From an uncultured Acidimicrobiaceae bacterium (GTDB lineage: Bacteria > Actinomycetota > Acidimicrobiia > Acidimicrobiales > CAIXPF01), in the NCBI GenBank assembly GCA_963775055.1, contig CAVZHK010000001.1, positions 461,402 to 525,401 on the forward strand: a DNA stretch of 64,000 nucleotides, given 5' to 3'. Below, piece after piece: positions 1 through 64,000 of the stretch. The notes beneath the pieces were generated by a model. The model was given only the letters and a program-made list of their open reading frames with translations. It did not search any database and was not told where the DNA came from. The translations under genes and the position numbers were made by a program. Every line of letters starts with the position of its first letter. Positions within the stretch are counted from its first letter, which is position 1.

Positions 1-335
1 GCGGCGATCACCGGCACATCGCAATGCAAGATGGCATCCGCCGCAGGGGTCAGTCGGGGCGTGACCACCAACGGCTTGTCCCGGGTCCCGCTGCCCATGA
101 TCTCGCGCACATCGTCACCGGAGCAGAACGATGGATCGGCGCCGGTGAGGACCACACAGCGCGCGCCGGTGACGCGGAACGCGGCCTCCAACTCGTTGTA
201 GGTGTTGTAGGTGAGGGCGTTGTGCCGATGGGGTCGGTTGATGGTGATGATCTCGACCTCACCGCGCCGTTCGATCAGTAGCTCGGTGGGCGTAGCAGCG
301 GAAGGCGAGGCGGTCGAGCTCATGGTCGGCACCAT
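1..335 (-). CDS. enoyl-CoA hydratase/isomerase (crotonase) family protein; 5' part only, gene runs off the window start
   Basis: My own minus-strand translation from the ATG at 335 (alternative 323) reads MVPTMSSTASPSAATPTELLIERRGEVEIITINRPHRHNALTYNTYNELEAAFRVTGARCVVLTGADPSFCSGDDV. This is a typical crotonase N-terminus. The ORF is absent from the ORF track because it has no stop inside the window. Confidence 0.7.
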   Translation of the reverse strand, partial: MVPTMSSTASPSAATPTELLIERRGEVEIITINRPHRHNALTYNTYNELEAAFRVTGARCVVLTGADPSFCSGDDVREIMGSGTRDKPLVVTPRLTPAADAILHCDVPVIA

Positions 336-589
336 ACCCGTTGTCGGATCGTGCCAGAGCCTTCATTGGCAGCGGCTGGCCCGCAGCGCGCGCATGGACC
401 CCGCAGGACTTGTTACGGAAATTGCCGCTACCGCCGATCATCTGCCCGACGCACTGGCAACCGCCGCCCGCGCCGCCGTGCTCACCCGCCAAGGACGCCG
501 GGATGCAGCGCGCATCTGCGACGCCATCTCGGCCTGGTCGGCAACGGCTCGACGTGCCCCGGCGGTGGGCCCACGTTTACTGATAGGTA

Positions 590-1745
590 CTATCGGCCCT
601 GCGCCGCTTCCAGCACGTGGACCACGCAGACGGTGCCGATGCCCACCATGTGAGCCAGGCCCAGGCGGGCATCGGGTTGTTGGCGGTCCCCGGCCTCGCC
701 GCGCGAGCTGGCGGGTGACCTCCACCACCTGGCCGCAACCGGTGGGACCCAGCGGGTGACCCATGGCCAACAGCCCGCCGGAGGGGCTGACGGCGCAGCG
801 TCCGCCGATGTCGAACTCGCCGGCCTCCAACAACGCCGCAGCCTCGCCGGGTCCGCAGTACCCCATTGCCTCGAGGTAGAGCAGTTCTTCAATAGAGAAT
901 GCGTCGTGGACCTCGATCACGTCAAGGTCGGTGGGCCCGATGCCGGCCTGTTCGAACGCCAGCGCGGTGGTCTCCGCGGTCAGGGTGGCGTCGATGGGGA
1001 CGCCGGGCGGATAGGCCCCCTCGCTGCGGGTCACCGAGGCCGTGATGCGGGGGCAACGAACGGGGTCCAGCCCGTAGCGCTCGATCGCTTCCGTACTGGC
1101 CAGTATGACCGCGGCGGCGCCCTCACCCACTGGGCAACACTGCAGCCGGGTCATGGAACCGGAGATGGGGTCGGTCAGCACCTCGTCCATGGTGCGGACC
1201 TTCTGGCGTTGGGCGTTCGGGTTGCGGGCCCCGTTGGCGTGGTTCTTGACCGCCACCCGGGCCACGGCCTCAGCGCTGGTGCCGAAACGGTGGCGGTAGT
1301 CCTCCGCCAACAAAGCGAAATGGGTGAAAGGGACGACGGTGCCGGCCTCGTAGTTGCCCAGGCCGGCACCGTTGGGGGCCACCCGCCAGCCCTCGGCCTT
1401 GTCCACCCCCATGGCCAGCGCCACGTCGGACCGACCCGAGGCCACCTCCAGCGCCGCCATGGCCACCGCGGTAGAACCCGAGGCCGACGCATTCTCCACT
1501 TGTTGGATGGCCAACCCGGTGGCGCCCAGCCGGGCCAGCATCACCCGACCGGGCGCCATACCGAGCAGTGCGGAACCGACGTAGGCCGCTTCGACGCTGG
1601 GCCAGGCCAGGCCGGCGTCACCCAACGCCTGGCGCACCGCGGTCAGGCCCAACTCCACGTACGGGGTGGCAGATGCTGCCTGGTAGCGGTGCAGCCCCAC
1701 ACCGACCACGTGCACCGCCCGGTCAGCCAGCAGGTTGCGGCTCAT
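590..1745 (-). pseudogene. SCP-x/nonspecific lipid-transfer type thiolase, broken by a 1-nt frame change near 703
   Basis: ORF 438..1745 has a thiolase N-terminus and core (ATGLAIQQVENASASGSTAV, GHPLGPTGCGQVVEVTRQL), but its tail is nonsense. The genuine C-terminus RGEAGDRQQPDARLGLAHMVGIGTVCVVHVLE lies in the frame of ORF 590..892. The junction reads cagctc[g]cgcggcgaggcc. Confidence 0.8.
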
Positions 1746-1755
1746 CAGCAGATCT

Positions 1756-1797
1756 CCATCATCCCGGCACCATCATCCCGGCACCATCATCCCGACT
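1756..1797. repeat. 14-bp tandem repeat x3 (ccatcatcccggca, third copy ccatcatcccgact) between the DUF35 stop and the thiolase start
   Basis: Read directly from the sequence at 1756-1769, 1770-1783 and 1784-1797. Confidence 0.9.
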
Positions 1798-1798
1798 G

Positions 1799-2158
1799 TC
1801 ATGCTGGAACCGCGAGCGTTAACATACCATCAAGTACGTCGCCGACGATGCGGCCGCCGATGGTGGGCGCTGGCGACTCGGCGTCGAGCACACCCTTCAG
1901 TACGGGGCCGGCATCGAGCGCCATCTCCACCACCGTGAAAGGGGTCTTCGGCTCCGGGCGATGGTGACGATGCACCGTGGCGACACCTCGTACCACGCCC
2001 ACCAACTCGACCTCGATGGCGGCCAAGGTGGCAGGCAACGCACCACAGACGTCACAACCGTAAGGCTCCGGGGGCACCGCGACCCGGCCGCACCCACAGC
2101 GCGTACCCGCCACGGTTCGTCCCGAGCCCACTTCCCCGCCGCCCTCAACGCCGGCCAT
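1799..2158 (-). CDS. DUF35-type OB-fold/zinc-ribbon protein (thiolase-associated)
   Basis: The 119-aa ORF has a CxC...CxxC zinc-ribbon (RCGCGRVAVPPEPYGCDVCG). It is followed by an OB-like segment. It lies immediately upstream of the SCP-x thiolase, which is the usual pairing. Confidence 0.7.
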   Translation of the reverse strand: MAGVEGGGEVGSGRTVAGTRCGCGRVAVPPEPYGCDVCGALPATLAAIEVELVGVVRGVATVHRHHRPEPKTPFTVVEMALDAGPVLKGVLDAESPAPTIGGRIVGDVLDGMLTLAVPA

Positions 2159-3588
2159 CAGAAGCTGAGACCCACGAGCTTGGTGTCGAGATACTCCTTG
2201 ATGCCGTCCTGGCCACCCTCACGCCCCAGGCCCGACGCCTTGACCCCGCCGAAGGGTGCCGCGGCCCCGGTGGGGTTGATGTCGTTGACCCCGACGATGC
2301 CGAAGTTCAGCCGTTCGATGCTGCGATAGGCCCGGCCCAGATCGTTGGTGTACACGTAGCTGGCCAGGCCGTACTCGGTGTCATTGGCCATGGTCAGCAC
2401 CTCCTCCTCGGTGTCGAACACGATGACGGGGGCCACCGGACCGAACGTTTCCTCCCGGTAGATGACCATTTGATCGGTGACCCCGCTCAACACGGTGGGA
2501 GCGAAGAAGTACCCGTCGGCCAACGGACCCTCGGTGAGACGCTGCCCGCCGGTGACCACGGTGGCGCCCCTTTGCACCGCGTCACGCACCTGCCGATCGA
2601 CCTTTTCCAACGACGGGCGGTCCACCAACGGGCCGATCTGCACGCCCTCGGTGAACCCCGACCCGGCCTGCATCTTGGAGATCCGCCCGGCCAGGGAATC
2701 GATGAAGGCGTCCGCGATGGTGCGCTGTACGTACAGCCGGTTGGGGCAGATGCAGGCCTGGCCGGTGTTGAGGACCTTGACCATGGCGGCCCCGGTAGCG
2801 GCCCGCTTGGGATCGGCGTCGTCGTACACGATGAACGGCGCGTGCCCGCCCAGCTCCATGGACACCCGTTTCATGGTCGGCGCGGCCTGGGCCATGAGCA
2901 GCTTGCCGACCTCGGTGGAACCGGTGAAGGTCAGCTTGCGCACCTCGGGCGCGGCCATCAACTCCGCCCCCACCGGCAGCGGATCCGAGGTCGGCACCAG
3001 GTTCACCACCCCCGGCGGCAGCCCGATCTCGTCGAGGATCTTGAACACCTCAATAGCGCACAGCGGGGTCTGCTCGGCCGGTTTCAGCACGATGGTGCAA
3101 CCGGCGGCCAGGGCCGGGCCGATCTTGCGGGTCAGCATCGACACCGGATAGTTCCACGGGGTGATGGCGGCGCAGACCCCGATCGGTTGGTGCAGCACCA
3201 TGAACCGTTGATCGGCCCGGCTGGAGGGGATGGTCTGACCGTAGACCCGCTTTGCTTCCTCCGAGAACCACAGCAGGAAATCGGCGGCGTAACCGACCTC
3301 GATGCGAGCAGCCCGTAGCGGCTTGCCCTGCTCGCTGGTCATCAGCTTGGCCAGATCCTCCCGGCGTTCGAGCATCAGCTGATGGGCCGCGACCAGTTTC
3401 TCGGACCGTTGGTATGCGGTCAGCGCGGCCCAGCCCGGGAACGCCGCGGCGGCCGCTTCGATTGCGGCGCGGGTGTCGACCGCGTCACCGTCGGCCACGT
3501 GATCCAACACCTTGCCGGTGGCCGGATCGGTGACCGCGAAGGTCTTCCCGCTGACCGCGTCCCGCCATTGCCCATCGATGTACAGCAC
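2158..3588 (-). CDS. gabD: NAD(P)-dependent succinate-semialdehyde dehydrogenase / aldehyde dehydrogenase family
   Basis: The 476-aa ORF is collinear with GabD as I remember it. Matching motifs are ITPWNYP, KPAEQTP, FTGSTEVG, ELGGHAPFIV, EETFGP and GGVKASGLGREG. Confidence 0.85.
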   Translation of the reverse strand: MLYIDGQWRDAVSGKTFAVTDPATGKVLDHVADGDAVDTRAAIEAAAAAFPGWAALTAYQRSEKLVAAHQLMLERREDLAKLMTSEQGKPLRAARIEVGYAADFLLWFSEEAKRVYGQTIPSSRADQRFMVLHQPIGVCAAITPWNYPVSMLTRKIGPALAAGCTIVLKPAEQTPLCAIEVFKILDEIGLPPGVVNLVPTSDPLPVGAELMAAPEVRKLTFTGSTEVGKLLMAQAAPTMKRVSMELGGHAPFIVYDDADPKRAATGAAMVKVLNTGQACICPNRLYVQRTIADAFIDSLAGRISKMQAGSGFTEGVQIGPLVDRPSLEKVDRQVRDAVQRGATVVTGGQRLTEGPLADGYFFAPTVLSGVTDQMVIYREETFGPVAPVIVFDTEEEVLTMANDTEYGLASYVYTNDLGRAYRSIERLNFGIVGVNDINPTGAAAPFGGVKASGLGREGGQDGIKEYLDTKLVGLSF

Positions 3589-3603
3589 CGCCGCAGCGTA
3601 GTG

Positions 3604-4179
3604 TCAGCCGGCCGTCATCGACCGCAGTTTGAGCACGGTGTTCCAGTTCCGCACCGTGATCGGCGTGGCGCAGACCCGGTCCAGGTTGGGTAGCTTGGCC
3701 CGCCCGAACCCGTTGGGGCAGAACAGGTAGAGCTCCCGTCCCCGCACCACCAACTGATCGACGGACCCGTCGGGCATGGCAATGTCCGCCGGCAGCTCAA
3801 CACTGGCGAACCCCACGCCGATCTTGGCCGGTTGATCCAGACGACCAGCGAAGGGGTTGTGGTCCACGATGGACGCCAGCTCGTCCTGTCGCCGGACCAT
3901 GACAGGGACGGTCAGGCCGAAGTGCTCGGTGATCAGGGCTCCGATGTGGCCCGCCAACGTGGTTTCGCGCCGAGTCGCTGCGTCGAATACCACGTTGCCA
4001 CTCTGGATGTAGGTGAGGACGTTGGTGTAGCCGGCGTCGCCCAGCCGTGCACGCAGCTGGCCCATGGGCAGCAGCGCTTTCCCGCCGACATTCACGCCCC
4101 GCAACAACACGGCGTAGCGAACGGTGGGGTCGGTCTGATCCTCGATGCCACGATGGTACCGGCCGTTGACCGACGCCAT
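3604..4179 (-). CDS. DUF1697 domain protein
   Basis: The 191-aa ORF carries the N-terminal signature YAVLLRGVNVGGKALLPMGQLRARLGDAGYTNVLTYIQSGNVVF. Confidence 0.7.
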   Translation of the reverse strand: MASVNGRYHRGIEDQTDPTVRYAVLLRGVNVGGKALLPMGQLRARLGDAGYTNVLTYIQSGNVVFDAATRRETTLAGHIGALITEHFGLTVPVMVRRQDELASIVDHNPFAGRLDQPAKIGVGFASVELPADIAMPDGSVDQLVVRGRELYLFCPNGFGRAKLPNLDRVCATPITVRNWNTVLKLRSMTAG

Positions 4180-4290
4180 CGCCTCCGCGCTACCGGATCA
4201 GTTGCACGATCGGCCAGCCCGGCCCGGCGCAAGATAGGAAGGCTAGAAGCCTACGAGCCCTAGCGTTTCTGCCAGCGGAGCGGTAGGCTG

Positions 4291-4884
4291 GTGGTCATGA
4301 GTGAGGCGTCGATCGTCGAGCTGTCGGTCCAGGAGGTCGAACGGCTGCGCAAGCGGTACCCGGACCTGCGCCACCGCGGCCGGGTGGTGGCCGTCGGTGT
4401 GGATGACGATCCCACCGCTGACGTCTTGGCCGCGCTGGGGTCGGGACCACTGAGCGCGGTCCGCAAGCCGGCGTCGTGGGAACAGGCCCGTCGCAACCTG
4501 GCCATGCGCCAGCGGATCGTCGAGGAGTTCGGTGCGCTCAGCGCCGCGGAGCTCGGCGAATGGGCCACACCGGACGCCGCCAACGCCCACCAGTACGCCA
4601 GCCGGTTGCGAAAGGCGAACAGGGTGTTCTCCGTGCCTTTCGAAGGACGGGCCCTGTTCCCGGGATTCCAGTTTGATGAGAACGGCCGCCCGCTGAGCGC
4701 TATGGCGGACACGTTGGCCCTGCTGCGGACTCGATTCGGTGACGCCGACTGGGCCGTCGCCAGCTGGTTCACCTCCCCCAACCCCCACCTGCCCGGCAAG
4801 CAGCGGCCGGTGGATCTTCTGGCCACGGACCCCGTCTCGGTCATCGTTGCCGCCCGGCGGGGTGTCACACGCGTCGCCAGCTGA
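4291..4884 (+). CDS. Xre/MbcA/ParS-type antitoxin (DUF2384-like C-terminal domain) of a RES-Xre pair
   Basis: The 197-aa ORF starts at GTG 4291 (or ATG 4297). Its C-terminal WFTSPNPHLPGKQRPVDLLATDPVSVIVAARRG is the typical antitoxin domain. It lies 13 nt upstream of a RES-domain gene. Confidence 0.7.
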   Translation: MVMSEASIVELSVQEVERLRKRYPDLRHRGRVVAVGVDDDPTADVLAALGSGPLSAVRKPASWEQARRNLAMRQRIVEEFGALSAAELGEWATPDAANAHQYASRLRKANRVFSVPFEGRALFPGFQFDENGRPLSAMADTLALLRTRFGDADWAVASWFTSPNPHLPGKQRPVDLLATDPVSVIVAARRGVTRVAS

Positions 4885-4897
4885 ACCGTCCGCCTCG

Positions 4898-5563
4898 ATG
4901 CCGGTAGCCGTACCACCGCGGAAAGCGGCTCTGACCGTGCAGATTTGGGATGCCGGTCGGCGCCTGCTGCGGGTGGCGGACGATCAGTTTGGTGCCACCG
5001 AGTTCAATCCGTGCCAAGGAGAGCCGAGCCGGTTCGCACCCTTGATGGTGGACGGGCGGTGCGTGCCCACGTTGTACGCCGCCGAGACCCTCGACGCGGT
5101 GCTGATGGAGTCGGTGTTCCACGACATTGTGCTCGAACGGGCGGACGGGGCGCCGCCAGAGGTGTACCTGGCCGATCTGGCCACCGTCAGGCGGTCTACC
5201 ATCGCACCCCGCCGGGCGCTGCGTCTCGGGCGGCTGGACGATGACGCCTTGGACCAGTGGGGCGTACTCCGCGCCGAGCTGATCGACACGGACGCCGACA
5301 CCTACCAGCAGACGGTGCGTTGGGCGGCCTACGCCCACCGCCTCGGCGCCGCTGACCGGCAGCCACTCGACGGGCTGATCTGGCATTCCCGGCGCGCCTC
5401 CCTGGGACTCCGTGCCCGTGAGCGCGCCATCGTGCTGTTCGGTGACCGGGTGGCCCGCAAGGACCTACGCAGCAGCGGTATCCCCGTGCCGCTTCTCACC
5501 GCCACCGGCCTCAGCGAACTCGACGCCGTCGCTGACCGCCTCGGAGTCACCCTCGTGCGCTGA
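4898..5563 (+). CDS. RES domain toxin (MbcT/ParT family, NAD-targeting)
   Basis: The internal ATG at 4898 of ORF 4739..5563 is the likely start, because the upstream part overlaps the antitoxin. The layout is RES-like (SRFAP ... LYAAETLDAVLMESVFH). Confidence 0.7.
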   Translation: MPVAVPPRKAALTVQIWDAGRRLLRVADDQFGATEFNPCQGEPSRFAPLMVDGRCVPTLYAAETLDAVLMESVFHDIVLERADGAPPEVYLADLATVRRSTIAPRRALRLGRLDDDALDQWGVLRAELIDTDADTYQQTVRWAAYAHRLGAADRQPLDGLIWHSRRASLGLRARERAIVLFGDRVARKDLRSSGIPVPLLTATGLSELDAVADRLGVTLVR

Positions 5564-5641
5564 GGTCCACCACCACGGGAATCCGTTGGTGACAACGGGG
5601 ACGTTGCCGCGCTGCAGCGTCGCCCACCTACCCTGGTCGTC

Positions 5642-6430
5642 ATGGCCGAGACCACGCCACCGCTGCTGTCGCCCACCGCGGGCCTGACACCGCCGGTGGT
5701 GGTGATCACCGGGGCCAGTCGGGGCATCGGCGCCGCCACCGCCCGACGACTGGCGCCGACCCACGCTCTGTGCCTGGCCTATCGCAGCGACGAGATCGCC
5801 GCCCAGCGGGTGCTCGATGAGTGCCGGGTCCTCGGCGCCCGGGCCATCACCGTGCAGGCCGACGTGTCACGGGAGGTGGATGTCATCAGCCTCTTCGAAC
5901 GGGCGGAGTCCGATCTCGGCCCCATCGGAGGGCTGGTCAACAACGCCGGGGTGGTGGATCACGCCCAAGCGGTGGTCGACATGACCTGGCAGCGTTGGGA
6001 GCGGATGTTCATCATCAACGTGCTGGGCGCCATGGCCTGTGCCCGTGAGGCGGTGCGGCGCATGGCCACCAGCCGGGGCGGCACCGGCGGGTCCATCGTG
6101 AACCTGTCCTCGGCCGCGGCCCGGCTGGGTTCACCCAATCAGTACGTCGATTACGCCGCCTCCAAGGCCGCCATCGACACCTTCACGTTGGGTCTGGCCA
6201 TGGAGGTCGCCAACGACGGCATCCGGGTCAACGCTGTGCGCCCGGGCATCATCGACACCGAGATCCACGCCAGCGGCGGCCAACCTGATCGGGCCCAGCG
6301 GCTGGGCGCCACCGTACCCATGCAACGGGCCGGCACCGCCGAGGAAGTGGCCGACGCCATCGCGTTCCTGCTGTCTGACGCCGCCTCCTACACCACCGGG
6401 GCCATCCTGGATGTCGCCGGCGGCCGCTAA
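5642..6430 (+). CDS. SDR family oxidoreductase
   Basis: The 262-aa ORF has TGASRGIG, NNAG, the YVDYAASK catalytic Y-x3-K, and PGIIDT. Confidence 0.85.
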   Translation: MAETTPPLLSPTAGLTPPVVVITGASRGIGAATARRLAPTHALCLAYRSDEIAAQRVLDECRVLGARAITVQADVSREVDVISLFERAESDLGPIGGLVNNAGVVDHAQAVVDMTWQRWERMFIINVLGAMACAREAVRRMATSRGGTGGSIVNLSSAAARLGSPNQYVDYAASKAAIDTFTLGLAMEVANDGIRVNAVRPGIIDTEIHASGGQPDRAQRLGATVPMQRAGTAEEVADAIAFLLSDAASYTTGAILDVAGGR

Positions 6431-6448
6431 CCACACCGATCGGTATGG

Positions 6449-7285
6449 TTAGGCCCGCACCAGCGAACCGTCGCCCATCATCGCTTCCACCTGGGCCTGT
6501 ACCAAGCCGCCCATGGCCGGGTGGGTGAGGATCCAGAACCGGCCGGTCTGCACCGCGTCGAGCACCAGGCGGCCAACGTCGTCGGGGTCCATGCCCTGGG
6601 ACAAGGTCTCACTCAGCATGCTCCAGAACCGCTGACCCTGCTTGGTGTCGATGTGCTGCGCCGCGGACTCGGCGTCGCGGTTGCGTTCGCTGCTCACGAT
6701 GTTGGTGTTGATCGGCCCGGGGCACAACACCGACGCCTTCAACGGTGACTTCTGCACCCGCAGGTCCCGTTCCAAGGACGCCATCAACGCCACCACCCCA
6801 TGCTTGGCCACGTTGTACGCCCCCAACGAGGCGGTGGCCAACAGCCCAGCCATGGACGCGGTGGAGTTGATGTGGCCTTCCCCCTGCTTCTCCATCAACG
6901 GCAGGAACGTCTTCACCCCGTAGATCGGACCCCACAGGTCGATGTTGAGGGTCCATTCCCAGTCCGCCAGCGAGGTCTGCCCGATCGGCGCGGCGGTGCC
7001 CACCCCGGCGTTGTTGCACAGCACGTGGACCGCGCCGTAGGTGTCCATGGTGGCCTGCGCCAGGGACTCGATGTCCGCCAGCTTCGACACGTCGGTGCGG
7101 ACCCCGACCGCCGCGTGGCCGGCCGCGGTGAGCTCGTTCACCACCGCATCGAGCGGGCCCTGTTCGATGTCGGCCAACACCAGCTTGGCGCCGGCATCCG
7201 CGAAGGCCCGGGCGATGCCCCGGCCGATCCCGCTGCCACCACCGGTGACCACTACCACCTTGTCCCGAACGTCGTAGTTGCTCAC
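6449..7285 (-). CDS. SDR family oxidoreductase
   Basis: The 278-aa ORF has TGGGSGIGRG, NNAGV, YNVAKHG and PGPINT. Confidence 0.85.
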   Translation of the reverse strand: MSNYDVRDKVVVVTGGGSGIGRGIARAFADAGAKLVLADIEQGPLDAVVNELTAAGHAAVGVRTDVSKLADIESLAQATMDTYGAVHVLCNNAGVGTAAPIGQTSLADWEWTLNIDLWGPIYGVKTFLPLMEKQGEGHINSTASMAGLLATASLGAYNVAKHGVVALMASLERDLRVQKSPLKASVLCPGPINTNIVSSERNRDAESAAQHIDTKQGQRFWSMLSETLSQGMDPDDVGRLVLDAVQTGRFWILTHPAMGGLVQAQVEAMMGDGSLVRA

Positions 7286-7310
7286 GGCAATCCTCTCGTT
7301 GTGCTGGTTC

Positions 7311-8174
7311 TCACAGCGGATGGGCAGCCTCGGCGGCGATCACCGTGTTGCGCAAAAGCATGGCCACCGTGGTCGGGCCCACGCCACCGAGCCGGGGCGT
7401 CATCCACGATGCGACCTCCGCCACCGAATCGTCGACATCGGCCAGCAACCGTCGGCCTTCCCAGCTGATGCCGCCGCTGATCACCACCGCGCCGGGGCGA
7501 ACCATGTCCGCCGTGACATAGTTGGCCACCCCCAACGCGGCGATCACGATGTCACCTTGACGGATGTAGGACGCCGGATCCGCCACCGCGGAGTGCACCA
7601 CGGTCACCGCGGCGTCGGCACCGGCGGCCTTGGCTGACATCATCAGCGCCATGGGCCGCCCGAGCGTGGGCCCCCGCCCGATGACCACCACGTGGCGGCC
7701 GCGGGTCTCGATGCCGTAGTGGACGAGGATGGCCTGGATGCCGGCGGGGGCGCAGGGCGTGGGTGCGGTCACACCCAACACCAGCTTGCCCAGGTTCTCG
7801 GGATGCAGCCCGTCGGCGTCCTTGGCGGGGTCGATGGCCCCGAGGATGGCCTCGGTGTCGAGCTGAGCGGGCAGGGGCAGCTGCACCAGGAACGCGTTGA
7901 CCGCGGGATCCGCGTTGAACGTGGCCACCGCATCAGCCAGCTCGGCCTGTGAGATGTCTCCCGGAAGATGGCGATGGAGCGATGCCACCCCGACCGCGGC
8001 ACAGGCCTGGTGCTTCTTGGCCACGTACCCGGCGGAGGGCGCGTGATCCCCAACCAAGATGGTGCCCAAGCCAGGTTGCACCCCCCGCCCCGTCAGCGTC
8101 GCGGCCCGGGCCTGGACATTCGCCAACACCGCTTCAGCCACCGGTTGGCCGTGCAGGAAAGAAGCGGCGCTCAC
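7311..8174 (-). CDS. folD: bifunctional methylenetetrahydrofolate dehydrogenase/cyclohydrolase
   Basis: The 287-aa ORF has PGLGTILVGDHAPSAGYVAKKHQAC, LPLP, DADGLHPENLG, VVIGRGPTLGRP and GGVGPTTVAMLL. Confidence 0.9.
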   Translation of the reverse strand: MSAASFLHGQPVAEAVLANVQARAATLTGRGVQPGLGTILVGDHAPSAGYVAKKHQACAAVGVASLHRHLPGDISQAELADAVATFNADPAVNAFLVQLPLPAQLDTEAILGAIDPAKDADGLHPENLGKLVLGVTAPTPCAPAGIQAILVHYGIETRGRHVVVIGRGPTLGRPMALMMSAKAAGADAAVTVVHSAVADPASYIRQGDIVIAALGVANYVTADMVRPGAVVISGGISWEGRRLLADVDDSVAEVASWMTPRLGGVGPTTVAMLLRNTVIAAEAAHPL

Positions 8175-8365
8175 CAGGCTTGCTTAGCCGATGAGCCGGA
8201 ATCTCGCCCAACCCCGCGCCGCCCGGCCCCGGCCACCGGGCACGGGCGTTGGTCGGTCCGGCCGGGTTAATCTCCCGTCGGTCGCACTCGCGGCCGATGG
8301 GATCAGCCGGCTCGAATCAGGTGCCCACGCCGACCCACCCCTTACCCCAGGAGGCAACGCGTTCC

Positions 8366-9301
8366 ATGGCCCTTGATCCCATCGCCGCAGGATTTCTCGA
8401 ACAACTCGAAGCTGCCGGCATGCCGCCGTTGAACGAGATGTCCCCCGCCGACGCCCGCGCCGCCTCCGGTGCCTTCGCCGACCTCGCCGGCGCCGGTGAC
8501 GACATCCCCGAGCAGACCGACCGCACCATTCCCGGCCCCGGTGGGGACCTCCCGGTGCGCATATACACCCCCGCCGGTGACGGCCCGTTCCCATGCGTGG
8601 TGTACTTCCACGGCGGCGGCTGGGTGCTTGGCGACCTCGCCGGGGTGAATGGCGTGTGCCGCTCCATCGCCGCCCGGGCCGGTTGCATGGTGGTGTCGGT
8701 GGACTACCGGCTCTCGCCCGAGCACAAGTTCCCCGCCCCCCTCGACGATTGCTTTGCGGCAACCCAGTGGGTGGCAGCCAACGGTGCGGAGATCGGCGTG
8801 GACCCCTCCCGCATCGCGGTGGCCGGGGATAGCGCCGGTGGCAACCTGGCCGCCGCGGTGGCGTTGCGGGCCAAGCAGGAGGGCGGCCCGGCGCTGGCCT
8901 ACCAGGTGCTGGTGTACCCCGTCACCGACCACAGCTACGGCACCGGCTCCTACGCCGCCAACGGTGAGGGCAACCTGCTCACCACCGACATGATGCGTTG
9001 GTTCTGGGATCACTACCTCAACGGTGACGCCGACGGTGCCAACCCCCTGGCCAGCCCGCTGAAGGCCACGGATCTGTCGGGGCTGCCCCCGGCGTTGGTC
9101 ATCACCGCCGAGTTCGATCCGCTGCGCGATGAGGGCGAGGCCTACGCCAAGCGCCTCACCCAGGCTGGCGTGGCCACCACCTCGAAGCGTTACGACGGTC
9201 AGATCCACGCCTTCTGGCAGATGATGGCGGTGTTCCCAGCGTCCAGCGAGGCCGTGGATCAAACCGCCACCGCACTGCGTGGCGCGTTCGGCACCGCCTG
9301 A
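8366..9301 (+). CDS. alpha/beta hydrolase, hormone-sensitive-lipase-type esterase
   Basis: The motifs are the HGGGW oxyanion motif, the GDSAGGNLA nucleophile elbow, and DPLRDEG...H. The ATG at 8366 is preceded by aggagg at 8349-8354, so the longer ORF-track start at 8249 is unlikely. Confidence 0.8.
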   Translation: MALDPIAAGFLEQLEAAGMPPLNEMSPADARAASGAFADLAGAGDDIPEQTDRTIPGPGGDLPVRIYTPAGDGPFPCVVYFHGGGWVLGDLAGVNGVCRSIAARAGCMVVSVDYRLSPEHKFPAPLDDCFAATQWVAANGAEIGVDPSRIAVAGDSAGGNLAAAVALRAKQEGGPALAYQVLVYPVTDHSYGTGSYAANGEGNLLTTDMMRWFWDHYLNGDADGANPLASPLKATDLSGLPPALVITAEFDPLRDEGEAYAKRLTQAGVATTSKRYDGQIHAFWQMMAVFPASSEAVDQTATALRGAFGTA

Positions 9302-9334
9302 CCCTGTCGTCGGACCGCACTACCGTGGTTGGCG

Positions 9335-10900
9335 ATGTCCGACCACGAATCACTTGACGACAGTCCCGTTGGCGCCGAGGAAGGCCATCCTCGGCGCCAG
9401 CTCATTTTGGCCATCATGTGCCTCTGCCTGGTGCTCATCGTGGCCGCCGTCAGCTCGCTCAACGTGGCCCTGCCCACCATCGTGCGAGAGCTCGATCCCA
9501 GCAGCACCGAGCAGTTGTGGATCCTGGATGCCTACGCCTTGGTGTTCGCCGGTCTGCTGCTGCTATGCGGTGCCCTAGGTGACCGCTTCGGCCGCAAGAA
9601 GGCGCTGCTGGTCGGCCTGACCATCTTCGCGGTGGCCTCCACCGTGGCCGCCTACGCCGACGATCCCCGCCAGCTCATCGCCTTCCGAGCGGTGATGGGC
9701 ATCGGGGCGGCGCTCATCATGCCCGCCACCTTGTCCACCATCACCGTGGTGTTCGCGCCCAGGGACCGGGCCAAGGCCATCGCCGTGTGGGCCGGTCTGG
9801 CGGGGGCCGGCGGGGCCATCGGGCCACTGCTGTCGGGGCTGTTGCTCGAGAAGTTCTGGTGGGGATCGGTGTTCTTCATCGTGGCCCCCATTGCCGTGGT
9901 AGCCATCGCCGCCATCGCCCTCGTGGTGCCCGAATCAGCCGATTCCGAACGTCACCCACTGGATTTCGTGGGTGCCGCGCTGTCCGTGGTGGCGCTGTGC
10001 GGGGTGGTGTTCGGCATCATCGAGGGCCCCGAGATCGGCTGGGGCGATCCGGTCACCATCGGCGCCTTCGTGGTGGGCATACTGGCCGGTATCGGCTTCG
10101 TGCTGTGGGAGTGCCGGGTGGAACATCCCTTGCTGGATCCCCGCCTCTTCCGCATTCCCCGCTTCGGTTTGGGCAGCCTTTCCGTCACCGCCTCGTTCCT
10201 GTCGATGTTCGGCATGTTCTTCCTGTTCACGTTGTATCTGCAGTTCGTGCTGGGCTACTCGGCGCTGGGCTCCGCGGTGCGGTTGTTGCCGTTCTCCGCC
10301 ATCATGATCGCCATCGCCCCCCGCAGCCCGCAGCTGACCGCCCGCTTCGGCACCCGGGCCGTGGTGGCCGCTGGTTTCGCGGTGCAATCCGTCGGCTTCG
10401 CTTTGGCCATGGGGTTCAAGGTCGACACCAGCTATTGGTACCTGCTCCTGACGGTGGCGCCCATGGCCGCCGGCATGGCCCTGCTGATGCCGCCGATCAC
10501 CAACGCCATCGTCACCTCGTTGCCCCAGGACAAGGCCGGGGTGGCCTCCGCGGTGAACGACACCACCCGTGAGGTGGGTGGCGCGGTCGGCATCGCGCTC
10601 ATGGGAACGTTGCTGACCACCGGGTACCAGTCGGCGCTGGGTGGGGCCACCGCAGCACTGCCCGAGGCGCAGGCCGAGATGGCGAAGGATTCCGTGGGCG
10701 GGGCCATGGTGGTGGCCAGCCAACTGCAGGGCCCCGCCGCCGCCGAGCTGGTGAACGCCGCCCGTCAGGCCTTTGTCGATGGTTCCACGATCGCCTTCGG
10801 TGCGGCCGGCGTGCTCGGTGTGATCATGGCCGTGTTGATCGCCCGCACGTACCCCGACGACGTGTTGGAGGACCTCCCACTGCAAGCGGTCGCGGTCTGA
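9335..10900 (+). CDS. MFS transporter, DHA2 (EmrB/QacA-like, about 14 TMS) family
   Basis: The ORF is about 521 aa and hydrophobic throughout. It has GALGDRFGRKKALLVG (MFS motif A). An alternative TTG start lies at 9329. Confidence 0.8.
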   Translation: MSDHESLDDSPVGAEEGHPRRQLILAIMCLCLVLIVAAVSSLNVALPTIVRELDPSSTEQLWILDAYALVFAGLLLLCGALGDRFGRKKALLVGLTIFAVASTVAAYADDPRQLIAFRAVMGIGAALIMPATLSTITVVFAPRDRAKAIAVWAGLAGAGGAIGPLLSGLLLEKFWWGSVFFIVAPIAVVAIAAIALVVPESADSERHPLDFVGAALSVVALCGVVFGIIEGPEIGWGDPVTIGAFVVGILAGIGFVLWECRVEHPLLDPRLFRIPRFGLGSLSVTASFLSMFGMFFLFTLYLQFVLGYSALGSAVRLLPFSAIMIAIAPRSPQLTARFGTRAVVAAGFAVQSVGFALAMGFKVDTSYWYLLLTVAPMAAGMALLMPPITNAIVTSLPQDKAGVASAVNDTTREVGGAVGIALMGTLLTTGYQSALGGATAALPEAQAEMAKDSVGGAMVVASQLQGPAAAELVNAARQAFVDGSTIAFGAAGVLGVIMAVLIARTYPDDVLEDLPLQAVAV

Positions 10901-11021
10901 AACGGCGGGTCGGGCGGTGCTCAGCGGACCGGCGTTCCCACCCCAGTGAATGTGCTTAGACTCGCGCGGCGTCGTGCCCCGACCAAGGGGCCAGCCGACC
11001 GGACAAAGGGGAACAGACGTG

Positions 11022-12128
11022 ATGAAAACTCGCGGGGCAGTGGTGCGGGAAACTCCCGGCAAGTGGGAGATCGTGGACATCGAGTTCGACGAACCCCGCC
11101 AGGGTGAACTGGTGCTGGACATGGTGGCCGCCGGCCTGTGCCACTCCGATGATCACTTCTGCACCGGTGACCTCCCCCCCGGCTTGCTGCCCTTCGCCGG
11201 TGGTCACGAGGGCGCCGGGATCGTGTCCAAGATCGGCCCCAACACCCCCGGGTGGGAGATCGGGGACCACGTGGTGATGTCGTTCCTGCCGGGTTGCGGC
11301 CGTTGCCGTTGGTGCGCCTCGGGCCAGCAGAACCTCTGTGACATGGGCGCCAACACCCTCACCGGTTGCCGGATGGATGGCAGCTACCGGGGTCGGGTCA
11401 ACGGACAGGACATGGGTCAGGCGGCGGGGATCTCCACGTTCTGTGAGCGTTCGCTGGTGGACGTAGCCTCCTGCGTGAAGGTTGACAAGGACATCCCGCT
11501 CGAGAAAGCGGTGTTGGTGGGCTGCGGTGTGGGTACCGGTTGGGGTTCCGCGGTGAACGCCGCGGAGACCAAGCCCGGTCAGACCATCATCATCATGGGC
11601 ATCGGCGGCATCGGCATCCACGCCGTGCAGGGCGCCAAGCACGCTGGCGCCACCCACGTCATCGCCGTGGATCCGGTGGAGTTCAAGCGGGAGATGGCCC
11701 AGAAGGTGGGCGCCACCCACATCTTCGCGACCATGGACGAAGCGGCGGACTTCGCCCGTTCGGTCACCGACGGCCAGGGTGCGGATGCCGCTTGCGTCAC
11801 CACCGGTGTGCTCAAGACCGAGCATGTGCTGCAAGCCTTCAACGCCATCCGCAAGGCCGGCACCGTGGTCGTCACCGGCATTGGCAAGATCGACGAGCAG
11901 GTACAGGTCCCGGCGTTCGAGTTGACGCTGTTCCAAAAGCGCATCCAGGGTGCGTTGTTCGGCGCCTCCAGCCCCAGCCGTGACATCCCGTGGATGCTGC
12001 GGATGTACCAGTCGGGCCAGCTGTTGCTAGACGAGCTGATCACCACCACGTACAAGCTCGATGACATCAACCAGGGCTATGCCGACATGCACGCCGGCAA
12101 GAACATCCGCGGCGTCATCGTTTACTGA
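11022..12128 (+). CDS. zinc-dependent alcohol dehydrogenase, NDMA-dependent ADH-like
   Basis: Translation from the ATG at 11022 reads MKTRGAVVRETPGKWEIVDIEFDEPRQGELVLDMVAAGLCHSDDH and includes GHEGAG and GIGGIG. The upstream part of ORF 10950 has no homology-like character. Confidence 0.85.
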   Translation: MKTRGAVVRETPGKWEIVDIEFDEPRQGELVLDMVAAGLCHSDDHFCTGDLPPGLLPFAGGHEGAGIVSKIGPNTPGWEIGDHVVMSFLPGCGRCRWCASGQQNLCDMGANTLTGCRMDGSYRGRVNGQDMGQAAGISTFCERSLVDVASCVKVDKDIPLEKAVLVGCGVGTGWGSAVNAAETKPGQTIIIMGIGGIGIHAVQGAKHAGATHVIAVDPVEFKREMAQKVGATHIFATMDEAADFARSVTDGQGADAACVTTGVLKTEHVLQAFNAIRKAGTVVVTGIGKIDEQVQVPAFELTLFQKRIQGALFGASSPSRDIPWMLRMYQSGQLLLDELITTTYKLDDINQGYADMHAGKNIRGVIVY

Positions 12129-12154
12129 CAGCCCTTTCCCCCGCGTTCCCCGAT

Positions 12155-12186
12155 CTCCGGCCCATACCGCTCGGTGTGGGCCGGAG
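12155..12186 (+). terminator. putative intrinsic terminator hairpin after the ADH gene
   Basis: The sequence ctccggccca-taccgctcggtg-tgggccggag forms a 10-bp GC-rich stem. It lies 27 nt after the stop and is followed by gcgcgctttggggg, a weak U-tract. Confidence 0.35.
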
Positions 12187-12227
12187 GCGCGCTTTGGGGG
12201 TCCCTCCCCGGGCCACATACCGATTGC

Positions 12228-12730
12228 TCCGGTGACGAAACTCGACCAGGGCCAGCCCAGAACCCTTTACTTCCTCCGGTGACGAAACTCCCGGCCAGTC
12301 CCGCTCCGCCCCACCGTTTCCCCGGTGACGAAACCCGTTCCTGCGCCGTCGGTTGGAGACTGGTGCAGCTGGCGCGGGTTCATGTGTGCAGTTTGGGGGC
12401 GACACCTGCAGACACCGGCGGATTTCGACCGTGCGTGAGCGGGACGGCACCGTACGTCGAGCGTTTCGGTCTGACGGAGACGGGCGTGTCCAAAACCCGC
12501 CACGTGGGCACAAACCGTCCCGTTGCTTGGCTTGTCCGGCGCGCCGCCACGCAGCTCACGGTGAGCTAGCCGAGGCGGGCCGGCAGCATTTCGTCACCGG
12601 AGAAATCCCGACGCCCCGAAACGACACAAGCCGACCGGCCGACCCGACCCGCCGACCCGACCCGACCCGCCTGACCGGACGGACCCGACCCGCCTGACCG
12701 GCCGACCCAGCCAACACATTTCGTCACCGA
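12228..12730. repeat. array of a roughly 16-nt motif yCyCGGTGACGAAAy: 3 direct copies, then 2 inverted copies, around a central inverted-repeat element and a GACCC-rich microsatellite
   Basis: The core ggtgacgaaa occurs at 12231-12240, 12278-12287 and 12324-12333, with spacing of 47 and 46 bp. The reverse core tttcgtcacc occurs at 12589-12598 and 12719-12728. A 20-bp direct repeat gacccgacccgcctgaccgg lies at 12659-12678 and 12682-12701. No convincing ORF is present. Confidence 0.8.
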
Positions 12731-12801
12731 GGAACCCCGATGCCTGCAATCGCAGCGGGTTGCGCGTCCATAGCGAAGCACCAACAGCGGCGGATTCGCG
12801 G

Positions 12802-14124
12802 TCAACCGTGTCGGCGCGGCCCGGCCTCGGCCTGCTGCAACTCGACCAGCACCTCCTCGGTGTGCTGACCCAACTCGGGCGCAGGTCCACGCACCGATAG
12901 ATCCACACCGCGCAGATGGAACGGCGCCGCCACGGTCCGGAACCGCAACCCTTGCGTCGGATCCTCGACCAGTGGGAACAGGCCCATGGCGGCCGCCTGG
13001 GGATCCTCGATCAGCTCCGGCAGCGTCTGCACCGGGGCCCAGATGACACCGGCCTCATCAAAGCGCCGGGCCCACTCGTGACGGGCCTCGGTGGCCAGCA
13101 CCGCATCAAGGGCTTCGATCAATTCCGGTGCGTGCTCCAACCGAGAACCTACCTCGCGGTATCGATCGTCCATGGTCCACTCCAGCCGATCGAGCGCCAC
13201 GCAGACGTTGTCCCAATAGTCACGAGGGCCGGGCATGCACAGCGCCACCCAGCGATCATCGGCGCAGCGGTAACGGCAGGTCAGCGGATTGGGCCAGGCG
13301 CTGCGGGCCGCCTTCGGGGGTTGGGCCCCATCGATCAGCGCCACCGACAGGTCAGTGGCCAGCGTCCACGCCGCTACCTGGAACAGCGCCACCTCCACGG
13401 TCTGAGCCTCTCCCGTGGCATCACGTTGCCGCATCGCCGCCAGCACCGCCGCCAGCAGGGCCAGCGCCGTGGTGTGGTCACCTTGACCCGGGCGGAACCC
13501 TGGCGGCGGCGCACCGGGCTCGCCGATGAGCGCGGACACGCCACCCTTGGCGAAAAACGCCGTCCAGTCATAACCCGGCTTCCCGGCATCGGGCCCGACG
13601 CTGCCATAACCCCCGATCGAGGCGTACACCACCGTCGGGTTGTGCACCACCAGATCGGCCGGGGTCAGGCCATAGCGCTCCCGACGTTCCTCGGTGAGGT
13701 TGGTGAGGAAGATCTCAGCGCCAGCCACCAACCGATGCACCAACGCCACCCCGTCGGGATGTGACAGATCCGCCACCACCGATCGCTTGCCTCGATTGTC
13801 GACCGTGAAATAGGGGTCGGGATGGGGACCGGGACCGGCGCCAGGCCCAAACACCCGGTGGGCGCCGCGCAGGATGTCACCGGTGGGCGGCTCGACCTTG
13901 ATGACGTCGGCGCCCAGATCGGCCATCAACGCCCCGGCCGACGGACCGGCGATCATGTTGGCCACCTCGATGACCCTCACCCCCGACAGCGGCCGCACGG
14001 TACCCACGCCGACCGCGCCAGCACCGACCCGATGGACGCCATCCGCGCCGGGCGCGCCAGGCACCCCGGGATCGACAGCGCCCGGGGTCGAGGAGGGGTT
14101 TCTCGGGTTCGACGACACCACCAT
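12802..14124 (-). CDS. family III CoA-transferase (CaiB/BaiF type)
   Basis: The ORF contains RPLSGVRVIEVANMIAGPSAGALMADLGADVIKVEPPTGD plus the conserved core. The start is uncertain: ATG at 14124, or a GTG further in. The ORF-track start at 14298 would overlap the divergent EEP gene. Confidence 0.75.
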   Translation of the reverse strand: MVVSSNPRNPSSTPGAVDPGVPGAPGADGVHRVGAGAVGVGTVRPLSGVRVIEVANMIAGPSAGALMADLGADVIKVEPPTGDILRGAHRVFGPGAGPGPHPDPYFTVDNRGKRSVVADLSHPDGVALVHRLVAGAEIFLTNLTEERRERYGLTPADLVVHNPTVVYASIGGYGSVGPDAGKPGYDWTAFFAKGGVSALIGEPGAPPPGFRPGQGDHTTALALLAAVLAAMRQRDATGEAQTVEVALFQVAAWTLATDLSVALIDGAQPPKAARSAWPNPLTCRYRCADDRWVALCMPGPRDYWDNVCVALDRLEWTMDDRYREVGSRLEHAPELIEALDAVLATEARHEWARRFDEAGVIWAPVQTLPELIEDPQAAAMGLFPLVEDPTQGLRFRTVAAPFHLRGVDLSVRGPAPELGQHTEEVLVELQQAEAGPRRHG

Positions 14125-14196
14125 CGCGGGGACCGTAATGGGACCGGGCCCAGGCGGCACCCTCAGGCGATGGGGCGGGCCGATACCGTGGGCCGG

Positions 14197-14901
14197 ATGC
14201 GGGTGCTGTGCTGGAACGTTCGGGGCGCCACCGACGCCAAGTGGGAACACATCACCGGACTCCGCCCTGACGTCGCCGTGCTGGCCGAGGTTGCCCAACA
14301 GCCCCGCCGGTTGCAGGCGTCGCTGTTGGAGCCGGCACCAGCGTGGCAGTGGGTCGGGCTCAACCCGGCCAAGGGGCTGGCGGTGTCCGCCTTTGGGGAC
14401 CGGGCCGAGACGTGCGGGGCGTTGGCTCCTGCGGCCACCGGACGATGGTCGGTGGCGGCCCGGCTGGGATCGCTCACGGTTTTGGGGATCTGGTCCTGCC
14501 CCAGCGCCAGCGGCGGATACGCAACCGAGGTGCTACGGAGCCTCGACGCTCACGCCCGTTGGCTGGACCCTGAGGCCGACGTGATCGTGGCCGGAGACTT
14601 CAACATCGACGGGGCCGGTGCGCTGCGTCGACGATCAGGCGCGTTCAGCAAGGTGATCGACCGATTCCAGGACCTCGGCCTCGCGAGCGCGTACCATACC
14701 GTATGGCAGGAGCCGTTCGGGGCCGAGTCCAGCCCGACCTATTTCCATCACCGCAATCGGGCCCGGCCGTTCCACATCGACTTCTGCTTCCTGTCCGCGC
14801 CGCTACTCGATCGACTGCGGGCGGTGACGGTGGGCAAGTACGAGCAATGGGTCGACAGCGGCATCTCAGACCACGTGCCCCTCACCATCGAGCTCGACTG
14901 A
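14197..14901 (+). CDS. endonuclease/exonuclease/phosphatase (EEP) family protein
   Basis: Translation from the ATG at 14197 reads MRVLCWNVRGATDAKWEHI. Further in are AGDFNID and the C-terminal ISDHVPLTIELD. The upstream 125 codons of ORF 13822 are antisense to the CoA-transferase gene. Confidence 0.7.
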   Translation: MRVLCWNVRGATDAKWEHITGLRPDVAVLAEVAQQPRRLQASLLEPAPAWQWVGLNPAKGLAVSAFGDRAETCGALAPAATGRWSVAARLGSLTVLGIWSCPSASGGYATEVLRSLDAHARWLDPEADVIVAGDFNIDGAGALRRRSGAFSKVIDRFQDLGLASAYHTVWQEPFGAESSPTYFHHRNRARPFHIDFCFLSAPLLDRLRAVTVGKYEQWVDSGISDHVPLTIELD

Positions 14902-14929
14902 CCCCGGCAGGCCGGCCACACACCGACGG

Positions 14930-15632
14930 CTACGCCGCGGCGTGGCCCAGGTACAACTGACGCAGCCGTTCTGGGTCCTGTTGCAGCGGGGCGCACGGGC
15001 CCTCGTAGGCGATGTTGCCCCGTACCAACACGTATGCCCGGTCCCCGTTGGCCAACGCCGAGCGCGGCGAACTGTTCCACCAGCAACACCCCCACGCCGC
15101 CCGCTGCCAAGGTCCGCACGATGGGCATCAGCCGCTTGATGATGGTGGGGGCCAGGCCCAACGACATCTCGTCGAGCATCAACACCTTGGGCTTGGCCAC
15201 CAACGCCCGGGCGATCACCAGCATCTGCTGCTCACCGCCGGAGAGCAAACCGGCCCGGGCATCCCGGCGGGAAGCCAACTCGGGAAACAACTCGAAGGCC
15301 TGTCCGATCTCAGATCTGGGTCCGGCCACCAACAGGTTCTCTTCCAACGTGAGCTCGGCGAAGATGGCCCGACCCTGTTCGATGTGCGCCAGACCCTTAC
15401 GGGCCCGGGCCATACGGGACAGTTTGTTGATGAGCTGCCCGTCCAGCAGGATCTGACCGCTGCCGGCGGGAATAATGCCGGAGATGGCCTCCAGCATGGT
15501 GGTCTTGCCGGCCCCATTGGCACCGAGCAACACCACCACCTCGCCGGCACCCACGGTCAGGTTCACCCCTCGTACGATGGGCGACCCGGCGCGCGGCACC
15601 ACGACCTCGACGAGCTCCAACCCACCGCTCAC
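14930..15632 (-). pseudogene. livF: branched-chain amino acid ABC transporter ATP-binding protein (LivF type), 1-nt frame break near 15058
   Basis: Walker A GANGAGKTT, LSGGEQQML and LMLDE are present. After LLVEQFAAL the listed ORF turns to nonsense. The adjacent frame gives the canonical end LANGDRAYVLVRGNIAYEGPCAPLQQDPERLRQLYLG with a stop at 14930. Confidence 0.8.
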
Positions 15633-17434
15633 AGCTCGGCCCTTGCGCCAGCTGGGCCACCGGCCAGTTCGGCAACCCCGCCGACGGCCTCTTCCAGTTC
15701 CACGTCATCACCGAGGTAGGCCGCGGAGACCCTCGGGTCCGACAGCACCGCCTCAGGGGTTCCCTCGGCGATGACAATGCCGAAGTCCAGCACCGTGATG
15801 CGCGAACACGCACTGGCCACCAGTTCCACGTTGTGCTCGATCAGCACCACCGAGCAACCGAAACGCCTCGGTATATCCCGGATGCGCTGACCCAACGCTG
15901 CCGCTTGCTCGGCACCCAGACCCGCCGCCGGCTCGTCCAGGAAGGCCACCACCGGACGGGACGCCACCGCCGCGGCCACCTCGAGGATGCGGCGTGTGCC
16001 GACATCGATGAACTCGATGGGCTGATCACCCGCTGGCAGCCCGAAGAACCCGAGCAGCTCGTCCACGTGGGCCGCGTCCAGGCGCCGACCGGCGTAGAGG
16101 CTGAGGTATTCCCCCACGGTCAGCTCGGGGATGGCCCGGCCCTGCTGGAAGGTTCGGCGCATGCCGGCGGCCGCACGCTTGTGTGCGACCAGTGCATCTA
16201 TGGGGCTGCCATTGAGCAGGGTCTGGCCCTGGTAACCGGGGACGAAACCGCACACTGCGTCGACCAACGTGGATTTGCCGGCACCGTTGGGCCCGATCAC
16301 GCCCACCACCGTCGCCGGGGGCACCGAGAGATTCACTGCATCGAGCGCGGTGAGGGCGCCGTAGCGCACGGTCAGCCCTCGCAGCTCCAGCACCGGCGCG
16401 TCGCTCGCCGGGCGGGGCGCGGCGGCCACCTCGGGCGGGGGGGCCGGCGACGGCGAGGTGGAGGGTCGGGGGCGGCGCCACGGGAAGGTGGAGGAGATCC
16501 CGGCCCCGCCCTGGGAAAGGGCGTGAATGGCGCCCAACCCGAAAAGGATCTGCGGATACTCCACCGGCCAGCCGATGCGACCGAAAGTCTCCGGGATCAG
16601 CGCCGCCAGGCTCCCTGCCACCACCGCCCCGGACAGGCTTTGGGAACCGAACATCACCGCAGCGGCCACGACGGCGAGAGATCCCAGCGCGGTAAACGAA
16701 CGAACGTCGATGGAACCTTCGAGCTGGGCCGCATACAACCCACCGGCGACACCGGAGATCAACGCGCTCACGATGAACGCTGACAGCTTGACCTGCGGAA
16801 CGGACAGCCCGGCGGCGGCCGTGGCCCGCTCGCTGGAACGCACCGCCCGCCAGGCCTGACCCATCCGGCGCCGGCCCAGCCACTCGAGGGACACGCCAGT
16901 GAGGATCAGCATCACGAAACACAACAGGAAATACATGCGGTTGGAGCTGAACCCCATCGGCCGCAACGGGCGGAACGTGGCGTCAAGGGAACCAGGAAAG
17001 TTGTGGCGGGAGAACACCGAACCGATGGCCACCCCGAAGGCCAGGGTCACCACGGCCAGATTCACGCCCCGCAACCGCAGGGCCAAGCCACCCACCACCA
17101 AACCGGCGGGTACGGCACAGAGGGCCCCGATCACCACCATGATCAGGAACGGCAGGCGCTGATTGACGTTGAACCACAGCACCACCCAGGCGCTGATGCC
17201 GGCAAAGCCCAGCGGGCAGAGCGACAACAGGCCGGCCCGACCAAAAAGCATGCCCACGGAAAGGGACAACATGGCCTGGATCACCGCGAAGGTGGCCGCG
17301 AACTGCCACGTGCTGTCCGGGGCGGTCATACCCACCAGTATGAGCAGGCCCAGCAGAGCGGTGGGGAGACCGAGGCGTCTGATGTCGGCGGAGGCGAAAA
17401 GTCCCTGCGGACCCGACCCGTTAGCGAGCCTCAC
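15629..17434 (-). CDS. fused branched-chain amino acid ABC permease (LivM-like) and ATP-binding (LivG-like) protein
   Basis: The N-terminal roughly 330 aa are hydrophobic and permease-like. A Pro/Ala linker is followed by an ATPase domain (GPNGAGKST, LDEPAAGL, IEHN). The GTG start at 17434 overlaps the livH stop. The ORF-track extension to 17563 lies inside livH. Confidence 0.8.
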   Translation of the reverse strand: MRLANGSGPQGLFASADIRRLGLPTALLGLLILVGMTAPDSTWQFAATFAVIQAMLSLSVGMLFGRAGLLSLCPLGFAGISAWVVLWFNVNQRLPFLIMVVIGALCAVPAGLVVGGLALRLRGVNLAVVTLAFGVAIGSVFSRHNFPGSLDATFRPLRPMGFSSNRMYFLLCFVMLILTGVSLEWLGRRRMGQAWRAVRSSERATAAAGLSVPQVKLSAFIVSALISGVAGGLYAAQLEGSIDVRSFTALGSLAVVAAAVMFGSQSLSGAVVAGSLAALIPETFGRIGWPVEYPQILFGLGAIHALSQGGAGISSTFPWRRPRPSTSPSPAPPPEVAAAPRPASDAPVLELRGLTVRYGALTALDAVNLSVPPATVVGVIGPNGAGKSTLVDAVCGFVPGYQGQTLLNGSPIDALVAHKRAAAGMRRTFQQGRAIPELTVGEYLSLYAGRRLDAAHVDELLGFFGLPAGDQPIEFIDVGTRRILEVAAAVASRPVVAFLDEPAAGLGAEQAAALGQRIRDIPRRFGCSVVLIEHNVELVASACSRITVLDFGIVIAEGTPEAVLSDPRVSAAYLGDDVELEEAVGGVAELAGGPAGARAEL

Positions 17435-18278
17435 TCCACATCTCCTTCCGCTGGGACCACAACAGGGCGGCGGACACCACCACGAAGGAGATCGACGGGC
17501 CGTAGTTGCCCACAACGCCCCAATCGAGGGACATCGACTCGATGATGCCGATGGCCAGCCCACCCACGATCGTCAGGGTGAAGCTGCGCATGGCACCGAA
17601 AACCGCCGCTGCCATGCCCGGGATGACCAGGCTGACCAGGCTTGGGATGGATCCGCGAGTGGGTGCCACCAACAACAACACCATGGTGGTCACTGCGCCG
17701 GCGAGGGCCCACACCAACACCGTGACCCTGGTGGTGTTGACGCCCATCAACTCCGCCGTGACCGGCCGGGCTGACACCGCCCGAAGCTGGATGCCCAGGC
17801 GGGTGTTGTTCAGCACCAGCCACAGGCCGACGCTGAAGATCACGGCGATGAACAGGATCACGATCACCGCGCCGGTGACCGCCACATTGCCGACGTTTCT
17901 GGTGAGCGAGGCGAACAACCGGGGAAAGAACCGTTGGTTGTCGTGAAAGCGCAACAGGCTGGCGGCGAAGATCGAGATGGCCATGGCCATGGACACCGTG
18001 GATCGAACCATGACATTCGACTCACGGAAGAACCTGGCCATGAGCCATCCCTGGAAACCGGTGAGCACCATGGCGATGACCACGGCCGCCGCCATCGCCA
18101 CCCACACGTTCCAGCCCTGCACTTCCAACAGGTCGGTCATGAAATAGACCGCGAACGTGGGCGCGAAGGTCTGGGAGAAGTTGACGACGGCACCCACCCG
18201 GAAGAGCAGCACAATGCAGACTCCCACCAGGGCATAGGTGCCGCCGCCGGCCAGACCGGCGACGGCCAGATCGATCAT
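17421..18278 (-). CDS. livH: branched-chain amino acid ABC transporter permease (LivH type)
   Basis: The 285-aa ORF is hydrophobic. It begins MIDLAVAGLAGGGTYALVGVCIVLLFR and contains the GIQLRAVSARPVTAELMGVN motif. Confidence 0.85.
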   Translation of the reverse strand: MIDLAVAGLAGGGTYALVGVCIVLLFRVGAVVNFSQTFAPTFAVYFMTDLLEVQGWNVWVAMAAAVVIAMVLTGFQGWLMARFFRESNVMVRSTVSMAMAISIFAASLLRFHDNQRFFPRLFASLTRNVGNVAVTGAVIVILFIAVIFSVGLWLVLNNTRLGIQLRAVSARPVTAELMGVNTTRVTVLVWALAGAVTTMVLLLVAPTRGSIPSLVSLVIPGMAAAVFGAMRSFTLTIVGGLAIGIIESMSLDWGVVGNYGPSISFVVVSAALLWSQRKEMWSEAR

Positions 18279-18293
18279 CGGGTCAGGCGCCGA

Positions 18294-19532
18294 TCAGGCT
18301 TTGTGCGGGAAGACCCGCCAATCGGTGCCTGGGGCCACCACGAAGTCCCCATCCTTGTACTGCAGGATCTTGGAGGTGTCGTTGGGCTGCACGCCGCCCA
18401 CGTTGCCGATGAACTTGAACGGCTTGCCCAGCAGCGGGGTTTCGTAGTTGACCGCGGCCAGCGCGGCGTTCACCGTGTCGCGGGTGATCTCGCCCTTGAT
18501 GGACTCGAGCGTGCTGATCATGATGTTGGCGGCGATGTAACCGGCCTCACCGAAGCTGGTGGGGGCGGCACCGTTGGCCTCGACCAGGGCGATGAAGTCC
18601 TTGATCTCGGCCGGGGTCTTGTCATTGATGTTCGTGTAGGGCTCGAACTCGGAGTTGCAATACACGCCCTCGAGGGTGTCACCGGCGGCCTTGGCCAGGG
18701 TCAGCGAATAGCCCGAGGTCAACATGCCGTGAGGTATGCTCTTGGTCAAACCCTGGGGAGCGGCGATGGCCAGGTACGCCTGGTACTCGGGTTCGGTGAA
18801 GGCCAGCAGCACCGCCTCGCAGCCGTCGCTCTTGACCTTGGCCACCGACGGGGTGAGATCGGCGCCGACCTCGGAGAGGATCATGGAGTGCAGCTTGGTC
18901 TTGTTGGCGCCCTCCCACAGGGGGATGAAGACCGTTTTGAACAGCTCGGTGAGCGGCACGTTCTGGCCGACGAAGCAGACCTTCTTCTTGCCCAGGTCAT
19001 GGATGAAGTAATCCATCATGTGCAGCGTGGGGACGAACGGTCCGGTGTTCACGTTGGAGATGGTCGGCGCCTCGGCGCAGGCCATGACCCCGCCCAGCAC
19101 GTTGATCTTCTGCTCGGCGTAGTACTTGCCGTTGGTGGTGCAGTCCACGATGGAACCGCCACAGCACAACCCGACGATCTCGTCGTTCTCGACCAGGCGC
19201 TGGGCGGCGGAGGCGGCCCCGTCAGCGGTGTCCTGGGCGTCCTCGGAGACCAACTCGATGGGCCGGCCGTTGAGGCCGCCCTGGTCGTTGTATCGCTTGA
19301 AGACCATCTTGGCCACCTCGGCGGACTCAGGGAACACGTTGGCCCCCGAGACGCTGGTGACATCACCGATCTTGATGGGCTCGCCAGTGGCGGCATTGGC
19401 GCTGGCGCTGCTGTCGCTAGCAGTGTCGGCGTCATCACCGCCGCAGGCCGCTGCCAAGAGGCTCAGCGCGGCACACAGCGCCACCATCAGGCGCCACGGG
19501 CGCGCCCGCCGGCCCATCTCCGGTTTGATCAT
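18294..19532 (-). CDS. ABC transporter substrate-binding lipoprotein (LivK/type I periplasmic binding fold)
   Basis: The 412-aa ORF has a signal peptide with the lipobox LLAAAC followed by GGDD. It heads the liv-type operon. Confidence 0.8.
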   Translation of the reverse strand: MIKPEMGRRARPWRLMVALCAALSLLAAACGGDDADTASDSSASANAATGEPIKIGDVTSVSGANVFPESAEVAKMVFKRYNDQGGLNGRPIELVSEDAQDTADGAASAAQRLVENDEIVGLCCGGSIVDCTTNGKYYAEQKINVLGGVMACAEAPTISNVNTGPFVPTLHMMDYFIHDLGKKKVCFVGQNVPLTELFKTVFIPLWEGANKTKLHSMILSEVGADLTPSVAKVKSDGCEAVLLAFTEPEYQAYLAIAAPQGLTKSIPHGMLTSGYSLTLAKAAGDTLEGVYCNSEFEPYTNINDKTPAEIKDFIALVEANGAAPTSFGEAGYIAANIMISTLESIKGEITRDTVNAALAAVNYETPLLGKPFKFIGNVGGVQPNDTSKILQYKDGDFVVAPGTDWRVFPHKA

Positions 19533-19767
19533 GTCTTCCCCCTGGGTCCAGTCGGTCCGTCAGATATCTGAGGCCGCTCGGTTTTCTAGCAGCTTGGTTC
19601 ATGTGGCAATGGTCACCCAAGCCGGCCAGACGGCACCGGTGGCTCAATCGTTCCACGGTGCAGAACGAGCGATGGGCTTTCGGCGCTGGGAACCGGGGGT
19701 TAGATTCGCCGTCCGGTGGCCGGGCCAGAACCAGCCCCACCACCACAATTACAGCCAAGGGGGCTCG

Positions 19768-20496
19768 ATGAGCGACACCGGTGCCGAACGTCCATACACA
19801 CTGACCAATGAGGCGCGCGCCATCCTCAACTCGGTGTCCACCGCCACCATCGCGTCACAGTTGCAGCGCAAAGGACTTCGCAACTGCTTTCTGAACGGGT
19901 TGAAGCCCACCCAACCCGGCAAACGCCTTCTGGGGTATGCCCATACCCTACGGTACGTGGCGCTACGGGAGGATCTGCAGAAGACCCACGGCGGACTCAT
20001 GAACGCCCAACGTCAAGGGGTGGAGGGCATCAGCACCGATGAGGTCCTGGTGATCGAGGCCCGTGGTGAACCCCATGCGGGCACCATCGGCGACATCTTC
20101 ACCATGCGGGTCAAGGCCCTGGGCGGCGCCGGGGTCATCACCGACGGCGCGCTGCGGGACACCCCCGCCATCAAGAAGATCGACCTGGCGGTGTACCACC
20201 AGTCCAGCCACGCGGCCACCCTGGGCAAGTTGCACCTTCCGTGGGAGACCCAGACCGTCATCACCTGCGCCGGTGTGGCCGTGGTGCCGGGCGACGTGCT
20301 GGTCGGGGACGATGAGGGTGTGTGTGTGATCCCCGCAGCCATGGTGGAGGAGATCGCGGCAGCGTCTGTGACCATGGAGGCCGAGGAGGAGTGGGCGCTG
20401 GAGCGTGTCGCCGCTGGTGACAGCTCGGTCGGCACGTTTCCCATCGCCCCCGAGCGCCGGGCCGAGTACGAGGCCTGGCGCGCCGCCAAGGGCTGA
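19768..20496 (+). CDS. RraA family protein (4-hydroxy-4-methyl-2-oxoglutarate aldolase / oxaloacetate decarboxylase-like)
   Basis: The ATG at 19768 is preceded by aaggggg. The ORF has GTIGDIFTMRVKALGGAGVITDGALRD and GDVLVGDDEGVCVIP. The upstream part of ORF 19126 is antisense to the binding-protein gene. Confidence 0.75.
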   Translation: MSDTGAERPYTLTNEARAILNSVSTATIASQLQRKGLRNCFLNGLKPTQPGKRLLGYAHTLRYVALREDLQKTHGGLMNAQRQGVEGISTDEVLVIEARGEPHAGTIGDIFTMRVKALGGAGVITDGALRDTPAIKKIDLAVYHQSSHAATLGKLHLPWETQTVITCAGVAVVPGDVLVGDDEGVCVIPAAMVEEIAAASVTMEAEEEWALERVAAGDSSVGTFPIAPERRAEYEAWRAAKG

Positions 20497-20548
20497 GCCC
20501 CAGCCGGCCCACTTCCCATCCGCCCTTTCGACAATCAGGAGCCGTTCC

Positions 20549-20926
20549 ATGCCGCGTCGTTCCATCGACATCGACACGTTCGCCCACGTCAACCCCATCC
20601 CGGCGGCGTCGCGGGTGGGGCCGCTGGTGGTGTCGAGCATCATCCCGCCGTTCAACGCCGGCGAACGCAAGATCCCCGATGACATCCAGGACTGCATCCG
20701 CAACATCTACCTGCACATGGGCAAGATGTTGGAGGCTGCCGGCGCCAGCTGGTCGCAGGTGGCCAAGATCACGTTCTACGTGAGCGACATCGCCTATCGG
20801 GAGGAGCTCAACGACCAGTTCGTGGAGCACTTCCCCGACGCCGCCTCCCGCCCGGCCCGGTACACCGCGCTGGCCCAGGGTGGCCCCAAGGTCTCCGCCG
20901 AGTTCATCGCCTACGTCGACGACTGA
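20549..20926 (+). CDS. RidA/YjgF/L-PSP family protein
   Basis: The ATG at 20549 is preceded by caggag. The product is 125 aa with a YjgF-like layout (ILEAAGASWSQVAKITFYVSD ... ARYTAL ... AEFIAYV). Confidence 0.7.
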   Translation: MPRRSIDIDTFAHVNPIPAASRVGPLVVSSIIPPFNAGERKIPDDIQDCIRNIYLHMGKMLEAAGASWSQVAKITFYVSDIAYREELNDQFVEHFPDAASRPARYTALAQGGPKVSAEFIAYVDD

Positions 20927-21096
20927 CCCGCTCCCCGCAGCGTACCGATCAGTACGCTGAGGGCTGGGCGGTGGTCGAGTCGACGTCGATTCGGTCGGGG
21001 GCCGACACTCCTTCGGCGGAGATCCAGCGAGTCCAGACCGATTCGGCCCGACTCAGCCCGATCCGGCGAGCTTTGAAGAGATTCGGCGGGGTCTAC

Positions 21097-21501
21097 TCAG
21101 CTCAAGGTGGCGGCGCCGGCCCGGGCCACCTCGGCGTCCTCGTCTGCCGAACCACCGGACACGCCGATGGCCCCCACCAGCTCGCCGCGACTGTAGAGCG
21201 GCACGCCACCGCCAAACACGATGAGCCGGGGCACCTTGGTGATGCCGTGCACCAGCGACGGCTCGTTCTCGATGGCGCCCCACCACCGGTCCGTCGGCAT
21301 CCCGCCGAACCCGGCCACGGTGTACGCCTTGTCAGCGGCGATGCCAGCGGACAGGCGGGGGGCGCCGTCCATCCGGGCGCTGAGCACCGGGTCCCCGGCA
21401 GGGTCCGCGACGCACAAGCAGAACAACCTGCCCATGGCCTCGGCCTTGGCCAACGCCGCGGCCAGCACCCGTTGGGCAGCGGCCAGCGAGATGGTGTTCA
21501 T
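21097..21501 (-). CDS. GlcG/HbpS-like (DUF336) heme-binding protein
   Basis: Translation from the ATG at 21501 reads MNTISLAAAQRVLAAALAKAEAMG. Further in are AADKAYTVAGFG and GAIGVSGGSADEDAEVA. Confidence 0.7.
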   Translation of the reverse strand: MNTISLAAAQRVLAAALAKAEAMGRLFCLCVADPAGDPVLSARMDGAPRLSAGIAADKAYTVAGFGGMPTDRWWGAIENEPSLVHGITKVPRLIVFGGGVPLYSRGELVGAIGVSGGSADEDAEVARAGAATLS

Positions 21502-21868
21502 CGGCAGGGTGTCAGACACGGTGGCCTCCAGAATCGTCGCCGCCGACCGTATCGCGACCCCGCGGCGCGGGCCGGAACCGTTCCCTGCCCACGACGATGG
21601 CGAGTTGTGCACCGCGGCCCAGCACGCCTACCCGTCGCGTAACGCAACGACGCTGGTGGGAACGTGGCCACCTGGGAAGCAAGCGGCGGCCCGGTGGCGA
21701 ACTCGCCAAAGTTGCCGAGGCCGCGCTTCGTTCGGCACAGGTCGACCCGTCCCAGCCCACCCCGGGCGCCCAAAGCCCGGTGCCCGGCGGACCGCAACCA
21801 GCTCCGTCACGGCCGCTTGGGATGCCCAGTTCCTGCGCCGGGGACCGCGGCGGCAACGCATCGCGGTT

Positions 21869-22795
21869 TCAGCGCAGCAGGCCGGCGAGGGTTCCGTAGT
21901 AATCGAGCCACCAACCCGACGGCTTGGAGCGATCCACCGCGAAGACCACCAGATGGCTCACGCCCAGCGCCCGCATGGCATCGATCTGATCAAGCCAGGG
22001 CCCGGGACCGGCTTCGGGCACCATGATGCGGGCCTCGATGGGAAACGCTGCCGGGTCGCGATCCGCCGCCTCCAGGTGAGCACGCAACCGGCCCACCGCC
22101 TCGGCCAAGTCCTGGTCGGGCAGCAACAATGCCATCCACCCATCGGCGCAGCGGGCCACCCGCTTGAGCGCGCGATCACCGTTGTTGGTGCCCATCCAGA
22201 TGGGGATGGGATGGGGCGGCAAGGGGTTGATGCCGGTGCGGACCAGCTGGTGCCGCTCGCTGGTGAAGTCGACCAAGGGCTCGCTCCACAGCCGGCGCAG
22301 CACCGAGATCTGCTCCTCCAACATGGCCCCGTTGCGCCCGAACGGTTGGCCCATGCCCTGGTATTCGAACTCGTTCCAGCCCACCCCGACGGACAGGCGC
22401 AACCGGCCGCCGCTGAACACGTTGATGGCCGCGGCCTGCTTGGCCACCAGCGCCGTCTGGCGTTGGGGCAGGACCAGCACACTGGTGGCCAATGTCATGC
22501 GACTGGTCCATGCCGATAGGTACGCGTACAAGGCAAGGATCTCGGTGAAACGGTCCTCGGCGGTGTACGGCGGGCGACCGAACCCGGCTACGGCCTCGCT
22601 CCAACGGGAGGCGTCCACCCCCAGCACGTGGTCGTAGGCGATGAGGTGGTCGTAGCCCAGCTCCTCGATGGCCCGGGCGTAGCCGCTGATCTCGGCGGCG
22701 TCGGTGCCGAAGACGTATTGCGGAAACAGCGCACCCAGGGCCAGATCGGAACCGGTGGTGGTCACGGCGTCTCCTTGCTGCGAGGCGGCGAACAC
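21869..22795 (-). CDS. LLM-class (luciferase-like) F420-dependent oxidoreductase
   Basis: The 308-aa ORF has GYDHLIAYDHV, LATSVLVLPQRQTALVAKQAAAINVFSGGRLRLSVGVGWNEFEY and IWMG. Confidence 0.75.
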   Translation of the reverse strand: MFAASQQGDAVTTTGSDLALGALFPQYVFGTDAAEISGYARAIEELGYDHLIAYDHVLGVDASRWSEAVAGFGRPPYTAEDRFTEILALYAYLSAWTSRMTLATSVLVLPQRQTALVAKQAAAINVFSGGRLRLSVGVGWNEFEYQGMGQPFGRNGAMLEEQISVLRRLWSEPLVDFTSERHQLVRTGINPLPPHPIPIWMGTNNGDRALKRVARCADGWMALLLPDQDLAEAVGRLRAHLEAADRDPAAFPIEARIMVPEAGPGPWLDQIDAMRALGVSHLVVFAVDRSKPSGWWLDYYGTLAGLLR

Positions 22796-22896
22796 TTGCC
22801 GGTCCGCGGCGGGTCACCTTAGGTTGCCCCATCGATCCGGCCGCTGCTCCCCCGCAGTACCCACCTGCCGGTCCCCCGACGAAGGACGCGCCACCC

Positions 22897-23688
22897 ATGA
22901 TGACCGACGAGCAGATCCACGCGGCCGCCCAAGCGCTGTATCAGGCGGAGATCACCAACACCCCGATGACGCCGATCTCCCAGACCTACGCCGAGGCCAC
23001 CATCGATGACGCCTACCGCATCGGCGGGCTGGTCACGGACATCAAGCTGGCCAACGGTCGCAAGGTGAAAGGCCACAAGATCGGTTTGACCTCCAAGGCC
23101 ATGCGCTCGCTGACGGGGGCCACCGAACCCGATTACGGCACGTTGTTCGATGACTGGTTCATCCTCGAAGGCCAGCCCATCCCTCGCAGCCGCATGAACC
23201 GCCCGCTGGTTGAGGTGGAGCTGGCCTTCGTGCTGAAAGACGAGTTGGGCGGGCCGGCCTGCACCGCGGCGGATGTGATCCGGGCCACCGACTTCGTGCT
23301 GCCGTCCATTGAGATCGTGGATTCCCGCTTCCAGGGGCGCGGTCCCAACGGCCTGGTGGATTCCATCTCCGACGCCGCGTCGTGCGGGCTCATCGTGCTG
23401 GGCGGCAACCCCCGTCGCCTCACCGATCTGGACATTCGCGAGGTGGGCGCGTCCATGGCAATCAACGGGATCATCGAGGAGAGTGGCGTGGCCCGGGCGG
23501 TGATGGACAACCCCATCAGCTCGGTGGCGTGGCTGATCAACAAGCTGTCCGAGTTCGGCGTCACCCCCCAGCCCGGTCACGTGATCCTGTCCGGTTCGTT
23601 CCTGAAGGCCACCGTGTTCCAACCCGGGGACAACGTGATCGCCCTGTTCTCCCACGGCCTGGGCGAAGTGGCCTTCACCTGCAGCTGA
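22897..23688 (+). CDS. 2-keto-4-pentenoate hydratase / 2-oxohepta-3-ene-1,7-dioic acid hydratase family
   Basis: The 263-aa ORF has AYRIGGLVTDIKLANGRKVKGHKIGLTSKAMRSL and PSIEIVDSRF, as in MhpD/XylJ-type hydratases. Confidence 0.75.
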   Translation: MMTDEQIHAAAQALYQAEITNTPMTPISQTYAEATIDDAYRIGGLVTDIKLANGRKVKGHKIGLTSKAMRSLTGATEPDYGTLFDDWFILEGQPIPRSRMNRPLVEVELAFVLKDELGGPACTAADVIRATDFVLPSIEIVDSRFQGRGPNGLVDSISDAASCGLIVLGGNPRRLTDLDIREVGASMAINGIIEESGVARAVMDNPISSVAWLINKLSEFGVTPQPGHVILSGSFLKATVFQPGDNVIALFSHGLGEVAFTCS

Positions 23689-23793
23689 GCGCACGTGAGC
23701 GGTTACCGACCGGTCCCCCGTTGCGGCTACCGTCTAGAGCATGACTGAGGGGGCTCAGTTTTCTCGTTCGAGGTCACCTGAAGGGGCAGCCAG

Positions 23794-24951
23794 ATGAAGC
23801 GAAGCACGGACCGGATCCTGACCACCCACGTCGGCAGCTTGGGCCGCCCGGTGGAACTGCTCGACATTCTCAAGGAGCGCGAGAACGGCCGTCCCTATGA
23901 CGCCGCGGAGCTCCAGGTTGAGATCACCAAGGCGGTGGCGGACCGGGTGGCCAAGCAAGTCGAAAACGGCATCGACATCATCACCGATGGCGAGATGTCC
24001 AAGACCAGCTTCATCGATTACGTCAAGGATCGGCTGGCCGGCTTCGAGATCGATGATGCGCCCAACCGGGGCATGGCCCCCACCTGGCAGCTGGAATACG
24101 ACATGTTCCCCGAGTATTACGACATCTACCTGAAGAAGTATGCCGCCACCGTGGCCCCCCTGCGCCGCATCAAGTGCACCGGGCCCATCTCCTACGGCGG
24201 CCAGGCCGCGCTGGCCACCGACATTGCCAACCTCAAGGCCGCCGCCGCCGGGAAGAACTTCAGCGAGATCTTCATGCCGGCCACCACACCGGGCTCCTAC
24301 GGCAAGAACGAATACTACAAAGATCGGGACGAGTACCTTCACGCCATCGCTGATGCCATGCGTGTGGAGTACCTGGGCATCATCGACGCCGGGTTCATTC
24401 TCCAGATCGATGATCCCGGCCTGATCGACACCCTCGGGGATGCCCACAAGCCCATCGAGGAGCGCCACCGCGAGGCCAACGAGGCCATCGACACGTTGAA
24501 CCACGCGTTGCGGGACATCCCCACCGAGAAGATCCGCCACCACACCTGTTACGGCTTGAACCACGGCCCCCGCCTCACCGACATCGATCTGCGGGACGCG
24601 GTGCCGTTCATGTTGCGGATCAACGCCGGGGCGTACTCCTTCGAGGTGGCCAACCCTCGCCACCAGCACGAGTGGAAGATCTGGGCTGACATCAAGCTGC
24701 CCGAAGGCAAGATCCTCATCCCCGGCCTGTTGGGTCACGCCAACAACTACGTGGAACATCCCGAGCTGATCTGCGAGTACATCGTCCGTTACGCCAACCT
24801 GGTGGGCCGGGAAAACATCATCGCCGGGGCCGACTGCGGGTTCTCGTCACGAGCGTCCTACGCCCCCGAGGTGCACCCCACCGTGGTGTGGCCCAAGTTC
24901 AAGGCCCTCTCCCAAGGCGCGGCGCTGGCCTCCAAGGAACTCTGGAAGTAG
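23794..24951 (+). CDS. cobalamin-independent methionine synthase (MetE C-terminal domain)-like protein
   Basis: The 385-aa ORF has ILTTHVGSLGRP, ITDGEMSKTSFIDYV, IDDPGL, HTCYG and ADCGFS (zinc-ligand positions). Confidence 0.7.
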   Translation: MKRSTDRILTTHVGSLGRPVELLDILKERENGRPYDAAELQVEITKAVADRVAKQVENGIDIITDGEMSKTSFIDYVKDRLAGFEIDDAPNRGMAPTWQLEYDMFPEYYDIYLKKYAATVAPLRRIKCTGPISYGGQAALATDIANLKAAAAGKNFSEIFMPATTPGSYGKNEYYKDRDEYLHAIADAMRVEYLGIIDAGFILQIDDPGLIDTLGDAHKPIEERHREANEAIDTLNHALRDIPTEKIRHHTCYGLNHGPRLTDIDLRDAVPFMLRINAGAYSFEVANPRHQHEWKIWADIKLPEGKILIPGLLGHANNYVEHPELICEYIVRYANLVGRENIIAGADCGFSSRASYAPEVHPTVVWPKFKALSQGAALASKELWK

Positions 24952-25018
24952 TCCAGAGCCAGTTGCCGGTGACCGCGCGAACCCCCGGCGCGGCCACCGG
25001 CACCGAATCACCGCTGCG

Positions 25019-25829
25019 TCATGGGCGATCGCGGCGACCGTGGCAAGCCAGCGGATCGGTCAGGAACCCCGAACCGTCGGCCAGGGGCACCGCGTCGGCG
25101 AAGATGATGTCGTTGCTGATGCTCAACGAGTCCACATTGTCGATGCCCGGCATGGCCACACGGTCGTTGGCAAGGATCGTGTAGGTCGCTGAGAAGTCTC
25201 CGTCAGACGTGGCGTCGGGACCGAAGGTGTCAGACCCGATGCCGGCGATGCCGCGGTTGTTGACCATCCACTGAACGGCCTCACCCGAAAAGCCAGGCGT
25301 ATCACCAAAGAACGCCTCGGTGCCGTAGAACTCGTCGAATCCGGTCTGGATGATGACCATCGCACCTCGGGGGATGCGTGCCCCACCGGCGCTCGTATTG
25401 GAGAATGTCGGTCCTCCTCAGCTGGAACGCATCGTGGCCGGTCGCCTTCATACGAGGGCGCACGTCAATAACGTAGGCCGGCCACACGAACTCGGCGGCG
25501 TCGAGATCGTCGATTGTCCGGCCGCCTTCGATGAAGTGCCCCGGCGCATCGATGTGGGTGCCGGTGTGGGTGCCGGCGTGCACCAGCTCCACCAAATATC
25601 CGTAGTTCCGGAATGGTGGCGACGATTTCGATGTCTGGCACGGATCCCCCGGGAACACCGAGGCGTTCTCGTCGAGCACATGACCCAACCGACTCATCCC
25701 GTTCTCGCATGCCAGCTCGGCGCCCTCACCGCTGTCGATGTCGATGCCGCTGGTTGCCACCGCACCTCCGGCTCCGCCAAGAACCACCACTGCTGAGATC
25801 GCAGCCGCGATCCACCGACGACGAACCAT
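25019..25829 (-). pseudogene. putative cyclase (kynurenine formamidase-like) with signal peptide; 1-nt frame break near 25380
   Basis: ORF 25302..26027 carries SVFPGDP and HAGTHTGTHIDAPGHF. After DILQYE the reading continues in the frame of ORF 25019..25360 (GARIPRGAMVIIQTGFDEFYG ... GIGSDTFGPD). The likely start is the ATG at 25829, preceded by aggagga. Confidence 0.75.
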
Positions 25830-26089
25830 GTTCCGTCCTCCTGATCTTCCCGCACTTTCCCGGTCAGGGTATCGGCTCGCAGCGGTCACCCAACCCTGCG
25901 CAAGCGTGAAGGACTGTGGACGTCTCACCCCCGCACCACTCCCCCATGCCGCCGACGATCCTCGCCACCCTCGAGCGCTGATCGACGCCACCCCCTCCGG
26001 TGGTCCGCCGCTCCGCCAGCCCGCCAATCCGCCCGTCCGCCCCGACTGCAGCCGGGCGAGGCGCGCCCCTCACCCGGCTCAGCGACGGG

Positions 26090-27742
26090 TCAGGAGCGTT
26101 CGAGGATGGTGACGGTGCCTTTGACCCCGTCCACCTCCACGATCATGCCGTCCTGCAGCATGCTGGTGCCGAACATGGTGCCGACCACCGCCGGCAACTC
26201 GAACTCGCGGGCCACGATGGCGCAGTGGCTCAACACCCCGCCGATGTCCGCCACCACCCCGCTGACCACGGAGAACAGCGGCACCCACGGCGGCAGGGTC
26301 ATCTCGCACACCATGATGTCCCCGTCCTCGAGGACCGAGGCCTCCGTCAGGCTGCGCACCACCCGCACCGGGCCCCGCACCACCCCGGGAGAACCGGGCA
26401 CGCCCTTGAGCACATCGGGGTCCTGCACTGCGGTGGGGTCTGGCGGAGTGATACCCAACAGGCGCACGGTGACGGCGTCCATGAACGGGTCGGCCTCAGG
26501 CGCGGGCGGGGTGCCCAAAACCGGCGGTGGGCTGATCTTGGACCACGCCGCCATCTCCGCCCGGCGCTGCGCCAACAGTTCCTTGCGGTCGGTGCCGTTG
26601 CGGAACGTGTCCACCAATTCGTCGCGGAAGAAGTAGAACACGTCACTGGCGTCGTTGATGAGCCCTTTCTCCACCAGCCGCCGACCCATCTCCAACACGA
26701 AACGCCGCAGGATGGCGATGTACATCTGATCAATCCAGAAGGCGTGGTTCTCCGTCAGCGGATTGGAGTATTGCGCGGCGTCGTACATGGCCTCGAAGCG
26801 GGCGAGCTTCTCGGGATCGGAGGCCAGCTTGGTGCGGGCCTTGGCCAGCAACTGCTCCCGGGTGCGCACCGAGCGTTCGTGCACCACCTCAGGCGAGGCG
26901 CTGTCATCCAGGGAGACGTAACTGTTCAACACACCGAGCGGTATGGTCGGGTCTTCTCGCCAGGTGACATCGGCGATGTCGTACACCGCGTCGCTGCGCC
27001 AGCCGAACTCGTGGAGATACGCATGCAACTCGGCCAGGAAAGCTCGCCCCTCGTCGGTGAGCTGCAGTTGGTTGAGCCGTTCCGCCGGTTGGGTGGTCTC
27101 GAACAGGGCCTTGAGCGCCGGGCTGTCACGCACGATTCGGCTAAGGCGCCACAGGCCCCGACTGGCGGCCACCGAACGGGTCTCGAAGCCCTGAATAGAG
27201 TGATAGGCCTCCGTCGGGTCCGCAGGCTGCATAACCTCGTCGTAGAAATCGCAGTACTGGGAAGAGGCGATCAGCACGAAGTTGATGCGACCGTGGATGC
27301 GCCAGAAATCGAGCATCCGGCCTTCGAGCTCGACCAGCTTGGCCAGGATCTGCGCGTCGCTGAGGGTGGTGTAATCCAGCGCCTGCTCGGTGCGGTTCTT
27401 GGCGATGATCTCCGGTTCCCACTCATTGGTCCACTCATGACCAACGCGGGGCACTTTGGCCGCCAACGTGTCCTCATAACGGGTCTTTCGATCCGCTAGC
27501 TCGGCCTGGTCCGCCAACGGATGGAAGCTGGCGTAATAGTAATAGTTCACCATCTTGCTGGTGACCTGCACGCCAGCATCGAACTCCGCCTGGGCCTGCG
27601 TGAAGCCCTCGGCCAGGGTCATCACCACCAGGTCCGAGGCCAGCGGGGTTATGGGCCGGGGGGCGTGCATCTTGTCGAAAGCCCAGAAGCCCTCGATCTC
27701 GTCGGGACCGGGGAAGCCGGCCTCGTTCGCCACAATCGTCAC
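26090..27742 (-). CDS. PEP-utilising-enzyme mobile (swivel phosphohistidine) domain protein with a long N-terminal domain of unclear function
   Basis: The C-terminus reads GSPGVVRGPVRVV ... GDIMVCEMTLPPWVPLFSVVSGVVADIGGVLSHCAIVAREFELPAVVG. The start is assigned to the GTG at 27742, preceded by gggag. I see no ATP-grasp motifs. The ORF-track N-terminal 190 aa are antisense noise. Confidence 0.7.
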   Translation of the reverse strand: MTIVANEAGFPGPDEIEGFWAFDKMHAPRPITPLASDLVVMTLAEGFTQAQAEFDAGVQVTSKMVNYYYYASFHPLADQAELADRKTRYEDTLAAKVPRVGHEWTNEWEPEIIAKNRTEQALDYTTLSDAQILAKLVELEGRMLDFWRIHGRINFVLIASSQYCDFYDEVMQPADPTEAYHSIQGFETRSVAASRGLWRLSRIVRDSPALKALFETTQPAERLNQLQLTDEGRAFLAELHAYLHEFGWRSDAVYDIADVTWREDPTIPLGVLNSYVSLDDSASPEVVHERSVRTREQLLAKARTKLASDPEKLARFEAMYDAAQYSNPLTENHAFWIDQMYIAILRRFVLEMGRRLVEKGLINDASDVFYFFRDELVDTFRNGTDRKELLAQRRAEMAAWSKISPPPVLGTPPAPEADPFMDAVTVRLLGITPPDPTAVQDPDVLKGVPGSPGVVRGPVRVVRSLTEASVLEDGDIMVCEMTLPPWVPLFSVVSGVVADIGGVLSHCAIVAREFELPAVVGTMFGTSMLQDGMIVEVDGVKGTVTILERS

Positions 27743-27914
27743 GACTGTCTCCCTCTGTTCTCCGCTGGCGCCGGCGGGACCCCGCAGCGGGGTGCGAAAT
27801 AGCAGGCTGCGCTGCAGGATGGGCCATGGTTGGTGTTGAATCTGTGGCGCCTGGCACACCAGCACACCGGGTGCCCGGAAGCCCACCCGCCGACCCGACC
27901 CCTCGGAGGTCCCC

Positions 27915-29098
27915 ATGAGCCAGACCGCCACCGCAACCTTGGCCGACGCCCTCGATGCCATCCTTGCCGAGGCCGTTCGCAGCGGACAGGTCCCCGGCGT
28001 CGTGGCCACCGTGGGTGACCGCGACGGGGTGCTGTACGAGGGTGGGCACGGAGTCCGCAAGCTCGGCGAGGACAGCGCCATGACCCCCGACACGGTGGTG
28101 TGGATCGCCTCCATGACCAAGGCCATCACCAGCGCTGCGGCCATGCAGCTGGTGGAGCGAGGCCAGCTCAGCCTTGACGGTGACATCGGCGAGGTGCTGC
28201 CGTTCCTTGCGTCCCCGCAGGTGCTCGACGGCTGGAGCGCCGACGGCACCCCCAAGCTGCGCCCCGCCAACGGTCCGGTCACACTGCGCCACCTGCTGAC
28301 CCACACGTCGGGATTCGCCTACAACATGTGGAGCGCTGACTGCGGTCGGTACGAGGAGCACGTCGGCTCCCCCGGCGTCATCTCCTGCCAGAACGTAGCG
28401 ATTGAGCTGCCGTTGATGACCGATCCCGGCACCCGCTGGGAGTACGGCATCGGGATCGACTGGGCCGGCAAGGCGGTAGAGGCCGTCAGCGGCGTGAAAC
28501 TTGACCGATATCTGCAGGACAACTTCTTCACACCGTTGCAGATGCACGACACCGGGTTCTCGTTGGACGCTTCCCGGATGGCCCGCCTGGCCGCGGTGCA
28601 TGCCCGCACGCCGGACGGTTTGGCGCCCATCGAGTTCGGCTTGCCAGCGGAGCCCGAGTTCCACATGGGCGGCGGCGGGCTGCTGTCCACGGTCGGTGAC
28701 TATCTTCGGTTCCTGCGCATGATCCTGGGTGGCGGCACGCTCGATGGGGCCCGGGTGCTGTCCCCGACCACGGTGGAGCTCATGGGCCGGAACCACATCG
28801 GGGATCTGGAGATGGGCGTCATCGGGTTCGGTGCTGCCGGGGTTCACCAACGACGTGGATCTGTTCCCGGGCATCGTGAAGCGTTGGGGCCTGTCGTTCA
28901 TGATCAATGAGACCGACGCCCCCACCGGTCGCAAAGCCGGCAGCCTGGCCTGGGCCGGCCTCGCCAACAGCTACTACTCGGGTGGACCCCGCCAGCGGGG
29001 TGGCCGGGGTGCTGGCCACCCAGATCCTGCCGTTCGCCGATCAGGCTGTGCTCGACCTGCTGACAGCGTTCGAAACCGCGGTGTACGCCAACCGCTGA
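27915..29098 (+). pseudogene. serine hydrolase / class C beta-lactamase-family protein with two 1-nt frame breaks (about 28830 and about 28975)
   Basis: The SxxK motif is present (IASMTKAITSAA). After GDLEMGVIG the reading continues in a second frame (SVLPGFTNDVDLFPGIVKRWGLSFMINE ... AGLANSYY). It then continues in a third frame (WVDPASGVAGVLATQILPFADQAVLDLLTAFETAVYANR, stop at 29098). Confidence 0.8.
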
Positions 29099-29237
29099 GT
29101 CCCGCTGCGGGCCTCACCCCGGGGCTGTCGTCACCCGAGGCCGTCGTCACCCGGGCAGCCTTCGCACGGGCCATCACCCGGCCAGATTCACCCCGGCCGG
29201 ATTCAGCCCGACCCGCGTCGGAAGCGGCCTTGGGGCG

Positions 29238-30806
29238 TCAGCGATCGCCATATCCCTCTCGGACAAGAACCCGGCTGATGAAGTGATCTCCTGCGATGGC
29301 GATCGCGGGGGACGTGACGGCCGCCGGGTCACCGCTCGCCGAAGCAACCAGCATGGCGACGGTGGCGTCCTCGGCCAACACCATACGCAAAGGTATGTTT
29401 CTGGCGGAGGCCCCGAGGGCTGCGGCTCGAATTCGATCATGGGCAGCGACGGCGCCCAACGCCGGCGTGAGGGCGGCGGCCAACACCGGCGCTTCCAGCA
29501 GATCGGCGGTCGCACGCGCCCGGGCCGCCATGGCGTCACCGTCCACCTCGAGGTGATCGAGGGCGTCTCGCAACCACGCCACCGCTGACCCCGTGGCCCG
29601 CAGCGCGGCCACCATCGGCGACCACTCGGCATGCCACGCCCCCGCTGCCCGCTCATGCTCGTGGGCCATGGCCGCCAGCAACGTGGCCACACTGCCCGGT
29701 ACGGTCTGGGCCGCGGCACACGCTGAGATGGCGGCCACGGGATTTCGTTTGTGCGGCATTGAGGAAGACCCGCCGCGGCCCTCAACCGCATCGGATACCT
29801 CGGCCACCTCGCTCTGGGCCAACAACACCAGGTCGGTGGCGATCTTGGCCACCACCCCGGCAGTGACCCCCAGCGCTCCCGCCAATCGGCCGATGCGGCT
29901 GCGTTCGGTGTGCCACGCCATGGCCGGCGCCGCCAAACCAAGGCGACGGGCGAAGGCCTCCAGCAGCCCGGGGCCATGCTCGCCGTACATCGACAGCGTG
30001 CCCACCGGTCCGCCGAGCTGCGCCACGAACACGGCATCGGCCGCGCCGTTATCGTGCAGCGCGGCCAGCTGGCGGCGAGCAGCACCGAGCCCGCTCAACC
30101 ACCCCGCCGCCTTGAAGCCGAACGTGATCAGCTCGGCGTGCTGGCCGAGGGTGCGACCAACCATCACCGTGGAACGATGCTGCGACGTCAGCGCCGCACA
30201 ACGGGCCATGGTTTCGTTGAGATCGCTGTTGATGGCGGCCACGGCGTTGCGGCTGACCAGCATGGCCGCAGTGTCGATGATGTCCTGGCTGGTGGCCCCA
30301 CGATGCACAGCATCCCCCGCGCCCGACCCATCCCCGGCCCCCGCGGCACCTGCTCCCCCCGGTGCGACGGCACGCGCCGGCGCACCGCCCACCCCACCCC
30401 CGACGCCCGCCGCACCGACACCGTCCTCCCCACCAGCGCGGTCATCATCGCCAACGACACCGCCCTCCCCACCGGCGCAGTCGCCATCGCCGTTCACCCT
30501 TGGCCCGCCCCGATGGAGCGCGTTCACGGCGCTCACCAACCGGCGCACGAGAGGGATAACCGGGTTGCCGCCAGCGGCAGCGCCCAGGCCGATGTCCTCG
30601 ATGGCCTCAGGGCCAAGGGCCTCGGACCGGCAGCATCGAGCGATGGCCTCAGCCGCAGCGTGAGACATCAGCCCAACGTCCGCTGCGGCCCGAGCCAACG
30701 CCGACTCCGCGTCGAGCATGGCCTGCAGCCAGGCAGCATCAGTGGTGGCTTCGAAGGCCCCGCCACGCCACAACACCGAGCCGAACAGGCCCCGACCGTC
30801 CGTCAT
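29238..30806 (-). CDS. pcaB: 3-carboxy-cis,cis-muconate cycloisomerase with an unusual Gly/Ala/Asp-rich insertion
   Basis: This is a fumarate-lyase-family protein. It has GGNPVIPLV, HRGATSQDIIDTA, GRTLGQHAE and GSSSMPHKRNP. It lies directly downstream of pcaHG. The start is the ATG at 30806 (or 30818). The ORF-track start at 31088 overlaps pcaG. Confidence 0.8.
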   Translation of the reverse strand: MTDGRGLFGSVLWRGGAFEATTDAAWLQAMLDAESALARAAADVGLMSHAAAEAIARCCRSEALGPEAIEDIGLGAAAGGNPVIPLVRRLVSAVNALHRGGPRVNGDGDCAGGEGGVVGDDDRAGGEDGVGAAGVGGGVGGAPARAVAPGGAGAAGAGDGSGAGDAVHRGATSQDIIDTAAMLVSRNAVAAINSDLNETMARCAALTSQHRSTVMVGRTLGQHAELITFGFKAAGWLSGLGAARRQLAALHDNGAADAVFVAQLGGPVGTLSMYGEHGPGLLEAFARRLGLAAPAMAWHTERSRIGRLAGALGVTAGVVAKIATDLVLLAQSEVAEVSDAVEGRGGSSSMPHKRNPVAAISACAAAQTVPGSVATLLAAMAHEHERAAGAWHAEWSPMVAALRATGSAVAWLRDALDHLEVDGDAMAARARATADLLEAPVLAAALTPALGAVAAHDRIRAAALGASARNIPLRMVLAEDATVAMLVASASGDPAAVTSPAIAIAGDHFISRVLVREGYGDR

Positions 30807-30860
30807 CGACCCACCCATCCCCTTGTCGAGGGCAATGCGAAGGCACGAACAAAGCCCATG

Positions 30861-30981
30861 TGTGCAGTTTTGGACAGGGACTCTGGTGACGCCCCCAAAC
30901 TGTCGACAGAGCGCAAGCACTCCGCCACGGAACGTCGACAGTTTGACCCCGTCCGGTCGACCTCGTGTCCAAAACTGCACA
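30861..30981. repeat. nested perfect inverted repeats in the pcaG-pcaB intergenic gap (MITE/REP-like or structured RNA)
   Basis: The outer 16-bp arms are tgtgcagttttggaca at 30861-30876 and tgtccaaaactgcaca at 30966-30981. The inner 12-bp arms are caaactgtcgac at 30896-30907 and gtcgacagtttg at 30934-30945. Confidence 0.85.
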
Positions 30982-31023
30982 GATGAACCGGACGCGGCCG
31001 ACCCAGGCGGGTAATGGCAGCCA

Positions 31024-31569
31024 TCAGATGTCGAAAAAGACGGTCTCGGCGTTGCCCTGCAGGCGTATGGCGAGGTGGTAACCGTCATCGGCGGCGGTGG
31101 CCACCAGGGTGGCGCGTCGTTCGGCCGGGACCAGCGCCAGTACCGGATCGTGGGCGTTGGCCCGTTCCTCGTCGGCGAAGTACGCCCGGCTGATCACTCG
31201 ATCGAGCAAACCACGAGCGAAGATCGACAGCGCCAGGTGCGGCGCCTGCGGCCTGCCGCCGGCGCCGCGAACGGGACCTGGTTTGACGGTGTAGATGGCC
31301 CAGCGACCCTCCCCGTCCGTCGGGCAACGGCCGAAGCCCACCGACCCCGACTCGTCGAATGCGCCATCCGGTCCGGCCTGCCAACTCTCCACCAGCGCGT
31401 CCACCACCGGCGCGCCCTCGCCGTCACGCACCGTGCCCCGCAACCAGAACCCACCGGGCGTACCATCAGGTATGGCGAAGGCCAACGCCGGATCGGCCAA
31501 CACCAGGTGCAGGAACGGCCCCACCGTTTGGGACGGCGTCAGGCCCGGCAGCACCGCCGGATCAGCCAT
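31024..31569 (-). CDS. pcaG: protocatechuate 3,4-dioxygenase alpha subunit
   Basis: Translation from the ATG at 31569 reads MADPAVLPGLTPSQTVGPFLHL, and this start overlaps the pcaH stop. It ends with the typical ...HLALSIFARGLLDRVISRAYF. Confidence 0.85.
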   Translation of the reverse strand: MADPAVLPGLTPSQTVGPFLHLVLADPALAFAIPDGTPGGFWLRGTVRDGEGAPVVDALVESWQAGPDGAFDESGSVGFGRCPTDGEGRWAIYTVKPGPVRGAGGRPQAPHLALSIFARGLLDRVISRAYFADEERANAHDPVLALVPAERRATLVATAADDGYHLAIRLQGNAETVFFDI

Positions 31570-32272
31570 GCGCCGCCCCGCTCTCGAACGGCGTTGACCC
31601 GGTGCCGCGCAACACGACGTCCCAACGGAAGCCCAGCGCCCACTCCGGCTCGGACAAGCCGTGGTCATAGCTGGCCACCAACCGGGCCCGGGCGTGAGGG
31701 TCAGGAACCGAGTTGAAGATGGGGTCCTGGAAGAACAGTGGATCATCGGGAAAGTACATCTGGGTCACCAGACGCTGGGTGAAGCTCTGACCCAACAGCG
31801 AGAAGTGGATGTGGGCCGGACGCCAGGCGTTGTGATGATTGCCCCACGGGTAGGCCCCGGGTTTGACGGTGACGAAGCGATAGTTGCCAGCCGTATCGGT
31901 CATCACCCGTCCGGCACCGGTGAAGTTGGGGTCCAGCGCGCCGGGCCACTGGTCACGGGGATGGGCATAGCGGCCAGAAGCGTTGGCCTGCCAGATCTCC
32001 ACCAGCGTCTCCGGCAACGGGTCGCCGCCGCTGTCCAGCACCCGACCAGCCACCACAATGCGCTGGCCCACCGCCTCACCGCCCGGGCCCCGGGTGAGAT
32101 CGGCTTCGGCCGGCAAGCGCAGTTGAGGCCCGCTGGTTTCGCCAAGGCCGCCCTCAAGCCGGATCGGGGTCTGCTGGGGGGCACGCAACCCGGTGCTGCG
32201 GTACTCCGGCGAGTCCAGTGGTGGGTGGGTACCGGCGGGCGGGCGAAGGTAACGAGGCGGCGACTGGCTCAA
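31562..32272 (-). CDS. pcaH: protocatechuate 3,4-dioxygenase beta subunit
   Basis: The 236-aa ORF has IWQANASGRYAHPRD, TDTAGNYRFVTVKPGAYPW and RPAHIHFSL. Confidence 0.9.
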   Translation of the reverse strand: MSQSPPRYLRPPAGTHPPLDSPEYRSTGLRAPQQTPIRLEGGLGETSGPQLRLPAEADLTRGPGGEAVGQRIVVAGRVLDSGGDPLPETLVEIWQANASGRYAHPRDQWPGALDPNFTGAGRVMTDTAGNYRFVTVKPGAYPWGNHHNAWRPAHIHFSLLGQSFTQRLVTQMYFPDDPLFFQDPIFNSVPDPHARARLVASYDHGLSEPEWALGFRWDVVLRGTGSTPFESGAAHG

Positions 32273-32456
32273 GACGGTCTCCCCGAGTTAGCGCTTTGGC
32301 GAGGACCCGAAAGCGGTGACGGCTAGGTACTGCGTGCACGGTAGTCCCGGCGGGCTCATGAGGGGATTGGGCGGCGGTACCATCGTGAAGAACGTATGCG
32401 CCCGACGATGAAGTGGTCCGTCGGCGGCAAGCCCAACCGAATCAAGGGAGCACCGC

Positions 32457-32981
32457 ATGTCGAACTCAACAGGCAACGCCGCCGAAGGTCGGCCGGCGGT
32501 GCATCGGCTCAATCACGCCGTGCTGTTCATCACCGATCTTGATCGCGCGGTGCGGTTCTACACCGAGGTCCTCGGCATGAAGCTGGCCCACACGATGGGT
32601 GACAAGGCCGCGTTCCTGACCGCAGATGGCTCGGGCAACGATCATGACCTGGGGCTGTTCGTCATGGACGGCGCTGAACCCCGCAACCCCCGGGCGGTTG
32701 GCCTGTACCACCTGGCCTGGCAGGTCGACACCATCGATGAACTGGCCGTGCTGCAGGAAGATCTGGTCAGGGTCGGTTCGTTGGTGGGGTCTTCGGATCA
32801 TGGGCGCTCGTGTTCGCTGTACGCCTTGGACCCTGACGGCAATGAGTTCGAGGTGATGTGGGCCTCGCCCCAGTCCACCTGGCCCGACAGCACGCCCGGT
32901 GTGAAGCCGCTCGATTTGGACGGTGATGTGGGCCGTTTCGCCGGGGTGCCGACGTTGCACGAGATGGTCAGCGCCGGATGA
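32457..32981 (+). CDS. VOC (glyoxalase/bleomycin resistance/extradiol dioxygenase) family protein
   Basis: The 174-aa ORF has [24 protein letters not shown] and HLAWQV. Confidence 0.7.
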
Positions 32982-33015
32982 CGCCGCAACGCACCCGCTG
33001 AGCGATTCTGTCGCC

Positions 33016-33523
33016 ATGCATTTCGAACACGAGCCACCCCTCACCGTCGAACGTACCATTCGGTATGACGCGCTGATCGACACGACATTGGGCACCATGA
33101 CCGTGGCGCTTGATCCCTTCAGCGCGCTCCATGCGGTCAACAACTTTGTGTTCCTGGCCCGGGCCGACTATTACAACGGGCTCACGTTTCATCGCATCAT
33201 CAAGGGTTTCATGTGCCAGGCCGGTTGCCCCACCGGCGACGGCACCGGCGGTCCGGGCTACACCTTTGCCGATGAACTGCCCAAGCCCGGCCGGTACGAA
33301 CTGGGCTCCATTGCCATGGCCAACGCCGGGCCCAACACCAACGGCAGCCAATTCTTCATCGTCTCCGGGCCGCGGGTATGAAACTGCCACCGCAGTACAG
33401 CCTTTCGGCAAAGTGGTGCGGGGGCTCGAGGTGCTCGACGCGTTGCAGAACGTTCCCACCGCCGGCGACGCCCCCGTCGACCCGCCCATCATCAACGCCG
33501 TGACCATCACCGAGAAGACCTGA
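33016..33523 (+). pseudogene. peptidyl-prolyl cis-trans isomerase (cyclophilin type), frame break(s) near 33375
   Basis: Translation from the ATG at 33016 includes [30 protein letters not shown] and [19 protein letters not shown], then a premature stop at 33379-33381. The rest of the protein (FGKVVRGLEVLDALQNVPTAGDAPVDPPIINAVTITEKT) lies in the frame of ORF 33110..33523. Confidence 0.8.
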
Positions 33524-33551
33524 ACGCGGGTCCAGGTCGGGCAGCGATGGG

Positions 33552-34343
33552 TCAGCCAGTGGGTGCGGTGGGGAACAACCGGGCCTGCATCCTGCGCATC
33601 CCCACCAGCCAGCGTTCGATGTCGGACACCTTGCGTTCCATCCAGGTTTGGGCGATGGGGTCGGTGAGGACCAGGAATCGTTCCTCGGCGAAGGCGTCGA
33701 GCACCTGGCGGGCGACCTCGTCCGGCTGGCGGATGGGCCCGGCGGCGGTGCGGGCGAAGTCCGAGGCGGTGTCGAGCATGGGGGTGTTGACGCCGAGCGG
33801 GGCCAATAAGTGCACCCGGATGCCGCGGTCGTGGTAGCTGATGGACAGCCACTCGGCCAGGCCCACCACCGCGTGCTTGGTGGTGGCGTAGGTGCAGGTG
33901 CCGTGGCTGGTGAGGATGCCGGCCATGGAGGCGGTGTGCTGGATGACGCCGCTGCCACGCTCCAGCATGTGAGGTAACACGGCGCGCACCGCGTACACGT
34001 GGGCCATGACATTGACCTGCCACTGTTGATCCCAAATGGAGATTGGCGTGGCCAGGATGTCCCCATCGTTGGCGATGCCGGCGTTGTTGCACAGCACGTC
34101 GATGCGGCCAAATCGGGCCATCACAGCATCGACCATGGCGTTGACCGCGGCCTCGTCGCCCACGTCGCAACCGATGGCCACCGCCGTGGCGCCCAGCTCC
34201 CCCGCCACCGCCTCAGCCCCAGCGAGGTTGCGATCCACCACGGCCACCCCGGCGGCGCCTTGCTCGGCCAGTGCCCGACAGAGGGCGGCCCCGATACCGC
34301 TCCCGCCTCCGGTCACGATGCAGACCTTGTCGCTGTAATCCAC
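33552..34343 (-). CDS. SDR family oxidoreductase
   Basis: The 263-aa ORF has TGGGSGIGAA, NNAGI and YATTKHAV. Confidence 0.85.
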   Translation of the reverse strand: MDYSDKVCIVTGGGSGIGAALCRALAEQGAAGVAVVDRNLAGAEAVAGELGATAVAIGCDVGDEAAVNAMVDAVMARFGRIDVLCNNAGIANDGDILATPISIWDQQWQVNVMAHVYAVRAVLPHMLERGSGVIQHTASMAGILTSHGTCTYATTKHAVVGLAEWLSISYHDRGIRVHLLAPLGVNTPMLDTASDFARTAAGPIRQPDEVARQVLDAFAEERFLVLTDPIAQTWMERKVSDIERWLVGMRRMQARLFPTAPTG

Positions 34344-34440
34344 CGCTTCACTCCCCTGGTCGCTGCTGCTTGCGGCCGTTCACCGTCGAGCCGTGTCAGG
34401 TGTTCGGCGCGCCACCCTAGGTCCGACGATGGTTCGAGGG

Positions 34441-35634
34441 TCACCAGAGGCGGGCCAGCACTCCGTCCAGCACCAGCATCGCATGGTTGCTGGCCCGCAG
34501 GCGTTGGCCGTCGGTGATCAGCAGGCCCTCGTAACAAAGCTCGTCGATTCGCCCGATGAGCTCGGCCAACTCCGTGTCGAAAGGACCGCCGTCGGGGGGC
34601 GGCAGCTGCGACAGGTCAAGCCCGTCGGTCAGCCGCAGTCCGGTGAACACCATCTGACGGGCCCGATCCAGCCGATCCACTTGCTCAATCCGGCTGGTCG
34701 TCTCAGCGTCCGCAGCGGTGGCGTCGATGGCGGCGGCGTCGGTCGCCAGCCATCTGTCGAGGTTGGGGTTGCGGGCCAGTACCCAGCTCGCGGGCGCTGT
34801 CGCTGGCAGGTGCGAGGTGGCCGACGGACCCACGCCGAACCACAAGTGGTTGTGCCAATAGCCCAGGTTGTGACGGCACTGGTGACCAGGCCGGGCGTGG
34901 TTGGAGACCTCGTAGCGATGCAGGCCGGCGGCGCCCAGGATGTCCTCGGCGGCGAGCAGGGCCCGGCGTTGAGCCTCCTCGTCAACGATGACATTGCGAC
35001 GTTCGAAGGGCGTTCCGGGCTCGACGGTGAGGGTGTAGGCAGCCAGATGGTGGACCCCAGTGGCAGCGAGGGAGCGGAGGTCGGCTTCCACATCCTGGCC
35101 GGGCGCGACGGTGATCAGATCGGCGTTCACGCTCCAGCCGTCCACGGCCAGGACGGCGTCGAGGGCGGTCAGCCCCGTAGCGGCGTCGTAACCACGGCCG
35201 AGGGCGGTGAGCACGTGATCTTGGGTGGACTGCACGCCCACGCTGACGCGGTTGAAGCCCAGGTCACGCCAGCGAGGGGGGCGATCGGGGGTGATGTTGC
35301 GAGGGTGGGCCTCGAGGGTCCATTCAGCGTCGGCGGCCACAGCGAATCGATGTCGAATCGACGTGACCAGACGCTCAAGTTCGTCGTCGCTTAGGTGGCT
35401 GGGGGTACCACCGCCCAAGTAGACGGTGTCGAGCGGGCCGCTGTCAGGCCAGGCGTCGGCGGTGCTGGCCAACTCGTCATCCAGCCGTGCGAGGTAGGCC
35501 TCGACCAGGTCTTCTCGGCGGCGGAGGACGTGAAAGCTGCAAAACGGGCAGATGGTGGGGCAGAACGGGATGTGGACGTAGAGGTGTGACACCCGGTGGG
35601 GTGGCGTCTGGGCGGGGGTGCTCGACTCGGGCAC
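34441..35634 (-). CDS. hemW: radical SAM heme chaperone / oxygen-independent coproporphyrinogen oxidase-like
   Basis: The ORF has the radical-SAM cysteine motif in LYVHIPFCPTICPFCSF, plus GGGTPS. The start cannot be upstream of 35666 because tRNA-Arg lies there. Candidates are GTG at 35634 or GTG at 35592. Confidence 0.8.
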   Translation of the reverse strand: MPESSTPAQTPPHRVSHLYVHIPFCPTICPFCSFHVLRRREDLVEAYLARLDDELASTADAWPDSGPLDTVYLGGGTPSHLSDDELERLVTSIRHRFAVAADAEWTLEAHPRNITPDRPPRWRDLGFNRVSVGVQSTQDHVLTALGRGYDAATGLTALDAVLAVDGWSVNADLITVAPGQDVEADLRSLAATGVHHLAAYTLTVEPGTPFERRNVIVDEEAQRRALLAAEDILGAAGLHRYEVSNHARPGHQCRHNLGYWHNHLWFGVGPSATSHLPATAPASWVLARNPNLDRWLATDAAAIDATAADAETTSRIEQVDRLDRARQMVFTGLRLTDGLDLSQLPPPDGGPFDTELAELIGRIDELCYEGLLITDGQRLRASNHAMLVLDGVLARLW

Positions 35635-35666
35635 CGGACCCCCTTCAGGTCGAGGCGACTGTGGGG

Positions 35667-35739
35667 CGCCCCCGGCAGGGATCGAACCTGCGACCCTCGG
35701 ATTAGAAGTCCACCGCTCTGTCCACTGAGCTACGGGGGC
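35667..35739 (-). tRNA. tRNA-Arg (anticodon TCT)
   Basis: I folded it by hand as GCCCCCG-TA-GCTC-AGTGGAC-AGAGC-G-GTGGA-CTTCTAA-TCCGA-GGGTC-GCAGG-TTCGATC-CCTGC-CGGGGGC-G. It is 73 nt and CCA is not encoded. Confidence 0.9.
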
Positions 35740-35803
35740 GGGCGTCACCATCGATACCGCTTGGGCCGAGGCTGGTCCGGAGCCTATGCTAGGGCCTCCA
35801 CAT

Positions 35804-35882
35804 GGTGGTCGTAGCTCAGCCAGGTTAGAGCGCCAGGTTGTGGCCCTGGAGGTCGGGGGTTCAAGTCCCCTCGGTCACCCCA
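35804..35882 (+). tRNA. tRNA-His (anticodon GTG), with G-1 and encoded CCA
   Basis: An extra 5' G lies opposite the discriminator C. The fold has the D arm GCTC/GAGC, anticodon stem CCAGG/CCTGG with loop TTGTGGC, T arm GGGGG-TTCAAGT-CCCCT, and acceptor GTGGTCG/CGGTCAC. Confidence 0.9.
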
Positions 35883-35927
35883 TAAATGCGGTGGGCACGG
35901 CGAATGTGCCACGCTCACCGGCATCAC

Positions 35928-36002
35928 GCGCCTCTAGCTCAACGGCAGAGCAACGGACTCTTAATCCGCAGGTTCTCGGTTCGAATCCGAGGGGGCGCAC
36001 CA
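35928..36002 (+). tRNA. tRNA-Lys (anticodon CTT), encoded CCA; integration target
   Basis: It folds as GCGCCTC-TA-GCTC-AACGGCA-GAGC-A-ACGGA-CTCTTAA-TCCGC-AGGTT-CTCGG-TTCGAAT-CCGAG-GGGGCGC-A-CCA. Confidence 0.9.
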
Positions 36003-36022
36003 CAAACATGCAGGTCAGAGTC
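35955..36022 (+). repeat. att repeat copy 1 (3' 48 nt of tRNA-Lys plus 20 nt downstream)
   Basis: The 68 bp ggactcttaatccgcaggttctcggttcgaatccgagggggcgcaccacaaacatgcaggtcagagtc are identical to 50456-50523. Confidence 0.9.
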
Positions 36023-36109
36023 ACTTGATCCGCTCTCGCCGACCGGGGTCTCGGCGGCAATCTCACACGAATCTCACAAGGCTCTCAGATCGTGGCGTAC
36101 TGTGATGCC

Positions 36110-37204
36110 ATGAGAGGCAGCATTCGAGCCAAGAAGCCCGGGAGCTGGGAGCTTTCGTTCGACGCCGGCCGCGACCCCTTGACTGGGCGACGTCGGCAGC
36201 GGTCCTCCATGTTCCATGGCACTAAGCGCGACGCCGAGCGGGAGCTGCGACGGGTCGTGCGAGATGCCGAAGAGGGCCGTCTCGTCGGCGGCAGCGTGCT
36301 CGATGTCAGACCTGCTCGCCGGATGGCTCGATCTGTGCGCCGACAGCCTCTCACCCACCACCCTGCGCGAGTACCGGCGGCTGGTCGACAAACGCATCGT
36401 GCCTGCGATCGGGGCAGTGGCGGTCACCAAACTGACCACCCACGCCCTCGACGACTACTACCTGGCACTTTCCCGGGATGCCGGACTGTCCGCGGCGTCG
36501 GTCCGTCAGATCCATTCGATCATCCGCCGGGCGCCTCCGCCAAGCAGTGCGCTGGGGCTGGATCGAACACAACGTCGCGGTGAGCGCCACCAAACCACGG
36601 ATGGCCCGATCCACCATCAAGCCTCCCTCCATGGGTCGCGTCCACGAGCTGCTCACCGAATCCGACCGCTACCACCCCTCCTTCGGAGTCCTGGTCCGCG
36701 TAGCCATCGCAACCGGCATGCGACGCGGTGAACTCTGCGGCCTCCGGTGGTGCGACGTCGAGCTCTCACGACGACAACTCCACGTCACCCAAGCCGTCGT
36801 CGCCGTGCCCGACGGCACCGCCATCAAAGCACCCAAGTCCGGCGCGACACGGCGCCTCTCAATCGACCACCAGACCGCAACCATCCTCGAAGACCACCTG
36901 GTGGCGATCCAGCGACAGCGCTGGGCCGCCGGAAACGCCACTCTGAACGGCGACGGGTATGTGTTCAGCCACGCTCTCGACGGCTCACGACCGCTCCACC
37001 CCGACAACGTGACCGCAGCGTTCCGACGGCTACCTTCCAACAACGGCACCGTGCGGCTGCACGACCTACGGCACGCCCACGCCACGCAACTGCTCTCAAA
37101 TGGCGTCGACATCAGCGCCGTCCAGCAGCCGCCTCGGCCACGCGAACTCCTCGACCACACTCAACATCTACGCCCACGCCCTCGAGGAAACCGACGAGCG
37201 CTAG
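36110..37204 (+). pseudogene. tyrosine recombinase/integrase A, three 1-nt frame breaks (about 36300, about 36530, about 37127)
   Basis: The arm-binding N-terminus is MRGSIRAKKPGSWELSFDAGRDPLTGRRRQ. A second frame gives LSPTTLREYRRLVDKRIVPAIG. A third frame gives ATGMRRGELCGLRW and LHDLRHAHAT. A final frame gives RLGHANSSTTLNIYAHALEETDER, with the catalytic Tyr and a stop at 37204. Confidence 0.8.
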
Positions 37205-37624
37205 CCTCAGTCATCGGAGCGTTGCTAGGGCCAACCTGAACCGGCGACTGTCGGGTTATGAGCGATGGCGGGCGGTGGCGGACCTTGCTGGCCTGCACGA
37301 ACCACGGTTGTTCACCGTTCGCCGGCCCCCCTTCGCCGTGTGAGCCTACGGGGCGGTAGATGACCGATTGATGTCAGGCGTCGCTGAGGATCGCTCCCGA
37401 GCTTGGGTGATCGTCGTTCCCGGGTGGCTAGCGCCGTCGTTTCCGAGCGGGCCAACCGGGCCACTCCGCCGGCACCCGAGCGCGGCCGACCGGCCTTGCC
37501 GGGTGGTGATATCGAGCGGTCGTGCTGGACGACCGAGTGGGGCGGAGGGGGTGCGAACTCAAGCGCAACTAGCACCGGATCGAGACCACTTGCTAGAGAC
37601 TAGCGGGCTCGATTTCTCGCGTAT

Positions 37625-37953
37625 CTACGCAGTCGGTGGCTGGTAGCTCGGGCGGAGGCTACTGCCCTCATCGACTTCTTCCGCAGTAAACAGGAGTTCC
37701 GCAGTTGATGAAGGCACTGTCCCCGCCGACAACGATGTCGTCAGCACCGCTGCAACGGAGGCTGAAGTTGGCAGTTCGACGATCCCGACAGCCGAGAGAT
37801 TGTCGCTTGACCAGTAGGGACCAGCGACGACCCTGCCTCCGACACTCTCGAACAGGCCCTGGAGGACTTCTCGACGGCTGGAGATGCGCCGGCCGCCACA
37901 AGCGCCCGGACTGCTTCAGCGGTATAGGTTCCTCGTATCAGATAGTGTGCCAT
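37625..37953 (-). pseudogene. GYD domain protein, frame break near 37888
   Basis: The first frame gives MAHYLIRGTYTAEAVRALVAAG. My own translation of the next frame gives ISSRREVLQGLFESVGGRVVAGPYWSSDNLSAVGIVELPTSASVAAVLTTSLSAGTVPSSTAELLFTAEEVDEG, with a stop at 37625. Confidence 0.65.
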
Positions 37954-38141
37954 CGCATCCTCGTCTTCAGGGTTCTCGAAGGGCTTCGTGTCGCCTGCAA
38001 CCTAGCTCCGGACGATCGGGCTCGCATCGTACGGCTCTACCTGAGTCCCGGCCCGGCCGGCGCCTCGCCCCCGGGGCGGTAGTGGTCGTTGCCGGATGGA
38101 CCGACCGGGCCCTCCGCCGCCTGTGTCAACGGGCCATTGAT

Positions 38142-38345
38142 GGGAGGATGTCCCGAGTCTCGTGGAACTTCGGGGTGGCCCGGGTGTGATGTTATGCGGT
38201 CTTGGCGAGTGGTTGGTGGATTCTGGTTTGTAGGTTGAGGGGGGCGGCGAGCTGCGCGAGTTGGCGGTGGCCTTTGACCCGGTTGTATTGCTCTTCGGCG
38301 CACAGGATCCCGGCGGCAGCCCAGCGCAGTCGCATGTCCCCGGGG
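38142..38345 (-). mobile_element. IS256-family remnant (one terminal inverted repeat plus the last ~50 codons of the transposase)
   Basis: The stretch gggaggatgtcccgagtctcgtggaacttcggggtgg...gcgcatgtccccgg aligns by eye with 51356-51555 of the full IS copy. Homology stops at the palindrome ggggactgcccc/ggggcagtccc (38342-38365). Confidence 0.8.
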
Positions 38346-38632
38346 ACTGCCCCGGGGGCAGTCCCGAACCTCTACACCGCCCTCCACCACCTCCACACCA
38401 CCGGACCCTGGCCCCTACCCACCTGAACAGTTACTCGACGGCTGCGTGCTGTACTCCCGTGGGGCGATCTGGTCGGTGACGCCGGCAACGGGTGGCCTGG
38501 GCACGCCGATCGACAATGCTCCGCCTTATCGTGCGAGCCAGGGCCTGGCTACTGTCGTCCTGGATGGGCCAGTGCCCTGGTGGGGTTTGGGCTAGCCTGC
38601 GGACCGTTCGGTCGCATAGGGAGGGGTTCCAG

Positions 38633-39782
38633 GTGGAGACATGGAACGGGTTGAGTGCTGCCGAGGCGATCGCTGTGGAGGCCGACGCCCGTTGGGATGA
38701 GCTGGAGGCAGGCTGTCGGTTTCCTGACGATCTGTATCGGGGGCTGGCTGGGGCAGGGGTGTTCACCCAACTTGTTCCCGCCGAGTCTGGCGGCGCAGGA
38801 CGCAGCCCGTGCGACACTTTTGATCTGGGGATGGAATTGGCGCGGTACAACGGCAGCTTGGGCTGGATCGCCAGCCAGGGCGCGGCGATGATGGCCCTCT
38901 TTTACTCGCTGGCGTCGCCTGGGCTACGCGACGCGGTGCTGGGCGATCCCTTGGTCCGTCTTGCGGGTGTCAACACCGCGGTTGGACGGTTCCGCACGGC
39001 AGGTGATGGTGTCGAGATCAGCGGACGGTGGCCGTTCACCTCCGGCTGCGAGGGCTCGTCGTGGTGCGTGGTGTTGTTGTTGCCGGACGGGTCCAATGAT
39101 CGCGGCGAGCTGCGTATGGCTTGTGTGCGGGCCGACCAATACCGGGTCGATCGCGATTGGGATCCGGATGGCTTGCGCGGCACCGGCAGTCATTCCATTG
39201 TCGTCACCGGGGAGTACTGCCCTTCGGATTACCTCTTCGACATCAACCTTCGATCAACTCTCGAGCATCCGGTGGCGTGCGCAAGTCCCGCGGTGGGCGG
39301 GCCGTGGCCGATCTCGGCGTCCGTTGCTGCCACCCAACTCGGCCTGGCCCGACGAGCCCTCGACGAGGCCACAGTGATCGTGGACAGCAAAGCGCCGGCG
39401 CCAACGTTCACGCCCCTGAGATCGAGCCACGCCGTACAACGCGAACTCAGCCGGCTCGAGGGCCTATGGTGGGCGGCGCAGGCCGGAATGCGAGAAGCAC
39501 TGACTGAACTATGGGAGGCAGCCATTTCCGACGGTGTCTCGCTGCAGCACCGGCGCAAGGTGCCATCTGCAACCACACGGCCAACGCGGCCGCAGGGCGG
39601 ATTGTAGAGGACAGCGTGGCTTCTCGCCGGGACCAGCGCTTTGTCGCATTCTCACCCGCTGGCCCGCTGCTTGCGGGATAGCCGGCCGTTGCTCGGCCAC
39701 ATCTCTGCGAATGAACGGGTCCTTGAGTACGCCGACCAGGTCCGCCAGAGCGGCGCCCAGTTGCCGTTCGCCCTGATCTGAC
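38633..39782 (+). pseudogene. acyl-CoA dehydrogenase-fold (flavin-dependent oxidoreductase/monooxygenase-like) protein, at least 2 frame breaks (about 39555, about 39628)
   Basis: The GTG at 38633 is preceded by gggagggg. The ORF has ISGRWPFTSGCEGSSW and LRGTGSHSIVV. The C-terminus can be recovered only by frame hopping, as AICNHTANAAAGRIVEDSV then GTSALSHSHPLARCLRDSRPLLGHISANE, with a stop at 39782. Confidence 0.6.
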
Positions 39783-39983
39783 CAAGGGCAGGCGCCGATC
39801 GACGTCGTGCGGAAGGCCGCGTCGTCACCGAGCGGGCCGACCGGACCAGTCCTCCGGACTGTTGGGGGGCGGATCGAATCCCTGAGCCTGCTATCGAGCT
39901 GGGCGCAAGTCGCGCCGGTCGAGAGACGGGAGGGCACGGTCTTTATGCCTCGCAGCGGTTGCGGTGCTGGAGTGGGCTTGGCT

Positions 39984-40793
39984 TCAGGCCGTTCCTCTAG
40001 CAACGAGAACAACGTCTGGGAAGGTGTAGCTGCCGCTGCCGTTCCTGTACGGGGCCGCACGCTCTCGAACCCCGTTCTCGATTCGGTCCTGGATCTCTTG
40101 GGGCTGCTCGTGGAGCCCGGTGATGATCCATCCCGAGTTGAGGAGGACGTCGAGGTCCTTGATGGTGACGGGCTTCTCCTTGACCTGGCAGTCGACCTCG
40201 CTATAGCCACAGCCCTGCAGCAACTCGACGTATACGAAGGGCTCGGCCACATCGAGAAGCGCACCACCAGGTACGGTCTCGGGCGGAAGCACAGCGGAAA
40301 CCGCCTCGGCGAACGATCCCCAGGACGGCTGTCGAGACTGGATCGGGTGAACGATGACCAACCGCCCACCCGGCACCAGGACTCTTCGGATCTCACCGAA
40401 TGCTTGCTCGGGCCGAGCCATGTGATGCGCACAGTAGTTGACGACAGCAAGGTCGAACCGGTCGGCGCTGAACGGCAAATCCTCGGCGTTGGCAACCCGG
40501 AAGTCCAGTTTCGGGTGGTGCCGTTGGGCTTCGGCGATCATCTGAGCCGAGAAGTCCACTCCTGTTACCTCGGCTGCGTACTCGCTGAGCTGAGCCGACA
40601 ATACCCCGGGCCCGCACCCGACATCGAGCACTCGTTCCCGCGGATCGATACCTACGGCCTCTCGGATGAGGTCGAGCTGGCCGCTGTTCGCGGTGAGATT
40701 CGCCACATGCTCGACATAGAGGGGGGCGGCTCCTTCCCACGCACCATGCTCATAGAACTCAACCTTGTCCGGTTCGTACGACGCCATCACCAA
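39984..40793 (-). CDS. class I SAM-dependent methyltransferase
   Basis: The 269-aa ORF is intact. It has motif I VLDVGCGPGVL and the post-I and motif II regions (DLAVVNYCAHHM, LVPGGRLVI). Confidence 0.8.
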   Translation of the reverse strand: MVMASYEPDKVEFYEHGAWEGAAPLYVEHVANLTANSGQLDLIREAVGIDPRERVLDVGCGPGVLSAQLSEYAAEVTGVDFSAQMIAEAQRHHPKLDFRVANAEDLPFSADRFDLAVVNYCAHHMARPEQAFGEIRRVLVPGGRLVIVHPIQSRQPSWGSFAEAVSAVLPPETVPGGALLDVAEPFVYVELLQGCGYSEVDCQVKEKPVTIKDLDVLLNSGWIITGLHEQPQEIQDRIENGVRERAAPYRNGSGSYTFPDVVLVARGTA

Positions 40794-41179
40794 CCTCCCT
40801 CACCAAATCCGACTGCGCAGCAATCGGCCCCGCCGGGCAGTACACCACACGTTCGACGGCTCCGCATGAGAACAGGGTCGATGTTTCGTCGCGTTGACCG
40901 GTACTGGATCTCACCGGGGCGGCAGCACTCTCGGCCACCGAGGGTAACGAGCAAGCGGACGTCGAGCTGGCGAGCCATCAGAGTGCGGCGCTCCGGTCGG
41001 CATCGCGTAGGGATCGAGCCCTGGGCGCTCTGCTGGACCGCTCGGATCCTTCGCAGTGCGCCGGCAGGGTCCTTGCCTGACTCGGCCACGCCGGCCGAAG
41101 GTTACGTAGCCGCCCGATAACGACGTCGTGCCGACCGCCCTTGGCCACGGCACTCCGGCACTTAGGGTCCGCCGATGAA

Positions 41180-41690
41180 TTACGTGGTTGTAGTTTGTTT
41201 GCGGCGAGGCTTCAGTGGAGTTCCAGCGATGGTGTAGTTCCATTCGCCGTGGAAGGCGTGTCCGGTGAGCGGGACGGCTTGGAGTTCGGCGTCGGTGACC
41301 TTGACACCTTTGGGGTAGCTGCCGGTGTCGCGTTCGGCTCGGACCTTGAGCCGGTACGGGTGGTGGTGGCGGCGATGAGGTCGACAACGACTTCGTGGCT
41401 GGTGAGGGGACGGCCTCGCCAGTTTATTGTGATGTGGGAGAAGAGGCGGTGCTCGATCCGGTTCCATTTCGACGTTCCGGGAGGGAAGTGACAGACCGTG
41501 ATGATGAGACCGGTCCGAGCGGCGAGCTCGCCGAGCTCGGCGTTTCCAGAGGCGACCGCGGTAGCTGTTGGATCCTCCTGCATCGCCGGTGATCAGCAGC
41601 CGTTTCGCGTTCGGGTACAACACCTGGCCGGCGCTGTGCCACCACCTGGCGATGCTCGACGCCGCGAACGCCGCGGTGTCCCCGTCGCTC
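41180..41690 (-). pseudogene. ISAzo13-family (Rhodopirellula-type DDE) transposase, C-terminal fragment with frame break
   Basis: The fragment has DTAAFAASSIARWW, LLITGDAGGSNSYRGRLWK, PPGTSKWNRIEHRLFSHITINWRGRPLTSHEVVVDLIAATTT and GEWNYTI. These are spread over two frames, and the N-terminal half is absent. Confidence 0.7.
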
Positions 41691-42208
41691 ACATGTTTCT
41701 CGAAGCGCTCGGTCAACAAGCAATCGAATCAGGCATGAAAGTCGCCTGGTTCACGCTCGAAAACCTCGGCGGCTTGGTCCGCCGCCACCGAGCCGATGAC
41801 ACCGTCACCCGAGCCGTGACCCGCATCCTGCACTCCGAACTCGTCGTGATAGATGACATCGGGCTTCTCCCCGTCAGCCCCGACGCCGCCGAAGGCCTCT
41901 ACCGCCTCGTCGACGCCGCCTACGAGAAACGCTCCATCGCCGTGTCATCCAACCTGCACCCCTCAGGATTCGACGGAAATCATGCCCAAAACCTCGCCGG
42001 CGCCACCGTCGACCGACTACTCCACCACGCCCACCTCTGCCTCACCACCGGCGACAGCGTCCGCCTCCAACAAGCAACCACCGGAATTGGAGTCAAGCCC
42101 CTGGCCTAAACACCGCGCAGCCCTGGTGGCCACCACCGCGCAACTCTGGTGGCCACCACCGCGAGGTTCCCATGACCGCCACCGCGCAGAAACCCGTGGC
42201 CATTGACA
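41691..42208 (+). mobile_element. IS21-family fragment: 3' part of the istB helper ATPase plus the repeat-rich IS end
   Basis: The IstB-like sequence is FLEALGQQAIESGMKVAWFTLENL ... VVIDDIGLLPVSPDAAEGLYRLVDAAYEKRSIAVSSN ... ATVDRLLHHAHL, with a stop at 42109. It is followed by ctggtggccaccaccgcg x2 and a related third copy, ending ...cattgaca at 42208. Confidence 0.7.
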
Positions 42209-42488
42209 GTCGGCTCGCGTCCACCTCGAAGAGCGTGTGCTCGAAGCATTCTCTGGTGGTGCCATCGAATCCGGACGTGTCGACGCACACGTCGCAAACG
42301 TCGAGCCAGAACCGGTCATGTCGGGAGTAGCTGAAGTTGCCCAGGTACCCTCCACTGACACCGATCCAGTTGTGCACGAGCCTGCCGATCTCTCGACGGG
42401 TGAGCTTCACCGAGTCCATCGCCGACCCGATACTGCTTCCGCACTCAGCGGATCGATCCAGCACATGACCTCTATCGTGCCAGCCCAT
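42209..42488 (-). pseudogene. hypothetical protein gene truncated at its 3' end by the IS21 fragment
   Basis: Translation from the ATG at 42488 reads MGWHDRGHVLDRSAECGSSIGSAMDSVKLTRREIGRLVHNWIGVSGGYLGNFSYSRHDRFWLDVCDVCVDTSGFDGTTRECFEHTLFEVDASRL. The reading frame then runs into IS21 end sequence. Confidence 0.3.
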
Positions 42489-43449
42489 CGAGGCACTCCG
42501 ACCGACTGACCTCGAGCACGTGTCGGCCGCGCGATCGGCTGCCGTGCCACCACCGCCCGTAGCGTTCGGCACTCACCCGAAGCCTCCGGCCCAGCATCTA
42601 TTGCCCCTGCGGAAATCCCTCAGACACAGCTGGAGATCCTGCGGATCTCCGACCGGGAGATGGCGACAGCGCTGCGGCGCGGCATTGTTCGAGTGGTCGT
42701 GCTTGTCAACGTGACCGCCGCCTGCAACCACGTCGCGCCGCAAGCGCGTCCACGTCGATGGTGGACGATGCGATAGCGAGCCCGGGGCAATCGGACATTC
42801 CGTCGCCGGCCCGATCGGCGCCACCTCCCGGCAGCGTCCCGGCATCTCCTACTCGCCATGGGAGGTGGGATCCGTTGTCACGTCATAGCTCTCGGCAGGG
42901 TCCCTACGTACGGCATGGACAACAACACCGCCAGGCGAACAGTCACAGTAGAGGAGGCCACGGATGCTCGGTTGCTCACGGCCACGGCCATGCCCCAGCC
43001 TCCGCCGGCAGTTGGCACGCTGCCGCGACGAGCGGTGCATCAGCGCCGAGCGTGATTGGGTCAACACCTTCGCCGTGCACCACGAAGCGATCGATTCGGC
43101 CGCAACTTCAGCGCTTCAACCTGGCCGACGGGTCGTTGAGACGCCAACGGGCCGGTCACGACAGGAGCAAATCTGTTACTCCATTCCGAACGAAACGGCC
43201 CGAACACCTCAACGCGATCGTCAACACGATCCTCAACGACACCAGCGAACTGATCTGAACGACGCGGTTTCAGCCTCAACGATGCGCTCTGCTGGCCAAC
43301 GGCGACCTCAACGCGCTCTCGGCGGTCTCGATGGGCCGGCCGTCCAGACGCACCACGTTCATTGACTCCGCCACCCGGGCCCCTGTGTCGCGTCCGGTCC
43401 GTCGCGTGCGCTTATCCCCATCGACCGACTCAAACCTGGAGGAATCCCC

Positions 43450-43653
43450 TTGTCTGCCAAGCTCACCTACACCGTTACCGAGGCCGCCCAGCTGCTCGGC
43501 ATCTCCCGCACAAGCGCCTACGACTGCGTGCGGCGAGGCGAGATCCCCGCCCTTGTCCTCGGCCGGCGCATCGTGATCACCCGCAACGCCCTTGAACACC
43601 TGCTCGGCCCACTCCCCATGGCCGCCACGCACGTCGACCGCGACCACTCGTGA
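43450..43653 (+). CDS. xis: excisionase-family helix-turn-helix DNA-binding protein
   Basis: The TTG start is preceded by ggagga. The 67-aa product has the MerR-type Xis signature YTVTEAAQLLGISRTSAYDCVRRGEIPALVLGRRIVITRNALEHLL. Confidence 0.7.
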   Translation: MSAKLTYTVTEAAQLLGISRTSAYDCVRRGEIPALVLGRRIVITRNALEHLLGPLPMAATHVDRDHS

Positions 43654-43819
43654 CGAATCCCAACACACCCCCAGCTCGCTCCCGTGCGACCGCAACGACA
43701 ACGCGGCCAACACGTCTGAAATGAGGCTCACAGACTTGCCGGTTCCCCAAGGGGAACCGGCTGAAGGCACAACACCACCACCAAGCCACCGCCACGCCGC
43801 AGCTACCTCACCCAACGCC

Positions 43820-44362
43820 ATGCGCACCATCGAAGCCTCCAACACGAGCGCCGACCCCATCCGCTACCGGCAGCGCTGGCTCGCCGACCTTTTCCTCGCC
43901 CGCGACGAAGCCGCCGAACAATGGGCGCAGGCTGGCGCAGTCCAAGAAGCGTCGCTCCAGGCAGCCATCGACGCCATGCAACGCAGGGAAACCCGCCGCA
44001 CGTGTCGCCCGTCAACACGAACAAGCGATACAACGCTTGCGTACCGCCGAAGATGCCGAACAACGACGGCTGCGACGCAACGCCCGCCAACGCGCCAGCT
44101 ACGCCCACAGACGCAACCGAGGACACGCCGATCCCGAGGGCCGTACCGGGCTCCGCACAGATTGCGATCGTCGTCGACCCCGGTGCCTACGCCACCGTCA
44201 AAGCCGAGGCCTACAGAGCGGCGCACATCAATCCCCGTCGTTCTCGGCGAGATCCTCACCACCACCAAGCTCCCTGACCGTGCCAGCTCCAGAAGTCCGG
44301 TCCCCGATGGCAGCGCACAGGACAAGGACGACACGCCAACCAACACGCCCGGATCGCCATAG
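43820..44362 (+). pseudogene. hypothetical element protein (coiled-coil, then a ribbon-helix-helix-like segment), readable only across at least 2 frame changes
   Basis: Segments lie in three frames. They are DPIRYRQRWLADLFLARDEAAEQW, then LRTAEDAEQRRLRRNARQRASYAHRR, then IAIVVDPGAYATVKAEAYRAA followed by IPVVLGEILTTT. Confidence 0.3.
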
Positions 44363-44669
44363 ATAGCGACATCTGGCATCAACTTCACCTCGACGCCATC
44401 AACTCCAACTACACCACTGGCCACTGGGTCGGCCTCCATATCGAACACTGGGCACAACCCAATGAGTCCCGCCCTTTGGGGCCAGCAAGCCGCTGCTGAC
44501 CACAGCCTCGGCGAGGGCCCGTGTGTGTGTGTGTCGGCTTCGCATCTCACGGAAAATCTCACGCACTCGTTGCGACACGCTAACAATGGGCACGACGGGA
44601 CGAACTCGCTGCGGACAGAACGCCTGCTCAGGGCGTCGCGAGGCGTCTCAACGGACGGCTGTCAAGGCC

Positions 44670-44713
44670 CTCTTAATCCGCAGGTTCTCGGTTCGAATCC
44701 GAGGGGGCGCACC
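44670..44713 (+). repeat. att repeat copy 2 (44-bp core of the tRNA-Lys 3' end)
   Basis: The sequence ctcttaatccgcaggttctcggttcgaatccgagggggcgcacc is identical to 35958-36001. The next 20 nt (gcaaacgggcaggtcagggc) are a diverged version of the tail seen in copies 1 and 3. The upstream 30 nt retain a weak D-arm-like ctcaacgg. Confidence 0.9.
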
Positions 44714-44828
44714 GCAAACGGGCAGGTCAGGGCGGTAGTGGACGCCCGGAGCGGCCGATCACCCGGCAGAAAGTTTGGCGCCAGCGGCGCGTTAGACCGA
44801 CTGATAGACACCCCGATAGACTGCGCCG

Positions 44829-46280
44829 GTGGGGCAGGCCGCGGACCCGTTTGAGTCCAAGATCGACCGCTCGGGGTGCCACCACCTCTGGACGGGTAGC
44901 AAGTCCGCCCGCGGTGCCGGACAGGTACGAATTGGCGGCAAGCTGCACACGGCGGCCCGGATCGCTTGGGAACGGGTCCACGGGGCCGCGCCGGAAGGCG
45001 CCAAGGTCCTGTCCTGCCCCACCGAACCGGCCTGCGTTCGCGTCGAGCATCTCCACCTGAAACAGGCGAAAGCGAAAGACATCGGGCGCCGCTCAACCCG
45101 CGGCAGCGGCTCAATGAGCCAACTCGGACCGGACACCTGGAAACTCACCGTCGACGCTGGCCGCGACGGTCACGGTCGAAGGCAGCGGGTCTACCGCACC
45201 GCGAGAGGCACCCGAGCAGACGCAAGCCGAGCACTCGCCGCCCTGGTCACAGAAATAGGGGAAAGCCCTGCCGTGCCAACGTCCGCTTCGAGAAACTTGA
45301 CCGTCAACGAACTGGCTGAGTGGTACCTCGCGTTCGCCCGAGACGAACGCGGGCTCGAGCATTCCACCTTGGTCGGCTATCGCGAGGTCTACGACAACTG
45401 GCTGCGACATCACATCGGGCACATGAAAGCGGCCGGGCTCGACGGCGCCGCTCTCGACAACGCGTTCGGCCGCATGCGCCGAGGCGGGATGTCCGACAGC
45501 CGCATGAACAACGCCCGGGCGTTGATCTCCGGGGCCTACAAGTGGGGCCAACGCCACCACAAAGTCCCCGTCAACCCCGTCGATCGCTTCGAGTTGCCCT
45601 CCAGCTCCAGCGCCCCCAGGCCCACCGCCACCCCTGAGCTGGACGAGCTGCTCCGGCTACTCAACGGGGCCGAGGACCACGATCCCGAACTCGCCCCGGT
45701 GCTCAAGCTCGGCGCCACCACCGGCATGCGCCGAGGCGAACTCTCAGGTTTGCGCCGAGACCGCCTGCGCCTCGACCGAGGCGAACTGGTGGTGGACACC
45801 GCCATCAACGACGCCGGCGGGATCGTCGTCGAGAAACCCACCAAGACCAAACACAATCGCACCGTCAGCCTCGACCCCGTCACGATCGGCCTGTTGCGCC
45901 AGCACCTCGCGGGCATGGACCAGCGCGCCGCCACCTGCGGCGCCGCTGTGCCCGAGAACGGTTTCGTGTTCAGCCTCGACCCCACCTGCCGGACGCCGAT
46001 GCGACCCGAACTGATGACCAGACGCATGCGACAGCTCCGCGAGGCCCTGGGCATCCGCCTCGGCGAGTTCGACGCCACCATCCTCGCGTTGCGCAAGTGG
46101 ACCAGCACCGAGCTGATGGACGCCGGCTTCAACCCCTCAACGGTCAGCGGCCGCCAAGGCCACAGCGTGCAAGTCATGCTGGCCCACTACTCCACCCACC
46201 GCCGCTCCGCCGACCAAGCCGCCGCCCAACACCTCGGCCACAAAGTCCACGGCCCCCAGGAAGACACTCACAGCACATGA
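44829..46280 (+). CDS. tyrosine recombinase/integrase B with an in-frame N-terminal HNH-like Cys/His extension
   Basis: The 483-aa ORF is uninterrupted. Residues 1-95 read FESKIDRSGCHHLWTGSKSARGAGQVRIGGKLHTAARIAWERVHG...CPTEPACVRVEHLHL. The canonical integrase part starts at MSQLGPDTWKLTVDAGRDGHGRRQR (ATG at 45114). The catalytic region has ATTGMRRGEL, LRKWTSTE, GHSVQVMLAHYS. Confidence 0.8.
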   Translation: MGQAADPFESKIDRSGCHHLWTGSKSARGAGQVRIGGKLHTAARIAWERVHGAAPEGAKVLSCPTEPACVRVEHLHLKQAKAKDIGRRSTRGSGSMSQLGPDTWKLTVDAGRDGHGRRQRVYRTARGTRADASRALAALVTEIGESPAVPTSASRNLTVNELAEWYLAFARDERGLEHSTLVGYREVYDNWLRHHIGHMKAAGLDGAALDNAFGRMRRGGMSDSRMNNARALISGAYKWGQRHHKVPVNPVDRFELPSSSSAPRPTATPELDELLRLLNGAEDHDPELAPVLKLGATTGMRRGELSGLRRDRLRLDRGELVVDTAINDAGGIVVEKPTKTKHNRTVSLDPVTIGLLRQHLAGMDQRAATCGAAVPENGFVFSLDPTCRTPMRPELMTRRMRQLREALGIRLGEFDATILALRKWTSTELMDAGFNPSTVSGRQGHSVQVMLAHYSTHRRSADQAAAQHLGHKVHGPQEDTHST

Positions 46281-46538
46281 TCCATGGTGCGGCGCCAGCC
46301 CCATCCAAGCCGCACCCACTCCGGGCACCGATTCCATCCGGGCAGGGGAGTTGCCGCGGCCACGAGACCATCACGCACGGTTGCACAGACCATCACCCGT
46401 CGCTACGGACGACAACGCTCCCTGCTGCGGTGACCACCCGTCACCCCGAACAAGTGGCGCCGACCCCATAGCCGGGCTCGAGAGATGCGCTTACAAGCCG
46501 GCGTGGCTCGGCCAGGATCAGCGAGCCAGCACCAGTGA

Positions 46539-46591
46539 CCAATCCCGTGATTGGATGGGTCATTGCCATGTGATTCATAGTGGTATATGGT
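46539..46591 (+). promoter_or_regulatory. putative operator palindrome plus promoter for a leaderless RES-Xre operon
   Basis: The palindrome CCAATCccgtGATTGG lies at 46539-46554. TTGCCA lies at 46563-46568, then 17 nt, then TATGGT at 46586-46591. This ends 6 nt before the ATG at 46598. Confidence 0.35.
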
Positions 46592-46597
46592 TGTGCT

Positions 46598-46987
46598 ATG
46601 GTGACGGTGAGCAGGCCCGAGCTGCGGGCACATGATCATGCGATGCGAGTCCCTTTCGCAACAGCAGCGAAAGAGCTGCGAGATCTGCTGACACCTCGGC
46701 TTGTCGCCTACCTCAGCGGGGTTCGCGAGACACGAGCCGTTCACCAGTGGGCCGACGGGACCCGAGAAGCGAAATCCGGCGAGGTCGAGGACCGCATTCG
46801 CTTCGCGTTGCAGGTCGCGCTGCTGCTCAGCGAGCACGACGCACCACGTGTCGTCCAAGCCTGGTTCCAAGGACTGAACCCACACCTCGGGGACCGCTCA
46901 CCCGCAAGACTCCTTCGCGAAGGTGATCTCGACGAATTCGGTCCCATGGTGCTCGCCGCGGCGAGAGCCTTCCTCGTCGGCGGGTGA
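46598..46987 (+). CDS. Xre/ParS/MbcA-type antitoxin (DUF2384-like)
   Basis: The ORF has LVAYLSGVRETRAVHQWADG and WFQGLNPHLGDRSPARLLREGDLDEFGPMVLAAARAF. It overlaps the RES gene by 4 nt. An alternative GTG start lies at 46580. Confidence 0.7.
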   Translation: MVTVSRPELRAHDHAMRVPFATAAKELRDLLTPRLVAYLSGVRETRAVHQWADGTREAKSGEVEDRIRFALQVALLLSEHDAPRVVQAWFQGLNPHLGDRSPARLLREGDLDEFGPMVLAAARAFLVGG

Positions 46988-47655
46988 GACAGGCCGCCGC
47001 ACCGACGGTGCTCTACCGGCTCGGGCGACGCCCCGACCCGTGGGCATGGCCGGACTGGGCCTACGCCGAGGCCGACGGCACGTTCGGCAACCGCTACGAC
47101 GACCCCCAGGGGATCTACCGGGTTCTCTACGCCTCAACGCAACGAACTGGAACCTTCGTGGAGTGTCTCGCCTACTACCGTGCCGACATCCACGTCATCG
47201 CGGAACTCGCAGCCATCATGGGCGACGAGGGCGACAACGAACCTCCTGCCCCCGGCGTCGTGCCTAACGAATGGGTAGACCAACGCTGCGTCGGGCGGGC
47301 CGTACTTTCCGGGGACTACGCCGATGTCGGCCACCACCAATCACTCGCCGAGCTACGCGCCGCCCTCGCCGCCCAAGCAGTCCACCACGGCCTGCACGAT
47401 CTCGACGCCGCCACCATCCGACTGACCGCCCCCCGAGCCCTGACCCAAGCCATATCCCGCTACGTGTTCAGCCAAACCATCAACGGCCACCGACGTTGGA
47501 ACGGGCTCACCTACCTCTCAAAGCACGGCGACAACCTCCGCAACTGGGCCATCTTCGAGCCCGCAGATCCCGACATCATCGACATCACCAATTTCACAAA
47601 CCAAGACCCCGGCCTCAACGCCGCTCTCACACTCCACAACCTACAACTCGGGTAA
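46984..47655 (+). CDS. RES domain toxin
   Basis: The 223-aa ORF has GNRYDDPQGIYRVLYASTQRTGTFVECLAY (R...Y...S/E layout) and NGLTYLSKHGDNLRNWAIFE. Confidence 0.7.
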   Translation: MRQAAAPTVLYRLGRRPDPWAWPDWAYAEADGTFGNRYDDPQGIYRVLYASTQRTGTFVECLAYYRADIHVIAELAAIMGDEGDNEPPAPGVVPNEWVDQRCVGRAVLSGDYADVGHHQSLAELRAALAAQAVHHGLHDLDAATIRLTAPRALTQAISRYVFSQTINGHRRWNGLTYLSKHGDNLRNWAIFEPADPDIIDITNFTNQDPGLNAALTLHNLQLG

Positions 47656-47824
47656 CGACCCAATCCTCCATTCACGCGTGACTATTCCGACCGGTCCTCG
47701 CCGGTGGGGCGTGCATCTGCTTCCCCCGCGGGTGTCAGTCCTCAGGGACGCAAGCTTCTTCCTGTGGCGCTGGCACGATCATGGTCGTGACGATGCTTAT
47801 CCAGGAGGATCCAAAACAGGCCAT

Positions 47825-49604
47825 ATGACATATGCTGAAATAGAGCAAGCGATCGCCGGGCTGTCTACTCTTCACGAGATCAACAACGTCTGGCCAGCAG
47901 ATGCCGATGATCGTCCCACCGACGTGCTGTACGCGCTGGATTCTATAGCGTTAGGACTGTCATTCTCCAAATTCCTCCCGATCAGCGTACGACCGGCGTC
48001 CGGTGGTCCGCCTTGGGTCCACGTAGACGGGAACCCCTCAGAAGTCGCCCTGAGACTGTCCTCCGCCCTGGACCACCTCTCGACGCCGATTCTGCGCAGC
48101 CGGATCGGGCTTTTCCTCTGGTGGAACCTGCCCGACCGGAGCGTCGGGATACTCAATCAGACGCTCGAAGCGTCAGTAGTCGTGGCGCGCACGTCTCCGG
48201 ACCCGACGGATAGGTTGTCAACGATCTGGGCGGCATCTGAGCTGGCCCGATCGACGAGGCGCCATGGCGATCTCGACGCCTTGCGTGCCTGCACCGCCGA
48301 CGCCGCCTTTATGCTGGCCTTCGCCGACCATGATGCGGCCGAACTCCTAGGGCTGCGGATGGACGGCGGCCTCATGTTCCTCTATGGCATCGCTGCCGCG
48401 TGGGATCCGCTTCCAATCCGCCGCGAGTTGAACGCGGTTTGCGAGATCGCGGCAGCGCCGAATCCATCCGTTCACCTTGCCCTCCCCTCACCTACCGTCC
48501 ATTGATTGGATTCACAGGATTCGATATCTACTCGCCAGCGGATCCGACGACGAGCGTGTACGGGTGGTGGAGGAAGTCGTTGCCGATCGCCAACTTGCGG
48601 CCAGGCGGTCTCCTTTCCCTCGCGGAGCGGCACCGCCGCTGATGGAGGCCGCAGAGTTGTCTCGCTCCATCGAAGACGCCGCCTTCGAAGTTCAGCAGTT
48701 GCCGAACAAGTCCCCTTTGCGGTCCCGAATGCAACAGCTCACAGAAGATCTCGTAGTCGAACTCCAAGACCTCAGCTGGCGGCACAACCACCCGCGGCGA
48801 TCCCTCGTGTCCTCAGAAGATCTGAGCGAGGATGCGCAAGCGGCCCGCGACGAATGGCGCTGCGAGTTGGCGGACGTTCCGCCGTCTGTCGAGCATCGCT
48901 TGGTTTGGCTGGGAAGCCGGGGTTCGATCCTCGGCGCTCCTGCGGGACTTGAGGTCGCAGCGCAAGAGCACCGCCGTAGCATCGGTCAGTTCCGCTCGAC
49001 TGTCCGGGCGTACGGTTTCATGGCACCGGACACCCTCCGAAGGCAAGACTTGGACGCACTTGCGTTCGCCGAGATGGCTCGACATCGATTTGTGGCCTGG
49101 GGAGAGGTCGCCGCCGAGGCGTTGCAGACCGCCAATTTGGATGTCGAATTGACACTTCTCTTTCAAGGTGCGTTGGTCGCCGAAGCTGTCGCCGAGCGAT
49201 TTGCCCATGCACTGAGGTTGTTCGTCGCCGGCGACGCCGACGCTGCCGCCCACATCGTGATACCAAGGATCGAAGCGACTATTCGACAGGTCGCGATCGC
49301 CCGGAAGATACCGGCGTTGGAAGTCGCCTACCGCTCATTGGGAAACATCTCGTTTCTCGACCGGCTGCTTCGTCGGATCAGCGACGGCGCTCCCCTGAGC
49401 GACCGTCCAGTGTGGAATCAGTTCCGACTCCTGTTGACCGACGATCAATGCGTAGGCATTCGAAACGTCTCAAGTCACGGGCTCCGGCGAGATATTGGGA
49501 TGATAGAATCAACGTCGATCGAGGAGGCGGCCCTTCTGCTTCATGTCGCAGCCTTTCTCTCAACCTTGGACAAGGCCGGTAATTGCAAAGAAATGTCGCA
49601 TTAG
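47825..49604 (+). pseudogene. large hypothetical protein (about 590 aa if ORFs 47678..48505 and 48477..49604 are joined), tentatively DUF4209-like at the C-terminus
   Basis: The two long ORFs overlap by 29 nt in adjacent frames. The DNA is visibly AT-richer than its surroundings. The C-terminal motif LLLTDDQCVGIRNVSSHGL is reminiscent of DUF4209, from memory only. The ATG at 47825 is the first Met after the GC drop. Confidence 0.5.
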
Positions 49605-50332
49605 TCGACAATAATGATTGCAACGAAACCGCTCACCATCGACCCACCTGGTCAAGATCTTTAGATCAATGATGTCAGCATCCTGCGTCCGGTGAAGTGG
49701 AGCGATCTGCGCCGATGTCCTCCGACCATCCGCGGGCGCCTGATCGGCATGCCCTTTGAGAGTGACCATCGGTGCTGGGGACCTGGGCCGGGCAGGCGAC
49801 GACGCAACCCGCCCGTTGATCTCTACCGAGCGCACCTCGTCGGGCGGGCACTGGTCATCTTCGGCCACGCCATCACCAAGATGGAGTTCGGCACCGAACT
49901 TTGTCGGCTGGGGCGCAGTCCGCCGGACCAGACTCGCCGCAGTGCGCGGCACCGCCAAGATCTCCTGGCCCGACCCCGAAACTGCTGGTGCATCGCGAGG
50001 CGGAAGGCCGCGTGCTGCACGGGACGGCACGCGCTCGCTCAAGCGGCCCACACGGCAGAGGCCTGGATCGCCGGGACGACCGTCCGGCGAACATGCGGTT
50101 GGTCTCCAACGACGCCGTGTCCCAACGAGGCACCGAATTCGAACTCGTCACCGACCTTCCTCCACCGAGCGCATAGATCGAATGGATCCACCGGCAACGG
50201 CCACCGAGCGCGAGCCCCAGGGAAAGACCGAACCGGTCGCTATATCCGCTGGCCGTGTCGCCCTCGCGTGCCGTACTGCGGACAGCGCAAGCACGTTCCC
50301 CAACCGTCGACCTGCGGATTACGGCCGGGGTC

Positions 50333-50581
50333 TTGGCGCCTAACTTGGCGCCAAACTCCACGGACTGGGGCCCACCAAACCGCGCTAGGCGGACGACCGT
50401 CTGTACAGAAGCCCACGTGAGAGCACTAGATCCCACCCACTGGACAGTCCTTTCGGGACTCTTAATCCGCAGGTTCTCGGTTCGAATCCGAGGGGGCGCA
50501 CCACAAACATGCAGGTCAGAGTCGGTGCGACCCTCTGCTGTAAGCCATCGTGGTTGCTTTGGCGCCTAACTTGGCGCCAAA
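50333..50581. repeat. 23-bp direct repeat ttggcgcctaacttggcgccaaa (50333-50355 and 50559-50581) bracketing att copy 3
   Basis: The two copies are identical when read from the sequence. Each contains the perfect palindrome TTGGCGCCAA. Confidence 0.85.
50456..50523 (+). repeat. att repeat copy 3 (68 bp identical to copy 1)
   Basis: See copy 1. There is no 5' half of a tRNA upstream. Confidence 0.9.
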
Positions 50582-50770
50582 GTCGGCCGACCTCGTGGTC
50601 GGGGTGGGAAACGAGGCCGGAGCGGTGATCGAGTCCAAGTGTTCATACCCCTGCTAAGCGCAGCGGGCCGGCCGAATTCGACACCTTGTCCCGAGATTTC
50701 CCTGCGAGCAGCGAGCCGCTCGGGGGTGACCACCCCAGCTGTGGCCGTCACACTCTGGCGGCCACAGGCG

Positions 50771-51102
50771 TCAGGAGGTTTGGTCTGGGTGAGCGTCCTC
50801 ATATCCCACGCTAAGCGCGTCCGGCAGGCGAGATTCGACAACCAGTTCCTCGAGGCCGCCGTTGCGGTCTGACGTGAACACGATCCGAGAGCCGTTGAGC
50901 GACCACTCCGGGTTCCGTCGAGAACGTCGTTGGCGGTGAGCCGCCGCGGCGCGCCCCCATGCAGGTCCCGCACGAAGATCTCAGGTTCGCCATCCCGATC
51001 CGGTGCAAAGACGAACGAGCCCACCGAGGGACTGGACCGACCACAAGCCACCGACATGGCGACCAGAGCCGCCACCAATGACGGCGAGCGCAGCGCGGCC
51101 AT
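50771..51102 (-). pseudogene. small lipoprotein with TolB-like PD40 beta-propeller repeats, frame break near 50910
   Basis: The N-terminus MAALRSPSLVAALVAMSVACG carries a lipobox. It is followed by FVFAPDRDGEPEIFVRDLHGGAPRRLT. The next frame gives PEWSLNGSRIVFTSDRNGGLEELVV, with a stop at 50771. Confidence 0.5.
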
Positions 51103-51356
51103 ACGCGCAGAACCGTGAACCCGGTCCCGGGGGTGTGAGCGGCTCGACGCGTCGTTCAACAGGGCCGCTACCACCTTTGGGTACGGCCCGCCGCCGCCGC
51201 CACCGTGTAAGCGCCCAGCGGTCCCATAAGCGCACGTCGCACGCCAACCCGACGGGGAGGTGTCATGGGCCCGTGCAAGCGGCTCAGTGCGTAGCGGCAG
51301 GGGATTTGGGTGTGCTGATGCCGGCGACGAAGTAGCAGGCCGCCGTGATCAGCACG

Positions 51357-52890
51357 GGAGGATGTCCCGAGTCTCGTGGAACTTCGGGGTGGTCCGGGTG
51401 TGATGTTATGCGGTCTTGGCGAGTGGTTGGTGGATATTGCTGTGTAGGGCGAGGGTGGCGGCGAGCTGTGCGAGTTGCCGGTGTCCTTTGACCCTGCGGT
51501 ATTGCTCTTCGGCGCAGAGGATCCCGGCGGCCGCCCACCGCAGGCGCATGTCCCCGGCCCGGCGGTGCGGGTTCGCTCCGGTGGGCGGGGTCCAGTTCCT
51601 CACGTTGTGAGCGTGGGCTTTGACGATCTCGATGGTTGATTCGACCGGGTTCGTGGTGGCCAGGGTCCGGGCGAGGGTGCCGTTGATCCCGAGCTTGTTG
51701 ATGGTCACGGTCTCCGCGAGGCCTTCGCGTAGTGATGCTGCGGCGTCAGGCCAACGCAGCTCCAACTGGGCCGCGAGCGCTTCAAGAGCGGCGGTGGCTT
51801 CGCGCCAGTCCGGGTTCGCCCACGCCGCCCGCAGCTTGCGCCGAACAAAGGACTTCTCGACCTTGGGGAGGTAGTCAAGAACGTTCCGTTCCTTATGAGC
51901 CCTGCACCTGGCGATGACGTAGGGCTGCCCGTCGAACACCCGGCGTATGGCGGCATGTAAGCCTTTGCCGCCGTCCAGCACGAACAACACCCCCTCGGAG
52001 ACATCGAGCCCGCGTTCCACCGCCCCGGGGAGCAGGTCCGAGCAGACGGTGCCGTTCTCGGTGGTGCCTTGCACCAGACCGAGGCAGTGCTTGTTGCCTT
52101 CGGCGTCCACGCCGAGGGCAGTGATCATGGCTTGGTCGCCTAGGTCGAAGCCGTCGATGTAGATCACCAACCACCGGCTCCCGGACAGGTCCCGATCACG
52201 GAGCTCAGCCAGCCGGGCGGCGGTGGCGGTCACGAACCGGCGTGACACCGCTGATTTCGAGGTTGATCCGGCGGCGATGTCGCCAATGGGTTCCAGGGCA
52301 GCGGTGGCGTAGTTCCGGGTCGACACCCCTGCCAGCATGGCGGTCACTGCTCGTTCGGAGAGCAGATCGACCTGCTGGAAGCAGTCCCACGTTTCCAGGC
52401 GGACCTCGCCGCCTTCAACAGCACGGACCCGGGGCCGGCGGAGGGGGACGCGCCGCCCACCAACAGGGACCGACCCGTCCTCCTGACCGTGACGAGACGC
52501 GCGTTCGGGATGGTTGGTGGCGTCCTTTCGGGCCGACGATCTGATCGACTTCCGCCGCCATCAGCTCTTGCATGACGCCCAAGCCGATCTGCACCGACGC
52601 TGCGAGCAGTCCTTGGCGGACCGTTGCTTGGAACGTTTCGAGCTGGCCGGCGGCGATCTCCGCCAACCGGCCGGAAAGTTCGGGGTGGGACAGGTCAACC
52701 ATCCCGATCCCTGGCATCAGCCGCAAGCCGGCTCTCACCCCTACCGGACACCGGCTTGGACGTGGTTGACTTCGACATGTTGGTCCTCCTTCTCGACATC
52801 GAGTGTTTGAGACCCCTCGAGCCTGCCACCGGCAGGACCCGAGGAGGAGGACCACCCCTCTCAGAATCCACGACTACCGGGACAACCTCC
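51357..52890 (-). mobile_element. IS256-family insertion sequence (about 1.53 kb) with imperfect roughly 40-bp terminal inverted repeats
   Basis: The ends are ggaggatgtcccgagtctcgtggaacttcggggtggtcc and ggaccacccctctcagaatccacgactaccgggacaacctcc. Flanking AGCACG(G) is duplicated on both sides. Confidence 0.85.
51406..52717 (-). pseudogene. IS256-family (mutator-type) transposase, 1-nt frame break near 52496
   Basis: The N-terminal ORF ends with ...GPKGRHQPSRTRV. The adjacent frame continues RHGQEDGSVPVGGRRVPLRRPRVR...AMLAGVSTRNY...YIDGF...VIARCRAHKERNVL. The junction gtc[t]cgtcac carries one extra base. Confidence 0.8.
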
Positions 52891-53207
52891 AGCACGGCGA
52901 ACCACACACTGAATGCCACGACAGCGTCCGTGCCCCAGTCGTCACCAAGGATGGGCAGGCTGACGAGATAGATCACCGGTAGCGACCCGGCGAGCACCGC
53001 TGACGCCTTCAGCCGCTTCCGCCTGAGTCGAGCACCGTCGGTGACATCCATCGAGCGCGCCAACTTGCTGCGTTGTGTGACACCTGCAGACCTTCGTCCG
53101 CACCCGATGGTGCTCGAATGTTGCGGAAATCCTGGTCACAGCGCAGATTGCGGGCCCTCGAGGCCGATCTCGTATTTAACCGGAGGAGCCCGTGGGATGG
53201 AGTTGCA

Positions 53208-53416
53208 GTGACGAAGCTGTGTGGGCAAGCCGCAGAGCAGCCCGGTCGACACCGCATCGAGGTCCGCGTGACTCCCGAGCAGGACGTGTTCATCCGCGAG
53301 GCAGCCGACAGAGAGGGAGGGCACCACCGTCACCGCGTTCGTTCTCGACACCGTGACGGCCCGTGCCCGAGCTGGTCGAGTTGTTCCGCCGCCACCCCGA
53401 GACCCCCGAAGCGTGA
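53208..53416 (+). pseudogene. DUF1778 (TacA-like, RHH) antitoxin, two frame breaks (about 53319, about 53369)
   Basis: The GTG at 53208 is preceded by ggaggag. The first frame gives RIEVRVTPEQDVFIREAADREG. The second gives TTVTAFVLDTVTARAR. The third gives ELVELFRRHPETPEA*, whose stop overlaps the toxin GTG (GTGA). Confidence 0.6.
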
Positions 53417-53923
53417 CCGACCCCGAGCCGCGGGTCATACGACTCGACGAGACCCACGACCTCGGTGAGTTCGACTCGGGAAACGCCGAGCTCGACGGTT
53501 GGCTCCGACGCCGCGGCATGGCCGCGCAGCAGGTGGATTCGGCCCGTACGTGCGTGGCCGTGCGAGCCGGTCGGGTCCTCGGATATTTCAGCCTGACGAT
53601 GGGGCCGGTGCTGCGGGCCGAGGCCCGGCCCGGCTGGCGCGGGGTCTGCCCGACTACCCGGTCGGGATGGTGCTGTTTGCCCGCCTCGCGGTCGACCTGA
53701 GCGAGCAGGGCCGGGGTCTGGGTCGCGGCTGCTGGCCGACGCCCCGCGCAAGGCCGTCACCGGCGGCGAAGCTGCCGCGGCACGACTTGTCGTAGTCGAC
53801 GCGATCGACGATCTGGCGGTCGCGTTCTACCAGCGGCACGGCTTCATCGCGGTCCCCGAACACCCCCGCCGGCTCTATCGACGCGTGAAGGACATCCGCG
53901 CGAGCCTCGATCAGTCGGGATGA
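53413..53923 (+). pseudogene. GNAT-family acetyltransferase toxin (TacT-like), two frame breaks (about 53624, about 53728)
   Basis: The first frame gives VIRLDETHDLGEFDSGNAELDGWL...VLGYFSLTMGPVLRAEA. The second gives PARLARGLPDYPVGMVLFARLAVDLSEQGRGLGRG. The third gives LLADAPRKAVTGGEAAAARLVVVDAIDDLAVAFYQRHGFIAV. Confidence 0.65.
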
Positions 53924-54080
53924 TCACGGACATCCGTGACCACCGACTGAAATGCCACGAACCCCGATGGTTGCCAACCAGTCCGCCGTGCGGGCCGCTG
54001 TGACGAATGGACCCCAATTGCGGTGGGTCCTGGCGGTCGTCGGGACTCGTCGACCAACCCCGCCTTCCAAGCGCGCCGTG

Positions 54081-54899
54081 TCACGGGACGTCAACGATGG
54101 TCATGATCTCCTCATCCTCATCGTTGGTGTTGTCGCTGAACATGTATGTGTGCGCGGCCTTCAGGGTGAAGGTCAACACGACGGTGGTACCCGGTGCGAT
54201 CGATTTGAGGCCGCCGGGAAAGTCGATGGGTAGCGGCGGCGGACCATTCTGTCCGCCTTCCATCCAGGCGCCGACCTCTTCACCGCCGCTGAGATCGGTG
54301 CCACTGGGGACTCCTCCGATGTTCATCTCGTGGGGGCGCGTGCCGGTGTTGGTGACAGCGACGACGTGCGTGCCGGCTGTGAGGGTTGGGACCGTGATCG
54401 CGTCGTCGCCGAGCGTGATGGCGAGGTCGGCCTTCGGCACGACGGTCTGCTTCGAGTCGGTCACCGTGAACATTGTGATCATCCCGTGTTCGAGGTGGTT
54501 CATGCCATCGGCGGCGGGAAAGTGGCAGATGAAGGCGTACGTGCCGGGAGTGAGTGTTCGCGCGTAGCCGAGTTGGTTGCCGGCTCCGATGGCGGTGGCA
54601 CCACCCGGGTCGGCGATCAGCACCGCGCTGTCTGGGGCGTCTTTCTCGAACAGGGCTGCCGCCTCCTCGATCGTGGTGCCCGGTTCGAGTTGGGCGAGGC
54701 CGAGTTCGTGCGCCAGCGAGCCGACGTTGGTGATGTCGAGCTCGACGGACGGTCCGGTGATGGTCTTGGGCATGGTGATGGAGTAGTCGGCGAGCTCCAC
54801 CTTGACCGGCCCGGCGGAAAGGCTCGGTGCGTCACTGCCGCACGCGGAGACGAGCGTGGCGGCGAGGACGGCGACAGGGATGAGGGCGAGATGTTTCAC
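54081..54899 (-). CDS. secreted lipoprotein with two cupredoxin-like domains
   Basis: The GTG at 54899 is preceded by ggagga. A signal peptide and lipobox are present (LVSAC). Domain 1 has candidate copper ligands (HELG ... YAFICHFPAADGMNHLEHGM). Domain 2 (VAVTNTGTRPHEMN) lacks the Cys. Confidence 0.65.
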   Translation of the reverse strand: MKHLALIPVAVLAATLVSACGSDAPSLSAGPVKVELADYSITMPKTITGPSVELDITNVGSLAHELGLAQLEPGTTIEEAAALFEKDAPDSAVLIADPGGATAIGAGNQLGYARTLTPGTYAFICHFPAADGMNHLEHGMITMFTVTDSKQTVVPKADLAITLGDDAITVPTLTAGTHVVAVTNTGTRPHEMNIGGVPSGTDLSGGEEVGAWMEGGQNGPPPLPIDFPGGLKSIAPGTTVVLTFTLKAAHTYMFSDNTNDEDEEIMTIVDVP

Positions 54900-55046
54900 G
54901 GCAGTTCCTCCGAGTGACGGCTGGGTGTAGTGCACGATGCGCCCAACGTCGTGGACGGCACATCGGCCTCCGGTCACCGGTTTGTCACAATGGTCTCGTG
55001 ACACCGGCCCCTTGCATGCGCCGCTCAGCCGGTCGAAGGTGATCGG

Positions 55047-57038
55047 GTGACTCGCGCGTGGGTTCGGCACGGACTGCTCGGTACCGCCGTTGTGCTGGGC
55101 GTCGCGGGAGCCGTCGGATCGCTGCGTACCGGTGACTTGCCCGGCAACGGTGACAGTTGGGGACTCGCGGTCTCGTTCATCGGCTTCGCGGTGTTGGGTT
55201 GGGCCGTGAGCGGACGGCGACCGGAGCTGCTGATTGGTTGGCTGCTTCTCGCTGGTGGCACCGTTGGCGTCACCGCTTTCCTCGCCTCGTGGTGGTCGTT
55301 CCTATCGTTGATCCATGATCCGGGGTCCCTGCCCGGTGGTCCCGTCGCGGCGTGGCTTGCGGTGTGGCTGTCTGCACTGCCGTGGACGCTCGTGCTCGTC
55401 GCGCCGCTCGTGTTGTTCCCGACCGGCCACACGCGCAGCCGTCGCTGGTTCTGGTTCGGAACCGCGATCGGCGTGATCATCGGCACCTTGGTGACGGTCG
55501 CTGCCGTGGTCTCGCTTCCGGTGGCGGCGCGCAATGCGGCGGAGCTCATCGACGCCCCCGGCATCGCACAGGCGGGCGCAGCCGATTTTGCGCTCGGTCT
55601 GCAGGCGATCGCCCGGCTGGTCGCGTTCGTTGCCACCGTGGTCGGCCTCGTCGGCCTTGTCGTCGCTCGCCATCGTGTTCACGATGAGGACCGGCGGCCG
55701 TACACATCGGCGCTGGTCGGTGCCGCTGTCGTTGTCGCCATGTTCATGATCGACGCGCTGGTACCTGTCCTCACCGGTGAGCGGTACGCGCTGCCCGAGG
55801 CGGTCACGGCACTGGCGATCGTGGCGCTGCCAACCTCGATCGCGATCGCAGTTGTCCGTTTCCAGCTGTATGAGCTGCGCGCCCTTGTCAATCGCTCGGC
55901 CCTCGTTGTGCTCACGGGCGTCGCGCTCACCGCGGTGTATCTCGGCGTTTTGACGCTGTTCGCTGCTGCCGTTCGCGACAGCACGCCTCTCACAGTGTCG
56001 GGCGTTGTTGCCGCAGGTGCTGTCGTAGCAGTGAGCGCGCCGGTCGCTGCAGCGGCGACGCGGATGACTCGACGATGGTTCGGTCGCGGCGACGCGCCGG
56101 CATTGATGGCCACTCGCTTCGCCGAGCAACTCCCCGTCGACGGCGATCCGCTCGCCGCCATGCGCGTCCTGGCCGAGACGATGCGCAACGAGTTGCGGCT
56201 CGGCTCGATCGAGTTGACCGTCGATGGACTCGACAGCACCAGAATCGGCGAACCCGGCGGACCGGTCACACGCGTCGAGCTGCGTTACGGGCAATGCCGT
56301 GTCGGTGACGTGATGGTCACCGCCAGACAAGGCGAGTCACTCGCCGCCGTCGACAGGCGGACGCTGAGCGACATCGCCGGATACGTGTCGATCGCGGCCG
56401 AGGCGATCCGCGTCAGCGAGGATCTGCGCAGCGCTCAACACGCGCTCGAGAGCGCCCACTCCGAGGAGCGACGCCGCGTGCGCCGCGACCTCCACGACGA
56501 TGTCGGTCCAACCTTGGCCTCAGCACGATTGAAGCTGGCCGCCCAACGGCGCCATCTGCCCGACGGAACCTCGGTTGAGGACATCATCGACCAACTCGCC
56601 GACGCAATCCGCGGGCTCCGGCGGGTGGTCGATGGACTGCAACCATCAGTGCTCGAAGACGTCGGTCTCGTCCCCGCACTGCAGATCCTCTTGACCGACA
56701 TCCGCCAGACGACCGGGATGCACATCACCTTCGACGCGCCCTCGATGCTGCCAGACCTACCCACAGCAACGTCCAGTACGGCTTACCGCGTGGTAGCGGA
56801 AGCACTCGCCAACGTCGTACGCCACAGCCGAGCGACGGTGTGCACGCTTCGCGTCGACCACGATGACGGCATACTGCACATCGAGGTTGCCGACAACGGC
56901 CACGGCTTCGACACCTCGATAAAGACGGGGATGGGCTTGCGCAACATTGCCAACCGGGCCGGTTTGGCGGGCGGCATCGCCACCATCTCCAGCTCCCCCG
57001 AGTCGGGCACTACCGTCGTACTGGAGGTACCGGTGTGA
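55047..57038 (+). CDS. membrane-bound sensor histidine kinase (HisKA_3/NarL-type), multi-TM N-terminal domain
   Basis: The 663-aa ORF has about 330 aa of hydrophobic helices, with RFQLYELRALVNRSALV. It has the H-box RRRVRRDLHDDVGPTLA and the HATPase region (VVAEALANVVRHS, DNGHGF, GMGLRNIANR). Confidence 0.85.
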   Translation: MTRAWVRHGLLGTAVVLGVAGAVGSLRTGDLPGNGDSWGLAVSFIGFAVLGWAVSGRRPELLIGWLLLAGGTVGVTAFLASWWSFLSLIHDPGSLPGGPVAAWLAVWLSALPWTLVLVAPLVLFPTGHTRSRRWFWFGTAIGVIIGTLVTVAAVVSLPVAARNAAELIDAPGIAQAGAADFALGLQAIARLVAFVATVVGLVGLVVARHRVHDEDRRPYTSALVGAAVVVAMFMIDALVPVLTGERYALPEAVTALAIVALPTSIAIAVVRFQLYELRALVNRSALVVLTGVALTAVYLGVLTLFAAAVRDSTPLTVSGVVAAGAVVAVSAPVAAAATRMTRRWFGRGDAPALMATRFAEQLPVDGDPLAAMRVLAETMRNELRLGSIELTVDGLDSTRIGEPGGPVTRVELRYGQCRVGDVMVTARQGESLAAVDRRTLSDIAGYVSIAAEAIRVSEDLRSAQHALESAHSEERRRVRRDLHDDVGPTLASARLKLAAQRRHLPDGTSVEDIIDQLADAIRGLRRVVDGLQPSVLEDVGLVPALQILLTDIRQTTGMHITFDAPSMLPDLPTATSSTAYRVVAEALANVVRHSRATVCTLRVDHDDGILHIEVADNGHGFDTSIKTGMGLRNIANRAGLAGGIATISSSPESGTTVVLEVPV

Positions 57039-57706
57039 CCGTCGACGTCATCCGTTTGGTGATTGCGGACGACCATCCCGTCTACCGCGACGGACTCGCC
57101 CGGCTGCTCGCCGAGATCGGCGGTTTCGACGTGGTCGGTGTTGCTGCCGACGGCCTCGAGGCAGTCGAGCGAGCTGCCTCGCTCGCTCCTGACGTCGTCG
57201 TGATGGACATTCGCATGCCGAACCTCGACGGCATCGAGGCTACCCGTCGAATCACCTCGGCGAACCCGAGCACGGGTGTGGTCGTGCTCAGCATGTTCGA
57301 GGAAGACGAACTCGTTTTCGCCGCGGTCCGAGCCGGAGCCCGCGGCTACCTGTTGAAGGACGCCGACGAGGACCAGATCGCCGCGGTGCTACGAGGGATC
57401 GCCCACGGCGAGGCGATCTTCGGTCCGACAACGGCGCGCCGTTTGCTGGAGATGCTCGGACGGGTGCCGAACCAGCCCGATCGCCCAGCGCCCGACCCAT
57501 TCCCACAGTTGACCGAACGCGAACGCGACGTTCTCGAGCTGCTCTCACGCGGAAAGCGCAACGCAATGATCGCCGGCGAGCTGTTCCTCAGCGAGCGGAC
57601 AGTGCGCAACTACGTGTCGAACATCTTCACCAAACTGCAGGTAGCCGATCGTGCCCAGGCAATCGCAGCCGCCCGCGACGTCGGCATCGGCCAGCCACCG
57701 AAGTAG
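57035..57706 (+). CDS. LuxR/NarL-family response regulator
   Basis: The receiver domain has VIADDHPVYRDG...VVVMDIRMPNLDG. The C-terminal HTH has LTERERDVLELLSRGKRNAMIAGELFLSERTVRNYVSNIFTKLQV. The start overlaps the kinase stop. Confidence 0.9.
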   Translation: MTVDVIRLVIADDHPVYRDGLARLLAEIGGFDVVGVAADGLEAVERAASLAPDVVVMDIRMPNLDGIEATRRITSANPSTGVVVLSMFEEDELVFAAVRAGARGYLLKDADEDQIAAVLRGIAHGEAIFGPTTARRLLEMLGRVPNQPDRPAPDPFPQLTERERDVLELLSRGKRNAMIAGELFLSERTVRNYVSNIFTKLQVADRAQAIAAARDVGIGQPPK

Positions 57707-57968
57707 CGCACGAAGCCGAGCTCGACTGCCTCACCGACGCCGGTCGCCTCGCCATAGGGGCAAGCCAACCAAAGTCACGTCGAGAACTCAACACACTACA
57801 CGTCCGGGAACCAGTCCGCGAACACGCTCTCATCGACCACTCGACCCAGGTTCATCGCGTAGAGCCGGATCAGTGGAAGCAGCCCGAGACGGTGCCGGTG
57901 CCTTGACGAATCGATGTGAGTGACTGGACATGAGATGCTCCTTTCGGAACGGTTTGGGGTAACAGTGG

Positions 57969-58445
57969 TCAGTCGCAGTTGAAGACGCCGTAGGCCTCGC
58001 CGAGTTGGTCGAGTTGCGTGCGGCCCGGTAGGTCTTGCTGCTCCGCGTTCACCATGGCATCGGCGAAGGCGGGCTCCGTGGCAGCGAGGTCAAGGCCGTC
58101 GGCGATGACATCGGCGGCAAGCGCTATGGCCTCGGCGACGAGCTCGTCGCCTTCGGGCGGCGTCAGGGCGCGGAAGGCGGCGATGTGCTCGCGGTAGATG
58201 GGCCCGAACTCGGCCGAGAAAGCTGCCAGTTCAGCGGCGGTTGGTGGGTCGGACGTGATCGTTCGTGAGCCGATCTCGTCTCGGACGCCGCCGAGCTGGT
58301 CGCAGAAGATGAGGTCGGCCTGCTCAACGAACTGCGTCTTCGATGGTCCTGACGCGGTGTCATCGTCGCCGCATCCGGCCACGACCCCGATCAGCGCGGC
58401 CCCCAATACCGCTGCCGTTACCAGTCTCCGGCTTCCGTCGTGCAT
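57969..58445 (-). CDS. lipoprotein of unknown function
   Basis: Translation from the ATG at 58445 reads MHDGSRRLVTAAVLGAALIGVVAGCGDDD, which includes a lipobox. It is divergent from the second kinase gene. Confidence 0.55.
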   Translation of the reverse strand: MHDGSRRLVTAAVLGAALIGVVAGCGDDDTASGPSKTQFVEQADLIFCDQLGGVRDEIGSRTITSDPPTAAELAAFSAEFGPIYREHIAAFRALTPPEGDELVAEAIALAADVIADGLDLAATEPAFADAMVNAEQQDLPGRTQLDQLGEAYGVFNCD

Positions 58446-58597
58446 GTGTCGCTCCCATTCGCTCGTGGACAATCAGAGCGTCGGGTTGGCGCCGTCCCGG
58501 TGTCATGGTGCTGGAGCCACCGCGCTGGCGGGCAAGACGCCCGGGGCACCCGAGGCCGCAGTCCCCAGACATCGGGACGGTCCAACGATCATGATGG

Positions 58598-60628
58598 GTG
58601 GCGATGAACTCCCTTTCAACGACGCGTGGATCAGAGGCCGAGGCGGCTAGCGCATGGTGGCCGCTGGCAGCAGTCGTTGTTTGCTTCGCGATCGTGCCGA
58701 CGAGCATGACGCTCGCGTGGCGGTCCTTCGAGACCGAGGGCCAGGACCTGTGGGCGAATGTCGGGCTTGCCGTGGCTTGTCCCGCTGCAGGTGCGTTGAT
58801 CCTGCGGAGGGTTCACAACCTCGTTGGATGGCTGCTGATCGAGGCAGGTGTCGCCGCTTCTATCTTGCTGATCACGCTCACCTACGCCGAGCGTGCGCTT
58901 GTCGACCGGCCCGGATCACTCCCGGCAGGATCGTTCGCCGCGTGGGTAGCTAACTGGGCGTGGGTGCTCGGCTTTCTCCCCGTGATGACTCTTCTGCCCT
59001 TGCTGTTCCCCGACGGTGAGGTCCTGTCGCGGCGGTGGCGATGGTTCGTTGGGGTAGCGGTGGCTGCGATCGCCATCGGAGTCCTTGGCGGGATGTTGAT
59101 GCCGGAGATTCCGATCCGCGACCGTGAGCCCATCGCCAACCCGCTTATCCGAGTTGACCTTGGCGCCATCACCGGCATCGCCGAGACGCTATTCGCGCTC
59201 TGCGTTCCTGTCGGCCTACTCTCCGGCCTTGCGGCCGTCGTCGTGCGGTGGCGCCGAGGCTCGGTGAGTGTCCGCCAACAGCTGAAGTGGCTGGTGCTCG
59301 CGATATTGGCGGTCGCCGCGGCCGTGACCGTCGGCACGGTGCTGCTGGCCGGTGTCGCCGAGGGTGTCGCCGCCGCCGTCGCAGTGGCGTTGCTCCCCGC
59401 TGCGATCGCAGTGGCCGTCGTTCAGCATCGGCTCTACGACATAGACGTTCTCGTGAACCGCGCTCTCGTCTACGTGATCGCGGGCGGACTGTTACTCGCC
59501 GCGTACCTCGCGGTCGTCGCAGCGGTGGCGGCGGTCATCGACGGCGCTGTGGTCGGACCGGCCCTGGGCACTGGTGTAATCGCCGTGGCCTTCGCGCCGG
59601 TGCGCGTCCATGTGCAACGACGGGTCAACCGGTTCCTCTACGGCGACCGCGGCGACCCGGCCACAGCGCTCGATCGCCTTGGCTCCCGGCTGGCCGAGCT
59701 CGGCGACGCTGAGCGACTGCTGGACACGTTGGCAGGCACCATCGCCGAAGCCCTTCGGGTGCCCTATGTGGTTGTGTCAACCGTCGACGGCCAGACGGGA
59801 AGCGTTGGGCGCCGACCGGCCCGGTGGATGCATGTCGACCTCGTCGACCGAGGCGAACCGATGGGCACGCTCAAGATCGGGCGTCGAAGTGAACGCGAGC
59901 GGTTTTCCCGCGACGACGAACGTCTGGTGGAGGTCCTCGGGCGACAAGCCGCGCTCGTCCTGCGCGCCGAGAACCTTCAGCACGACCTCAGGCGTGCCCA
60001 AGCCCGTCTGATCGCCGCCGTGGAGGATGAGCGTCGCCGTCTTCGGCGCGACCTGCACGACGGGCTCGGCCCCACCCTGGCCGGTATTGCCCTCAGCTCC
60101 GCCGCCGTCGCCAACATGCTGGAGGGCCACGACGTTCCCGCGAAGGCGAGCGATCGGCTCAAACGAATCGGCGAACAGGCCCAGGCTGCGGCGGAGGACA
60201 TCCGCCGACTCGTCTACGGGCTACGCCCTCCGGCCCTCGACGAGCTCGGGCTCGTCGGCGCGTTGTCGGCTCACGCCGCGACACTCGGCGGTCCCGCCGG
60301 CATCGGAGTCTCTGTCCAAGCCGACATCGACGACGCCGAGCTGCCAGCCGCGATCGAAGTGGCGGTTTTCCGGATCGCATGCGAAGCGCTGGCCAACACC
60401 GTCCGCCATAGCGACGCCGCCGCCGCGTCGCTGAAAATGTGGATCGACGGGTCGATACACCTCGAGGTACGCGACGACGGCCGGGGCCTTGCCGCCGGTT
60501 GGCAACCCGGCGTCGGCATCACCTCCATGCGCGAGCGGGCCGCCCAGTTAGGCGGCACTCTCTGTGTCGCGTCCAGCCGGACCGGCGGCACGATCGTCGA
60601 GGCCCAGCTCCCCATGGAGCTCCTATGA
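58598..60628 (+). CDS. membrane-bound sensor histidine kinase, paralogue of 55047..57038
   Basis: The 676-aa ORF has the same architecture. It has HRLYDIDVLVNRALVYV, a GAF-like middle region, the H-box RRRLRRDLHDGLGPTLAG, and the ATPase motifs ALANTVRHS, DDGRGL and GVGITSMRERA. Confidence 0.85.
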   Translation: MAMNSLSTTRGSEAEAASAWWPLAAVVVCFAIVPTSMTLAWRSFETEGQDLWANVGLAVACPAAGALILRRVHNLVGWLLIEAGVAASILLITLTYAERALVDRPGSLPAGSFAAWVANWAWVLGFLPVMTLLPLLFPDGEVLSRRWRWFVGVAVAAIAIGVLGGMLMPEIPIRDREPIANPLIRVDLGAITGIAETLFALCVPVGLLSGLAAVVVRWRRGSVSVRQQLKWLVLAILAVAAAVTVGTVLLAGVAEGVAAAVAVALLPAAIAVAVVQHRLYDIDVLVNRALVYVIAGGLLLAAYLAVVAAVAAVIDGAVVGPALGTGVIAVAFAPVRVHVQRRVNRFLYGDRGDPATALDRLGSRLAELGDAERLLDTLAGTIAEALRVPYVVVSTVDGQTGSVGRRPARWMHVDLVDRGEPMGTLKIGRRSERERFSRDDERLVEVLGRQAALVLRAENLQHDLRRAQARLIAAVEDERRRLRRDLHDGLGPTLAGIALSSAAVANMLEGHDVPAKASDRLKRIGEQAQAAAEDIRRLVYGLRPPALDELGLVGALSAHAATLGGPAGIGVSVQADIDDAELPAAIEVAVFRIACEALANTVRHSDAAAASLKMWIDGSIHLEVRDDGRGLAAGWQPGVGITSMRERAAQLGGTLCVASSRTGGTIVEAQLPMELL

Positions 60629-61278
60629 CCGGGAGCCCCACTCGCGTCCTTCTCGCCGATGACCACCCCGTGTTCCTCGACGGGCTCAGCGCGCTGCTCG
60701 AATCACGCGGCTTCGACGTCGTCGGCCAAGCGGCGACCGGACGCGAAGCGCTCTCGCTGGCCCGGGAACTCCGGCCCGACGTGGTCGTGATGGACCTCCA
60801 CATGCCCGATGTCGGCGGCGTCGAAGCCACGATCCAGATCACCCGGTCGGTACCGGAAACCGCCGTGCTCGTGCTCACCATGTTCGACGACGACACCTCC
60901 CTCGCTGCCGCGCTGCGAGCCGGGGCGCGCGGCTACCTGCTCAAAGGTGCGGGCCAAATCGAGATCGCCCACGCCATCGAAGCCGTCGCCCGCGGCGAAG
61001 CCATCTTCGGCCCGAGCGTCGCCGACCGCATCCTCGGTCGGTTCTCCGATCCGAACACGGACGCTCACCCGTTCCCCAACCTCACCGATCGCGAGCGCGA
61101 GGTGCTCGCGCTCCTCGCTGGCGCCTCATCGAACGCTCAAATCGCCCGCGCCCTCGCGCTCAGCCCCAAGACGGTCCGCAACCACGTGAGCAATATCCTC
61201 ACCAAGCTGCACGTCACCGATCGCACCCAAGCCGCGTTGCGCGCCAGCGAAGCAGGCCTCGGCCCCGCCCACACGTGA
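60625..61278 (+). CDS. LuxR/NarL-family response regulator, paralogue of 57035..57706
   Basis: The ATG at 60625 overlaps the kinase stop (ATGA). The ORF has [12 protein letters not shown]...[12 protein letters not shown] and [45 protein letters not shown]. Confidence 0.9.
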
Positions 61279-61370
61279 CCGCCGACCCCAGGTCATCGGG
61301 TTCTCCGTCGCGATCGTCGGCGTCACCGGCAACGCGGAACCTCAGGGAGCCGCCCCGAAAAACCGGGAGG

Positions 61371-62341
61371 CCGCCCGGGACGAACGGGGACTTGAGCATT
61401 CCACCTTGGTCGGCTATCGGGAGGTGTACGACAGCTGGCTGCGAGACCAGATCGGGCATCTGACAGCGGCCAAGCTCGACGGCGCCGCCCTTGACAACGC
61501 GTTCGGACGTATGCGCCGCGGCGGGATGTCCGACAGCCGCATGAACAACGCTCGGGCGTTGATCGCCGGGGCGTACAAGTGGGGCAAGCGCCACCACAGG
61601 GTCGCCGCCAACCCCGTCGACCGCTTCGAGCTTCCCACGAGCGCCAGTTCGCCCAAGCCGACCGCTACCCCTGAGCTGGACGAGCTGCTGCGCCTGCTGA
61701 ACGGCGCGGAGGACCACGATCCCGAGCTCGCCCCGGTACTCAAACTTGGCGCCACCACTGGCATGCGCCGCGGCGAGCTGTCCGGCCTGCGCCGCAACCG
61801 ACTCCGCCTCGACCGAGGCGAGCTGCTGGTGGACACCGCCATCAACGACGCCGGCGGGATCGTCGTGGAGAAGCCCACCAAGACCAACCGCAACCGCACC
61901 GTCAGCGTGGACCCCGTCACCATCAGCCTGCTCCGGGAGCACCTCGCGGACATGGACCAGCGCGCCGCCACCTGCGGCGTCGCCGTGGACGGGGACGGGT
62001 TCGTGTTCAGCCTCGACCCCACCTGCCGCACACCGATGAGACCCGAGCTGATGACCCGACGCATGCGCCAGCTCCGCAAGACCCTGGGCATCCAACCTGG
62101 CGAGTTCGACGCCACCATCCTTGCGCTACGCAAGTGGACCAGCACCGAGCTGATGGACGCCGGCTTCAATCCTTCCACCGTCAGTGGCCGACAAGGGCAC
62201 ACCGTCCAAGTCATGCTGGCCCATTACTCCACCCGCCGCCGCTCCGCCGACCAAGCCGCCGCCCAACACCTCGGCAACAAGGTCCACGGCCGCCGAGAAG
62301 ACCCCAGGCCACCTGACCGACGGCACGGAACTCCTCCGTAG
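61371..62341 (+). pseudogene. 5'-truncated tyrosine integrase, close paralogue of integrase B
   Basis: Collinear similarity to 45345-46270 starts abruptly at about 61371. In a ~236-nt stretch I compared by eye I counted 26 mismatches. The N-terminal ~170 codons, including the arm-binding and HNH-like parts, are missing. Confidence 0.8.
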
Positions 62342-62427
62342 GAACTTGTTGTTTCGGCACGCTCGGGACGCTTCGCAAACACGTCCACCACGCGCACCCC
62401 ACACCCAAGACGAGTTCCGAGCCCGAA

Positions 62428-62554
62428 ATGGAGCGACGCACGAAACTCGCGGCGGTGGTCGACCCGCCCCAACTCTCCTGGCTGGCCCACCAAGCCGCGA
62501 CCGCGCGATGACGATCCCGCAGAACTCGTCCGGCTCCTGCTCAGGCTCGCCTAG
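62428..62554 (+). pseudogene. ribbon-helix-helix (CopG-like) antitoxin remnant, frame break near 62508
   Basis: The first frame gives MERRTKLAAVVDPPQLSWLAHQAATAR and the next gives DDPAELVRLLLRLA*. This is a typical RHH beta-strand plus two helices. No recognisable toxin follows. Confidence 0.35.
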
Positions 62555-62757
62555 TAGATCCCCGAAGCCGGGATGCACCGAGCAGGGTGCTCAGACCGCA
62601 GGCCCTCGGCGCGAACAACAGAGTTTGAGACCAGTTTGGCGAAACCCTGGCATGACGGGCATGCGCCAGGCTGCGGGGCTGGCAATCCAACCTCTCGAAG
62701 TCCTCACAGCGCAAATGTCCCTTGCAAGACCCTGATCGGCATCGACCGCGGACGTGG

Positions 62758-62790
62758 TTGATTAGCCCTTGATTAGCCCATGATTAGCCC
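62758..62790. repeat. 11-bp tandem repeat x3 (ttgattagccc ttgattagccc atgattagccc)
   Basis: Read directly from the sequence. It is an AT-rich island about 110 bp upstream of the 62900 gene pair. Confidence 0.9.
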
Positions 62791-62899
62791 TCGTCCAACT
62801 CGTTGGGGAGCGCTCTGCCAATGACCACCACGACGCCCGACGTGAAGCCGAGCGACCCCGGCCAAAAGTGACCCGAGCAAGGGAGACAGAACCAGTCAC

Positions 62900-63088
62900 A
62901 TGGCCGATGGGAAGCTCTGCACAGCCGAGGAGATCGAGAGGCTGTCCCCGGACGAGCGGAACGAGATCATTCGGGCCGGGATCGTCACCGACCTGAGCCA
63001 CGTGCCCGAGGCTTTCCTCAAACGGGCGTGTGCCAACGTACTCGAACACCTCGCTTCCACTGAGTCCGCCACGACGTCGGACCAGTGA
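62900..63088 (+). CDS. small hypothetical protein, first gene of a two-gene (toxin-antitoxin-like) module
   Basis: The 62-aa ORF reads MADGKLCTAEEIERLSPDERNEIIRAGIVTDLSHVPEAFLKRA. Its stop overlaps the next start (GTGA). Confidence 0.4.
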   Translation: MADGKLCTAEEIERLSPDERNEIIRAGIVTDLSHVPEAFLKRACANVLEHLASTESATTSDQ

Positions 63089-63420
63089 ACGGGCGGCGAC
63101 CGGTCCGAGTCGATCCGCGCTTCCTGGAACAACTCGACGCCGGACTCGGCGAGGAACGCCGTTCAACGGAATACCGTCGCGCATCGACTTCTTCGAGCTA
63201 CCCGCAAATCGAGGATGACTTCGCGTTGCGCTTCGAGGAGCTATCGGGTGCCATCCCTGGCCGTCCCGACTATCGCCAGGCAATCACCACCGGTCGACTC
63301 ATTCCGGTGATGATTGCCATCGTCGGCCAGCTCAGCGCCTCTGTCCTACTGCTCGGCGTCGAGCTCCACCGTCGCCCGGCCTACTATCGGATGAGCCACT
63401 CTGTTCGGCAGTCAACCTAA
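63085..63420 (+). pseudogene. hypothetical protein, second gene of the module (possible ParE/RelE-like toxin), probably frame-disturbed around 63140-63200
   Basis: The ORF has VRVDPRFLEQLDAGLGEER, then IEDDFALRFEELSGAIPGRPDYRQAITTGRLIPVMIAIVGQLS...VLLLGVEL. An alternative frame gives PFNGIPSRIDFFELP in the middle part. Confidence 0.3.
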
Positions 63421-63475
63421 GGCTAAGTCGGCAATGCCCGCACGTCTGATACCGGTACCGGTGTAAGCTGGGCCC

Positions 63476-63796
63476 GTGGCTTCGGAGATCTACTCACGTC
63501 ACCTGATCCGAATGGCACGCCGTCAAGCGGGCCTAACTCAACAGGATCTCGCTGATCGCGCCGGCACCAGCCAAGCCGCCATCTCCGCCTACGAGGCCGG
63601 GCGGCGGTCTCCTTCAGTTGACACACTCTGCCGCGTCCTCGCGGCAGCAGGCTTCGAATTGCGCATGCGGCTGGCCGAACCAGACACCCACGACCAAGCT
63701 CGCCAACTCGCGGAGCTACTCCTTCCTGCCGACCAGTTGGCTGCGCACAACCACCGAGAACACCAGCGGGTAGAGCGGAGCCGTGCCAACGCCTGA
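63476..63796 (+). CDS. XRE-family helix-turn-helix protein (antitoxin-like)
   Basis: The 106-aa ORF has LIRMARRQAGLTQQDLADRAGTSQAAISAYEAGRRSPSVDTLCRVLAAAG. It overlaps the next gene by 14 nt. Confidence 0.7.
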   Translation: MASEIYSRHLIRMARRQAGLTQQDLADRAGTSQAAISAYEAGRRSPSVDTLCRVLAAAGFELRMRLAEPDTHDQARQLAELLLPADQLAAHNHREHQRVERSRANA

Positions 63797-64000
63797 GCTC
63801 GACGCCGCCGCGATCATCGGCGTCCTGAACCGGCATGGGGTCCGGTACGTCCTCATCGGCGGTGTCGCCGCTCAACTCCACGACCTCCCCGTCCCGGCAA
63901 CGGTTGACATCGACCTCACCCCAGCCCGGGACCGCCGGAACCTCGAACGACTCGCCGCAGCATTCGATGAACTCCGGGCAGGGCTGCTCACCAACGACCC
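63783..64000 (+). CDS. nucleotidyltransferase-fold protein (toxin-like partner of the XRE gene); 5' part only, runs off the window end
   Basis: My own translation from the GTG at 63783 reads VPTPELDAAAIIGVLNRHGVRYVLIGGVAAQLHDLPVPATVDIDLTPARDRRNLERLAAAFDELRAGLLTND. It is not in the ORF track because there is no stop in the window. Confidence 0.5.
   Translation, partial: MPTPELDAAAIIGVLNRHGVRYVLIGGVAAQLHDLPVPATVDIDLTPARDRRNLERLAAAFDELRAGLLTND

Follow-up and report, generated by a model that had tools for sequence, protein, structure and literature searches.

A window of 64,000 nucleotides from an uncultured Acidimicrobiaceae bacterium (GCA_963775055.1, contig CAVZHK010000001.1) carries, within about 7 kb, two pairs of histidine kinase and response regulator genes, each divergent from a lipoprotein gene. 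The locus raises the question of whether this block is a single duplicated sensing module and, if not, which part of it forms a unit and what that unit could respond to. The six open reading frames listed for the block in the initial annotation are all intact and encode proteins as described there. The features considered here are the following:

54081–54899, minus strand: Lpp1, a two-domain cupredoxin lipoprotein of 272 aa (open reading frame, Pfam Cupredoxin_1, conserved columns, AF2, Foldseek and PDB profile matches)
54900–55046, no strand: lpp1-hk1 divergent regulatory region of 147 bp (alignment of 11 loci)
54936–54966, no strand: imperfect inverted repeat GATGCG...C(A/G)CATCGG (invariant alignment columns)
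54983–55003, no strand: palindrome TGTCAC-N9-GTGACA, candidate RR1 operator (core bases invariant in orthologous loci)
55047–57038, plus strand: HK1, a kinase of 663 aa with a predicted 10-TM sensor domain (about residues 1–345), a linker, HisKA_3 and HATPase_c (Pfam, AF2, orthologues)
57035–57706, plus strand: RR1, a NarL/LuxR-type response regulator (REC + GerE) of 223 aa (Pfam, NCBIfam, orthologues, dN/dS)
57969–58445, minus strand: Lpp2, an orphan lipoprotein of 158 aa (open reading frame with GC3 of 0.80, no Pfam/NCBIfam match)
58446–58597, no strand: lpp2-hk2 divergent region of 152 bp (lacks the palindrome of the left triad)
58598–60628, plus strand: HK2, a kinase of 676 aa with a domain of the 10-TM family, a partial GAF, HisKA_3 and HATPase_c (Pfam, identity to HK1)
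60625–61278, plus strand: RR2, a NarL/LuxR-type response regulator of 217 aa (Pfam, NCBIfam)

The two pairs had been described as paralogous and duplicated. They are homologous and share the same architecture, but no recent duplication links them: HK1 and HK2 are only 34% identical, RR1 and RR2 54%, and each kinase has closer relatives elsewhere. They represent distinct lineages within a single, very large family of kinases, and the term duplicated is therefore misleading. Nor did the view of the 7-kb block as one module hold, as the second set never adjoins the first elsewhere. Lpp1 and Lpp2 are unrelated to each other, and the nearest relative of HK2 is paired with an ABC transporter, not with a lipoprotein. 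The right set (Lpp2/HK2/RR2) is seen only in this genome and is a look-alike that is unrelated, as a unit, to the genes on its left.

The recurring unit consists of the left 3.6 kb only (54122–57710, within the gene set at 54081–57706): lpp1, the 147-bp divergent region, HK1 and RR1. This triad was found in every related Acidimicrobiia/Ilumatobacteraceae locus with a long enough contig, with Lpp1 divergent from the HK1 and RR1 orthologues in loci L001/L016, L002, L003, L007–L010 and L012, and partial triads in L005, L006, L011 and L013. The HK1 orthologues (72–80% amino acid identity; 83–88% for RR1) always adjoin Lpp1. A more distant kinase (P0227, 46% identical to HK1; found in L021 and, as partial copies, in L022 and L023) also keeps a divergent cupredoxin partner, which is 40–44% identical to Lpp1 and has the same ligands, again in its first domain only; the accompanying regulator is 66% identical to RR1. 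Thus, in all informative loci the accessory gene adjoins the kinase and regulator genes, the conserved linkage of a three-component system. The cassette was detected in uncultured Acidimicrobiia only, all sequences compared being derived from uncultured MAGs. The idea that kinase, regulator and lipoprotein travel together was borne out for the left triad and failed for the right set.

The left triad lies among remnants of mobile elements that form a mosaic next to tRNA genes. The window contains a tRNA cluster at 35664–36002 (35.6–36.0 kb), and the mobile-element context noted initially was recovered as an IS256-type transposase fragment and three integrase genes or fragments, along with an IstB fragment; of the supposed decayed TacAT pair, the TacA remnant is weakly supported (E = 0.14). 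Similarity between genomes at the DNA level ends at the triad edges, beyond which the flanks vary by locus (restriction-modification system, Fic, integrase, gene fragments, transposase) and are unrelated in all other genomes. The nearby tRNAs, the integrase and IS elements and the lack of synteny in relatives together characterize a genomic island. Because the 3.6-kb unit recurs with unrelated flanks, the left triad can be regarded as accessory, horizontally moving DNA, a pattern that fits a cassette potentially moving between genomic islands.

Purifying selection acts on the left triad (dN/dS 0.10–0.28; 0.10–0.18 for RR1), and the divergences of its three genes are correlated (r = 0.66–0.84; 0.97–0.99 with L021 included). 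The earlier characterization of the block as selected and horizontally acquired thus holds for this part of it, as does the remark that no obvious output genes lie nearby: no output gene is common to the triad loci in any locus compared, and no redox partner gene was found to travel with the cassette in these loci. Copper genes (a CsoR-like gene and a P-type ATPase) occur near the cassette only in L002/L011, and a respiratory complex of the NrfD/4Fe-4S/EB_dh type adjoins it in L007 only. Lpp1 is the sole conserved candidate for an effector, given that nothing else moves along with the cassette.

The regulatory region between lpp1 and hk1 is well conserved. Mean column identity is 88% over 11 loci in an alignment comprising the 147-bp region and the adjoining 30 nt of either coding sequence, and the synonymous divergence between the loci of that alignment is 0.2–0.7, which suggests constraint beyond neutral expectation, the figure applying to the whole aligned stretch including coding sequence rather than to the intergenic part alone. 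The palindrome TGTCAC-N9-GTGACA occurs a single time in the window, where 0.21 matches are expected by chance, and exactly once, in the intergenic position, in 13 orthologous loci; it is absent from the 152-bp lpp2-hk2 region. The centres of its two arms are separated by 15 bp, an uncommon spacing for the site of a dimeric HTH protein. As first noted, each kinase gene overlaps its regulator gene, HK1 and RR1 by 4 nt (GTGA) and HK2 and RR2 through ATGA; RR1 is predicted to be translationally coupled to HK1, and RR2 to HK2.

Lpp1 is a lipoprotein with two cupredoxin domains. Its lipobox is LVSAC, with Cys20 invariant in 14 close orthologues, whereas the L021 cupredoxin (40% identical) has a signal peptide but no lipobox. 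The Pfam Cupredoxin_1 match is at threshold (27.3 bits against a cut-off of 27); the AF2 model (pLDDT 85) comprises two beta-sandwich domains, in keeping with the Greek-key fold of type 1 cupredoxins, Foldseek matched it to cupredoxin-domain and multi-cupredoxin proteins with E of about 1e-8, and the PDB profile matches are blue copper proteins. The ligands of the first domain follow the order His...Cys...His...Met, as they do in auracyanin B (1ov8) and in 6kol (“Blue (Type 1) copper domain protein”), type 1 blue copper proteins with the same beta-sandwich. His64 does not vary among 27 homologues, Cys125, His135 and Met140 each show at least 90% conservation, and the set is kept even in distant homologues that are 21–29% identical overall and show no kinase linkage. 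This conservation favours a metal or redox role. As originally reported, the set is confined to the first domain, domain 2 lacking Cys, His and Met ligands in the kinase-linked branch; the retention of this degenerate domain under selection suggests a non-metal role such as docking.

The unusually long loop between the Cys and the downstream ligands was likewise confirmed: residues 125–140 (CHFPAADGMNHLEHGM) have the spacing C-x9-H-x4-M. Classical type 1 cupredoxins have a Cys-to-His loop of 2–4 residues, a pattern that Lpp1 does not follow, and its alignment with 6kol, the best-matching solved blue copper protein, shows a 5-residue insertion in the Lpp1 family, which further differs from these blue copper proteins in its tandem domains with the second site lost in the kinase-linked branch. 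With a loop of this length, the predicted site may depart from the classical type 1 centre. The tandem cupredoxin domains resemble those of two-domain laccases and multicopper oxidases (SLAC, 3cg8), which are the best Foldseek matches; however, TM-scores are only about 0.25 and the Lpp1 sequence lacks the HxH motifs of the trinuclear cluster, and membership in this group was rejected. The Lpp1 family is thus an unusual cupredoxin subfamily, in which a C-x9-H-x4-M site is combined, in one branch, with a metal-free domain 2 kept under selection.

Both kinases and their cognate regulators belong to the HisKA_3/NarL class. HisKA_3 was detected with E = 1.5e-8 in HK1 and 3.2e-14 in HK2, HATPase_c in both, with H-boxes DLHDD (481–485) and DLHDG (485–489), respectively, and N and G boxes present; both regulators contain Response_reg (E about 1e-27) and GerE (about 1e-20) and the motifs ADDHP, VMD(I/L) and GYLLK. 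The named equivalogs MctS/R, MadS/R, NarL, LiaS and UhpB were rejected, as the matches cover the cytoplasmic core only and fall far below NCBIfam cut-offs (MctS, 120 against 700 bits required; MadR, 157 against 300). A GAF-like linker had been proposed for both kinases, but only HK2 has a partial Pfam match (E = 5e-5) and HK1 has none.

The sensor domain of HK1 (residues 1–361; AF2, pLDDT 78) is modelled as a bundle of ten TM helices with outer loops of at most 10 aa, and is thus predicted to have no outer domain. The LY(E/D)...NR motif noted earlier is present in both kinases (RFQLYE...NRSALVV in HK1, HRLYD...NRALVYV in HK2) but does not close the membrane domain; the model shows it as a short helix on the cytoplasmic side, between TM8 and TM9 of the ten. 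This domain has no Pfam or NCBIfam model, although its family comprises at least 29,500 clusters, with stand-alone proteins making up many of them. Other kinases of the family pair with other partners, such as an ABC transporter, or with none, so the HK1 sensor domain appears generic. Two outer-loop segments, ELLDAPGI and GQQYxxPE, are common to the cupredoxin-linked kinases and absent from HK2 and from kinase P0164, an indirect hint that HK1 may touch Lpp1. No conserved His, Cys or Met was found in the outer loops of HK1.

The reading we prefer, and to which we lend about as much belief as doubt, is that the left 3.6 kb is a self-contained, mobile, copper/redox-responsive three-component cassette. 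Lpp1 would be tethered to the outer side of the membrane and bind copper through His64, Cys125, His135 and Met140 of its first domain. The HK1 bundle would pass on to the HisKA_3/HATPase core either the state of Lpp1 (metal or redox) or membrane stress linked to copper, and the core would transfer the phosphoryl group to RR1; RR1, in turn, could bind the palindrome in the divergent promoter region and thereby control both lpp1 and the hk1-rr1 operon. As an effector, Lpp1 would buffer or oxidize copper at the membrane surface, and it is probably also a feedback modulator of HK1. It is unlikely, though conceivable, that Lpp1 goes further and acts as a co-sensor, docked by its ligand-free domain 2 on the outer loops of the 10-TM domain so that the copper or redox state of the cupredoxin gates the kinase. 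If it did, a cupredoxin would for the first time provide the input to a two-component system and, by extension, the 10-TM domain would be a general transducer relying on partners as different as an ABC transporter, a cupredoxin and orphan lipoproteins like Lpp2.

Three rival explanations can be set beside this reading. Lpp1 could be a regulated effector only, like CopI or CinA, with HK1 sensing copper or envelope stress in its own membrane bundle. This possibility, which we hold to be doubtful, is in line with the position of lpp1 as the only conserved gene on the regulatory region, with the need for an effector if a mobile cassette is to be selected, with the induction of cupredoxin genes by known copper systems (PMC3056050, PMC7558416) and with the varied or missing partners of related kinases; yet it sits poorly with a kinase that has neither an extracytoplasmic domain nor conserved metal ligands in its outer loops, with the loop segments specific to cupredoxin-linked kinases and with the selective retention of domain 2.

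The His/Cys/His/Met set is also that of redox-active type 1 copper sites, and Lpp1 might instead be an electron-transfer cupredoxin through whose oxidation state HK1 would be informed of redox conditions, extracytoplasmic or respiratory, so that the system would sense redox or oxygen rather than copper load. There is an actinobacterial precedent in HbpS-SenS-SenR, in which an extracytoplasmic cofactor protein conveys redox stress to a kinase (PMC4991794), and the respiratory neighbours in L007 agree with it; nevertheless, such neighbours occur in a single locus, no redox partner accompanies the cassette and the unusual loop length makes redox properties hard to predict, and we judge this reading quite improbable. 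More improbable still is a copper-independent role, in which the cupredoxin fold binds another ligand or an envelope component and the system senses envelope stress or antimicrobials, as many HisKA_3 systems do. The best NCBIfam matches of the kinase cores, all far under cut-offs, include LiaS, MadS and NarX/Q-type kinases, the nearest relative of HK2 is linked to an ABC transporter, and domain 2 exemplifies a ligand-free cupredoxin fold, but the persistence of the ligands even in distant homologues without kinase linkage speaks for a conserved metal site.

The cassette can be compared with several known systems. The CinRS pair belongs to the OmpR/HisKA class and has its sensor domain in the periplasm, unlike the NarL/HisKA_3-class pair described here, with its predicted 10-TM sensor and no outer domain. 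In Pseudomonas putida, the copper-inducible azurin-like gene cinA adjoins the copper-responsive cinRS system (PMC3056050), and the two arrangements are alike in that a two-component system lies beside the extracytoplasmic cupredoxin gene that it supposedly controls, with no large resistance operon. In contrast to CinA, Lpp1 has two domains, a lipid anchor and the C-x9-H-x4-M loop, and the cassette has no cinQ equivalent. CopI of Rubrivivax gelatinosus, a periplasmic plastocyanin-like copper-tolerance protein (PMC7558416), is, compared by description rather than by sequence, an extracytoplasmic single-site cupredoxin with the effector role in copper stress proposed for Lpp1, but it has one domain and is encoded within the copA cluster. 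In Streptomyces, the autophosphorylation of SenS is modulated by secreted HbpS, and the stretch between hbpS and senS holds the regulatory elements of the cluster (PMC4991794); there, too, a secreted cofactor-binding accessory protein is encoded beside a membrane kinase and a regulator, although HbpS, an octamer that binds haem and iron, is not a cupredoxin, the sensor architecture of SenS differs and no sequence relationship is claimed.

Lipoprotein genes are likewise linked to two-component systems in MtrAB-LpqB and CseA-CseBC, where the lipoprotein modulates the kinase; these involve other lipoprotein folds and kinase classes, and the genes are co-directional rather than divergent and core rather than accessory. 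Acidimicrobiia are abundant freshwater and soil actinobacteria for which, to our knowledge, almost no experimental genetics exists, and the cassette provides a candidate copper/redox sensing unit in this class. As it spans only 3.6 kb and is self-contained, transfer of the whole cassette into a model actinobacterium should be feasible. A 10-helix domain whose partners differ by lineage offers a tractable entry to sensing by kinases without an extracellular domain; the practical payoff would be modest unless the co-sensor role holds.

The right set represents a separate member of the kinase family to which HK1 belongs, and its partner is an orphan. Lpp2, initially labelled an unknown lipoprotein, keeps that label, as its sole match among 5.8 billion proteins is itself; it has a lipobox (VVAGC, Cys25) and two further cysteines (48 and 157). 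A public gene call places the start of HK2 at Met37 (58706).

The left-hand triad of the block (Lpp1, HK1 and RR1) is a two-component system whose extracytoplasmic partner is genetically fixed, and it lies beside a second set of genes (Lpp2, HK2 and RR2) with the same layout:

54081-54899, minus strand, Lpp1, cupredoxin lipoprotein, 272 aa
55047-57038, plus strand, HK1, membrane histidine kinase, 663 aa
57035-57706, plus strand, RR1, NarL/LuxR-type response regulator, 223 aa
57969-58445, minus strand, Lpp2, lipoprotein, 158 aa
58598-60628, plus strand, HK2, histidine kinase, 676 aa
60625-61278, plus strand, RR2, response regulator, 217 aa

All six ORFs proposed in the initial annotation were found at these positions, and 6/6 show, at third codon positions, the GC bias typical of genuine genes (genome ~66% GC). 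The proteins carry both lipoboxes, the motifs of the receiver domains and the kinase H, N and G boxes; the HK1 H-box is DLHDD (481-485), and the presumed phospho-acceptor Asp of RR1 lies in VMDIRM (56-61). In both pairs the kinase stop codon overlaps the regulator start codon. Pfam assigns HisKA_3 and HATPase_c to both kinases, Response_reg and GerE to both regulators and, at threshold, Cupredoxin_1 to Lpp1, leaving Lpp2 and the first ~340 residues of HK1 and HK2 unmatched. In NCBIfam, only the cytoplasmic cores of both pairs were matched, with scores far under every equivalog cut-off; we therefore rejected a named equivalog identity, and neither pair corresponds to a named, characterised system. 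Exact-sequence look-ups returned no record for HK1, RR1, Lpp1 or HK2 taken from Met37; identical Lpp2 and HK2 proteins are present on a 783-kb public contig.

The two pairs had been described as duplicated. They do belong to the same kinase family, but recent tandem duplication can be rejected, because HK1 and HK2 are only 34% identical over their full length (RR1 and RR2, 54%) and each is nearer to kinases elsewhere: HK1 to P0080 (60%) and to P0090 and P0227 (46%), and HK2 to P0164 (42%). Given these nearer relatives and the lack of relationship between Lpp1 and Lpp2 in sequence comparison, the block places two distinct members of one kinase family next to each other.

Lpp1 is rare, with ~50 homologues among 5.8 billion proteins, and its ~30 close homologues come from Acidimicrobiia/Ilumatobacteraceae MAGs. 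The MAG sets concerned derive from a glacier-fed stream, groundwater and Danish soil. In a scan of the genome loci of these close relatives, the lipoprotein gene was divergent from orthologues of HK1 (72-80% amino acid identity) and RR1 (83-88%) at every locus with enough contig, and HK2, RR2 and Lpp2 were absent from all loci carrying the triad; the suggestion that kinase, regulator and lipoprotein travel together thus holds for the left triad. Whether the window was compared with these loci or the loci with one another, nucleotide similarity did not extend beyond window positions 54122-57710. Outside this stretch, the flanks differ genome by genome and often resemble island cargo, including an XhoI-type restriction-modification pair, Fic, an integrase, truncated gene fragments and a DDE transposase. 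The left triad is a unit both conserved and mobile. We found no conserved neighbouring output genes in the flanks of the related loci and rejected that hypothesis. The arrangement also persists in locus L021, where the kinase P0227 is accompanied by a 66% identical regulator and a divergent cupredoxin (40-44% identical) whose ligands are confined to domain 1 and which has no lipobox. Across the triad, gene divergences measured pairwise from BLASTP identities are correlated (r = 0.66-0.84, or 0.97-0.99 with L021 included), and dN/dS values of 0.19-0.28 for Lpp1, 0.20-0.25 for HK1 and 0.10-0.18 for RR1 indicate, at the sequence level, that all three are under purifying selection. The triad is accompanied by no other gene, and since selection nonetheless maintains it in many different contexts, it must be functionally self-sufficient. 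P0034 and similar distant two-site homologues have no adjoining kinase; thus, linkage to the kinase marks one branch of the cupredoxin family.

Several individual loci deserve mention. P0034 is part of a tandem of paralogues (276 and 279 aa; locus L019, 6001-7687) with the Cys/His/Met motif in both domains, in housekeeping-like surroundings with no two-component system nearby. The related Acidimicrobiales MAG CAVZHQ010000006 (L017) retains of lpp1 only a 240-nt remnant (8000-8242, 92% nucleotide identity, residues 116-194), plus a 191-nt match (13961-14151) to window positions 52891-53081; the genes around both are unrelated (those of an OmpR-type system, an FtsX permease and PadR), a pattern which suggests that the cassette was lost or decayed there. 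In L001/L016 (7847-9884), the HK1 orthologue is broken into two frames at residue 213/214, either by a real frameshift or by an assembly error, and the public gene call consists of a 412-aa kinase and a spurious 259-aa ORF. A heliorhodopsin gene (4831-5607) lies ~4 kb from the cassette in L001, one Acidimicrobiales MAG. Metal-related genes occur near the cassette in L002 (4030-6611 and 15797-20335; also L011), where a CsoR-like repressor is grouped with lactamase_B-rhodanese and TauE genes. On the opposite side, at a distance of ~6 kb, a P-type ATPase with an HMA domain is divergently paired with a second GAF-HisKA_3 kinase and its regulator. Only this one genome (L002, also L011) showed such copper-related surroundings.

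The 147-bp lpp1-hk1 gap contains two inverted repeats:

54983-55003, palindrome TGTCAC-N9-GTGACA, invariant across the aligned loci
54936-54966, second inverted repeat, imperfect

Aligned together with 30 nt of coding sequence per side, the gap averages 88% identity per column over 11 loci, against a synonymous divergence of 0.2-0.7 in the flanking genes, and the region therefore appears constrained. The element CCCTTGCA is also invariant. The palindrome has a single match in the 64-kb window, where 0.21 would be expected by chance, and occurs exactly once per locus, always in the lpp1-hk1 gap, in 13 orthologous loci. We take it as a candidate RR1 site. An operator common to both divergent regions was rejected, since the palindrome was not found in the lpp2-hk2 gap. 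A sigma-70 consensus scan of the regulatory region yielded nothing useful.

The AF2 model of Lpp1 (pLDDT 85) consists of two beta-sandwich domains (residues 32-151 and 159-271). Its best Foldseek matches in the PDB are multi-cupredoxin enzymes, namely multicopper oxidases, two-domain laccases and NirK, with E ~1e-8 yet TM-scores of only ~0.25. However, the HxH motif is absent from the Lpp1 sequence, which argues against an oxidase of the multicopper or two-domain laccase kind, and we rejected this assignment. The family profile weakly matches blue copper proteins (6kol, E = 7e-4; also auracyanin B). His64 never varies among the 27 homologues compared, and conservation is 90% or higher at Cys125, His135 and Met140; the ligand spacing, C-x9-H-x4-M, is five residues longer than that of 6kol. 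Distant homologues carry the ligand motif in both domains, whereas the kinase-linked branch has lost it from domain 2, the domain itself still being conserved.

Both kinases share an N-terminal membrane domain, also found in proteins P0077-P0226:

55047-56081, 10-TM domain of HK1
58598-59650, 10-TM domain of HK2

Modelled with AF2 (HK1 residues 1-361, pLDDT 78), this domain comprises ten transmembrane helices; the positive-inside rule puts both ends in the cytoplasm, and no outer loop exceeds 10 residues. As modelled, HK1 would therefore have no extracytoplasmic sensing domain. The LY(E/D)...NR motif, previously taken to end the membrane domain, is placed by the model in a short helix that lies between TM8 and TM9 on the cytoplasmic side. 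Domain searches of the kind the initial annotation proposed showed that no Pfam or NCBIfam model covers the 10-TM family: Pfam leaves the membrane part of its members blank and detects only GAF, HisKA_3 and HATPase_c where present. No solved structure resembled the domain in structure comparison. Because a word-based search with the HK1 membrane domain returned mostly hydrophobic low-complexity candidates, an exhaustive profile search was used instead, and it recovered 29,522 cluster representatives (50% identity) at E <=1e-3, 17,834 at <=1e-10 and 5,408 at <=1e-30. Among the best 150 matches, 124 are stand-alone proteins of ~400 aa without a kinase domain and 17 have two or more domain copies, a ranking biased by the stand-alone forms contained in the query profile itself; in some kinases of 1,000-1,100 aa the domain is present twice in tandem. 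One stand-alone member, P0069 (L029, 5001-6182), lies amid genes for glycoside hydrolase and arginine deiminase, and no kinase or regulator is encoded close by, so that stand-alone forms are not simply split kinases. Partner genes differ among lineages of the family: a cupredoxin in the HK1 lineage, an ABC transporter in the nearest relative of HK2 and none for one stand-alone member. Outer-loop segments between TM5-6 and TM7-8 are common to the cupredoxin-linked kinases and absent from HK2 and P0164.

On the most economical reading, the triad would be an inducible unit that responds to copper or redox conditions, in which RR1 would act on the divergent promoters via the palindrome and Lpp1 would be the effector at the membrane surface. 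Lpp1 probably modulates HK1 as well, given that the kinase has no outer domain and the lipoprotein has retained a second, metal-free one. In this reading we infer that Lpp1 binds copper, what the signal is, and that Lpp1 contacts HK1 and RR1 the operator. Three precedents are the copper-inducible azurin-like gene cinA, which adjoins cinRS (PMC3056050), CopI, a cupredoxin of copper stress (PMC7558416), and the accessory-protein system HbpS-SenS-SenR (PMC4991794). What sets the cassette apart is its cupredoxin partner, unusual metal-site spacing and very large unannotated 10-TM sensor family. Overall, the earlier observation stands once corrected, and its interpretation is partly supported.

The description of the surrounding DNA as accessory was borne out by the following features:

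35664-36002, tRNA-Arg/His/Lys cluster
36478-37239, integrase fragment
41498-42109, IstB fragment
44829-46280, integrase
51406-52347, IS256-type transposase fragment (split)
61406-62341, integrase fragment

The mobile-element genes and remnants lie downstream of the tRNA cluster, a TacA-like remnant was matched weakly (E = 0.14), and GC falls to 0.62-0.66 across 35664-52855 and 61406-62341, which together look like a composite, decaying genomic island.

The lipoprotein of the right-hand set is an orphan: Lpp2 had no Pfam or NCBIfam match even at E = 5 and no detected homologue except its own public copy. In addition to the lipobox Cys25, it contains Cys48 and Cys157, which may form a disulphide. 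At L024-L028, where the kinase (P0240) is 42% identical to HK2, the place of the lipoprotein gene is taken by a co-directional ABC_tran and ABC2_membrane transporter pair that precedes the kinase. The start of HK2 is ambiguous (58598-58706): the identical public protein P0077 (640 aa) begins at Met37 (58706), which would drop the first transmembrane helix, the counterpart of TM1 in alignments with HK1 and P0164. A start further upstream, at GTG 58598 or ATG 58604, agrees better with the 10-TM topology.
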